NCBI GenBank assembly: GCA_002633005.1
Contig: NMRA01000161.1
Coordinates: forward strand, 65,712 to 129,711
Source of the DNA: Phoronis australis
Taxonomy: Eukaryota; Animalia; Phoronida
DNA: 64,000 nucleotides
Direction of reading: 5' to 3'
Translations under genes and position numbers: made by a program
Notes under the pieces: generated by a model
What the model saw: the letters and a program-made list of their open reading frames with translations, nothing else
What the model was told of the DNA's origin: nothing
Database searches by the model: none
Shown here: piece by piece, positions 1-64,000 of the stretch
Layout: each line of letters opens with the position of its first letter
Numbering within the stretch: the first letter of the stretch is position 1

Positions 1-574
1 AAGCTTCAATGACGCAGGGTGCGTCTCTAAAGTTAACCCCTATCATGGGAAACTTGGAGGTCTGGTGAAAGATCTACTGGCATGTTGTGATAAAGCGAAT
101 ACAAGCGACACCATGGTAGACAACGTCTTTTTCTCCCACGAACTGGTCCATCTGGGTCTTTTTGCCGTTCTTGTACACTGTAGTAGGGAGGTTGCCAAAC
201 TCTCGTCATCAGACCAAGGCTTTAATGAATGAAATTTTCCTATAATTAGTTTGGTTTCGAACAGCCCCACAGGTAAATGTGTGGAGAATGTACATAATTT
301 TGACTACTATCTTGTCGTCTAGATGATTTTTTCAACAGCATTCCAAGGTTTTGGTTTTCTAATTTTGGTGTTGGAGAGGAAACTCCATATACTCACCTAA
401 GAAAGAATTTCTTAGTGAACCCTTCTCTTACTTACACGAGTGTTCCAGTTGGCCTGTGTAAGTAAACACGGCTTAACAAGGGTTTTATTGGTACATATGT
501 AAAGCTGAGAAGATGATCATTTTATTTCGTTGTATGAGTTTTGAATAGCCCAGCCCAGCCAGAATGTGGAATGT

Positions 575-1185
575 CTGGCGGGCACAACACAAAGTGTATT
601 TTGCCACAGGCCATTTAGTTGTCAATGGGATTTTTTGAAGCATTTGGGATTAATTTTTGTTAATCCTTTTTGCGTTTCTGGTGCACCCTTATCAGATTGC
701 ATTTTGTCTGGCATGGGTTATTTGGTGTTCAGTGCGACACCATTATTCGTTTTAAATTAGTTTTGACCGGTACCTTGAATATATAATCTAGATCAAATGT
801 TCAGTGTTGTTTGAGATTTTGGGGGTTTCTGGCAGGCACAATCGAAAGTGCATTTTGTGTGTCATGGGCCATTTACTGGTCAGTGGCATGCATTGGATCA
901 CGTGCAATTGTTTTTGTGGTACCCCGAATGTATGAGCTAGCTCATATTTTGGGGGTCCATTTTTTGTTTCTGGCAGACCCTTTCCAGAGTGCAATTTGTC
1001 TACCATGGGTCAGTTAGTGCTCAGTGGTGCACAATTGTTCGATTTAAATTAGATTTGACTTGTCAATCTGGGCACACTTTTCAAGCAGCAGGGGAGCGCC
1101 AAACTGAAATAAGTTTTGACCAACAAAGAGCATTTTAACAATGAACAGGGAATGACTCCGTTGTGTCCCGTTGCCTGCGCTAGTG
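575..1185. repeat. Diverged subterminal repeats ending in TAGTG; possible right end of a DNA transposon
   Basis: Recurrent TCTGGC..AGTGCATTTTG..CATGGG blocks; other end not in window. Confidence 0.35.
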
Positions 1186-2078
1186 CTGTGAATCACAGAC
1201 TGCTCCATCTTGACACATTTTAGCTTTTAGATAAGACTTTTAGACGAGGCCATGTGTGAGTGTAAAACTGGAATTTTTTTTTGTCTCTGCCAACAGTGAT
1301 TTGAAAATCATCCTGAACGTCATTTTGTAGTTTTAAGCTTCTATGGATCGTAAAAATAGTCGATATCGCTTTCCTATGTTTTTAGTATCTGTACCTGAAG
1401 TGCACGCATATTTTTGAAAGTCATCGGAGTACTTGTTTTGTTTCCAGCATCTCGGAAGGACATTATCCCTGGGCAGGGAATGCCTTACACAATGTCAGAC
1501 GTGCAAGCCCCTCCGAAATGTCTGTGGACAATGAAGGGTATGCAGGAAATTTGGAACGCAAGCTTCGCAAGGAACTCGGCGACGAGATGGAATAAAATTT
1601 TCAATGGCATGCGTGAATACGCACATTTTAAAAGATTGAAATGTATTCGAAATACCTCTTAATCATTTCAAGGACATTAAAAATTAGTTCTCTGAACGCT
1701 TTTGTTGCGTTTCATTTTTGCTTCAACACCGTGTACAGATTTTACATCGCAAAATCGTTTGAATGTGAAAACTACAAACATTAAACGATACAATTCACTA
1801 TAATTCACCCAGTAAACTAAATTGCCGGAGATTTCACACAAAACAAGCAAGAACACTTTTTCAAAAATTCTCACACTTGAAGTTTTAAAATTGGTCTCAA
1901 TTGTTCTTTTCCTAATAAGAATTCAGTTCTTGGTCTCCAAAGAACTGTCCGTTCATTGTCGCTCTAGAATAGCCTAAACACGTTGATTCTCATGACGACT
2001 CCTTGAAGTTGAACATGGTCTCAAGAAGTGACGACTCCTCAGTCCTTCCGAAGCCCAGAATCTACCAACTCTTCACCT

Positions 2079-2307
2079 GGGGCCCGTTCCAACAAAACTG
2101 ACTTAGCTAACACAAATCTTAAATTTTATTAAAAATTTTAAAGTAAAAGTTAAATTTGTCTCAAAACCAATTCAAGAAAGAGATCTTAACTTTGTTGTCT
2201 TAATTTTGACCATTTTACCAAATGTGGAGGTTTCAAAGTTTTGAAGTGAAAACAAATCTATGACTTAAGTAAAAAATTAACTTAAGCCAGTTTCTTGGAA
2301 CATAACC
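2079..2307. mobile_element. Palindromic Harbinger-like MITE (relatives at ~13068-13145, ~30043-30190, ~59342-59580)
   Basis: GGGCCCGTTCCAA..TTGGAAC termini; the 59342 copy is its reverse complement. Confidence 0.7.
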
Positions 2308-2737
2308 AGGTTGAGATCACCTTTATGCAGTAAATGGTCTCAACTACATGTAAAAGTTAGTAGGGACCTTGTTTCAAAATTTCAAAAATATCATATAAAA
2401 ACCGTTTCTGTAGTTGACTAAATAAAACGAACAACAGAACAGGATTTGGGCCCCTGTACACTTTACGAAGCAGTGACATCACCATCACCACGGCTACTGG
2501 GTGTGTGTTGCCACTCGTCCAGCCTCAACGTCTAGGATTTGGTAGGCAAGATTGTAGTTGATTAAGTGAAGCCGAGGTGATCAGCACGACCAAGGCATCA
2601 CCACCAGACCTCGCTAATGGACAAACGTTGCTTGCTGCTTATACTGATACATGTATACGTAACTTGATAAGATAATACCAACTCAGGCCATTTTATCCTA
2701 CACGCGTTGAATCTGTCGAGGGAAATACGGTCATGTA

Positions 2738-4271
2738 CGGTGGCCCGAAAGTATCATCGCTATTTTAGTTTTTTATTTTTTTTTATTTTCCTTTTCCACC
2801 TAGGATGAAATATTTCAACCTAGGTGGAAATTATTTTCACCCGGGTGGAAATTATTTCAACCTAGGTGGAAATTATTTTCACCCGGGTGGAAATTATTTT
2901 CACCCGGGTGGAAACTATTTCAATCTAGGTGGAAATTATTTTCACCCGGGTGGAAACTATTTCAACCTAGGTGGAAATTATTTCAACCTAGGTGGAAATT
3001 ATTTTCACCCGGGTGGAAAATATTTCAACCTAGGTGGAAATTATTTTCACCCGGGTGGAAATTATTTTCACCTGGGTGAAAATGTTATACATCCGGGCAC
3101 CTATTTTCATCTGTGTTGTGATTGGATGAAGTCTTGTAGGTGAAGGTCGATTGGGCCAGCCATTTTGTTCAACAAAGTTCAGATTAGGTTGCAATGTCGG
3201 CGCCTTATCTGCCTCTTGGATTTGCCGCGGACTTTAACAGAGACAGTGTGATTACGTATTACTCCTAGTTCCAAAACAACTCTCTGAATAAAGTTGCCGG
3301 ATTTCAGCAACGAACCCAAGCCATTAACAAATATAGTGTATGGTGTAGAACGTTGAGAAATTTCCGATAAATAAATGACATATTATTGTTGTTGTCCAAA
3401 AGCCTCAACCTTCCCGTGCTGACAGGTTTCAAAGACTTAAAGTTACACAACTAGCAACAAAAGGCACAGATAGTATTATAAATATCCCACAAATGGTAAA
3501 AGACGTATGGTGAATCACATCTTATGGATTCACAAGAACGGGATACAAATTTTGGTAAACAACTAGCATGATTAATGAATTATACACCAGTCTTAAAAAT
3601 TACTTAACATTGTTTCTAATTAGAGTATAATTGTCAGCAGTATCAAAAATGTCACTAACCAATAGTGTAATAAAACACACAATTTCTCATTAAAATACGT
3701 ATTTGTGTATGACCATTGCAATGACAATCACCTTCAGTAACCAGCGTATAACAGTACAAAGTATTCAAGATTAAATTATATTGTAAGGTGCAGTCCAGAT
3801 AAAGTAAGAAAATTCCAAATAAGTAACGTTTTCGCGGGGGGGGGGGGNNNNNNNNNNNNNNTCCTTGCACAGATTGTCCTGTATATGCTAACACTCTAAC
3901 ACATATGTCTGCAAACATGTGGTGGCAGAATGATCTAACCGAATGACATGAATAAACAAAACAAAGAGCATTGTTTTTAGAGTGCTACAAAAGGGTGTGC
4001 AGCTATGGCTTGACACATGACTTGTTCCTAGCGCAAGTAGATGACGCCACGTAAACCAAACGGGTGAAAATAATTTCCACCCGGGTGAAAATAATTTCCA
4101 CCTAGGTTGAAATAATTTCCAACCAGGTGAAAATAGTTTCCACCCAGGTGAAAATAGTTTCCAACCAGGTGAAAATAGTTTCCACCTAGGTTTAATTATT
4201 TCCACCTAGGTGGAAAATGAAAAATGAAAAAATATTTAAACAAAAGTAGCGATGATACTGTCGGGCCACCG
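2738..4271. mobile_element. Non-autonomous foldback-like DNA transposon, TA TSD, 21-bp subterminal repeats
   Basis: TA|CGGTGGCCCGAAAGTATCATCGCTA..TAGCGATGATACTGTCGGGCCACCG|TA; inverted arrays of GGTGGAAATTATTTTCACCCG at ~2797-3080 and ~4062-4215. Confidence 0.88.
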
Positions 4272-6230
4272 TAGAAAATAGTTTAAAGTAATTGTAGCAG
4301 TGAAATACCACTCAACAAGCAACCAGATCTCAATCGTAACATCTGGAACACGACTGTTAATTATAAGATAGTTCTGTCTGTTTTCAATTGCTAGTCTAAG
4401 ATATATCGTCTGCAACTCAGGCATCGATTCCTCGCCAATATCAAACATTGTTGTCACTGGCCATGACAGCACCAGATACTATCGGCGACAGTATTACACG
4501 AGCAGCAACGACGACCGTCCCAGCAACACGTGAACCTATCCATACTACAGAATCCGTAGCCAGCCAGCTAGCTGTATGAACAGACTGTCGTATATTTAGT
4601 ATACAACTTTGTACCAAGGCTACAGAATCCGTAGAAATGCGACAAAGTACCTGCAACAACGCTACAACAGGCATATTCACCGAGCTGTCATCAACGGTGG
4701 CACTTATAACATCTTCGTTAAAACGGACGACGTGTTGGCTACGTGCCCCGGTCAATGACCTAGTTTCATGAATGAGTGCAGCTACCCGATGAGAATTTTA
4801 CAATGTTACAAATATTCTTGTTATTTATTTACTTTCGAAAAATGATACAAGTTCAATGCACATTTTTTATCAATTTCAAGTAATAAATCGTTACATTTAA
4901 AACTAAACTGTTTTCTTTTACTATAGTAAGTTAGCAACATAACGCGCACGTACATACACAACAGGTTGTGATTAGCCACGTAAACAGTCAGGGTGAACTA
5001 TTTATAAAATGCATAAAAAAAATAAAAGGAACTCACGAATTCGATGCGTATCGGATAAATACAAAACATACCTCGAGTGGCGTACATGAAATAACATCCC
5101 ACTCGACATTTTTTCCGCGTATCGACCGAGACGGAGGTCGAGGTCGATACGTGGAATAATGTTTCTTTCACTTGATCAATTAAAATTGCCTTCGAGTGCT
5201 GATTTGACGACAAAAATGACGAATAAAGGCCAAAATCACAAATTCAAGGACCTTATTTTGTGACGTAATACATTCATGGCAGACGACTTTCGAGTATCTA
5301 GGATTTTGACGGACGCTCCCAAAGCAATTCCGAAGCTCTGTTTTCGCGTACCCACGAATGTTATTTGAGTGCCGTCCACATAATGTAGCATCAGTTTGAA
5401 TGTAGTTAAGCTCTGGTTATGAAAAACAACGGCCTACTGCAAAATCCGGCGAATTGACGATAGGTGATTTACCGTGACTAAAACGTGCGGTAAAACATCG
5501 GAAATCTCCGCCAAAATCCGTGCTTGCGTTGTGCTTCAACAAAGAAGAGCATACAATGTCAAGATCAAACACAAGATACGCCTATTATTGCAACTGAATT
5601 CTACGTTAAGTGATAAAATGAGCTACATGGAGAAACACATTACACAGAAATGAAAGGATTTTTTAGTAACCTCAGTCATTTACATGGGGGATAAATTTCT
5701 TGAGTTTTATATAGCGGTTGGCGTACAAGTTAAAGCACAACTGGAATCCGCCATGTGAACTATATTGGGACTTGGGTCCTTGAATTCAGAGTTTTGAGAT
5801 TGTTTTGAAAATTTCGTCGCTAATTCACCACTCACAGGGATAGTTTAATGGGATCAAGACAAGATAAGGCTTCGAAGGTTTATTCAATACCAGTCTGAGG
5901 GAGATGCACGCCGATTTTATTTGGATTTGGGACGGTTGATGTTGGTAGCCTCGGCTCGGCAAGGTTTTAGTGCCCAACCTATATATTTCTTATATATGAG
6001 ACATCGGGAAATTCGAGTACACTTACAATGTATCAAATGGACAAATCCAAACTATATCAAGCTATCACACATAGATGTTACGCACGCGCTCCTGAACGTG
6101 TCTTGCACGTTTTTTCACAAGCAAACGAAACAATTCAAAGAAACAATAAATTACGCAAAAATGAAACCTCGCTTCATCGCCATTGTAGTTATTGAACTTT
6201 GGTGAAATGTGGACTATGGGATAAACAACT

Positions 6231-6288
6231 ATGTCTACAATCAAATTGACGCTAGCAACGTCGTTCCTGATAACAGTCACGTCTAACG
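6231..6288 (+). CDS. Candidate signal-peptide exon (MSTIKLTLATSFLITVTSN)
   Basis: ATG, basic residue, then hydrophobic run ending at a phase-1 G|GTTGAG donor; weak support. Confidence 0.25.
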
Positions 6289-7249
6289 GTTGAGTATTGA
6301 TTTAAACGTGTTAATATACTGTGTATTAAAACAGACATGTGTTAGATGCCTTGGAAACAAACTGGCTGAATTGTTAAATCCGTTCATGTAGCTGCGTCAA
6401 CTCCTGTAAACATGTAAAAAGTAGCGAACCTCACAAAAGTCTACCAAATGTGCAAAAACCAATGAGCTATAAATAACCTCACCGTTAAAAAGTGCCTTTT
6501 TACTTTGTCACGATGTACAGATTCTGACAACGAATAAGCTTTCAAATGTGATTAAAACATCTTCCATGCCGAATATTCCCCTCCGACCCAGTCAGAAATT
6601 ATCTTTACCACGTCGGCCTATAAGGAATTGATGTCCTGATGGGAAGGTCTCGATGTGTTTCACATGGAGGTGGTGTTTGGCTACAGAAACACCGTGTCAG
6701 GGTTAGCCCAACGTAGAGTCATCTGGGAAATCGGGGAATTTAACCTGTAATTCTTTTTGTTATACAAACTTGAGATATAGAGTATATACAGTGATTTAGA
6801 TCCGTTGCCTCCAAATAAATGCAAACTTTGATGGTCACGGAATCAGAGCCCCTGGTTTAAACTTTGAACTCGAAATTGAGCTCGAAATTTTTTATTAAAA
6901 ATTATACTAAACCCTGTTTTGGGGACTCTACTAAGCATTACCGGCCTCTCATTTGTCACACGTTGGATATTATGGTTCTCGGTGGGTGTTAATTCACAAG
7001 CACTTCTCTGGAAACTTTCCTAAAGCGCAGGTCACGATTGCTGTTTTTTGCAGACTTTGAAAGGATTTCGAATTCTGCTCCAAAGTTATGATGGTTTACA
7101 AAGCACTATTTTGTTTCTGAGCACTGGACGAAAAATTCAAATCCAAAATTTCTATCAATAGGCCATAACTGAGCCTGGTATTTTTTAAAGTTTCCATTCT
7201 GGTTCTGTGCAAACTCACTGACAGAAGTTGAGTGTGGGGTTTAGTTTAA

Positions 7250-8914
7250 AGGAGCATGTCACCCAAAAAACAACCTAATTTGTATCAATTTAGATCGAGT
7301 AGTTCTACTCCATAACGACACGTACGGTGGCGTTACCTGACACCTGACAGCAGACGGTGGTGTTGAAATTATCCAATGACGTCATCGGTTTCACACGCAG
7401 CCTGTTCAGCAGTTCACAACACGTGTTACTGGTGTCAGCTTATCGCTTGAAGTCATCGTTTAACACTAATAAATCATCAAACTTCGATGTAAAGCCTTAA
7501 AAATACACCGAGTTCTTATAAAAACGTGTTGTTTTATTTCGCTCTTACGGATTTATTGGTATTTGGACACACCGTAGCCTACAAAGTTTGGCAGGCCAAT
7601 AAGGTCCATAGCAGGAGTTTGGGGTCTGTTCGGAGATAATTTCGAAGTATTTTCCGTGAGATAGAGACATGAGAACCTAGATCTGAGTTACTTAGGCTTG
7701 GAATTTTTTGAGTTCTAAACACAAAACGCTTGTTATCCTGGCCAGTGGCTCGGAGCCCGATCAGGCCCGTCGCGGCCGGCCGGATTGACTCGTTATCCCG
7801 GGCAGGCCAGTGGCTCGAAAACTGATCAGACACCACGAACATAAACCAGCCAAAGTTCAGAGGAAACTAAACTTCCAGTCAAGAAAATACTGTACTAGTG
7901 AGCCAAAGCAGTGTGCACGTGATTATGTTGTTGAATTACCACGAAACTGCAAATCTATACTCGTCGGGGGCCGCGAATTCAGGTTCCGCTTTGGCCACAG
8001 CACCGTCAGGGCAGAAGTTGTACAATGACAATCATTATATTTGAGTAATGTAAATGTAAATAGAGATTCCCCTAACACCTGGCCGTGGGATGGAAATCGA
8101 GTTGTTTCACAATAGTTTCTGCCAACAAACACTGAATTAGCATGAGCTCACACGGCCTCGGTGTCCCGTCAATTAGTTTTATTGCACCTAAAGCCGGTAA
8201 CGCAGTGATTTATTCATTGCTGGCTTCTCAAATCATTTGCACTCACGAACACTCCGAAGGCATTACAAATTGCATCTAATGAGACAGACTTTGTTTCAGT
8301 TTTATATAAGTATTGGTTAGGGTGAGAATAACTTATTTTGAAATAGAACGCTCGCAATCCAGACTTAGGACGAGCTAGTGCTAAAAGGTCCCGACTTCGC
8401 AGGTGGATCGTTAAGTTTTACAGGCTATCAGTTCGAATAGGAATACAGTGATGAAGAAATATTAGAAAGGCGCCGTGAACAAGCTCAGACAACGGAACGT
8501 ATGGAGTTATTTGGTAACCCGGCATTCGTCGGACGTCTCAGTGCAGGCCACAGACACGGAGATGTTTCACGGACTCATACTTGCTATTTACAGCGTACAG
8601 TTCATTCTTCACTACCATGAGCCACTTCCTAAGCATTTCGGACTCTCGAGAAAGTAAAAAAAAAAACGACATACCCGCTTTCCTCGCAGCTGCTTAGTTC
8701 GGACAAGCGGGAACGATGCACCGCAACATAGCGGCATTCACTCTGCATATGAACCACTGACGTCGCTAGCGTCGTTTCTCACCTTCGTCACAGGTTAACG
8801 CGACACCTCTTGGCAAGGTAAGGTCTACCGTATGCGAGGCGATGTGGATATAGATCGATTGAGACGGCAAAAAAGACTAATAATTTCACTAATTAAATCG
8901 GGTGGCATTCTCCT
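7250..8914 (-). mobile_element. Kolobok-like DNA transposon relic, copy 1
   Basis: TTAA|AGGAGCATGTCACCC..GGGTGGCATTCTCCT|TTAA; decayed THAP on minus strand (CIVPAC..KWLMVVKN..LRVCGLH). Confidence 0.82.
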
Positions 8915-9146
8915 TTAAAATGTACTATTGATTGTGCTTGGACGGAAAGAGAATGATTAAATCCAGTAATCAATTGATTATGTGATAACCACTAATTAAA
9001 ACAAGTGAAACCTGTTTGTTAATTAAGTACGCTAACAATGAAGAATAGCAACTACGCTAGCGCCCTCTGTAAAGGTAACGTCAATCAATGGACTATAAAT
9101 AATCAAACGTCATATCTGCCATCCAAGCTGTAGGACTGGACACTCC

Positions 9147-9400
9147 TTGGGTGACAGTCCTGTTGGACGATCTTCGAACTAACACACACTGTACTGCGAC
9201 AGTGTAATTGCTGGTCACAGTCCTTCGTGGCGCAACTCAAGTCTGTAGTATCGCTCTACCGTCGATACACTACGCTGGCCACAGTCCTTCGTGACACAAC
9301 GACACGTGTAGGCTGTATCTGACTACCCACCATTGCTCTTGCTGATCACAGTCCTCCGTGACCTAACACATTTAGGCAGTATCTTACCACCCACGATGCA
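9147..9400. repeat. Diverged ~65-bp tandem repeat (3-4 units)
   Basis: GCTG(G/A)(T/C)CACAGTCCTYCGTG at ~9210, 9274, 9341. Confidence 0.7.
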
Positions 9401-10299
9401 AGTGACAAACTTCCTGTTCGTTGATCCTTACCCTTGCCAAAATCCCCTTTAGAATTTTCTACGAAATGGCTCTGTTGTACAATTTCTTCTGTACACTGAA
9501 ACAAGTCGTATAGCTTCAACTACCAAATTCCATCTGATTATTTTCCATGCACTTACTTAACTGGCTAATAAAAATCGAATTATTTTACTTAATCATATCA
9601 TTGGCTGTTTCAATAGGATCTCAGAAAGTTCTAGAATCTTTACAGTTTATTGATTCCAGAACCAAAGAGGTGAACATCATCTATAAATAGGCGTATACAT
9701 CAAAAGTACATGTCAACGAGTTTGACCCCATGGTTTCAAAAGTACTTGAGCACAAATTTTGGGCAACTTCAATGGAACTATCTCCACTAATTATATAAGC
9801 AATATTTATTTTGCCACTCACGACCTCGGTCAATTATTCCGTGTTGGAATAGAGCATTCTTTACGTGAATGTCTGTCCTAATTTACACTTAATGACCACA
9901 GTGTAAAAGCTGTAACTGCCGTTGTGAACTCGAACCTTCACATTTTTACTCTAAATCTCGAGATTTTATTTAATATTCTAGCTAAGAGAAATGAATCTAT
10001 AGCTTGGGTTGGACACTCATTTCTGTAAACCATAATGCACCATGTCTACAATTTTGAGTTCGATTACGAGTGTGAAAATTAAACCCTGGGCCCAAGCCGA
10101 ATTTCAGGGAGCTTTTTACATTGGAACTCTCTAGAGTAATGAGAGCACGAAAGTGGCTTCCGAGCGATCCCGACGCTGATTTGGTGGACAGAAATTCAGT
10201 TACTACATAGTGATTTGCTAACATAAAAGCAGAGGAATGGACCTCATTCCCAGCCCTTTCCACTGTTTGATTAGTTGAAGTTCACTAATTTATTGTAAA

Positions 10300-10475
10300 G
10301 TAGTTTTTTGACACCATCTGAGATCGAAATTCTCCAGTTATATCAGCGGCAGCCACGGATACATCTCAGTATAGGAAATGTATGGAACAGGACGTCATTT
10401 GATATTTTAAAGGAATTGCCTTTTTCGTAAGGCACTGGTACATCCCATCGCACAGCAATGGAAATTTGTCGGCAT
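10300..10475 (-). pseudogene. THAP-domain relic of a different DNA transposon
   Basis: MPTNFHCCAMGCTS..(frameshift)DVLFHTFP. Confidence 0.5.
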
Positions 10476-11130
10476 TACAACAACAAGAAGTGTGTTTAAA
10501 CACTGTTTATACCAGTAGGTTGAAACCTCCCGTCTGCATTACATGGGATCTGTAGGCGGCGCTGATCTGAACAAAGACCTGATCTTCCTCTGGGCCCTGG
10601 GGGTTAGTGAATTTCAATGTGGTGCGACTATTTCGGAAGTCATCTATTTCACCTTCTCCACACGAATGACATCACTGAAGTTACAGGAGTAACTGACCTA
10701 ATAAACGAAACCATTATTTTAACAACAGATTTCACTCAATGTGCTTCACGGGTACGAGTTGGCACTGAAAGATTCGCCTAACAATAGTCACTCGTATTTA
10801 CCAAAAACTGTTTACATTATTCCAAAATATTCAATTCTGTGCACGTGCTTTTGGTAATGGTCCAACGCAATCAACGCAACTAAAGTACATGGACTTTCAT
10901 GTTCAACGTTTCGCTTTAATCGCTAAAGCATTATGAAGACCGTAAACCAATGTACACTCAACAATGCCAAAAACTAAATTAACGGAACAAACATCAAGTA
11001 TACTCAAATACAACAAACTACCATACATGTTGATTCAATATTTGTACCGTCGGCTCAGGGCCGGTGGCCTTATCTTTGTAATTGAAATCGATTTTTTGAC
11101 AATTTCTGCTCTATTTTTGTGCAAACTTAA

Positions 11131-13044
11131 AAGAGAATGCCACTCGATTTCTTTTTTACCGTCTAAATGGGTCTATATCCACATCGCCTCTTATACGGTC
11201 GACCTCACCTTGCCGAGAGATGTCTCGTTAACCTGTGAGGAAGGTGAGAAACGACGCAGCGACGTCAGTGGTTCCTCTGCAGAGTGAATGCCGCTATATT
11301 GTGGTGCATCGTTCCCGCTTGTGCGAACTATCAAGCTGCGAAGAAAGCAGGTATATCGTTTTTTCGACTTCCTCGAGAGCCCGAAATGCTTAGGATGAGG
11401 CTCGCGGTAGTGAAGAATGAAAGGTATGCTGTTAATAGCAAGTATGAGGCTGTGAAACTTCTCCGTGTAATTTCTCTGCCGAATTCCAGCTTACCAAAGA
11501 ACTATCCATACGTTCCGTTGACTACGCATGTTCACGGTACCTCTCTAGTATTTCTTGATCAGTGTATTCCGGTTCGAACTGATAGCCTGTGAAACCTAAC
11601 GATCCAACCCGTGAAGTATTCGTCGGATGAGCTCTTGACTAAGTCGGGATTAGCGCCGGCGAGTTGCCATGTAGACGTTTATTAATCTGAGTTCTGTTTC
11701 AAAATGAATTATTCTCATCCTAACATGATCCTAACCAATGCTTATATGAAACTGAAACAAAGCCTGTCTCATTAGATACAATTTGTAATGCCTTGGAGTG
11801 CTCGTGAGTGCAAATGCTTCGAGAAGCCAGCAATGAATAAAACACTGCGCTACCGGCTTTTGATGCAGGCAACAAAGGCAATTGACCAGGCACCGAAGCC
11901 GTGATAACAGAAAGCTGTTGTGAAACAATTACTCGATTTTCTATGCTATGGTCACAAGTGTTAGGGGAATCTTTATTTAGAAATACAAATGCATTATTCA
12001 AATAATTGTTACTGTACAACCTTTGCCCTGACGGTCTGTGGAAGGGGAACCCGACTTCGCGGCCCCCGACAAGTAAGTAGATTTTCAGTTTCGTGGCTAA
12101 TTCACGTGCACATTATTTCTTTGGCTCGCTACATGCGCGCACCTAGCAAGGGGGGGGGGNNNNNNNNNNNNNNNNCCCCCCCAGTGAAGTGGGCAAAAAT
12201 GTCCGCCTCATTCAGAGAAACAAAAAATCCTAGGAAATGAGACAAAAGTCCAATAAAAAGGCGCAGACGCACAGTTCACAGTACTGAAGATGGTACCCCG
12301 TTTTTTTGTTAGCGCAAAAGGTCTACTTGGTCAGAAATACGAGCCCCCCAAGTAAAGGCTGGGTGCGCGCCTGCACTATTATAGTCTTTTAGTGACTGGA
12401 GGTTTAGTTTCCAACTCAAGCTGGTTTATGTTCGTGCCAGTCCCGGCGGCAGCGACGGGCCTGATTAAGTTCCGAGCCACTGACCGCGATAACGAGTCAG
12501 TCCGCGGTCGCGACGGGCCTGATCCAGGGTTCCGACCTACTGTCCGGGATAACACGCGTTTTGTGTGTCTAGAACTTGAAAAAATCAAAAGTATAAACAA
12601 CACAGATCTAGGTTCTCTTGTCTGTATTTCACGGAAGAATACTTCGAATTTATCTCCGAATAAACCCCAAACTCCTGCTACGAACCTTGGTAAATTGACC
12701 TGTCGAACTTTGTAGGCAACGGTGTGTCCAAACACAAGTAAATCCGTAACAGCGAAATAAAACAACACGTTTTTATGAGAACTCGGTGATTGTTTAGGGG
12801 TTTTACATCAAAGTTTGATGATTTATTGGTGTTAAACTATGAGTTCAAGCGATAAGCTGACACCACTAACCCGTGTTGCGAACTGCTGAACAGACTGCGT
12901 GTGAAGCCAATTACGTAATTGGATAATTTCAACACCTCCGTCTACCGTCAGGTGTCAGGTAACGCAACCGAACGTGCCCTTCTCGAGTAGAACTACTCGA
13001 TCTAAATTGATTCAAAATAGGTTGTTTTTTGGTGGCATTCTCCT
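11131..13044 (+). mobile_element. Kolobok-like DNA transposon relic, copy 2 (inverted relative to copy 1)
   Basis: TTAA TSD, same TIRs, THAP-like ORF at 11284 (CIVPACANY..SFFRLPRE), reverse-complement similarity to copy 1 throughout. Confidence 0.82.
12132..12373. mobile_element. CATGCGCGCACC-TIR MITE, 5-bp TSD (hAT5-like), nested in Kolobok copy 2
   Basis: TIRs; flanks CGCTA/CACTA. Confidence 0.75.
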
Positions 13045-14928
13045 TTAACATATGTGTCTATTATCTCGGGACCTGTTCCAAGAAATTGTCTTAAGTTTAA
13101 GATTTGTCTTGCAGTAGCTGAGACAGTTTTCTTGGAACGGGCCCATGTGCTTAGTTCGCACTACATGACCCATGGATGCAAGCTCCAGACTCAAAATAAA
13201 AACTCAAGATTGTGAGAAAACACCGTGGAATTTCTAGCTCAGACTGAAAAGTATAGTTAAAATGCTAAAGTCATCTAAGGTAGTCTAGACATGCGCAATC
13301 AACCACGTGAACTATAATATATTCTAACACAGAATTAACGACATTTATCGAAAAATGGAACAAAATAAAACCGAAGATGTCAAAAATAATTTGCAGTTCG
13401 AATTCGAGTACAATGAATAAACATCGGGTCCTTGGTGAAAATTGTACTGTACTCGAGCACAAAATGTAAATATTCACATTTACTTTAGTAGAATAGATAT
13501 TTTCAAAACCAAGTTGAAGTTCATGCTCAAGCCTAGCTACTTGTTTTTAGGCTCATGTTCTTTATAATCCAACAATTATTGGAAACACTTAATGAGTGAC
13601 ATCTCTACTGAAAGACAATTTTCCAGCAAAATTAGCTCGTCTCATTAATTCAATAGTTTGCTTGAACCAGTATTTGGAGGAAACGGTAATTTTTCATCCC
13701 ATCCCATGAATATATCTTCACTTATTTCGCCCACGTCTGTTTTTGTTAAATTGTTAATAATTTACAATACATATTCAAAACTCAATGAGGCTGTCCAGAA
13801 AATGTAGTGTATGTGAAATTTTATGCTGCACGTTTCACGTCATACACCATCAAAGGGTCTACAGAAAATAAATTTAATTAGCACGTCACCGACACGCAAC
13901 ACCGTTTGCGCTCGAATCCTTCTCGGTTTGGCAGGAGTGCAATACGTTTCCACGGAATTGTTTAACTTCTAAATCCGTAAGCCGATTTTCTATTTTAGAT
14001 AAATGAATTTCATTCAAGTTGCTGGACCCGAGTCAGGACATACGAAGATTTATACGGTGACTCTAAGCTTTCCGCAATTTGCGACTGCTGGTTTATGACC
14101 CTTATTAATTGGCGCCCAGCATATTGGCTTTGGATTTCTTTCCGATTTTATGTTATAAAATTCGCACTTGATGCACGGTTTTTAGAATTCAAAAACCTAA
14201 CCATGTGCACTTTACAGGAACTATTCAAAATCGTCCAAAACGAAAATTTGAAATATGCTATTGTCGCCCAAAAGTGTTTAAAACTATTTAATGAAAGGTA
14301 GTTTCGCGCCTGATTATCCAAGGTCAATCTCCAGAGAGGGATAAAATTAGCTGAAGCTGAATGGGTTCTTTGAAGATACCGGCGGATTCTAACGTACCGA
14401 CCGAGTTGCCAAAACTCGACCGTTGAGGGTCTCAGCTTAGGATTCTTTTCATAGAAATCAACCAACAAGACGTTAAAAGTTAAAGACAATTGCTTATGAA
14501 GGCTCGGCGAGTTGAAAAAAGAGTTCTTTTTATATATTTTCAAACTCCTAAAAAAGATTTTTTTTCGGCAAATGTGCCCTTTCAAAGAGAATTTGTAGTC
14601 AAAGGTTTCATTTCGTAGTCGTGAAAATGTCGCCCTTCTGAGTGGCACGTCCCGTTTACCCCTTCATTGAGATCCTCTCCCAGATCTCTGTCTTCTTTGG
14701 CTGTCGCAAGTTTGACTGAAGGTGGGTCTAAACCACAACAGAAGCGCCCACTACGACAAATAACTTTGAGACCAAAAGGGATGTCTGTTACCATGGTCGT
14801 GCATGTACATGTATGTAACGTATACTCATATTTTCAGCGCTGCCTCAATGCTTTAAAGATCGACTCGACTCTCGTGATCTTGTTGAGCAAGCGTTCACCG
14901 CCGAAAATTTAACCCTATTGTCCTGTAG

Positions 14929-15116
14929 AATGGCATGTCGTAGGAAGAATTTTAGGTTTGCCGGAGTTCAGAATGGAACCGACTGTTGGTGTAGTTATCA
15001 GTATGGTAAACATGGCGGTGCGTCTAGTAGTCAGTGCAACGTCCCCTGTTCTGGAAACACTAACGAAAATTGTGGCGGCGTGTTGCGAAATTGGGTGATG
15101 CATAGTAAAGACCCTG
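14929..15116 (+). CDS. Exon: C-terminal part of WSC domain
   Basis: [36 protein letters not shown] matches the WSC pattern; tgtag| acceptor, G|gtaag donor; phase 2-1. Confidence 0.9.
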
Positions 15117-18100
15117 GTAAGCTTTCTCGGGAATTACACACATTTACGGTGTCGTAATGACATTATTAAGGGACACGAATCAAGGTTGTGAAGCGTTTAC
15201 GTGCACTTAACTGCCATAAAGTGTGCAATTCCATAAGTCCGTGGATTTTTCGCGAAGATCCTAGACATATACATGTTCTTTTCTTACAATAGAAATGATT
15301 TTGACTTTACGGTTGGATACATTAGCACACAGCCATAACCAGCCATAACTCATTTTTAATACAGCTCAGTGGTCCCATACCAAATAGAGACTTGCATAGT
15401 ACCCATGGGTTCTTTATCGAAAGTTGTGTCCACCCTGAGTAAAAGTTATGGTGACCGAAAGAAGATCGATGATCTTGGCTAGGAGACGACGGCTCAAAAG
15501 CCTAGTGACCAAGTAATCTCAACAATCGTCTCATCCGGCTGGAGGCAACTCCCGTTACTGGCCCAATAGTAGACGTGTTGACAGGCGGGGGGGGGGGAGG
15601 CAGCTCGGACCCAATTATGACTGGGGATATGGAATTTGATAATGTGCCACCGGAGGGGAGTGGCGGAAAAGTGTTGACCTCGAGAAACGGCCACTGATAA
15701 CCTATAGAGAATCTCAGCATCTGGTTTGATGCAAAAGCATGTGAATAGGCGTGATGTTTCTCAAAAGTCTTCCGTAGCTCACAAATACCGCGAGACCGGT
15801 ACTATCTGTTTACATCGGATTCAATCCGGCATCAAAGCGGATACGCATGTCTCCATTGCTTCAGACTTTACCGACACGCTTACCTCTTAGACGGTTGATA
15901 CTAACTGAAGTAAGTTTCATGAACAGTGACTTACGACTTTTTAAGTCATCAAATTGGTCTCACGCTCGGCACAGCAATTTCCGAAATATAATAAAATCTT
16001 ACTTGTGAAAAGGTCCAAATTCTCCGAGAACATGCACGTGGCTGTTAATTACAAGAAGAGTTTCATGCGGTCATACTTACATGGCCAAACCTTGTTTTTT
16101 GTGAAGTGGGAGTGCAGAGAGGCAATCTCCTGTCTTATTTTTTTGTTACTTTCATGATACTGTCTTCATGCTTACTCGCGAAACACAAGCAACGATTTGT
16201 CTCTCACCTACTCGATTTTGCGGCATCTCGCGAAAGTCACAAAACACCAGCCATATCGAATACTCCAATGCATTGTTCAATGATAAGATTTAACACATCT
16301 GATTTTGTCGGCATTTTACTAGAAATAACTTTGTTACGTGTCTTGTGATTTATTGATCGTCTGGTCAGTGGATGGCGGATGGACACAATGGGGTACATGG
16401 ACGACATGCAGCGTCACTTGTGGAATTGGTGAGCGATTTAAAGAACGTTGGTGTACCAACCCGCCACCTGCAGGAAGTGGTATGCCATGCCGTGGTTTAG
16501 CCATCGCCCCCGCATCTTGCAACACAGGGATAAGTTGCTTTCTTCCGCAAGGTTTGGATAATTTATTACACATTGGGTATCGTAAATGTGTGTGTTATAT
16601 CTGGTTCCTTCTGTGAAATATTCATTTGTAGAGCTGTGTCCCTGAAATTCCCTATACAACCTAAAATACATATTTCTCTTGTTGTTTTATTTGTCCCCAA
16701 TAATTTAGCAAAAACTATTGGCTGGTGCAAAAGTTATAAACTATAACAAACAAAAAAAATCCGACGTTGCGGAGCCACCTACGTGTACATGCAGATTCGT
16801 TTACTGCATTTTAAGGTCTGGCTACTTACATGTATGGTCCAGGGCCTTGCATATTTAAAATTTGAAACCTCCGTGTCTATTCAGAGAGGGGTTCTTCACT
16901 TTAACCACGAGATCCTCTATGAAAACCAAGAACTTTCTCTGTACAGTACCCTAATATTTCCTGTCTCGAAATAGTTTCCCGCACCGTCATTTAGATTATT
17001 AAACACTGCCGAACAAAACAACAGCCATTCGCCCGCCATATGATTTCTGAGTGTAACTAAGATACAAATCTCCACATTCTCTCATTGCCGCACGAAATGT
17101 GATACACCACTCCACTGAAATAACCGCGCTCAACTTTGTCCTTGGGGTGCACAACTTTTGAGCGCGTCAACATGCATGTGGGCTATTCTAAGCCGATGCG
17201 CTTTACAAATTCTGTCTAGCTGCTCGGAGAGATTGTTAACGTACATGTACGAGACAACACGGTGGTAGAAAGTCTCCTGCGCTCCACACGATCATCCCAA
17301 GGACAGAGGCTCTGTAAATATCCGAACCCGGGTTACAGCAGTTATTCGGAGCCCTGCCAATTGGGTCTATTCGGAGAATTCTCCTTGCGGTGTCGCTGCT
17401 GTACTAGTGGTGATTGAATTGCGCATGCGTCGCTGGCTGCATGTAAACAACTGGTAAAACATGGAATTGTTATCAAAATAAGTCGTTGCGCAAAGCCTTT
17501 TTATTGCTATTTTCTCTGGTGCAAGTCTTCGACAGGTGGTCACAAATTACCAAAAGACCTAAGGTTACGACATTCATGGAGCATTGCGGTCAAAAGGGTG
17601 AACCAACTGACAAAAAGTGTGTGGATGCCGAAGCCGCTTTGGGAGACTACATAACGTAACTTGGTAAGTTTTAAGCAATCAAGTTTCTATCGACATCGTT
17701 CGGTGATGTTATCCCCACCAGTTACCCCTCTGAATAACGGGTTTATTGAATGGAACTAAGTGTTTCTTTTCGGGAAACTCACACAGCACTCGGATACCGG
17801 GTAAGCTAGCAGCACATATTCACATATTGTACGTTCTCCAGGGGTGGGAATGCGCCCAATATAAAAAGTGTATGGTACGTGACGCTCAGAAGTCAAGAAT
17901 GACTTTCACAGCACGTTCTATTAAAAGCTATGCCATGTCCAATAAAATTCTCTAGACGAGTGAGTTTCCTTATTTTATGGCGGACTCCATCCTCAGGACT
18001 ACCAGATTAGTTACTGAATTAACCGATGAATAAGCTATTCAGTAAACGTTATAACATTGCATTAGAATAAAAATTGACACCTAGAATGAATTTTACATGT

Positions 18101-21100
18101 TGAGGTCAGAAGCATATTTTAGGTGTCGTGAAAAATACACATTATTAAATCACTTTTAGCCTGTTTCACATAGTTTAATTCAGATCTTAAATAAGACTTG
18201 GGTACAAAGATTTAGTTTCTACATATAAACATGAAGATGAAACGTCAAGTATGTTCTGCCTTACTAAAATAGTTTTGTTTTGTGTTTTCTTTTATAATTT
18301 GGTAATATTTCTCCCGCTATTCTGTTGCAGGTGAGAGAAAACGACTGAAACCAGACGCCTTTGGACAAAGTGAAAAGAAATCCTTCAGCATTAACCTGAC
18401 AGAATCGAACAAAATTCAGAAATTCAGCCCTTGATATGCCTGATTTTGAACTCCATTGCTAGGGAAAATTAAAATTGTTTTTAACAATGTTGTTTCTTTA
18501 TATACTTTTCTTGCATGTGGAACTTTTGTTGTGGACAAGTTAACACAAAAGTTAAAATTGTTCAAAGGCCTTCTTAAGAAAGCTCTAAAAATAATTACAC
18601 ACACAAACAAATCAAATGCAAACAAAGGGAATACTTCATTTTGATCGCTGCACATTTCTAGAGGTCAACACTGAGGAAAACGACAATTCGCAGGGGTAAT
18701 CGCTAATCATTTCAGCTTTGTAAAGAATAAGCACAACTGCACTGTGTGGGGCTTTAAAACTGAGGAAATATTGTGGTTTCAATAATTAGTGACAATCTTG
18801 CCTGTTGATGAAAATTTTATTCTTCATCAAATTGTAACATTAGCGGGCTTTCTACTGACAAAAAGACAATCGATACAGTCACTGAATGTCATTTCCCCAT
18901 AATGTGTACCAAATTGAAAAGTTTTTACCATTAGCATAAAGCCTTTCTTCTGAAAGGAAATATTAATGTCACTCAGTGAGAAAGGACAGGTATTTATGCC
19001 AGATGCTTTTGGTTTTCATTTCACAGAGATCTACTTTCAATAGCCTATAGAAGCGCTTGTAAAAAAGGTCCAGTTTCGGCACGTGGTTTTCCTCCAGGTA
19101 ACCTCATTAAGCCTCAATTAGATCCTTGAAGGTAAACACAACAGCATATCACTTGACTCGTTTTGTGCCCAAAATCTGACCCTGAACTAGACCAGTAACA
19201 CCACGTCTTCTTTAGCTTCAGTTCCTCATGTTTCTTCCAGGAAAGGAAATAAGCTATTGTCCACACATGACTATTGCCTATGAAAGGGCATCCTCACCAA
19301 CGAGGCTAACTTGTGTAGCAGGTCAGATATAATTCCTCTTCATACACAAACAACACGTTTTCTTATGGTAACTTCGTAGTGCGATTCACATTTCACCAGG
19401 GCCACTGACATGTACATTGTGCCATGCACTAATGGTGAGTGGAAATGCTGTGGGCTGGAGTAGCAAAGCTTGTTCGTTGTCTCCGATGAAGAAAATGGGC
19501 TTTAACAACAGATCTACACTGGATGAGAAGATCTTGCTGGTTAGCTGTAGTCAACTGCTTAAAACCAATTTCTGTCCTTCTGGGTCGATGCAGAAGCAAT
19601 GCATGTCTCCTCTGCAGGGTACAAGCCCTCAAACCTAAAAACCAAAGGTCACAAGAAAACAGACATGATAGATTTTCATTTCAACGTGTAATAAATTTCC
19701 GGAAGACACAGGATAGGGAGTAAACAAATAGTCTAATGTATATTTACGTACCCTTTGCCATGGCATTGGGCTTTGATTGTAATCTCACTAACCAATATCG
19801 AGTTAAACATTCAGCATTCATTGATGTAACTGTCACTGATAAACCTGTTAGAAATCATTCCAAACAATAATACTGCGTTGATGTACGAAAACATCCCGAG
19901 TGCTACGTCAAGTATCGTGTTCGACTGGCGACTGCCGTGAAGTCGACATCGGCGAGTATTTCAGTTAACAGGCATCAGTAGAATAAACATGGAATAATTG
20001 TTAAAACAATCACAAACCTTACCTTTGTATAAGATCGTGCTTACTTTCTCTCATAGAAGCACCCTTTTCACGCAATCTCCGATTCAGTTGGCACGCCTAC
20101 AAGCCATTTCACCATGTATTTAAAGGGCTCGCGAAATCGAGGCTGTTAATCTATCACCACTAGTACACGCGCGCCCTCTAGTTAATGTGAATTTTCCGAA
20201 TAGCCCCATTAAACGCTCTTTCTCCTCACTGACAGCTTCGGCAGTGATGCAAAACAGACTTAGCTCGATGGAATTAGGCGCGAATAATTCCCAATTGATA
20301 CTCCAGCGGATGGTTAGACTGATTAATAAGTATGGTCCACGAGGGCCCGCTTCCTATAAACACAAACTTTTAAGGTTCCATTTTTTCTTCAGTAACTGCA
20401 TGTAAGGCGTCTAAAAAGATGAACTCCCGTTCGACTGCTCCTCACAAGTAATACGTTACGTATACTGCCTAAATTATTAATAATTTCAAAAAATCGACCT
20501 TTTTCCGTTCTCATAATTTTGATTGTGTCATCCAGATATCGAAGCCCGATAGTATGTGTAGGCGCTAAACATATAAGCATATAAGTTGGCCACATTTCAC
20601 ACGACTGTGCCCAATGTGAAGATTCGTTTATTGGTCTTATTGAGAAGGGTTACTCCTTTGATACAGAAAACGTGGGGTTACCGGGCAGAGAGAATTCTTG
20701 GTTTGAACGAGGTGCCAGGGAGGATTTCTGGATTAAAGCCAAGAACGCCTATCTGAATAGACACGTAAGTGTCAGATTTAAACTATCTGACCTGGGCTTT
20801 ATGGTTGTTGTCGATGAAAACCGACAAAGAGTGACGAAATTTTGCGGGAACCAGACAGTCATCAGTCCGAGGTAGAAGGAGCCAGCAGGCTCCGCAACGC
20901 TGGGAAGTTTCTCCAGTAGTAACAGTTTATATTTTTACGTCTATTTTGTACACCTGGATAAATAACAATATTCCCTGTGGAATGAAATATTGTGTGTGCT
21001 TTGCGTTGTATTTTTATGCTCCGCCAACAAATGTTCACAAATAAGGACAACGTCAAAAGTCAAATGGAAACATGGCGAATGCCCTCAGAGTAGTGACGCA

Positions 21101-24100
21101 ATGCTATTATTCGAAACTTTTTTTAAACTGTGGTCTTTTCCTGTCAAGAAAGTATTTTCATGTTGTCACATTCAACGTACAAGGACGTCATTCATTTCTA
21201 GTGAATGGTGTCTGGTCGCAGTGGTCGCAGTGGAGCCGTTGTGACGTCACGTGTGGAAATGGAATCACGACACGGAGTCGCCAGTGCAACAGCCCGGCGC
21301 CGTCCAATGGCGGTCGGGTTTGTCCTGGCAACGACACCGAGGTCATGACATGCCACTTAATGTCGTGTCCAGGTGAGATGTTGACAAGCACCCATGTTTA
21401 TGACGTGCATGCCGTCTAAACATTTACCTGCTGATTAAGGAAAGTCGAAGCAGAAACCGTCATCAGTCAGCGTGAATTCAAACAGCAATGCAGCTAAAAT
21501 GACAAATCTTACGAAAACCTGTTGCACGCACCCAAATAGTTCGACCGCTGCAAGACGTTCCTCACTTGGCACGATTTTTTGAAAATCGAGTCGGAGTAAA
21601 GTCCTACCAAGGGGATCTAGATCCTTACCTTGGAGTGAGCATAATGTTATTTGCCACCCACCAGTCATAATCGTGCATTATAACAATAATACAAAATCAC
21701 ATGGGGTATTTGTTCTTTCTACGCAGGTGATGGCGGTTGGTCAGAGTGGGGTAACTGGGGGACGTGTAGCGTCACTTGCGGGGGCGGCACACGTTCCAGA
21801 AGTCGGTTGTGCAATAACCCCTTTCCGTCCTCTGGCGGCAAACCTTGTGGTGACTTCAACACACAGGCGGACGCATGCGGCAACGGCATTTGTCCTGGTA
21901 AATTATCTAAGTAACATGTGGTCTCGAGCACATATTTAGAGACTCATTGATTCAAGCACAAATGCATGTACCTATCGTAAGGAATTAGTCACCGACTTCA
22001 AATGCGCATAGTCATTCCTATGTCATGAACCTCTAAGCTAAACGAAGGAATCGTCTCTGAAAACTAGACCTAGTCGGCTTACCCGGATTACGCCTACGCT
22101 AGTGGACATGTTCGTTTACAATTGTCGTTGAGTGACAGCTTACTATTTGGTTGTGTTTGGCTTTTCTGTTACTACAATCTGTCCCACGTGGCATCCTTGT
22201 CATGTGTTTTCGAAATGTTTATTTCGACAAAAACAATAATTCTTAAATTATTTACGCGATAACAAGAACTTGGTCCACACAGTTCACGGTGGGTGGTCCC
22301 CCTGGTCGGCGTGGGCACAATGCGACGTTACATGCGGCCAAGGCTTAAAATGGCGAATGAGAGAATGCAATAATCCTCCACCGAGTTCAAATGGTAAAGT
22401 TTGTGCTGGGATGAACTCAGACAGTGCGAACTGTAGAGCCGCCATTAACTGCTCAGGTAGGAATTTTCAAAAACATTGCCGGAAGGGAATTAGTGTGGTT
22501 CGAAATCTCTCATAGAAATCACAGTGAAGGCGTGTCTTCTCTTATCAACAGTATAATTTAAAACAGCCGGTGTATCTACTTGGCGTTTTGTTTTCATGTT
22601 GGCTGATACTGAAATGCATATCTTGCCACTTCACAATTCTTTTCCAGTCAATGGAAATTGGTCAAGCTGGTCGTCGTGGGGCTCTTGCTCTGTAACGTGT
22701 GACATTGGCGTAACTAGACGACAACGAGAGTGCAACAATCCTGCGCCAGCTTTTGGAGGCCTCACATGTCGAGGAGAAAGTTCAGACAACCGCACGTGTA
22801 ATACACATCAAAGCTGTCCGGGTACGAACGATTTTATCAGAGAAACTACAACTATATGTAACTAGCCAAAGTCTAACACTCTAATCAACCCTTTCTAATA
22901 AAGACCAGTTCAGCGTAGAAACATCCTATTTTTCAACAAAAAGTCAATCCTAATAGTCTTGCAATGGTGATCTACTTCTCACAGGAGTTTAACGTAAAAA
23001 CTGAAAATACTGATGTTGAATGGCAAATCGCATGGCTTAGGTAAATATTTCACCTTGACACCCCCAGAGTTTCAAAGGACAATCCCTGAACTTCAATATT
23101 CTTGGCATTGTTACCTGTTTCTACATGTACAATGAGTTTGGTACCACACTTAGAATTGCTGATTTTGACGTGGTAAAGATTAACAATTGCGCGGAATCAA
23201 ATGCAATAACTCCGCAACAGCAGCTGAACACTGTGGTCCTGAACCAAATCCAGGCCGTTAAGTAGCCTAGCATGTTCAGCGTATTTAATTGTTCAAGATG
23301 CCTGCCTTCAAATCCATTCAACGTATGCAAATCGTAATGTTTGCAGTGCATCTTTTTATAAACATACCTGTAATCACTGTAACAAAAAAAATTGCAGGCA
23401 ATATGATACACCTTGTACCAGACGTGCGCAGGCCTCGCAGGTGGGCCCATTGCACTAATCACCTGGAACTATTTTTATGCTTTATTGATATATAGTTAAA
23501 ACCGAGCTGAGGAGCTAGAAACCTGGCTCAAGGGTTTAGCAGTATGACCTGGTGCAATCACTGTAGCTGAGTAGCCAAATAGTACAACTAAAGCTGCACT
23601 AAGCGGACAAAGAACCAAACGTTTGACTTTATACTGTATATTTACTAAACTAAGCCAACAAATCGCACACTGGTTTCATATCCTTTGCTGGCTTCATCGT
23701 TGAAATTTGCCAAAATCAGTAAATTGAAAATTGGCAAAAATTTTCATTGTTTGAAAAGTCAGCACCTAAATACTAAATGCCTATCTTAACTACCAAACCT
23801 GTTAAGGCCAGATACTATACAAACACATAAAAACTCATAGTTATTCCTAACTTTGAAGATGTCTCAAAGTGGCCGGATTTTGCTGAAAGAAGTGCCGAAA
23901 AAGTCATATGTGCAAAATCATCATCAAAACTAAAACATTAGGCCTGTGTCAGAAAAATCAAAGGTGACCTAGTGCATATCTAGGGGTACCTCAAGCCCTC
24001 ATAAAGTATCAGGAAAATCTGTGGCGTTCGATGTAGAACCACCCGTAGGTGCTTCTTAATCTGTACGTCTTTGGCTTACTAGTAAATAGTTGGTCTTATT

Positions 24101-27100
24101 TCAGTTAACGGTCAATGGTCGACTTGGGTATATTCTACCCCATGTGACGTCACCTGTGGCAACGGAACCCGGGTTAGAGAAAGAGTTTGTGGCGATCCGG
24201 CGCCGATGTTTGGCGGTTCCAACTGTTCGGGCGATTCCGCCGAGACGGTGAGCTGCACTAATGGAATCGAATGTCCCGGTACGAGATTTTTCGTCGCATA
24301 ATCAGTTCTTATAGTAAAGAGTGTTTCGGTCTGCATCTTGTCATTATCGTATGTTTATGTAACAAATCGCCGAGAGCGCCATCATTATGTGGACACAACT
24401 CACGAGTCATCATGGAAAGCGCATACATTGAATTTTTAATTTTTTAAGTTTTTGAATTTTCATATTCTCTAAAAACGATTATTCATTTACATGTTTGTCA
24501 CAAAATGAAATTAATTAAAGTTAATAGTTGGCATTTTAACAACATCTCTGAAAATTCGTTTCGCAGGAGGGCTGCTTACCAGGCTTGAATGGTGGCTCAC
24601 TGTAGGAATATGGCAGCTTAGACTACAAATTGTCCAATAATCACACCACTACATAAAGCACCTTTATCAAAATACACGATAGACAAGCGGACTCACTGGA
24701 TTTGGGTCTGTGAAGCACTCATACTTTAAGAAAAAAAACTCAAATGTTGCAATACACCAACTGAAAAATTTGTTATTTTGGGGTAGAAACTATCCTCTGG
24801 TGTGTTTTTAGCGTTTTCAGTAAAATTGATTGTCAGTGAAAGTTGATGTGATAACTGAAAAACTTTAAGCACGGTTATCTCAGTTCATTATTTCACAGTA
24901 GTGGCAATGCGCTCAAGTTTATTCTCAGCTATTTTTGATCAAATTTGACGAAATCAAAAATTGAAATCTAATACAAATGAGTTTCAAATCCGTGCCAGGG
25001 TCATTGTTTAAATTATTATAAGTTATTTTGATATCAGTGGGAATTTTGACTGAATGTTATGTATTTGCCAAATCTCAATACATTAGTAAAATAGCAGTAT
25101 TTGATGATGGCTTTATGGTGGTAATTGTTTATTGAGTAAGATTTTGAAATATGTGACAGCAATTTTTGGAAAAATCGTCAAGAAAACATAGCTTTCTGGG
25201 AAAATTTAAATAAGTTAAATAGTCACTGGAACAATTTTTTTTTGCTTTTTCTCATGTTGTGGGTCATACTTAAGGCTATACATATTAAAACTGACACATT
25301 TTCAAACAGGCTGTATCTATCTCACTTATAAGAGCGTAAAGCGAACCAACGCCAAGGCTAGACAGCGTGCGTGACAAAGAACGTGAAAAACAGACTCTTA
25401 AAAATGGTTCTTTGCCACATTTTTGGTTTGACTGTAAACATTTTAAATTCTGTCGATGTTAAAGCCCTTTTCTTTTAGTTTCAAAAACGGTATGTTCGTC
25501 ACTTCGTCGATTTTCTAAACACGTTTCCTCAATTAGTATTGCGAGATGTAGTAGTGACATAGTAATGTTATATGAAAAAACTGACCTTTGACGTGAACAG
25601 ATTACTGGGGATTTTCAAGTAGCGGCCAGTCTGACTTCTCTGAGCTCATATGTAATATTAGGGGCGGAAAATTCGAAAACTGTATTGGGATGGAGGAGTT
25701 GATATTTTGCCTGTCTCCCCATTAAAATTCTTAAAAAATTCAAAGTGAATAACTTCCACCTTAGCGGCTAAATAAAGTAAATTCACCACGATCTCTTTAA
25801 AAATATATTTTTACGAGTTTTGCGTTCCATTCCTCTTTAACAATTTGTCAGAACTCCCATGTTTCACGTGCAGCGTGTCAGTGAGCTTTTTTTTGTTTTG
25901 AAGACTGTACTAAAATTTCAAGCCCAAGAAATCAAATGGTTTGAAAACAAATAAGCTAAACTTTTTGGCCAGATTTTGCTGTTTTATCGAATGTTTTACA
26001 TGTGATCAGACATTTTAGTTTTATTAAAGGTCAAGTCATTTAATTGAAGACAAAACACTAGTATGTGCGTGGCCTTGACTGGTGTGTGTGAAAGGGAATT
26101 AACTTGATGCGAATGTGTCGAGCCCCCAAGTTAAAGCATTCCTGCAATGTGTTTGGCACGTTTTAATATCTTGGATCGTATATAATAATGCTGTTGTAAC
26201 ATAAAATTTAGATTTTTTAATTCTTGCGTTTATTTCTTGATTAAACGTAATCACCTTGATGAAAAAGTACCAAATTGTTGGTAACCAAATTCAACGTGTT
26301 TATGACCATGGTGTGAAGGGTTTAAGTAGACCGTTGTAGCAGCTTACATGTGTACCGTGTAATTTANATATTTTGCCTGTCTCCCCATTAAAATTCTTAA
26401 AAAATTCAAAGTGAATAACTTCCACCTTAGCGGCTAAATAAAGTAAATTCACCACGATCTCTTTAAAAATATATTTTTACAAGTTTTGCGTTCCATTCCT
26501 CTTTAACAATTTGTCAGAACTCCCATATTTCACGTGCAGCGTGTCAGTGAGCTTTTTTACAGTGTATTTCACTCCTACTGAAAACAACTTAGGGAAATTT
26601 AAAAAAAGCAATACACACAATCGGCACTTTTCACTCAAAAATCACCACTTCTCTGCCGATGTTAAACGTAAGGCAACAATAGATTCTGAAAGCAAATTTT
26701 CTACAGATTCCAAAAACATGTATGCAGTCCAGGAGGGCTACCTGAAATTGAAGCCGACTTTTCGGTAGTTGCCAGCAATGCAGAGATGCAGCAGGAATCG
26801 CCATCGTGAAGAAGAGTGCAGCTACAGCCAAACGAGAGATCTTTTCTCATTCGCAACATGTTCACAAATCCAAACAAACCAGATTCACTGAGCCCACATG
26901 CAACGCCTTCCTCAAAAGTACGCCAAGCCTGACTTAACTCTAGAATTTAATTTTTGGCACTGCATTATGGCCACTGTTGCTGCCTAGTTGTTAAGTGCCA
27001 CCTCAAGTTCTATACGGACACCATCTTGAATTTTGCAAAATGACTGTAGTGAAAAAAGTTTCTGTAAAAATCTCAAGCTCTGAGCATCCTAGAACTTTTG

Positions 27101-30100
27101 TTTTGAAGACTGTACGAAAATTTCAAGCCCAAGAAATCAAATGGTTTCAAAACAAATAAGCTAAACTTTTTGGCCAGATTTTGCTGTTTTATTGAATGTT
27201 TTACATGTGATCAGACATTTTAGTTTTATTAAAGGTCAAGTCATTTAATTGAAGACAAAACACTAGTACATTTGTGCGTGGCCTTGACTGGTGTGTGTGA
27301 AAGGGAATTAACTTGATGCGAATGTGTCGAGCCCCCAAGTTAAAGCCTTCCTGCAATGTGTTTGGCACGTTTTAATATCTTGGACCGTATATAATAATGC
27401 TGTTGTAACATAAAATTTAGATTTTTTAATTCTTGCGTTTATTTCTTGATTAAACGTAATCACCTTGATGAAAAAGTACCAAATTGTTGGTAACCAAATT
27501 CAACGTGTTTATGACCATGGTGTGAAGGGTTTAAGTAGACCGTTGTAGCAGCTTACATGTGTACCGTGTAATTTATATTTGTTTACATGGTAGCTTATGT
27601 TCCAGTCAATGGGAACTGGTCCAGCTGGTCGTTGTGGGAGGCTTGTTCAGTTACGTGTGGCGTTGGAGTAACCACACGACAACGGGAGTGCAACAATCCC
27701 AGGCCAGCTTTTGGAGGTCTTACATGTCGAGGAGAAATTTCAGCAAATCGCACGTGTAGTACTCAACGAAACTGCCCGGGTAGGAATACGTTTGCAGTTT
27801 GGAGGGATTTTTCCAAAGAAGCTGATACTAGATGTCTTTTCAAAGTCGACTCTGATTTGGTTTCAAGAACAAATAAAACCACAGTTCGTTAAAAATGGGT
27901 AATGATATCAATAACCCGCACGCAGATGTAATGTTACTTCGATTTGCAGCATTGTGCGTTTAGCTTTACTATCGAAATACAATGTAAAAACAATCCCCTC
28001 ATTTCGAAGTTGCTGATTAAATTGATTGCTGGAAATAAAAGTCTGCCCATCAGTTTTAACGGTTCGCTAAGAAGTCTTAGTTGTTCTTTAAGTTAGCGGC
28101 CGGTGGTCGAGTTGGGTGTATTCGACCCCTTGTGACGTCACCTGTGGCAACGGAACCCGCGTCAGAGAAAGAGTTTGTGACGACCCGGCACCGATGTATG
28201 GCGGTTCCAACTGCTCCGGTGATTCCGCCGAGGTGGAGAGCTGCACCAATGGAATCTACTGTCCTGGTAAAGTTTTCCATCGCGAAGTCAGGCCGTGCAT
28301 CCAGGAATGTTCTTTTCCGGATTTGTCTTTAATATAAAATTGTCTTATGTCATCGAGACCGTCATCACCTTCTGGATACAGTCACTGAGTCATTACAACA
28401 TCGAATGAGGACCCAACACTAAGGCTGGACAATTTTGTGCTTAAGGCCCACAAGTTTTAGTTAAAAATAAGTTTGACGCCATGTCAGTTGCTCTTGTTTT
28501 ACGGAATACCATCTTTCAATCTCTTAGCAATTGTCAGATTTCCGTATTCCATGATCATCGTATGTTTTACAGCTATCTGATTATAGTCTGTCATTGGCTT
28601 GTGGGTTACAAAATGGCAAAAGCACCTAACAAATTTGTATTATGCAGGAAAAGTTTGCACGCAAACATGGGGTCAAATAGTTTGTCGTACATCTGTATAT
28701 TTAGATAATGTTTTAAGTGAAGACGCTGCCTTTGAAAATGCCATTTGCAAAGTTAATAGTCGTCTCAATTTTTTATACAGATGTACAAATTTGGTGACTA
28801 CCGTAGACCAATTAAATCTTTGCTGACGTCATTTTTATCAGTCATTTTGGTTATTCGGCAGCCGTTTGTAAATGTAGTTCTGACATACATGTAGAAGGGT
28901 GGCGTCCGAAAACGGAATGCAAATAGGTCAAGGTACAAATGTATCTATATTGGCTTCGTCCTGGTTCTCGGCCCTATACTCTCAAAAGTAGAATAGAGTC
29001 CAGTTGCTGAAGACCTCGCGCAACTGATCGCCGTGCCAAGAAATTAAAACACACCCGGACGTTTTACACCATTCTTGACATAACATCCAACAGCCTAGAG
29101 ACTTACATGTACGCTCGTAGAAGCTTAAGCTCGTTTGCAAACCCTCGTGTGATTTCCCTTGAACCGACGTTTAAAGTGTTTGCTGGAAATAAATGTCTGC
29201 CCTTGAAATTTCACGACTGGCTAAGAAATCTTAGCTCTTCCTTCAGTTCGCGGCCAGTGGTCGACTTGGGTATATTCGACCCCTTGTGACGTCACCTGTG
29301 GCAACGGAACCCGCGTCAGAGAAAGAGCTTGTGACGACCCGGCACCGATGTATGGCGGTTCCAACTGCTCCGGTGATTCCGCCGAGTTTGTGAGCTGCAC
29401 CAATGGAATCAACTGTCCTGGTAAGAGTTTCCATCCCAAAATGAGTTGGTGTATCAAAGAATATTCCTGTTCGGGTTTGTCGTTACTGTAAAGTTATCAG
29501 AAATTGTCCAAATCGTCATCGCCTTGTGGTTACAGCTCATTAAAAGAGCATATGACGACCCAATAAAGAGGCCAGACAATGTTGTGCTTAATGCCCATAC
29601 GTTTAATTTTCGTTACAAATAAAATTTAACGCCATGCCACTTGCTATTTCTTTTACGGAAAATCATCTTTCAATCTCTTAACAATCGTCAGATTTTTGGT
29701 ATTCCGCCTTCCACGTGTTTTGCTAGTGACTTGATTATAGTTAGTCATTGGCTTGTGTATTAAAAACTGGCAAAAGTTTGTAATACAGGTACATGTATAT
29801 GTGTGTTACGCAGTGGAGAAAAGTTTGTATGTAAACATATGGTCAAATACTTTGTCGTATCACTGGATAATGTTTTAAGTGAAGACGCTGTCTTTGAAAA
29901 TCCCATTTCTAAAATTGACAGTCGTCTCAAACTTTATACAGAATTTGGGCAAACTTGACAAGTGGTTAGACTAATTAGTTATTTTTGATAACGTCATGTT
30001 TGAAGGTCATTTTAATTAATCGGCAGTTGCTGGTAATTTTGGGGGCCGTGCCAGGGAAACTAATTTAACTAAGACAACTCTTAAATTTAAGTCAATTTTA

Positions 30101-33100
30101 AGATCAAACTTAAATTTGTCTCAAGTCCGTTTCAAGAAAAATATCCTACATGTAAATTTTGATTTAAGTTTTGTCTTAATTTTGACTAATCAATTTGAGG
30201 CGAACGTGTGGACTTCCCAACTACGATGGATTTTTTGCACTTTTTGAGGTTTTGGAACGTCTATAATAATGTATGAACGAGAATAAATTTGTTCATAATA
30301 TGTGAGCCCTCGTGGAAAGCGCGGTAATATTGACGTTTTTGTTCGTTAAAATCATAACTTACGTAAGATGCAGTAGCTGTTTATTGTTTTGTATCCATGG
30401 TGCGTGACACTTAATAAAAATGTCATCGCTTGTGTTCCAATCAACGGGAGTTGGTCAGACTGGTCGTCTTAGGGTAATTGCTTAGTCACGTGTGACTTTG
30501 GCTGAACTAATCGTCAGCGAATGTGCAACAACCCCGTGCCAGATTTTGGAGGCCTCAACTGTCTAGGTATTCAGCAAAACTATCCGGGTGCGAAAAATTT
30601 TGCAATGATTTTTTCAAAGAAACTCATACTCAATATCTTTTTACAATTCGTTCTGGTTGCTTTTAAAGCATGCAGAAAGTCACTATTCGGTAATTAAATA
30701 ATAAAACGAATAGTAGTAGGTTATCAATAACCCACATCCAGGTGTAATGTTACATGTACTTCGATTTTTGGCTAAAACACCGTGTTGTGTACTTGTCTTT
30801 ACCATTGAAGTAAAATGTCAAAATACCTCACACATCAAACTTGCTGTTTAAAGTCTTTCTTGAAAATTAATGCCTGCATGTTTACGCATTTTTACGATTC
30901 CCTAATCAAGCTTAGATCTTCTTTCAGTAAATGGTCACTGGTCGTCTTGGGCATTTTCGACTCCATGTGACGTCACCTGTGGCAACGGAACCCGTGTCAG
31001 AAAAAGGGTTTGTGATGACCCAGCACCGATGTTTGGCGGTTTCAACTGTTCGGGTGATTCCGCCGAGGTTTTGAGCTGCTCTAATGGAATCCATTGTCCC
31101 GGTAGGTTTCTCATCACAAAAATCAGATCTTGTTTCAAAGAGTGTTTCTTTCTGCGTTTGGGTATTTTTTGTACACTTCTCCTTAATTTCGTCATAAGGG
31201 TTGAGGATAAGAAACTGGTCAAAACCGAGGCAATATAATTGTTGGTTCGAAGCAGCGACCAAACCAAGTCGGTATTCTAAATGTGCTAGACGGCGTGGTG
31301 CAAAATTGTAGGTAAACATTTAGTCAAATGTCGTGGTATTATTATTATGTTTTATGTTTTAGTCAGACAGCAAACTGGTGGAAAATTTTATTTAGCATCA
31401 CGAATACAACATAAACTGTGCCCCAGAGCACCTCGGAAATGGCCACTCAAATACAAAAAATGGGCAAAATTTACCGATTTTTGCATTACAATGAAGCTTT
31501 AAGAAAACTCTTTTGAAAATGCAAAGACCGTTCTCTGATAGCGATGTTCAATTTCTGCATTAAAATCATCAATATTTTTTATATTTTCCGTTCTTGTAAA
31601 CCGTTTTGAAACTACGTATTTACTTATACTATTGGAACCCTTTGAACCAGAATTGACCGAATTTGTTTTAACTTATACAATAATAACCCAAAAATTGAAT
31701 TAAACATTTTGAACATGTCCGACCAGGATGCGTGTGACAAATCATTTCTAATCGGAGTTAGGCACAAATGATGTAAGTGACAATTTATTGCTCATATAAG
31801 TACTGTGATATTTACGATTCTTTAGATTTCTTTAACTTCAGACAATTTAATTGAAGTTAAGACAACAGCATGTGTTCGGTTTAAACGTGAGTGTGTAAAC
31901 GGGCATGATAGGGACGGGAAAGTGTCGCGGGACCTCATGTTAAACACCACTTTTGTTCCAGTCAATGGGAATTGGTCAAGCTGGTCCTTGTGGGGTGCTT
32001 GCTCAGTTACCTGTGACGTTGGCGTAACTACACGAGAACGAAAGTGCAACAATCCCGTGCCAGCATTTGGAGGTCTCACGTGTCGAGGAGAAATTGCAGA
32101 AAATCGCACATGTAGTACTCAACGGAAGTGTCCGGGTACGAAAACAATGTCTTTTCGCAATCGACACTGATTTCTTTAAAAAACACAGAAATCTATAATT
32201 CACTAATGAAAACAAAAATCGTACCAGTCGATACGCTGTCAAACTAGGAGAACTACAAGCAGTATTTAACCTTATGTTAATTACCTGATCTCGAGTTGGG
32301 AGCATTTAATGATCCATACCCTGTGCATAATGTGTAAAATCGGAAAAAAACAATATCAGCACGAGTCATCCACATGGTGTTAAGTGTTCAAAGTCGTCAG
32401 TTATTGGGACGAGTTTTCCCGTAGTTTATGGCATTGCAACAAGTTTGTGGTGGTTATGACAACTCAGTGTTTGACTGCGCAGTCGCACTTTTTACCTTCC
32501 CCAGGTATGACATAAATTTGTACATATCCCGTGTTGCTGGATATTGCACACTGACGCTAAGTACGTTCATACGGCACACTCAGGCCCGTGGAGATAAGAA
32601 AAATTCAATAAATGTCCCTTTCTTCTATTTCCTAGTTTTTGAGAAAATGAATTCACGATTGTGGCATGCAGTTTTGTAAATGAAGATTTAACGATGTTGA
32701 CAATTCAGTCACTTGTCACAACAGAGTAAATGTTGGTTTTAAGCACTTGGACGACTTTGTTGGAAATTAATGCTTAAAAAGATACCAAACGCGGTTTGTG
32801 CATAGTAAGCTGCAGTGTATATTGAAATCGACTGTTCCATAGAGGTCTCTGAAACCCAATAATGCTGTGTAACTCTCGAGAACCTCCAAACGTTTAAAGC
32901 AAAATTTGTAAACACCTTTCAATATTTGCTAATCGGAAATCTGACCAACGATGTAGGCGAGTTACATGGTAACTGTGGTGACAGACCGCACTCCAAGAAC
33001 CACAGCATCCAATAGGGAGAATGAGTTGTTTGTTCAATCATGCTTTAATCGGTCAGGTGAGACGTCAATGGTGCATTACAAGATAACAGAATGGGGATTT

Positions 33101-36100
33101 GTTGCAAACTCAAAAAACATTATTTGGTATCCTTTCATCATTTCTGACTATGGAGGGAGAATTTTATAAAACGTTGTTATTGAGGATAGGACCCACACGG
33201 CCTCAAGTTTGTGTTCCACTTTGGAGGACCTATCAGCTTCCAATTTTAATGACACTCTGTGGCCGAGATGAACAATCCCAGATCACCGATGACATTACTT
33301 TTCCGCCAATGATGCCTTGCGTGCTCCTTAAATTATCACTGCTATGAATGTTTACAGTAAACGGTCATTGGTCGTCTTGGGTATATTCGACTCCATGTGA
33401 CGTCACTTGCGGCAACGGATCTCGCGTCAGACAAAGAGCTTGTGACGACCCGGCGCCGATGTTTGGCGGTTCCAACTGTTCGGGCGATTCGGTCGAGATC
33501 GTGAGCTGCTCGGACAGAGTCAACTGCCCCGGTAGGACATGTTATTCGCAAAATCAATCAGTTCTTATGTCATTCAGTGTTCCAGTCTACATAGTGTCCT
33601 TGTTGTAATTTTATCTTGATCTCGATAGGAGACAGTCATCACCAGGCTAACACAAGCTCGAAGATAAGAAGCTGGTAAAACCGAGACTATTTTGGTTTGT
33701 TAAAAACTGGACAAATCCAGTTCATTAAAAAGAAGTCGGTAACTGCTTGCCGTTCAGTTTCCGTGTAGATTGATAATTATTGCAAATATTGCTGCTTTTG
33801 TCCAAATCAATGGGATTTGGTCGAACTGGTTGACGTGGGAAGCTTGCTCAGTCACGTGTGGCGTTAGCGTAACTACACGACAACGAGAGTTCAACAGCCC
33901 GTGCCAGCTTTCAAAGGCCTCTCGTTTCATGGAAAAAGTTTACAAAATCGCAAATGCAGTTTACAACACAAATGCATGAGTACGAAAACGTTTCCTTTTT
34001 CGGGTGACTTTGTTTCAAAGAAACTGATCCTCAATATCTTTTCATAACAGTCTCTGATTTCCTTTCAAGAAAGCAAAAAGATGCTACTCGTTAATAACAT
34101 GAGTAGTGGTATCAATATCCTACACCTCACACTCCCTGGTTAAAGTTGTTTGTTGGGTATTAATGGTTAACTTATCTTACTTAACATTTTCTGTGCACTA
34201 ATAAATCTTAGCTCTTCTTTCAGTTAACGGTCAGTGGTCATCCTGGTTACATTCTTCCCCATGCGACGTCACTTGTGGCAACGGAAGCCGCGTCAGACAA
34301 AGATCTTGTGACGACCCGGCGCCGATGTTTGGCGGTTCCACCTGTTCGGGTGATTCCGTTGAGGTAGTGAGCTGCTCCGACAGAATCGTCTGTCCCGGTA
34401 GGACATGTTATTTGCAAAAATCAATAAGTTCTCATTTCATTCAGTGTTCCAGTCTCCATACTGTGTTTGTTGTAATTTTATCTTGATCTGGATAGCAGAC
34501 AGTCATCACCAGGTTAACACATGATCGAGGATAAGAAGCTGGTCAAAACCGAGACAATTTTGGTTTGTTAAAAACTGGACAAATCCAGTCCATTAAAAGG
34601 AGGCGGTAACTGCTTGCCGTTCAGTTTCCTTGTAGATTGATATTTATTGCAAATATTGTTTCTTTTGTCCCAGTCAATGGTATTTGGTCGATCTGGTTGA
34701 CGTTGGAAGTTTGCTCAGTTACGTGTGGCGTTAGCGTAACTACACGACAACGAGAGTGCAACAGTCCCGTGCCAGCTTTTAGATGTCTCTCCTCTCATAG
34801 AAATAGTTTACAAAATCGCAAATGCAGTTTACAACAAAATTGCATGAGTACTAAAACTTTTCCTGATTCGGGTGTCTTTGTTTCAAAGAAACTGATACTC
34901 AATATCTTTTCATAATGGACCTTGATATCCTCTCAAGAAAGCAGAAAGATGCGACTCCTTAATAACAGGAGTAGTGGTATCAATATCCTTCACCTCACAC
35001 TCCCTGATTAAAGTTCTTTTTTGGGTATTAATGGTTAACATATCTTACTTAATATTTTCTGTGCACTAATAAATCTTAGCTCTTCTTTCAGTTAAGGGTC
35101 AGTGGTCATCTTGGTTATATTATTCCCCATGCGACGTCACTTGTGGCAACGGAAGCCGTGTCAGACAAAGATCTTGTGACGACCCGGCGCCGATGTTTGG
35201 CGGTTCCAACTGTTCGGGTGATTCCGTCGAGGTAGTGAGCTGCTCCGCCAGAATCGGCTGTCCCGGTAGGACATGTTATTTGCAAAATCTAACAGTTCTT
35301 ATGTCATTCAGTGTTCCAGTATCTATAGTGTCCTTGTTGTAATTTCATCTTGATCTCGATAGGAGACAGCTATCACCAGACTAACCCAAGCTCGAGGATA
35401 TGAAGCTGGTCAAAACCGAGAATATTTTGGTTTGTTAAAAACAGGAGAAATCCAGTCCATTAAAAGGAGGCGGTAACAGCTTGCCGTTCATTTCCCGTGT
35501 AGATTGATATTTATTGCAAATATTAATGCTTTTGTCCCAGTCAATGGGATTTGGTCGAACTGGTCGAAGTAGGGAGCTTGCTCAGTTACTTGTGGCGTTG
35601 GCGTAACTACACGACAACGAGAGTGCAGCAGCCCCATGCCAGCTTTTGGCGGCCTCTCGTTTCATGGCAAAAGTTTACAAAATCGCATATGCAGTTTACA
35701 ACAAAATTGCACGAGTACGAAAACGTTTCGTGTTTCGGGTGTCTTTGTTTCAGAGAAACTGATACTCAATATCTTTTCATAATGGACCTTGATATCCTCT
35801 CAAGAAAGCAGAAAGATGCGACTCCTTAATAACATGAGTAGTGGTATCAATATCCTACACCTCACACTCCCTGATTAAATTTGTTTTTTGGGTATTAATG
35901 GTTAACATATCTTACTTAATATTTTCTGCGCACTAATAAATCTTAGCTCTTCTTTCAGTTAACGGTCAGTGGTCATCCTGGGTGTATTCTTCCACATGCG
36001 ACGTAACTTGTGGCAACGGAAGCCGCGTCAGACAAAGATCTTGTGACGACCCGGCGCCGATGTTTGGCGGTTCCAACTGTTCGGGTGATTCCGTCGAGGT

Positions 36101-39100
36101 AGTGAGCTGCTCCGACAGAATCGGCTGTCCCGGTAGGACATGTTATTTGTAAAATCAATCAGTTCTTATGTCATTCAGTGTTCCAGTCTCCATAGTGTCT
36201 CTTTTGTAATTTTATCTGGATCTCGATAATAGACAGTCATCACCAGACTAACCCAAGCTCGAGGATAAGAAGCTGATCAAAACCGAGACAATTTTGGTTT
36301 GTTAAAACTTGACAAATGCAGTCCACTAAAAAGAAGTCGGTAACTGCTTGCAGTTCAGTTTCCGTGTAGATTGATATTCATTGCAAATGTTGTTGCTTTT
36401 GTCCCAGTCAATGAGATTTGGTCGAACTGGTCGACGTGGGGAGCTTGCGCAGTTATGTGTGGCGTTGGCGTAACTACATGACAACGAGAGTGCAAAAGCC
36501 CCGTGCCAGCTTTTGGACTTCTCTCGTTTCATAGAAAAAGTTTACAAAATCTCATATGCAGTTTACAACAAAATCGCCTGAGTACGAAAACGTTTCCTGT
36601 TTCTGGTGACTTTTTTCTAAGAAACTGATGCTTAAAATCTTTTCGCAATGAACTCTGATTTCCTTGCAAGAAAGCAAAACGATGCTACTCGTTAATAAAA
36701 TGAGTAGTGGTATCATTATCCTACACCTCACACTCCTTGATTAAAGTTGTATTTTTGGGTAATAATGGTTAACATATATTACTTAATATTTTCTGTGCAC
36801 TAATAAATCTTAGCTCTTCTTTCAGTTAACGGTCAGTGGTCATCCTGGGTATATTCTACCACATGCGACGTCACTTGTGGCAACGGAAGCCGCGTCAGAC
36901 AAAGATCTTGTGACGATCCGGCGCCGATGTTTGGCGGTTCCAACTGTTCGGGTGATTCCGTCGAGGTAGTTAGTTGCTCCGCCAGAATCGGCTGTCCCGG
37001 TAGGACATGTTATTCGTAAAAATCAATCAGTTCTTATGTCATTCAGTGTTCCAGTCGACATAGTGTCCTTGTTGTAATTTTATCTTGATCTCGATAGGAG
37101 ACAGTCATCACCAGGCTAACACAAGCTCGAAGATAAGAAACTGGTCAAAACCGAGACAATTTTTGGCTTGTGAAAAACTGGACAATTAAAGGAGGTGGTA
37201 ACTGCTTGCCGTTCAGCTTCCGTGTAGATTCCAAATCTAGTCGCTTTTGTTCCAGTCAATGGGAATTGGTCGAACTGGTCGTCGTGGGGAGCTTGCTCAG
37301 TTACATGTGACGTCGGCTTAACTACACGACAACGACATTGCAACAGTCCTTTGCCAGCTTTTGGAGGCCTCACGTGTCATGGAAAAAGTTTACAAAATCG
37401 CACTTGCAGTGTACAACAAAACTGCTCGATTGCGAAGGCGTCTCCTGTTCCAGGTGATTTTGTTTGAAAGTAAATGAAACTTAAATTCTTTTCATAATGG
37501 GCTCGGGTTTCCTTTCAAGAACTCAAAAAAGACGCGATTCGGTAATAAAATGAGTATTGGCATCAATATCTTACACCTTCATAATTCTACATTTAAGTCT
37601 TGCAGGATATTAATGATTAAGAAACCTTACTACATGTTTTCTTTTCACTAATAAATCCTAGCTCTTCTTCCAGTTAACGGTCAGTGGTCATCTTGGACAT
37701 ATTCTACCCCTTGCGACGTTACTTGTGGCAACGGAACTCGCGTCAGACAAAGAGCTTGTGATGACCCGGCGCCGGTGTTTGGCGGTTCCAACTGTTCCGG
37801 TGATTCCGTCGAGGTAGTGAAATGCTCCAACAGAATCGGCTGTCCCGGTAGGATATGTTCTTCGCAAAAATTAATTCCTTTGTCAAAAATTGTTCCAGTC
37901 TTCATAGTGTCCTTGTTGTAATTTTATTTTGATCTCGATAGGAGACCCTCATCACCAGGCTAACAAAGGTTCGACGATAAAAGGCTGGTCAAAACTGAGG
38001 CAATCTACTTCGTTCATTAAAACATCAAATAAATCAATCCCAATAGAAAGTCGGTAGCTTCTTGCCATTAAGTTTCCGTGTAGGTTGTGATTTAATGCAA
38101 ATCTCCTTGCTTTTGTTTCAGTCAACGGGAATTGGTCGAACTGGTCATCGTGGGGGGCTTGCTCAGTTACGTGTGACGTCGGCCTTTCTGCACGACAACG
38201 AGAGTGCAACAGCCCCGTGCCAGCCTTTGGAGGCCTCACGTGTCATGGAAAAAAATTACAAAATCGCACATGTAGTTTACAACAAAACTGCCCGAGTGCG
38301 AAAACGTTTCCTGTTTCGGGTGATTTTGTTTTAAAGAAACTGATACTCAACATCATTTTATAATGGACTCAATAATAAAATGGGTAGTGGCAGCAATATC
38401 CTACACCCCTTATTTCCTGATTAAAGTCCTTGTTGGATATTAATGGTTAACTTGTCTTACTAAATGTTTTATGTTCGCTAATAGATCTTAGCTCTTCTTT
38501 CAGTTAACGGTCAATGGTCGACTTGGGTATATTCTACCCCATGTGACGTCACCTGTGGCAACGGAACCCGGGTTAGAGAAAGAGTTTGTGGCGATCCGGC
38601 GCCGATGTTTGGCGGTTTCAACTGTTCGGGCGATTCCGCCGAGACGGTGAGCTGCACTCATGGAATCGAATGTCCCGGTACGAAATTTTCCATCACATTA
38701 TATTCAGTTGTTGTAGCAGAGATTGTTCCGGTCTGGATTTTGTCATTGCTGTATGTTTATGAAAAAAAATCGTCGATAACGCAATCATTCTGTTGACACA
38801 GCCCCCGAGTCATCAAGCAGAGCGCATACACTGAATTTTGAATTTTTGACAGTTTTTTAAATTTTTTATTGTCTAAAACTGATTATTCATTTACATGTTC
38901 GTGACAAAATGAAATCGACTTGAAAAGTTAACAGTGGTCATTTTAACCACATTTCAGAAATTTCCTTTCCTTGTAGTGTTGCTTACCAGGCTTGAATGGT
39001 AGCTCACTGTAGGAATATGGCAGCTTTGACAACAAATTGTCCAATAATCACACCACCACATAAAGGACCTTTGTCAAAATGCACAACAGACAAGCAGACC

Positions 39101-42100
39101 CACCGGGTTTGGGTCTGTGAAGCACTCACATTTTAAGAAACAAAAGCTCAAATGTTGCAATACACCAAGTGAAAAATTAGTTATTTTGGGGTAGAAACTA
39201 TCCTCTGGTGTGTTTGTAGCGTATTCAGTAAAATTGATTGTCAGTGAAAGGTGATGTAATAATTTGAAATTTTCAAACACGGTTATCTCAGTTCATTATT
39301 TCACAGTAGTGGCAATACGCTCAAGTTTATTCTCAACTATTTTTGATCAATTTTGACGAAATCAAATACTGAAATCTAATACAAATAAACTTTAAGTCAG
39401 AGTCAGAGATAGACTTTGTAATGACCCACCGCCGATCTTTGGCGGCTTTAACTGTTCGGTGATTCCACCGAGGTAGTGAGCTGCTCCAAAGGAATTGGGT
39501 GTCCGAGTATGACATTTTTAATTGCAATAATCAGTCATATATCGATCAGTGTTTTGGCTTGCATTGTTTCATTTCTGTTTTAACTTAATCTCGTAAGGAG
39601 ACAGAAATCGTCCTGTAGAAACATACTCGAAAGTTACAAACTGGCCAAACTGAAACAATTTTGTTTGGTTCCTAAAACCCATGGAAGCAAGTCCATAAAA
39701 AAACTGCTATGTACATGCGCATGTAATGGTTAAACATTGTATGCTAGCCCAATAACGCGGGAATTCACAGGACAAGACGACACAATGAAATCTGGTATCA
39801 GGCGACACTGGGTGTTTTCGCAAGAAACGCTTCCGAATGTCGACCTCACTCTAAAATGGTTTCGTATCTAGCGTACAGTTAACATCCAAGTGTTTGAAAA
39901 ATCTTTGAACAATGTTGCTAATTGCTTCTCATTAATTTGTCTGGTTGTGCAACATAATTGAAACAATTATCAAACCAGTCACCAGTTGAATTTTGAGGTA
40001 CAGTGCAAGCCAAAATGTCACCGTGCAGTTCTTGGCATGCAGTCGTTTGCTTATCCAGGACCCGCTCTATTGTATGGCAAAGGTTTCAGTGAAATGTGAT
40101 GAAAATACATGCTAGAGAATGTGTTGGTGTAGTACACTGTACGTTCTCAAGGAACTTCCGCTATATCAGCTTTGCGTTAATTGTGGGACATCGCAACGGT
40201 ATCAGAATGGCAGACGTGGCTACGTTAGTTAGAACTATCCATTCCAGTCAATGGAAATTGGTCGAGCTGGTCGTCGTGGGGGACTTGCTCCGTTACGTGT
40301 GAAGTTGGCGTGAGTGTACGAGAGCGGAACTGCAACAATCCCGTGCCAGCGCTTGGAGGCCTCTCGTGTGTTGGAAGAGCTTCAGAGAATCGCACTTGTA
40401 GTACACAACAAGTCTGTCTGGGTACGAAATCGAACTAGGTGTTTTCTTACACTGTTTTTTACATTGATCAATCATGCTCCATATTTTGTCTTAAACCACA
40501 TTGACACTGGTGGTTTGCTTTTGTCTAAGAACCATAAAGCGTATGTCATAATTGTCTTTAACCTTGGAAATCAACCTGATTTTTTACCCGCCGAGGCAGT
40601 GTGACCACGTGGCATGAGCGTCCGCTTCCTTTACTTGAGGTCGTGGGTTCGAGTCCCGCTGAGGCACACTGCTACACCCTTGAGTCAGATCTCTAGCTAC
40701 AACTCGGTTTTAACTTATACATGGATGGAACATCAAAATGTTCCAGGTAATCAGTAGAATGGGCCCACCTGGGCGGCCAGTGCACGTCTGGAACAGTGTG
40801 TACCAGACGGCCTGTAGAAATATGTTTTTATCTGGTGAACTACGCTGAGCTGTTTGGATTCCAGTGGCATTCTGGGAATGAAAGGGATAATTTAGACGAC
40901 TTCTCTGTCAATCAATTTCGCTCTTTCCAGTTAACGGTCACTGGTCGTCATGGGTATATTCAACCCCATGTGATGTCACTTGTGGCAGCGGAACCCGCGT
41001 CAGAGAACGAGCTTGTGACGACCCGGCGCCGATGTTTGGTGGTTCCAACTGTTCGGGTGATTCCGTCGAAGTGGTGAGCTGCACCAATGGAATAGAGTGT
41101 CCCGGTAGGATGATATAATCCATCATTTTAAACTACTGATGAATTCCAAATCGTCGTGAAAATGTTCCCAGGTCATTTCAACGAGACACTTCTTTCCGTC
41201 TTCGAATTTCCTTGTTACCTCAAACCATCGGTATTTTCGAATACTAAATCTCTTCTTACATTTAGCTATGAAAACGAATAAGGTGATGTACATATGATAG
41301 GTGAATACATGTACATGTATTTGTATGGTGATATGCACAATCCTTGTTCACAAAGATAATGCAAATCCAATGTTGTCCCAAGTATTCTCAACTAGAGCCG
41401 TGAACGTCCGGTCAAAAATTCAGTGAATATAGAACGCAATTCTCACGTTAAACTCGCTTTTAGCGCGTACTAACCCTGTTTTAAAGCATATCCACGCGAT
41501 CCCATTTTCTGGATTCAGGTCATCCATCCAAAAGTTGCCGCTGATGTGTACTCATTTGCAGCTGTTTTTTCTATTTTTGGACAGTTTGACAGATTCTGCT
41601 CCATCTAGTGACCATTCATGACACCAATGAGCGCTCCTATCCATCATATATTTTAACATTTTGCGTTGCTGTTGTCAATTCATTTACCTTTCTCCATAAC
41701 CGATCAGCGGTTATCTTGGACATTTGACTAACTTCGTGACGTCATCTGTGGCAACGGATCTCTAATTTGTGACAACCTGGCACCGAAGTTTGGCCGTTCA
41801 TACTGTCCGGATACTTCTGGCGGCGTTGTGATGTGTGCAGCCAGAGCCTACAGTCCTTTAAAAAAACGTTTCGCAGCTTTATAACTAATTGTCGCCATAC
41901 AAATATTTGAGAGCTTCCAAACAGTTGATGTTTCCGATGATTGTATCGGGGTGTTTGTGTTTTGTGATTGTCAGCAGCTAGTGCCCATATGGCCAAGACC
42001 CCGGGGTTTAAATCTCAACTATTTTTCGCTTTTTCCAATCTCCTTTTTGCGCAGGCTCATGACAACACGTACGCTGTACTCGAACCCTTGTGTGGATGTC

Positions 42101-45100
42101 TGCTTAATCCACTTTTGCACTTGATTACTCCACCATTTCACAAAACTCTTACATGTAGTCTAAACTCGAAATGTTAAAAGTTTTATTCAATTTTTACATG
42201 CTTGACGCTCTATTCTAGGGTCATCAAGTGCGAACCTGAACCAGACACTCACATGGACATGCTTAGCAGAATAATATACTCCTGTTTTTAGTTCGTAGTA
42301 AAATAGAAAGCATATGTCAAACTTAGAAATTCGATTTCGGACATAAAGGTTGGAGATCATACTGTAGGTTCTCTACATGAAACTATGTTGGGCAGGGTGC
42401 TCTTGCACTTGTTATTTTCATGAAGTTGTAAATTAACTTTTCCAAAATTACCGGAACGATTTGTAGGGTTGTAAAAAACTGACAATGCGTGAACTGACTG
42501 AGCCCAGGCGGTCACTATTTGTCGGTTTTTCGCCCATCATAATCTCGAGAAATATCGAACGGCCAATTCTTTGCAAGACTAAGTAATTATTTCTCAACAC
42601 AGTAATGAGCAGGTTGAGACCAATTTCGTCGGAGTAATGTTGTCACAGTGTGGGGACCGTGTTCTACCATGCTTGTGTGGATTTTGGGAAGATATGGTAA
42701 CTGGGGAGATGTAGAGACTTTTGGCGAACTTTGTGAGGGTGTTGTGGTGTTTGTGGGGTGTATTAGCACCTACTGTACAATGTATACGTTTCCAGTGCAA
42801 CGTGTCCGAATCAAAAAGTATTTCATGTTACGTGTAAGTCCATCGTTATGGAAACCCTCCTCATTTTTAAGACAGTAAAATTGATGGATGCAGAACGAGG
42901 GAGGAACTGTCAAGGAAGACATGGCCACTGGCGGATTTCGATGCTTGAGGCTCCCCGACAAAAACCACATAGTACATGTATGCGTTGCCCTTAATTTGGA
43001 AGGAAATGCCTTTGTTTCTAGAAAGTTTTCATTTCGCGTGCTCTGTGACTCTCGGCATGGCCAATTGCCTCTTTACTCTCTTTTTAAGCTGATGGCGAAG
43101 ATACTGGTAATATTTGGTCCAAGTGGAGTCACTGGTCTGCGTGCGCGGCCACGTGCGGTCTCACTTACCGCTCGAGGACACGTGCCTGTAATGATCCTAC
43201 GGGGTTGGGTGTCGATTGCAATGGATCTGATCTGGACTATGAAGTGTGCACATTACAACGATGTTCAGCAAGTAAATGACGAGTACATATTTCGAGTTCT
43301 ATAGTAGCAATGTTCAGTTTATTTCTGCGGCAGGTGTCGTGCTACTTAAACCTGTCAAAATGCAATTAGTGTTAATCGGTCAATCTTGTTTCTTACTGAA
43401 CTGAAATGATATCTAGATTATAAACAACTGGGTCGTTGTTTCTTCAGCTTTTTTATTAATTAAGAGTAACCACTGGATTTACCAAACCTAGTTTTGAAGG
43501 TGAATAGTGTAATCGTTTACAACATTTTAACAATAGGTTTGATAGATTCCGGTGGAATAGTGACAGAAATATAGCCGCAATCTGTTACCTTCATTATATA
43601 TTTATACATGTAGAAGGAATAGGTGGATTTCCGGAAGTTCTGTCTAATAAGTGTTTGAGTTGATGGAAGGATCTATAACATTGCAAGAGATCAATGATGG
43701 AGTTGAGAATCTCTCAAAAACTTGCGTTACCGATATGGGTTTACGATTTTCAGAATATAATGTGTTCTATATCTACATGTATTACTTACCGAACCCCAAT
43801 TTAAAACGCAATTCTTTGGGTAAAAATCTACAGTATCTAGATAGTGTTGTTCTGAGATCAGTGTTTTGTCCATTTTGCTATCGAAGACAATGCCGACTAC
43901 GTTCCGCATATAAATTATTTTGTTTTAAAGTGCATCAGACTGTCTCAAACTGTACGTAAACTTTAATCAAACCTGAGGGAAGTTCATGAGACGAGACTCA
44001 AAACCCGGGCTGTACTAGTCCAAGGTTCCTCCCCATTCCGAAGTTTATCTACTGAAGTATTCATTTAAAACCATTCTTGATATTTTCTTTATTTTACTTT
44101 TTTTCGTCATCTCCAGTTCTAAGGAATAATAGCTAACTCAATGAGCAGTCTCTCAGTAAGTGATTTGCTATATTCACCAATGTCATTGAGAGACAATGGC
44201 CTGAGCCTATTTTCCCGAATGAACAGTGTCATGTTTGTTCAGTCATAAGGATACACAATCCCCAGTATTTAATTGATTTCCAGCGAAAGATGTGAAGACT
44301 CAAAATGTAGACTGGTCAGTGTGGTCTGAATGGACTAGCTGCAGCGTCACGTGCGGTAATGGGATAAAATGGCGGAGGCGGATATGTCCTAGAAATGACG
44401 GCCAGCCGTGTCGGGGACATAGCAACGAAACTCAAGACTGCTCGAACAGGGAGTGTGTTATAGGTTTGTATCAGTCATGACCAATTTTCCAGTCAAAGAA
44501 GATGTGCCGGATTCAAAGTTCTCTCGGAATCCTAAACGATAAGAAATACTTTGATCCCGGTAATGTTAACTGGCCCTTCCCGGTTGCTGTAATATTTTCA
44601 TCGCCTGTCTTCCCAATTATTCCAACACGGTCGCCCTTGGAGATACATCTGTACCACCTTACATCACAATCTTTTAATGTAGGTATGCACTCTAACTTAC
44701 ACGTGTGTGGCTGAGTTAAGAAAATATGTTAAAGGCTCGTTGTTTTTTCTTTGTTATCGATTGAAACCAGAACATTTGGCCCTTTTTCCGGTTTTTGATT
44801 TGTGGAATATGTGCCACTAAATCGCTGGAAATGTACATGTAGGCGTGAATTCGCTGCTTCCATTGGCTTGTTTTAATATGCTTAGAATATCCGCCTTCCA
44901 CATGCGATTGTGATGTAACTTATCCACCTCTTAAATATCGATAAACTCAGCAAAGCCATTACCAAAAGCATAGAACTGCAGAACTGGAATGCCAAGTTCG
45001 ATTTCTCGCGGCTGAGGTTGCGTCGCGCATGCGTGGGAGTTTGTTTCGGTGTTGCTTCTTGCTATGGCTTTATAGGGCTTAGGGTTGAATATTTGTTTAG

Positions 45101-48100
45101 TGCAAAAGAATTAAATTTAGATGTGTTGTAATCGAACTCTTCTTCCTGAAAAAATCTTCTATATATTTTTAATATTTTGCTGTCTAAAGGCCCCAAACAT
45201 TGTCAAACAAAGGATCATCTGCTTGCGATTTTGCGATTCGGGAAGCCGCGGGTCTAAGACAAAGCGCAAGGATCACCAAAACGAGCAAAAACGTCCAGCT
45301 TAGTGGTAGACATGACGCCAAAAGACGTAGAATGGAAATTTGTGGTAACCTAGTTCACAGACCAAGTCGGTTTTTCATTTTTAGATGAACGGGAAAATAG
45401 GGCTATCTTGCCTAGTATATATTACAATAGTATACCATGATATGTCAACACGAGTAGTTTTTGAAAGTTACGCAAACACATCTGTTACTAGGGCCTAAAC
45501 GTTTTATTTATAATGGCACAAAACCACTCAGACCCCAAGTGCCACTTCTTTTCCCCAAATTCTGTAAAATGGTTTTAACAACCAAAAATGCCCGATTAAA
45601 AAACTCTAACTTGAATGGTTGTCAAAGTGGCTCTAACACTGAAGCTGAAACGGTGTCACAACCCCAGACACAGTGTTTCCGGTATCCACAGACTGGTACA
45701 TGTAAAGAATGACCAGGGTAATTGTCGGATATCTTGACTAATTTTTCCTGGAAAGCACTGGTCGTCTGGAAACGTGCCTCAAGAGTCCCACTTGATAATT
45801 CCATTGTGAACAGGAATGACGAAATTTGCTTTTGTATTGAAGAATTTTTCTGTATATGAAGCCTGGTCTGCTAGGGGATCTCGGTCAACCTATGTAGAGA
45901 TTTACCAGGAGATTCTGTGCAGCGGAAGGCACTGAGGAACACAGTTGATACGAGTGCTTGTGACTAGATTTGAGAAGTTTAAAAGAGTGAAATACATGTA
46001 GCTTCCTATTCCTATAGAAAGTAATATATCCGGTCCCACGTGATCAGCCGTTAATTGAGAATATGAAAGCATCCTGTCAGAAGCTTTATCAGATTTTCGT
46101 CCTCTACAGAGGACATGTGGAGGAAATGAAGATGATAAAGACAGCTTTCAGTATAAATTTCATCAGTACAAGACAAGTATTGTATTGTTGCTTATGTTTT
46201 TCCACGACTTCTTAGTAGACCCAAAATATACAGCATATAAGTTAATAAAAACGACGAGGGATTTAAACCAGCTTGACATGTTTCGGGGTTTATTAAGACA
46301 CCATCAACAGAAGAAAAAACAGTGGCCACCTTGCTAGGCCCAACAACAAGTAATGATACACAGACACAGTCAGTTACATGGAAGTAACAATAGACTAGCC
46401 TAATAACGACAACCTTTGGTGAGCCAGTTGGATATTGAGACTAGGCCTGCACCAATCCAGCTTGACTTTGAAACAGTTGCAGTGAGTTCAAAATGTTGCT
46501 TCATTCACATTGGGTTCCAGTCTTTGTTTAATAGCAAGATTATCAACTTTTTCTTTGGCAAAATCACGATAAACCTTTGATATCTAAATTTTGGAACTGA
46601 TCTCAATGCTAATGAACTGGTTCAAATATGACACTCTCCATGTTAACCATTCAAACTACAGGTGACCACGTTTACTCTTAATCCCATACCATAACTCGTC
46701 AGTCTACATGTACATGAACAATTAGTTGGACCACTTTTAAGTAAAAAATGATATTTACTCTAATGATACTAGAATGTGGATTAACGCTTATCACCCAGAC
46801 AATGTACAAAGTAACATTGAAAAAACGAGATATCTAGATTTTAAATGATCTAAATGCCAGGGAATTGGCTCAAGTATGGCACTCCCAATGTTAACCTTTC
46901 AAAATACAGGTGACCTCGCTTAACTCGTCAACACATACCGTATACGTATCTCCTCAGTCTGCAATTTCTGCATATACAATGGTGGACCACGTTAAAGTGA
47001 AAAATGATGTTTAATGTGACTACAATCTGGTTTAACACTTCTCTACCAGATTATACAGAGTAGAAAACGAGATATATAAATGTGTTAAGTGATCTGAATG
47101 TCAGTGAACTGCCTAAAATTAACTTTTCCAAAGTTAACCTTTCAAAATACAGTTGCCCTCGCTTACATGTAAGTGGTCATCACCTATTGTACACGGAACT
47201 AGCCAGTCTGCTTAAGTCAGTACATTTCCTTTGGCTTACACAGAAGTCAACACTCAGATAAAGCCTCGCTTTTTTGTTAAGCTAGGTTGAGTGTATTATG
47301 AATTTGAAAGATGAAAACTGAAATAGCAGCACCTTTCAATAAAACCTAAGAACGGATGGTAGTTTCCAAAAAACTGAACAACGACATTTTGACCAGATCA
47401 CCGACTAAATATGTTGTTTTTACTGAACCTACTTATGGTTTAATGACTGACAAAGGCGCAAGACGTGTTATTTTATTGCCTCAGTTTCTACAACATCACA
47501 TTGGTTAAATCAGTAAGGAAACCCAACAGATTGCACAATCTTCTGGCGAAGCTGAAATCTGAAGTCTTCTCCATAATATGACAACTTCCCAGGGCGGTTC
47601 AAGGCAGCCAAGCATGAAAAGGAACCATTAACCTGCTTTGGTGTCAGCCAGTCTTCCTCTGCATGCGCGCACCCAGCCTTCAATATGGGGGTTTCTCGAA
47701 TTCCTAACGTTGTGGACCTTTGAGTAACAACATAGTCTGTGGACTGAAAAAAAGGGGGCGCACCACTGTGAATTTGTGTTTGTTTAGTGGACTTTTGTCT
47801 CATTTTCTCGGACTTTTTGTTTCTCACAGGCGGACCTTTTTGCCCAATTCGCCAAATGAGGGGAGGGGTCATTCGAGCCCCCCGAGCCCCCTCCCTGGTG
47901 TGCACATGCTCTGTAAACTGTATCCTTCTTCATCGCCTGTGCAGTTCTTGCGGGGTCTGTTTTGTTGTTCTCCTCTCTGGAAAATAACACTCTCAGAGAA
48001 ACGTTCTCTTTTCGCAGAACTTTGCAGTGCCCAGCCACTACAGAAGCGTGACTGCCTCTGAATGATTCACTGATTTTTGCCGAGATGGTTCATTTGATCC

Positions 48101-51100
48101 ATTGGCATGTAATATGTAAAACGACTCTAAGAGCATTACATCCAACTTGAACAAGCACTGGGTACCGGCAATTTCGGGGTCCACGGAAGAAATACACACA
48201 GTAGTACCTAGCTGTATTTTGACGACAGCCTTCATTCAGCTAGCTGGCTGGCTAAGTGGTACCTAGCTGTATTTTGACGATAGTCTTCATACAGCTAGCT
48301 GGCTGGCTATATGTTAGTGAAATATCCGGTATCGCTTATTTGTTGTTAGTGAAATATCAGGTATCGCTTTACTTGTTGTTAGTGAAATACCCGGTATTGC
48401 TTTACTTGTGGTTAGTGAAATACCCGGTATTGCTTTACTTGTGGTTAGTGAAATACCCGGCATCGCTTCCTTATTAGTAAATTATCTGCTTTCGCTTTAC
48501 TTGTTGTCTGTGAAATATTCGGTATCTCGTAACTTGTAAGTTTGTCAAAAGTACTTGCTCTTTGGTAACATGTAATAACATGCCTGTTTCTGTAAGTGCA
48601 AGTACGGATAACCATTCTCTTCCACCTGTTTGTGTTTACGTTTATGCTTTAGAATGGAAGAATTTTGAAAATAAAAAGCCTTTCTGTAGATGGTGCCTGG
48701 TCTGCTTGGGGCTCTTGGTCGTCCTGTGCACAAACTTGCGGTAACAGCACCCATGAACGAAGCAGACGATGCAACAATCCTAGTCCAGCTCATGGTGGAT
48801 CGTCTTGTAAAGGACGAACAAAAGATTACAAAGTATGCACTTACTCTGCTTGTCCCCGAGGTAATCGCGTTTTGTGTCACTTATGTTTTTTAAATAAGCA
48901 TGCGCGGTAGCCAATATTAGTCAATTCAGTTTGCTTGATAAGTCACACTTATTAAATCCCATATCATGTACTGCAGATACGCCAGGGTTGAGAACGTGGG
49001 CATTTAGTAGTTGGCGAGACAGGGCTCGCTTGCAGACATCTGCGGCCACCTTGAAATAGATGACTTCATTTGTTGTATATTGACGAAGAAGTTGTAAACC
49101 TATCATAGCTTTTTCACATACTTGTCTCAAGAGTGCTTCGCATTAGTATACACACGATACTTCAAAAATACGTCGCGAAGAGCAAATGAATTGTTGTCTT
49201 TTTGTTTGTATTCACCCGCGAACATGAACATATCGGGCCAGGATGAACTAAGATCCGTTGACACAGTGGATTCATACTGTTCTGGTTCGTGGACAAGGCA
49301 ACAGTTGGTCACATGATATCTAGGAGGACTTTTTAATCATAGCATCAAAGCCTTGATTGTTCATTGTTTACCACACTTTTCGGTTTAGAAAAGTAGAAAA
49401 CTGCCGTCCGCGCATGTGAAATTAAACAGATAACGTAAAATGGGCAGAAGATCAGAGAATGACATCATTGTGTATCTTAAAAGAAGATAATGACACAAAC
49501 ATCATCTTCAAAAGTTCAACTTATAATGAATCGAATACCGTACCACTGGTGACCTCGATGACTGGCTTAGTGCCCATGCTCCTTGTGAAATGCCGATAGC
49601 GTAGCAAGTTATGAAGTCATCAATAGTATCCGGCATCGCTTTACTTGTTGTTAGTGAAATATCTGGTATCGTTCTACTTGTTTTTAGTGAAATAGCCGGT
49701 ATCACTTTATTCGTTGTTAATAAAATATCCGATATTGCTTTACTTGTTTTTGATGAAATGTCCCGTAGCGCGTTATTATTGTTAGTGAAATATACACTGT
49801 ACGGTATCGCTCTACTGGTTGTTAGTAAAATACTAGGTGTAGTTTTACAAGTCCAGTCTTTTAAAGCTGCTATAACTCCGTGTTGAGCCAGAAAAATGAT
49901 TTTTTTGATTAAAATCAATTTCGGTATTTAATATGGGCTATACTCGGATAAAAGATAATTTTTGGGCTTGGAAAGAGCTCACAATTCGTCATTGCTTAAG
50001 GACATGCTTTACGTACAAAACGTTCCTACGTGACAAGCCTACTCATTGAGTAGGGTCTGTTTCATAAAAAGTAAGTCAAAACTTAAGTCATAAATTCGGG
50101 GTACCTAGCAAATTGTCCAAAATAGCTAACTTTCACGTTAACAAAACCAAAAAAGTATCAGAGAACTAGTTACCTTGAGAAAATTTTTGTAATTTCTACG
50201 CTGTAGTGTACTAATAATTATCACTAAAATTAAATTCAGTTAATATTTGAAGTTAGTGCGGAAGACCAAATTCTGGAGTTAAGTTTGAAACAGACCACTC
50301 AACCAATTGTGTTCTGTCAGCTCTTTCCAACCTCGAAAATCATCTCTTACCTGAGGAAAGAATAACTTAATTTACGACCACTTTTATCACCGAAGGCAAT
50401 CTGTATCAAAAGTTAATTGTTTTTGCCAATAAATAAAAAAATGAATGTTTGAGTGGTTGCCTCTCCATGTTTCTATGAATGCTTTTACCTTTCAATGAAA
50501 CTATTCTCAAAATGCTTTAGTTGATGGTAACTGGTCTGATTGGGGATCTTGGTCGACGTGTGCACTGACTTGCGGTTCTAGCACCCAGGAACGAAGCAGA
50601 CGATGCGACAATCCTAGTCCAGCTAATGGCGGGTCGAATTGCGACGGACGAAAAATTGACTACAAAGTTTGCGATAACCTTCCGTGTTTTCAGGGTAACT
50701 CCTTTTCGTCTCTTATGTTATTTACGTTTAGGGTGTGAAGTACTTAACAAGTGGCGCGGAAATGCTTCTAGGAGTGATGGAATACCTGGTTTGAAGGCGG
50801 AAATTTAATCACTAGCTAGAGGAGCTGATCCGTTAACAACCGCGTACACCGTGTCTTAAAAGGATACTTAGCCCTGTTTTGACAATTTTAACGGGTCTTC
50901 GTTCTGTCACCTGCTAATGCATCATTGGCGTCAATCTTCCAAGTTAAAGACAGGAATCAACTGAAAATCATGCTCCATATGCCGCAGATTGGGCATTATG
51001 GACCTTGGTGGGTGGTCTTTCCTCACATTTATCGTGTAATTCGCTAAACGTATAGGTCATCCTTGCCCGTTTAGCTGACTTTGAAAGAAGTTTTTAAATT

Positions 51101-54100
51101 TTCCTGTAACCTTTGAAGGTTGTCGAGGGTTACAGAGCATTGTTTTCTTTCATAGAACTGAACAGAAAAGTCGGCTTTAGTATCTGTTTATACATGTATG
51201 CCAAAACCGGTGTTGGTACCCATTAAAAAAACTCAATGACTTCATTTCTCATGTATTTTTGACAACTTTGTCAGTTTCCTTCAATTTTTCCAAAAATATC
51301 AGAACATCCTTAGTTTGAAATACGTCGCGTACAGCAAATGAATTTCGATGTTTTTTGCTTTAACCTGCAAACCAACCCCATCCCTAATTTCGGGATGGCA
51401 AAATTTAAGATAAGAGCAACTTCGTGATTAACACCAATGACCACTAAGTAATATGTACCTTCTCGAAAGTGATATCTGGGTTTGGAAAGAAGTAACGATT
51501 CGTAATTGCTTGAAAACATGCTCGCCGGATAAAATGTTACGCCGTGGCGTCGCCAACTTGTAGAAGTCAGAAATTTCGTCTATTTCTTTATCTCACCTCA
51601 GCAAAAGACAGGGGCACAGAAAATTCATCCATTATAATTGACACAGCTAGTTTTCGTAAATAATTTCTGAACTGTGAAAGGCTAACAATATAGTCATATA
51701 CGGTAATTACGTTCATTCAGCTGCAGGTGTACTTTGTAGTGGTAGAGAAAGTCAATGTTTCTGACTTTTTCTCTAGTGTTTATAGACGTTTTACAGTGTC
51801 GGATCTAGGATATCACAAGGGGGGGCCCAACTTTTTGTCAGGCTGTAAGCATTTGTGCAAACTGAACCACGGTTGTAGATGCGCATAGCACCGAAGTGGG
51901 GGGAGGTCGGGAGGGGGGTTTGCCCAAGAAATTTTTCTGTTTTTACCTCTTAAAATTCAAGCATTTTTCTTGATTCCTGAAGACAAAAAGGCAAAAAAGA
52001 AAAAAAAAACGGAGAACGTGTCGGACAGACAAAGTGCAAGTACTAAGAATCGAACTCACGACCTCGCGGACAGAGCGCGCGTACGTTACCGCTACACCAA
52101 CAGGCCATAACTATATTTCTAAGAGACCTACTTATTTATGGTCCACAGCGTTTGCGCGCGAAACCTACTTCTTTTTATAATGCTTATTACACGTTTTATA
52201 TTTTGTGCCATCAATTCTTAGCAAATTTGTCGTATTTAAAATAGTCTTCAAATTCCCAAAAGACCAAATCCGTTTTTCGTGTTTGCAATAATGAAGGGAT
52301 TGCTTTGGAAATCGTCTTAACATNTATTTTTTTTTGCGGCAGCCAAGGGGGGGGGGGGCGCTCCCCCTAAATCAGCCTATGTTTTAAAGGTTAGCTTTCA
52401 TAAAACAGGCCCCTGGTTTTAAGCAAAAGCGAATTGTGCGTTCTTTCGAAACTCAGGTAGTCACGTTTAGTTTCAGAATGAGCTAACGATCAGTTAAGAC
52501 CATTTGTAATTATATGTTGCCTGAATCAAGTCATGTTTAGAAAGCCATTTGGGCACTGCTTAAGGAAATTGAAAAACAAAATTGGTTATGTGAATGAAAT
52601 TCTACATGAAAATAAATCTTGTAACTCGTAAAAATGACTTACTCCCGTTTGTGTTTTTCACTATTTTCCTTTTCATTGAAAGTGACTGCAAGCATTGGAG
52701 ACCCTATAGTTAATGGGGCTTGGTCAGATTGGGGACCTTGGTCGACCTGTGCGCGGACTTGCGGTGCTAGCACCCATGAACGAAGCAGACGCTGCGACAA
52801 TCCTAGTCCAGCTAATGGCGGATCGTCTTGTGAGGGACGAAAAGTGGACTACAAATTATGCCGAAACTCTCCCTGTCCCCGAGGTAAACCTTTTCTGTCA
52901 CTGCCGAAGTATGTTTGCATTATTCTTGCGCGGTAGACAATTTTTGTTTGCTTGCTGTTAAATGAAAACCTTACAGAGAACTGGCGATGAGTCTGGTTTT
53001 AGGAGATATTTTAAAGCTGATATGAACCCAAATTCTTTATAAGGAGATACCATAGTAAATTGGGTGTCGACTTTTTACACAGATTAACAAATTTTCCAGG
53101 TTCCTTGTCGCCAGATGACACGAATACGTGACATTCAATGGAGAGTACTGTTCAAGCACAACTTGTCACCTTCAAAATTTGGACAATTTGGATCTGCAGG
53201 AATGACCAAATTGTCAAAGTTTTGAAGTTGTGACAATTTGGGACGGTGTGAACATTTGGCTTACACAGATCACGCGACCTGAATTTGAACCCACTTTATA
53301 ACAACATTGGTTTAAAGATAATGTTTATACCAACATCCCCAACAGCTTCCAGAAGCTGAAAATATCGCTGCAAAAATCTGCAACATACGCCTCAACGAAA
53401 TTAGGCGAATGGCTGACGATATTGCTCTCCGCCTGCAAATGAAGGCTGCTGATGGACACAGCAAGAATATCTTTAAAGATAGAAATCCAACTTTAACTCG
53501 TGACCCCATAACATGGATACTGTTCTTTCAATTCTTCCCGCAGTGGAATTGTGATTTGTAAATTTGAAGTCATTAATAATGACATTTGAAAGAACATATT
53601 CTTTTTGTCTCTTTATTATAAAAGTAATAGGCATCGCTCTGCATATCCAGTTTTTTCAAAACTGCTGTTAGCCAGCATTCCGCCAAAGGATCGAACTTAT
53701 AATTAGGACTACTCAGTGCTATAATTTGAGCCCCAACTAAACCCTGAATCGGGGTTATCTCGGAGCGTGTAAAAAGAGATTGTCGCTGTTTGGTAAAAAT
53801 AGCTCGATGCTGGGAATAGTCTGTTATCACTACTCTATTTCCTAGCCTGTTTCTGTCTGAACTGTTCGTTATTTCTAAGCCCAAACTCAACAACAGGTTG
53901 AGGAAAGAACACGTTCAGTTGAGGGCAATTTCCTAAGTGTAACTGGCCTAAACCAAAAGCATTGTTCATGGGAAGTGTGTGGATGCCTAACCATTTCAAG
54001 ATTCTGCTCGTGCGTACGCTATCCTACATGTCAAGCCATGTCGTAGATTTAAAAGTTTGATCAAAGTGATACTAAACCGTGTTTTTGAGATTTTAACCAA

Positions 54101-57100
54101 TTCTTATTCTATCACGTGCTAATTCACCACTGGAGTCCCACATGAGTGATGAAAGCAGGTTTCAAATAAAAACTTTGTCTGTCACGGATAGGATATTATG
54201 GTTCGTGATGAGTTGCAGCGTAAATTGCCAAAAGCGTATGTCACGCCTTTTCGTAAAGTACACTTTTCTGAGGAATTTTCAAATTTTGCTCGAAATATTT
54301 GAGGAATGTCGAGGTTTGCAGAGCATTATTTTAGATGGTTACAGGATGAGAACGACGTTTTTTAATATCTGTTAATAGGCCAAAACCGGGTTTGGCACCC
54401 CTTTAAGTTTTTCTTAGCCGTTCTTGAAAAGTTCCTTCAGTAATCGCATTTCAGTAAACTTCGTGATTGACGTGTTACGTGCGCCGTTGACAATACTTTT
54501 GTTTCAGATGGCGAATGGTCTCGCTGGTCTGAATGGAATAGGTGCAATGTTACTTGCGGTCCCGGTGTTCGTTCTCGCCGTAGATGGTGTGACGATCCCA
54601 CGCCATCGGACCAGGGTGCCGATTGTGAGGGGCCGCCACTTGAAACTCGACAATGTGCCAGCAATGTATGTCCGGGTAAGTCTGGAAATTTGATGGTGTT
54701 TCTAACCAACTGCCTGCAATAATAGCCAGATAACAATGCAAATAGAATGTTTCTTTTTTGTCATTTTCATGCGTGAAGTCGATAAGTTTTCTGGATTTTG
54801 CGATATACATGTAAGTAGATTTAGCGATTGTGCTCGATATTCACATTCGTTCACAATGAAGTTACTGTGTTTATTGTCATGTTGTTACCATCGCACTCAT
54901 TTCATTATTTTTAGGCGACAATACAATTGGTGACGAAGTCGATGAAGATGGTACGTATAGAACTTCTAAAAATCCGAACTCTTCTAATAAGATCTGTCTG
55001 GAGGTCAATGCTCGAGTTTATTGGCAAGTGTCTTAATATTTCAAATTTTAAAAGTTGCAGTTGTACACTTTTCCTGATAATAACTGAGTTTATCATTGTA
55101 CCTATCATGATTTTGAAAATCACTTTCGACTCAGAGGGATGGGCGACGTGGCTTGAGTGGTCAGCTTGCGTAGACACATGTGGCACAAGTCACCGTTACC
55201 GAACAAGGGAGTGCCTCAATCTCCAGGCGCAAGATGGCGCGGAGATGTGCGCCGGTAGCAGTCTGGACTACAACATTTGTCAATTAGAACAATGTCCTAA
55301 AGGTAAGCTTCATTCTATTTAGGGTTTATATTTGGATGACCAAGAAATACTGCAGCTCCACACTCGTTATTTACCCACGATGCAATATTATGTCACAGGG
55401 AAACATGCTAGTGACTACCTCGTGCATTAATTATTTTGTATTTAGTTATTGTAATGCAAGGAAATTTGTAACACTACATTTTGAGTTGCAATACTGGCAC
55501 CGCGAAATATGCAAAAAGGCAAATATCAAAGCTGTATGCTCAATGTACTGTTCATCCTCTGTTGCCCTATATGCGCGTGTTTAAGCCCATGCGCCTGTAG
55601 TCGGAGCTGTGCCAATATCAGCAATTAGACACGCCTATTGGCGAATCATTTGGCTGGAACCATGCTTGAAAATGATGCTTCCGATTTAGGCGCATCTCAG
55701 TTATTTCTTTAAAGTATTCGCAGTTATTTGGCTCTATGAATTTGCTTGTTTATAGTAGATAGCCTTTTCAGTTAAGTTCACCATATTGCCACACGCTCAC
55801 TTAAAATAATGTGCAAAAAGAGTACAAACTACATGTATTACAAGTGTAAAACATGTAGCATGTATGCAGTGTAAAGGAATGAATAAATACAATCATATAA
55901 AAAGAAATGAAAAATACCGTAAAAAGAAATAAGCTATAAAGCAAGATGTTGGAAAGGTAAAGTGAAATACACAATCTTTTGGCAAATCAATTAAAAAGAA
56001 ATAAATAGTAATGCAAGTATATTGAAATATAAAACTAATTGAACCGTGACAAAGGTATAATGCAGATATAAACGATTAAAGTCTGATTAAAAACAACCGT
56101 TTATACAACTGAGAAGGAGAACAATATCGCACATTTATCAATAAGCAATTAATGCTTATTTTCTTCCATCTACCTGCCAGATGAGTTACCTTGTGGTATG
56201 AAAATCAACCATGTCTGTTACTTGATGTGGACAAATTGAGTCGGGTTCCGTATTCGAAATCGAACTCGAAACTACGTTTGACATTTGTCGTCCCCCGTCT
56301 GTGTTTTTCTCTGCCCAATTATGCTGTGGCTCACCTGGGTGACTCCTGACTTCAACAGGATTGCCAAAGTGCTAACGCTATACGGGTGTTGAATGAGTAC
56401 GTGTATGGCACTAATGTGACGTCATTCGGACACCCAAAAAGGAATAAAAATGAACAGAAATTCCAATTGTCAAAAATGTGCAGATCTTGGGTAGTTTTCC
56501 CATTCAGTTAACCACGGGGACATTTTGGTTTTGAAACTTACAAAATCATTTGTTTCTATTGATTGGTGGGCGCCAAAAATGACTGCACCTATTGTATGCT
56601 CCCGTAAAGTTGAGAAGGGCCAAGCTTGGACTAGTCCATAGCCTGGTAAGTCTTGTCAATTTGCTTGATAATTTAAAGCGCAATACACAATATACATGTA
56701 TGTCTTAATTATTATAATTGTTATTTTTAATTTAGGAATTTTTATTTCATTTTTGACTGGGTCCAAAACGTCAAATGACGTCATACTAAACAATGCTATA
56801 GGGGTCATCAAATTCGAACTTGGGCCTACTAGACACTCACCAGCTAAATTATAACAACTCGAGAAGTAAAATAGCAGAACTTGCATAAAAAGGAAACGGA
56901 AAGTGTCAAAAACTAGTTCAATTTCGCGTACAAAGAATAGAACCCTGGTCCAGAAGTTTCGGAGCCTTCTGAACCTTTCTGCTGGGAAATTGGAGGTGTT
57001 CGTAATAAATTGTTGAAGGCATGGGATTTGCATCTCATCGGGAATTATCGGTGGTAACCAGCTAATGACAAACTTGGTGACTACCGGTACAAGAACTTGT

Positions 57101-60100
57101 GGATCAAACGACGCTTCGGAAATAATTTGTTTAAGGATTTTAGCTTAAATTTTTTACAAACTTCATGAAACGAAGTTTAACGCAAGTTAATTTAATCGAA
57201 GCTTAAGCCCAAATAATGCCCATTCAACACAACTCCAGATTTCTCAAACTTAACTGAATTTAATGTGATTTTTTGCTTTATTTATAATTTTGGTGATGCA
57301 CCACCACCACCGCTGCCGCCTTAGAATGTGACAAATGAATCATGTATTGTGATGAACCCCCAGCTATCGGCATTCGTAATGAGATTCCCGCGGAGCACTG
57401 CCCCTTTCAACAAATAGAAATAAGAAATGATAGCAAAATAAGGCAAACAGAAACAGTGCTGATAGTTATATTTTAGTGATTATCTCTCGACTGTTCTAAC
57501 TTGGTGAAAGTAAAGAAAAGAATATCTTTAATGTCGTAATAAAACGTCGCATAACTGAGGGTTGTGTTTGAAAAAAAAATTAGGCGCCGCCGTTTCCCTC
57601 CTGCAGAAGATGGCCGATGGTCCTCCTGGACCGCGTGGACTAACTGCAACGCCACCTGCGGTGCAGCATCACGATGGAGACGTCGGCAGTGCAACCTTCC
57701 AGAGCCAAGTAACGGCGGGAAACCGTGTGATGGAAATGCTGTTGATAATCGGAAATGCGACAACATTGACTGTCCATTAGGTAAATAAAGGATGGGTGTT
57801 ACGGCGCCAATTCATGTAGAGTGCATATGCGTAAAGATGCAATTTGCATGAGTCATAAGTCTATATTATTATTATTGCTGTTTTTGTTTTTGTTGCTGTT
57901 GTTGTTATGATGCTTCTAATTCCCCCATATGTACGTAAATGTAATTCGTGGCATTGCGTTTTGCTTCCGGCAACGAATTTTGTGATCAGCCGATTAACGC
58001 TTTCACCAGTAAGCCTACTGTACATACATGTAATCAAGCACTTTGATTGAACCCAGTCTTGACTGTTACACATAACTGTGCCCAATATTCTGACAATTTC
58101 CAAGCAAAATAAATGATCGATTAGGGCTAAAACTAAAAGACAAGGCACTAAAAAAGTGACTGGCAAATTGTAGAGATTGCGCAAAAAGGATCACTTGTAT
58201 ACATGTACATGTATATGTGCGTTTGTGCACAAGCGCAATAGAGATGATCCCTTCTGCCTTGCCCTAGTTTCGCGTTTAGACATGTGGTTAATCCCGAGCA
58301 AGATAATAGGGCGCAACTCGCTCCACCTCACAAACGGGTGACAAAAGTTGTCACCGTGGTGTCAACTTGCTCCTTGTCAGATTTATTGACATACCTACTC
58401 GCACCCGATCATTTCATTCCGTGTCGGGTACTCCGTGTCAACTTTTATAGTGTAAACTGGGCTTAAGTTGATTACCCATTATTATCTTTCGCCGAAGTAC
58501 TGGTGGGGATGTCTTTTTATTCTATTGAGTGACTTCGCGTTTGCTCTAAACATTCTTTCATTACTGAGATGTCCCTCTTTGAATATCGCCGATAAGCAGA
58601 ACTTAGCAAAAATTGTAAGCATAAGACTTGACATATTTCATGTTAGCTTGTTTGGTTTGCTTAGAAGTTCATGGTAGCCTGTGCAGTGACAGTTAAATTG
58701 GGCTGTACTCCCCATTTTTGGATATGTTTTGAAAATGTACCAGTGCATTCATCTGCAGCCACAGCTTTGAAACATTGGGTGACTAAAATAGTCTCGTAAA
58801 CATAGTCACCTTGCTCGATGTTTGTAGAATATGGATTTACGATGATTACACAGAAAACGTCTGTCAAAAACCTGTCAGTAATTGAGTGCCATATTAGGAC
58901 ATGAAAGACATTTACCGGTAATTACTTAAACATTTTTGTAAATTGATGGAACGGCGTTGTCGGGTTCTTTGAAATATTACAGCGTTGGATGATTTACAGA
59001 GGATTTGAGTCTGTTCGTTGTGATCGTTGAAAAAACAAACATTGAACAAAGTTAGGTTGGTCACGATATTGATGTTGCACAACTTCAGTATCTATCACAT
59101 CGTTTTACTTTTGTCTCTACCTGCTTGTTACCGTGTTTTTTTAATTATTTCGATATTTACCATATGTTTTTTTCAGACACTGACCCAGAGGAACCCGTCA
59201 GTAAGTTGTTTTGTTCAATACCCATGTTTCGTCGTCATGGAGAAAGACAAATACTGTACATGCACCTAGTATATATCTAGACTGTAGTCCATGCACATCA
59301 GTCAAGCTGAATTTTGAATTTCATGACATACAGTAGCCCAAGTGCCTGTTCCAAGAAACTGACTTAAGTTCATTTTTGACTTAAGTTTAAAATTTGTCTT
59401 AACTTCCAAACTTTAAAACTTCCACATTCGGTAAGTTAGTCAAAATTAAGACAAACTTATGTCAAATATTGAAGTCAAACTTAATATCTCTTTCTTGAAT
59501 TGGTTTTGAGACAAATTTAATTCTTATTTTAAAATTTACTAAAATTTAAGATTTGTTTTACCTAAGTCAGTTTTGTTGAGTATGGAGACAGGACAAAACA
59601 AATTTCTAAATCCAGAACCCGTCCGGCAGTTATTTGTTAAACGCGAAATCAAAGAACACTTAAAATATTAGACTGGCTGTGGTTGCATCACTTTAAACAT
59701 TCAGGTGGGGAAAGAAAATATGCGATTGAATTGATGCAACTTGATTTCTGAAGAGCTCGCCAGCACTGTGGCTTTTTGTTTTTACGAGCCGAGGCTCGTT
59801 TGCTGCATGAAGGTCGAAGAAAGGTGAGAAGCATCTGCGAATATATTTATCGATGAAGCCGGACATTTTATATCGAAATTGGAAAACACACTGGCAGCAC
59901 ATGCACGCCTTGACAGTACCACTTTTTATGCAGACGGCTCTTGGTCAACGTGGTCGGAATGGGGGGCGTGCAACGTCCTGTGCGGATTTGGATTCCACCT
60001 GCGCAAGCGTACATGTGACAATCCACCGCCAATGTACGATGGATCGAAGTGCCGTGGACCGGAAGTGGACAGGCGATACTGCGAAAGAGGCCCGTGCCCA

Positions 60101-60101
60101 G
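14929..60101 (+). CDS. Multi-exon gene for a large extracellular WSC + poly-TSR protein (coadhesin/hemicentin-like TSR tract); ends unresolved
   Basis: About 32 in-frame 168-201 nt exons with AG/GT ends, all phase 1-1, each one TSR (WxxWxxW..CxxTC..RxRxC); upstream WSC exon also ends in phase 1. That they form a single transcript is inferred. Confidence 0.85.
16369..16551 (+). CDS. TSR exon 1
   Basis: [21 protein letters not shown]..; 183 nt, AG/GT. Confidence 0.9.
17363..20207. mobile_element. PHIS-superfamily (ISL2EU-like) transposon relic in intron
   Basis: TIRs GGGTCTATTCGGAGAATTC / GAATTTTCCGAATAGCCCC, ATT on both flanks; + strand THAP ([19 protein letters not shown]..; second exon RKRLKPDA at ~18331); - strand YqaJ-like [19 protein letters not shown] at ~19040-19200. 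Confidence 0.72.
21202..21372 (+). CDS. TSR exon 2
   Basis: [21 protein letters not shown]..; 171 nt. Confidence 0.92.
21727..21897 (+). CDS. TSR exon 3
   Basis: [29 protein letters not shown]..; 171 nt. Confidence 0.92.
22283..22456 (+). CDS. TSR exon 4
   Basis: [21 protein letters not shown]..; 174 nt. Confidence 0.92.
22648..22821 (+). CDS. TSR exon, type A
   Basis: [31 protein letters not shown]; 174 nt. Confidence 0.92.
24105..24278 (+). CDS. TSR exon, type B
   Basis: [29 protein letters not shown]..; 174 nt. Confidence 0.92.
25703..27575. repeat. Near-identical tandem duplication joined at an N (probable assembly artefact)
   Basis: 25703-26366 recurs from 26368; second copy has ~540 extra bp. 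Confidence 0.8.
27606..27779 (+). CDS. TSR exon, type A
   Basis: [21 protein letters not shown]..; 174 nt. Confidence 0.9.
28093..28266 (+). CDS. TSR exon, type B
   Basis: [18 protein letters not shown]..; 174 nt. Confidence 0.88.
28560..28860 (+). mobile_element. LINE (CR1/L2 group) RT C-terminal relic; second copy ~29720-30030
   Basis: [22 protein letters not shown] motif. Confidence 0.6.
29247..29420 (+). CDS. TSR exon, type B
   Basis: [18 protein letters not shown]..; 174 nt; duplicate of previous exon plus intron. Confidence 0.88.
30441..30587 (+). pseudogene. Dead type-A TSR pseudo-exon
   Basis: Acceptor CCAG>CCAA, in-frame TAG and TGA, 27-nt deletion. Confidence 0.9.
30928..31101 (+). 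CDS. TSR exon, type B
   Basis: [18 protein letters not shown]..; 174 nt. Confidence 0.9.
31962..32135 (+). CDS. TSR exon, type A
   Basis: [21 protein letters not shown]..; 174 nt. Confidence 0.9.
33358..33531 (+). CDS. TSR exon, type B
   Basis: [29 protein letters not shown]..; 174 nt. Confidence 0.9.
33807..33979 (+). pseudogene. Dead type-A TSR pseudo-exon
   Basis: Acceptor AG>AA, 1-nt deletion (173 nt), Cys losses. Confidence 0.9.
34224..34397 (+). CDS. TSR exon, type B
   Basis: [18 protein letters not shown]..; 174 nt. Confidence 0.85.
34674..34847 (+). pseudogene. Degenerate but open type-A TSR exon
   Basis: No stop, but third Trp and a conserved Cys are lost ([10 protein letters not shown]); weak A|GTACTA donor. 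Confidence 0.6.
35092..35265 (+). CDS. TSR exon, type B
   Basis: [18 protein letters not shown]..; 174 nt. Confidence 0.85.
35541..35714 (+). pseudogene. Type-A pseudo-exon with premature stop
   Basis: TGG>TAG at third Trp; AG/GT retained. Confidence 0.88.
35959..36132 (+). CDS. TSR exon, type B
   Basis: [18 protein letters not shown]..; 174 nt. Confidence 0.85.
36408..36581 (+). pseudogene. Type-A pseudo-exon with premature stop
   Basis: CGA>TGA in frame, last Cys lost; AG/GT retained. Confidence 0.88.
36826..36999 (+). CDS. TSR exon, type B
   Basis: [18 protein letters not shown]..; 174 nt. Confidence 0.85.
37256..37453 (+). CDS. TSR exon, type A, with shifted donor
   Basis: Intact TSR; usual donor GT>TT at 37430, but an in-frame phase-1 CAG|GTGATT lies 24 nt downstream. 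Confidence 0.6.
37674..37847 (+). CDS. TSR exon, type B
   Basis: [18 protein letters not shown]..; 174 nt. Confidence 0.88.
38122..38295 (+). CDS. TSR exon, type A
   Basis: [21 protein letters not shown]..; all 6 Cys; A|GTGCGA donor. Confidence 0.78.
38504..38677 (+). CDS. TSR exon, type B
   Basis: 172/174 identical to 24105-24278. Confidence 0.9.
39402..39506 (+). pseudogene. 5'-truncated type-B pseudo-exon
   Basis: [19 protein letters not shown] then frameshift; first half missing. Confidence 0.8.
40248..40421 (+). CDS. TSR exon, type A
   Basis: [21 protein letters not shown]..; 174 nt. Confidence 0.9.
40590..40830 (+). mobile_element. tRNA-derived SINE-like fragment
   Basis: B box GGTTCGAGTCCC at 40646 after a degenerate A box; 3' end approximate. 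Confidence 0.55.
40931..41104 (+). CDS. TSR exon, type B
   Basis: [21 protein letters not shown]..; 174 nt. Confidence 0.9.
41697..41850 (+). pseudogene. Old type-B pseudo-exon
   Basis: gtgacgtcatctgtggcaacgga..tgtgacaacctggcaccgaagtttggc resembles B exons; indels, stop, no splice sites. Confidence 0.7.
43089..43271 (+). CDS. TSR exon
   Basis: [33 protein letters not shown]..; 183 nt. Confidence 0.85.
44284..44463 (+). CDS. TSR exon
   Basis: [26 protein letters not shown]..; 180 nt. Confidence 0.87.
45847..45905 (+). pseudogene. Fragment of type-C pseudo-exon
   Basis: tttctgtatatgaagcctggtctgctaggggatctcggtcaacc aligns with the start of the 48690 exon. Confidence 0.5.
46580..47170. repeat. 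Diverged ~250-bp tandem repeat (~2.5 units)
   Basis: GATCT.AATG..GTTAACC.TTCAAA.TACAG at ~46599, 46847, 47091. Confidence 0.7.
47662..47908. mobile_element. Same MITE family
   Basis: TIRs; perfect TSD CTCTG. Confidence 0.82.
48310..48540. repeat. 33-bp minisatellite (second cluster ~49625-49835)
   Basis: Unit GTTAGTGAAATAYCCGGTATYGCTTTACTTGTK. Confidence 0.85.
48690..48860 (+). CDS. TSR exon, type C
   Basis: [28 protein letters not shown]..; 171 nt. Confidence 0.9.
50053..50297. mobile_element. Small MITE
   Basis: GGTCTGTTTCA..TGAAACAGACC TIR. Confidence 0.55.
50521..50694 (+). CDS. TSR exon, type C
   Basis: [29 protein letters not shown]..; 174 nt. Confidence 0.9.
51794..52381. mobile_element. 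hAT-like non-autonomous element containing a tRNA-like segment
   Basis: CAGTGTCGGATCTAGG..CCTAAATCAGCCTATG, TTTTA on both sides; minus-strand A/B boxes at ~52038-52106. Confidence 0.6.
52683..52883 (+). CDS. TSR exon, type C (alternative in-frame acceptor at 52710)
   Basis: [27 protein letters not shown]..; both acceptors are phase 1. Confidence 0.85.
54508..54675 (+). CDS. TSR exon
   Basis: [28 protein letters not shown]..; 168 nt. Confidence 0.9.
54915..54950 (+). CDS. 36-nt acidic linker microexon ([12 protein letters not shown])
   Basis: ttattttag| acceptor, G|gtacgt donor, phase 1-1. Confidence 0.7.
55135..55302 (+). CDS. TSR exon
   Basis: [27 protein letters not shown]..; 168 nt. 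Confidence 0.88.
57607..57780 (+). CDS. TSR exon
   Basis: [19 protein letters not shown]..; 174 nt. Confidence 0.9.
   Translation, partial: KMADGPPGPRGLTATPPAVQHHDGDVGSATFQSQVTAGNRVMEMLLIIGNATTLTVH
59177..59200 (+). CDS. 24-nt linker microexon (DTDPEEPV)
   Basis: tttttttcag| acceptor, A|gtaagt donor; gives V-N-G-S-W when joined to the next exon. Confidence 0.72.
59342..59580. mobile_element. Palindromic MITE, family of 2079-2307
   Basis: Reverse-complement match to 2079-2307. Confidence 0.7.
59934..60101 (+). CDS. TSR exon
   Basis: [19 protein letters not shown]..; 168 nt. Confidence 0.9.
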
Positions 60102-60975
60102 GTGTGTAGTTCACAGTTAATTCATTGTCAACGAACCCCTAGGAGAGGCCTATCTAAAAATCGGTGTCGATAGGGACGTGATTAAGATCTATGCAGGTAT
60201 GTTAGCAAGGAGTTTACTTCGATAGAAGTGTTTATCGGTTAATTTACTGTTATCACTACTACTAGCGCCTCCAAGTAGCGAACAAGCAATGATAAAGTAC
60301 GAAGCGTAGGGAAGGGCGCGTTTTGCATCGCAATGAATTGCACAGATTCCTCCACGAAAATATAAATTGTCTTGCATTTTGTGTGTGAAAATGTCAACAT
60401 GTAAATCACCCGAACGATCACAGGGATAATTTTGGAAAATCATACCCATGGCCATGGGTCAATATGACCGATGAAGGCCACAGTCACAGCCAAAGGACCT
60501 CAACTCTATCTGAGAGTCAGATTAAAGAATCGATGGGTCTCGCTGAAAAAATCAACATAGTTTTAGTGTTCCAAATTATGCAACCCCAGAGCTTCAATGA
60601 AAACTTCTCTAAGTCAATGATGCGGGGCGCGGCCCTGACAATTTTCCCGGGATCGACACTTGTAATGAAAAGTTGGAAAATACCCAGGATGGTACTGACT
60701 TAACCACAGGGGAATGGCCACCGGCCATTACAAAAGGTCCTTGGGGCATGCACAAAACGAGGGTCAAATCAGTCTTATCATTAGATAAATTGAAAATGAT
60801 ATACACAGGTTACGAACATTAGAGTCGCTTCTAATAGTGTTTGAAAAACCCACTTCGAATGAGCAGCTAACTGGAGCTCGAAGGACTTTATCATTATTTA
60901 GGTGATCTGTGCATTATGATGCACAGCAACGTGTGCATATTTATAAACAATGTATGTGTGTTTTTATCTTCAGAG

Positions 60976-61097
60976 TTGCGTATGCCAACTTCACGTGTTA
61001 TATTACATTTGTCATTTCTGATGTACGTTTCACCATAGACTATATTACATGGACCGCCAACTCCGTATACTTTCAGTGGACGAAATCTGTGATCTAA
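60976..61097 (+). CDS. Possible further exon, faintly SEA-domain-like, ends in TAA
   Basis: Pyrimidine tract and AG, then VAYANFTCYITFVISDVRFTIDYITWTANSVYFQ; resemblance by eye only. Confidence 0.25.
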
Positions 61098-62378
61098 CGC
61101 ATAAGCCATTACGTCATTATTCACTGGCTACATCTGGCTAAATTTTCTGGTGCAATTTCCGGCAAGTACGTCGTCTNNNNGTAGGCTACTGTGTGGCGGT
61201 TGTTCGGCCACACACGCGAAATGCAAAGGAATTAGCTTCCATACCATCTGAAGACCCCATAATCGGCTGTGGGAAGAAAAGCTAACTTTTTGTGTCAACG
61301 TGAATGGCAGTTTTTTTCACGAATAAGACTTTGTACATTTGTTCAAGGCACTTCGAAGATGAATGTTTTTAGGAGGCTCTGGTAGGCTTACTACTTCATC
61401 CTGTCTTTACAAATCCATTTTTCTTTTCTCCGTTTTGATGACAACTATCTGGTAAATTTTTTGACGAAAATTGTCTGCTAAATTTCTTCCAAAGGCAATA
61501 ACTCATGAACTCCTGTCCTTACGAGGAACTTCAGTTATAGTCTAGTTAGCGAATTAACCAAATTACTCTTAGCTGGCCCTGATCAGACAGTTGGTCTCAG
61601 CAGAATGCGCACATTTGGCCAGGATTTGGATCAGCGATTTCAACAAATTCACATTCGTGTACAAATAAATAGAACGCTGGTAAAACCTTTAACATCAATA
61701 AAGATTACATTAATACTTCAGAAATAACCACCTGGACCAGTCAAACTCTATCTCGCAATTCAACAGTAGGTTACACAATATATGCCGCACAAAATCTCTC
61801 TTAAAAGGGCCGTTGGTTGTAGTGTGCATGAGCCTTAGGTATAGCGTGAAATGGTTCTTAAAAGAACCGTTGAATAATTCAACATAAATCACACAGTATA
61901 CCGTGCTCACTCAAGTACTGAAGGTCCTCTTCATTCAAGGTTTCATCAGGAATGCTGGATGAAAACAGAGGAGATGACAATATCGATGACAGATAGTGCC
62001 TAACTTTTGGTTTTAGAATGTATTAATCGTGTTTAATGTATATAAATGAACTGGCCTCATTGAGATGCACAGCAAATAAATTAACTATAACACATTAAAG
62101 TTTTGAAAATATAAAGAGCAGTAACAGACTCCCTAAAAATCAGGCTTGTTTTCGGAATGTTTGCGCCATTGGTGATCTGATTGGTTCAATCGCTTGCGGC
62201 GGGAAAATGATAGACCCAGTTATTGTGCGCGTGTGCACTGTAGCAATGCTTTGTATCTTATTTTTATTTGTATAATCTGTTGATACAGTAATTTTCCTTA
62301 TTTATGCCCATCCTCATTTGACCGCGACTTGAGCTTCTTGAGTTCTACCATATTAGGGCTGTCAGAGGGATTCACGGG

Positions 62379-62559
62379 CATGCGCGCACCCGGCCTTCAA
62401 AATGGGGGGNCAAAAAAAACCCGCTGTGAATTGCGCGTTTGCGCTTATTTACTGGACTTTTGTCCCAGTTCCTCGGACATTTTGTCTCTCAGGGGCGGAC
62501 CTTTTTGCCCACTTCGCCAAATGGGGGGCTCATTCGAGCCCCCTCCGTGTGCGCGCATC
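62379..62559. mobile_element. Same MITE family
   Basis: TIRs; flanks ACGGG/ACGTG. Confidence 0.75.
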
Positions 62560-62838
62560 ACGTGGTGCTTACTCGAATGATTTTCATTTTAGCGGCTATT
62601 TCCAATTGTGTAGGTGAACTAAATTAACAAAGTGGATGATAATCATCACCGGTATTTCATCATTAGTATTTTTGTCGGGTTCTCAAGTTTTCCGAGGCTA
62701 GAGATTGTCACATCTGTAAGGTAGACGTGTTTCAGTGAACTTCCATGCTTGTGGCTTTATTTATACCTGACCAAACTTTAAAAAAGAACCCAGCTTTTAA
62801 ACCAGGAGCTGCACTGGGTGCACCTTGTGTAGACGTTT

Positions 62839-62994
62839 CATGCGCGCACCCAGCCTCTAATTTCGGGGGGCTCCGATCTCTAGCAAAGTGGACCTTTTGC
62901 TAACAAAAAAGCGTGAGAACTAAAATAAAAAAACGGGATACTGTGGTGGACTTTCGTCTGTTTCTCTCGAACTTTTCCCCTGGGTGCGCGCATG
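62839..62994. mobile_element. Same MITE family
   Basis: 15-bp perfect TIR CATGCGCGCACCCAG; TSD CGTTT. Confidence 0.82.
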
Positions 62995-64000
62995 CGTTTG
63001 TCTGCGTTGCCAGTTTTTGTAAAGGTGGGCCTGTCTGTAGCCAACTACGGTAAATTCATAAAAGGTCATGTGCTAGGTTGCGTTAGCAGAACCGATCCAA
63101 TATTTCAGAAGGACCGCACTTAGTATCCGTTACGCACGGGGCCTTTTTGTTACATTAGGAGTAGGATTGGTTCATATTATGTAGAGATGGTGTGGAACTT
63201 TCCAAAACCGTTTGAAGAATTATGTTTTTGTTATAAATGTACATTTGAAAGGCGTAAGGTTGGAAAAATACTTTTGAAATAGTGGGAATTAAGGCAGATT
63301 AAAAAAAAAAACATTTGTCTGCTTACAAAGATGTAACATTGAAGCATAAAAACAACCTTCATACCCCTTTGATATCTCTGTTCCATTATTACAAAGGAGT
63401 TGAAACTCGGGTAAGTTGGCGGTACATGTATTTCCATAGGCTGCAGCGTACTTGGCTAAGATGGTTCAGGTTTTGTGCGGCATACAGTCTACATGTACAT
63501 TAATAAATTTGTATATAACCTGCTGTTGAATTGTGAGGTAGATTTTGACTGGTCCAGGTGGTTATTTCTGAAGTGTTCTATTTATTTGCACACGAATCAG
63601 TGTGAATTTGTTCAAATCGCTGTTCCAAATCCTGGCCAAATGTGCGCATTCTGCTGAAACCAACCGTCTAATCAGGGCCAGCGAAGAGTAATTTGGTTAA
63701 TTCGCTCACTAGACTATGGCTGAAGTTCCTAGTAAGGACAAGAGTTCACGAGTCACTACCTTTGGAAGAAATTTAGCAGACAATTTTCGTCAAAAAATTT
63801 ACCAGATAGTTGTCATCAAAACGGAGAAAAGAAAAATGGATTTGTAAAGACAGGATGAAGTAGTAAGCCTACCAGAGCCTCCTAAAAACATTCATCTTCG
63901 AAGTGCCTTGAACAAATGTACAAAGTCTTATTCGTGAAAAAAACTGCCATTCACGTTGACACAAAAAGTTAGCTTTTCTTCCCACAGCCGATTATGGGGT

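Follow-up and report, generated by a model that had tools for sequence, protein, structure and literature searches.

The window, a stretch of 64,000 nucleotides of Phoronis australis DNA, carries on its forward (+) strand, to which all features described below belong, an array of 11 A and 12 full-length B exons of 174 nt in phase 1-1 that encode thrombospondin type-1 repeats (TSRs; Pfam family TSP1), and up to 31 intact TSR exons lie within the window as a whole. There is one TSP1 domain per exon, with symmetric phases, lengths divisible by 3 and AG/GT splice sites. The array is preceded by the unique phase 1-1 TSR exons T1 (21202-21372), T2 (21727-21897) and T3 (22283-22456), with AG/GT sites and open frames, and followed by the unique exons D1 (43089-43271), D2 (44284-44463) and D3 (48690-48860), and then by D4 (50521-50694), D5 (52710-52883), D6 (54508-54675), D7 (55135-55302), D8 (57607-57780) and D9 (59934-60101), each with AG/GT sites, an open frame and a length divisible by 3. 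All six TSR exons scanned pass the PF00090 (TSP1) cut-off of 21.6 bits (A1 45.6, B1 48.7, A9 52, A6 28.4, D1 45.7, D9 49.5), and a computed path of 21 exons from A1 to D3 contains no stop and 126 Cys codons. Eight stretches of the window scanned with Pfam returned TSP1-clan and WSC families and nothing else, and ARAGORN reported no tRNA.

How far the gene extends upstream is less clear. A WSC-domain coding stretch (14840..15115; PF01822, E=4.3e-18) is a candidate part of it, and so is a further phase 1-1 TSR exon, T0 (16369..16551; AG/GT, open frame). However, an open stretch at 20585-20764, which has no Pfam family and Atlas matches to unnamed clusters alone, ends in phase 0 and gives a stop when fused to T1, so the membership of the WSC stretch and T0 in the array gene is uncertain. 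A homologue search with the WSC stretch gave no match among 6 candidates, and TSRs were found in 0 of 150 WSC relatives among the matches listed, using a quick profile with 2 of its 16 rows off frame that still recovered the 5 TSRs of P0001. A single-exon search with B11 gave 1 match among 14 candidates. No orthologue was found, the best exon identity being 43-60% among the listed poly-TSR homologues.

Expression was followed in four RNA runs chosen by species label, of which two from one study, X1 and X2, show the array transcribed on the + strand. About a fifth of each run was read, the donors are individuals other than the reference animal, and the reads were compared with about 27.5-44.6 kb of the window; X3 and X4 had reads on repeat elements only, X3 without any exon reads. 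TSR exon is joined to TSR exon from A1 through D3 (reads given as X1/X2). The 3' end of A1 (22648..22821) appears as a loose end before B11, the twin of B1, in 12 reads of one comparison and 17 of another, and a joint from B11 back to A2 (10/13) is taken as B1>A2, which places B1 (24105..24278) in use. The chain continues with A2 (27606-27779), B2 (28093-28266) and B3 (29247-29420; A2>B2 18/22, B2>B3 25/16), with B4 (30928-31101), A4 (31962-32135) and B5 (33358-33531; B4>A4 27/26, A4>B5 19/8), with B10 (37674-37847) and B11 (38504-38677; B10>A10 33/21), and with A11 (40248-40421) and B12 (40931-41104; B11>A11 12/11, B12>D1 12/13), the A11>B12 joint lying outside the 15 of 25 joints listed. Downstream, D1>D2 has 24/26 reads, and a loose read end after D2 (27/14) is the start of D3. 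Backward B11>A9 joints and an A9>B11 joint with extra letters were dismissed as reads that derive from A11 and A1, both of them beyond the stretch used in that comparison. This transcribed gene encodes a long TSR rod, and its exons are spliced in series. The product is likely extracellular and, judging from its domain family, may have an adhesion, matrix or binding role.

The exon inventory agrees with what had been proposed from the sequence. All 12 full-length B exons are 174 nt long and keep AG/GT sites, a frame with no stops and 6 Cys, and A and B exons broadly alternate, with no A exon between B2 and B3. Four of the 11 A exons are broken and two impaired: A3 (30441..30587) has an AG>AA acceptor, 2 stops and a 27-nt deletion, A5 (33807-33979) an AG>AA acceptor and a 1-nt deletion, A7 (35541-35714) a TAG and A8 (36408-36581) a TGA, while A6 (34674-34847) has an open frame and AG/GT sites with its fourth Cys at position 37 instead of 40 and the third Trp missing, and A9 has TT where the donor GT is expected. 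The prediction that dead exons are skipped holds as well. A3 is bypassed by B3>B4 (17/17) and A8 passed over by B8>B9 (11/13), and RNA depth is 0 over A5, A7 and A8 and about 0.6/0 over A6, or roughly one read, against 20-40 in used neighbours. Thus A3 and A5-A8 are missing from the mRNA as pseudoexons. Nonsense-mediated decay could remove A7 and A8 after inclusion, but A6 carries no stop, so that decay is unable to account for its absence. Alternatively, A5-A8 may be missing from the RNA donors' DNA instead of being skipped.

The remaining six A exons are in the mRNA, two of them with altered donors. A9 is used as a 198-nt exon (37256..37453; B9>A9 18/14, A9>B10 24/12), splicing from an in-frame site 24 nt beyond the lost donor, which adds 8 amino acids. 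A10 ends at either of two in-frame donors (38122-38295 or 38122-38319), and reads into B11 use the old donor in 1/8 and the +24 donor in 7/11 cases; these two donors are genuine splice variation.

Selection sets the used exons apart from A5-A8. The 12 B exons have a dN/dS of 0.31 (p=4e-8 vs neutrality), and their conservation is beyond chance: simulated neutral decay, with the per-site indel rate assumed to be 1/600, leaves a given exon intact with a probability of 0.35 when divergence is 3% and of 0.05 when it is 10%. The six used A exons are constrained too (0.41, p=4e-5; 0.24 for A9-A10), so that the idea of A exons silenced as a class is not supported. A5-A8, in contrast, evolve neutrally (1.23, p=0.84; 7 synonymous and 33 non-synonymous changes). 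Their neighbours B6-B9 give 0.33 (p=0.036) from small counts (8 synonymous, 9 non-synonymous), and the two sets differ in substitution classes (Fisher p=0.045) and in pairwise differences per 174 nt (16-23 in A5-A8, 7-11 in B6-B9), the divergence of A5-A8 resembling that of the flanking introns (mostly 9-12%). A5-A8 form one clade with support of 99/98 in two trees, and none of them retains the codon for the fourth TSR Cys, TGT having become TTT in three copies and TCT in one.

Since A5-A8 are a single clade and neutral, one silencing event that was later copied is likely, and we propose that these exons were silenced once and then copied as passengers within the introns of an 868-bp B unit. 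Repeated duplication of an A+B unit would have come first. Before A5-A10 diverged, their donor would have been weakened by a G-to-A change at -1 and replaced by a GT lying 24 nt further downstream. Recognition of the exon would next have failed in the common ancestor of A5-A8, and the unit of B plus dead A would then have been amplified, such that the stops and the frameshift in A5, A7 and A8 would postdate silencing. Differences that could bear on recognition are an acceptor GTCCCAG in the ancestor of this clade vs GTTCCAG in A2, A4 and A9, and the loss of the +5 T from the +24 donor in the A5-A8 lineage. A crude U1-pairing score fails to separate skipped from used exons (7.0 for the A5 +24 donor, like that of A10; 5.5 for the A7 old donor, like that of the used A11). 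It is improbable that A5-A8 were instead silenced one by one after amplification, by their own lesions and nonsense-mediated decay. Their lesions do differ (acceptor loss with frameshift, donor +5 change, TAG, TGA) and no single splice-site knockout common to them was found, but the core Cys loss is common to all four, and neutral, intron-level mutual divergence requires that they have been free of constraint for most of the time since they separated.

The B exons have not been spared entirely. A B relic that is truncated at its 5' end and has a 1-nt deletion (39402..39506) is bypassed by B11>A11, and a decayed one at about 41697-41856, with its acceptor G missing and a 12-nt deletion, by B12>D1, RNA depth being 0 in bins 41216-42353 over it. 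Thus, the description of B exons as kept applies to the full-length ones, and with the two dead relics counted B losses are 2/14, not 0. The original tally of 4/11 A vs 0/12 B gives a Fisher p=0.037; unused copies are 5/11 A vs 2/14 B (p=0.18), and since four of the five unused A exons come from one ancestor the asymmetry mostly vanishes, leaving about two independent A and two B losses.

B1 and B11 differ at 2 of 174 nt (99% identical) though 14 kb apart, and at position 38618, within B11, 22 of 45 X1 reads carry the letter of B1; by sequence, the two look homogenised, not diversified. The B relic at 39402-39506 lies just beyond the point where the B1-like segment stops.

The middle of the array is a tandem block (33352..38760) of about 868-bp units, each made of a B exon, an intron, an A-type copy and an intron. 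By self-BLAST, 33352-37927 aligns with 34218-38760 at 85% over 4617 nt, and the duplicated unit includes the introns, which align at 4-26% divergence across units 5-10. Here B6 (34224-34397), B7 (35092-35265), B8 (35959-36132) and B9 (36826-36999) all have reads, with depths (X1/X2) of 17.4/6.8, 25.1/21.3, 14.0/16.5 and 27.6/19.9 that sum to about 2.7-3.0 exons' worth, and their internal joints (42 reads in X1, 34 in X2) amount to 2.1 and 2.0 average joints vs 3 expected (z -1.3 and -1.4, combined -1.9). Apparently, about three of these four exons are present in transcripts, owing to skipping or copy-number polymorphism. If skipping were the cause, the young block would be alternatively spliced from a four-unit gene into three-unit mRNAs by dropping B6 or B8, and rods would vary in length and sequence within an individual. 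In X1 one path would run through B5>B6 (11 reads), B6>B7 (9) and B7>B9 (11) and another through B5>B7 (3, plus 5 loose ends), B7>B8 (7) and B8>B9 (11), apparent skipping being seen in both runs (B5>B7 3/2 joints and 5/3 loose ends; B7>B9 11/10), and the low joint count and depth fit such skipping. However, the last 75 nt of B7 and B8 differ at one site, and of the 4 sites at which B6 and B7 differ in their initial 67 nt RNA alleles erase 3, so that the path assignments hang on single letters. Moreover, the 25-nt acceptor regions and the donors are identical across B6-B9, the shortfall is marginally significant at most, and linear splicing of the reference cannot yield the joints that run backwards on it (B7>B6 4/2, B8>B8 0/4). 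We regard alternative splicing of the block as doubtful.

Many letters in the RNA samples do not occur in the reference, three of them being fixed in B5, and together with the backward joints this indicates that their haplotypes likely differ from the reference. Haplotype variation in unit number or sequence is a more likely source of the B6-B9 shortfall than regulated splicing. Perhaps the reference itself is at fault, its four-unit block being partly an assembly artefact of two alleles strung in tandem, since the RNA points to about three units and a 98-99% duplicated stretch by the lone N at 26367 suggests haplotype merging nearby. Such an artefact is very unlikely, as there is no N within 33352-38760 and the unit introns are mostly 9-12% apart (one pair 4%) vs 1-2% in the suspected allelic duplicate. 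A bolder and unlikely proposal is that B6-B9 are a nascent length-and-sequence switch in which four units give three-unit mRNAs as B6 or B8 is dropped, amid amplified dead A spacers and high allelic variation; if true, combinatorial splicing would here be emerging, in a recognition or adhesion rod, out of a tandem repeat that carries pseudoexons.

The initial annotation had gone further and suggested that the array could generate diversity in a recognition or adhesion protein, with a loose analogy to Dscam. Taken to its full extent, the idea would be that of a Dscam-like or immune generator with A and B exons as optional cassettes selected for variety. Every exon is indeed symmetric, alleles carry amino-acid changes, expression is sample-specific (X3 lacks exon reads), and microbe binding has been proposed for the TSR-rich rhamnospondins (PMC5446238). 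Yet outside B6-B9 neighbours are joined serially, with one downstream partner per exon among the joints listed, which does not support combinatorial or mutually exclusive choice, the unused exons are neutral pseudoexons and not maintained alternatives, the B and used A exons show a dN/dS of 0.24-0.41, not above 1, and B1 and B11 look homogenised. A diversity generator is thus highly improbable here. The birth and death of symmetric exons, also part of that proposal, is supported, and because phase 1-1 runs throughout, exon losses leave the reading frame intact. The account that we hold to be probable is that of a serial TSR-rod gene in which decayed copies do not enter the mRNA and unequal crossover of a unit of two exons likely enlarged the middle.

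This is clear but fairly ordinary repeat-protein evolution, and only if regulated splicing turned out to underlie the B6-B9 shortfall would the system be of a new kind. Its value lies in an unusually complete, RNA-backed record of length change in a repeat protein, which includes the decay of the donors of A9 and A10 and their rescue by an in-frame site close by, a likely single silencing multiplied by later duplication (A5-A8) and the near-identity of B1 and B11 at a distance of 14 kb. As a near-matched pair, A10, which is used, and A6 or A7, which are not, bear on what makes an exon invisible. Tallying dead copies overstates independent losses, and gene models would wrongly take in A6.

In Dscam-type mutually exclusive clusters neighbouring paralogous exons are not normally spliced together, and the choice involves docking-site/selector RNA pairing. 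The array resembles the Dscam1 clusters in its tandemly duplicated homologous exons and extracellular repeat protein, but neighbours are joined in series (B2>B3, B3>B4, B5>B6, B6>B7, B7>B8 and B8>B9 are all observed between paralogous neighbours), unused copies have decayed, and no one-of-many cluster is seen. LPA kringle IV-2 is a two-exon tandem unit of a disulphide-rich repeat protein in which unit number sets length; here, by contrast, the units are only about 85-90% identical, single exons encode whole domains, and variation in unit number is suspected. SCO-spondin has vWD, LDL-A, TIL and cystine-knot domains around its TSRs, and hemicentin has VWA, Ig, G2F and EGF domains. Invertebrate poly-TSR proteins under automatic labels such as "SCO-spondin-like", "hemicentin-1", "coadhesin-like" and "adt-1-like" have 13-31 TSP1 repeats each, and examples (P0204 from Crassostrea angulata, P0247, P0270, P0206) show recent internal expansions like the one here, P0204 with a two-repeat period (neighbour identity 0.36, next-but-one 0.89). 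Compared as proteins, they match the array at exon identities of 43-60%. Of the 120 poly-TSR homologues listed, 45 contain four or more repeats to which a near neighbour is 80% identical, and a two-repeat period is seen in 9; recently expanded poly-TSR proteins like this rod are common in invertebrates. Titles and abstract openings yielded no TSR exon array with pseudoexons, a weak result since most subscription papers were not covered. Hydractinia rhamnospondin has eight tandem TSRs (PMC5446238), compared with up to 31 intact TSR exons here and no lectin domain among the 8 scanned stretches. Finally, arrays have been described to grow by tandem duplication of several domains at a time in their middle, with nebulin as an example (PMC1553488); relative to the expansion described there, a two-exon DNA unit here adds one protein repeat, as one exon of the most recently amplified unit was likely already dead.

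It appears that the dead A exons of this array descend largely from one silenced ancestor rather than from a decay of A exons as a class. A six-frame motif scan and self-BLAST of the window gave 36 stretches resembling TSRs, each of them on the + strand, and the exon counts and A-exon lesions reported in the initial annotation proved correct: 22648-41104 holds 11 A-type and 12 full-length B-type exons, all 12 of the latter 174 nt long with AG/GT borders, an open frame and six cysteines. The acceptor is gone from both A3 and A5; A3 further carries a 27-nt deletion plus two stops, and A5 is short of a single nucleotide. A7 and A8 have one stop each, A9 lacks its donor GT, and A6 has an open frame and is missing the fourth canonical cysteine. 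Two relics of B exons are also present (39402-39506 and about 41697-41856), and alternation is broken once, where B2 and B3 stand without an intervening A.

The array is transcribed. Four RNA runs (X1-X4), chosen by species label after matching by shared words had yielded none, were mapped to 27560-44600, where reads of X3 and X4 are confined to repeat elements while X1 and X2 cover exons. Their first mates match the minus strand, as expected of a + strand transcript in most types of stranded library, and every forward joint among the 15 of 25 listed is GT..AG on that strand. Reads (X1/X2) join A2 to B2 (18/22), B2 to B3 (25/16), B4 to A4 (27/26), A4 to B5 (19/8), B9 to A9 (18/14), A9 to B10 (24/12), B10 to A10 (33/21), B11 to A11 (12/11), B12 to D1, the first unique TSR exon downstream (12/13), and D1 to D2 (24/26); A11 to B12 is not among these 15 of 25. 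A backward joint from B11 to A2 (10/13) is read as B1 to A2, given that 2 of 174 nt separate B1 from B11, and loose read ends place A1 before B1/B11 and D3 behind D2. A9 is spliced 24 nt beyond its lost donor, giving a 198-nt in-frame exon, and A10 is joined to B11 from either of two donors, the old one (1/8) or the one at +24 (7/11). No stop interrupts a computed path through the 21 used exons; for D3 that path began 3 nt 5' of the read-supported start, with the frame unchanged. Low intronic depth just 3' of B10 (37850-38031; 3.3/1.2) and a few X2 reads just 3' of B5 (33532-33845) reflect some intron retention or unspliced RNA. A short, apparently SINE-like repeat with a B-box-like motif at about 40600-40700, where ARAGORN called no tRNA, draws numerous reads that originate at other loci and fit in part; this holds for all three RNA runs.

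That dead exons are left out of the mRNA, as had been proposed, is supported by these reads. B3 is joined to B4 (17/17), and in a narrower mapping (33300-38750, X1 and X2 only, all 15 joints given) depth is 0 in the bins covering A7 and A8 and in the main A5 bin, with 0.18 in the X2 bin holding the first 39 nt of A5; A6 is covered by about one read, and B5, A9, B10 and A10 by depths of 19-40. Since A6 has no stop, its absence points to skipping rather than decay, provided that the RNA donors carry it.

The accompanying claim that A exons were silenced and B exons kept as classes is mostly not borne out, given the two B relics and the fact that A5-A8 form a single clade (support 99/98), nested with A9 and A10, in trees of the exon alone and of exon plus flanks. 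Counting distinct changes within each exon set, dN/dS is 1.23 in A5-A8 (7 synonymous, 33 non-synonymous), 0.33 in B6-B9 (8 and 9), 0.24 in A9-A10 (11 and 9), 0.31 in all B exons (46 and 49) and 0.41 in the six used A exons (40 and 54). Mutual divergence of A5-A8 is about that of the adjoining introns and twice that of B6-B9, and five derived sites are common to the four exons, one of which destroys the fourth cysteine. The simplest reading would be that an A exon was silenced once, after which a unit pairing this dead exon with a live B was amplified. This would leave A3 and the A5-A8 ancestor versus two B relics as independent losses, and the asymmetry would mostly reflect which unit was copied last. 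An A at position -1 of the old donor is common to A5-A8, A9 and A10. At the +24 donor A5-A8 read GTGACT or GTGTCT rather than GTGATT, and their acceptor is GTCCCAG (GTCCAAA in A5), not GTTCCAG or GTTTCAG; a simple U1-pairing count did not cleanly separate A5-A8 from used exons.

Copying has probably also acted over longer distances. A B1-like segment at 38493-39386 is 88% identical to 24094-24978 by self-BLAST, and the relic at 39402-39506 starts where it stops, so B11 is likely the product of long-range copying, which would have truncated a resident B exon. The B1 and B11 exons are 99% identical and their following introns 80-94%, which suggests later gene conversion. Near-identical local duplicates at 25702-27578 (191 nt at 99%, 483 nt at 98%), with a lone N at 26367, may result from two alleles having been joined in the assembly.

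Joint counts within B6-B9 fall short of expectation. Reads (X1/X2) enter from B5 to B6 (11/6) or B7 (3/2) and join B6 to B7 (9/4), B7 to B8 (7/1), B7 to B9 (11/10) and B8 to B9 (11/13), with backward joints from B7 to B6 (4/2) and B8 to B8 (0/4). Joints inside the block total 42 and 34 reads. Relative to the average over 12 other joints this is 2.1-fold and 2.0-fold, against an expected threefold value (z about -1.3 in each run, combined -1.9), and depth amounts to about 2.7-3.0 exons' worth; together, these indicate that mRNAs probably contain three of the four exons on average. It is rather improbable that joints such as B5 to B7 and B7 to B9 mark nascent alternative skipping, with B6 or B8 dropped: read assignment among these exons depends on single letters, the sequences of the RNA donors depart from the reference, with three letters fixed in B5 and partial differences at many sites elsewhere, and the backward joints require a different haplotype or misplaced alleles. 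Haplotype variation is the favoured reading of the shortfall.

Outside the array, D3, D4 and D5 (48690-52883), all intact and 77-81% identical in DNA, are copies of a different TSR exon from an older triplication; 33-bp tandem arrays lie upstream of D3 and of D4. Two short stretches between TSR exons, 54915-54950 (36 nt) and 59177-59200 (24 nt), have good AG/GT borders in phase 1-1 and are candidate acidic micro-exons that would serve as linkers. A candidate last exon 3' of D9 (60974-61038), whose strong pyrimidine-rich acceptor is followed by a brief hydrophobic tail and then a stop in matching phase, could provide a membrane or GPI anchor signal. An open 60-codon stretch at 20585-20765, bounded by an acceptor in phase 1 and a phase-0 GTAAGT donor, had no Pfam family match and hit unnamed eukaryotic Atlas clusters at 0.94; it may be an exon of an upstream WSC-TSR gene. 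Among repeats, long inverted arms (7246-8876 / 11150-13048; BLAST identity 76-82%, rising to 86-90% in several segments) flank a 2.3-kb centre, an arrangement resembling that of a foldback element or a large DNA transposon, and an inverted repeat at 61254-61773 / 63516-64000, 1947 nt apart with a 400-nt core 96% complementary, is likely a young non-autonomous DNA transposon. Foldback-like arms of 21-bp tandem units lie in opposite orientation at 2736-3097 / 4056-4273.

Any function proposed for the protein would derive from its domain family only. A profile of 20 exons matched 2375 of 7963 candidate proteins at E<=1e-20, and no orthologue was found among the best 120 examined. These carry 13-31 TSRs each, and those with names come mostly from cnidarians, molluscs, amphioxus and rotifers; 45 of the 120 show recent internal expansion and 9 a two-repeat period. 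Repeats usually expand by multi-domain duplication mid-array, according to one study (PMC1553488), and another places duplicated exons in >10% of human genes and ties them to mutually exclusive splicing (PMC5224494). The idea of a Dscam-like diversity generator finds no support here, apart from the small in-frame donor choice and the B6-B9 shortfall. The defining feature of Dscam is that neighbouring exons are never joined, whereas in this array they are.
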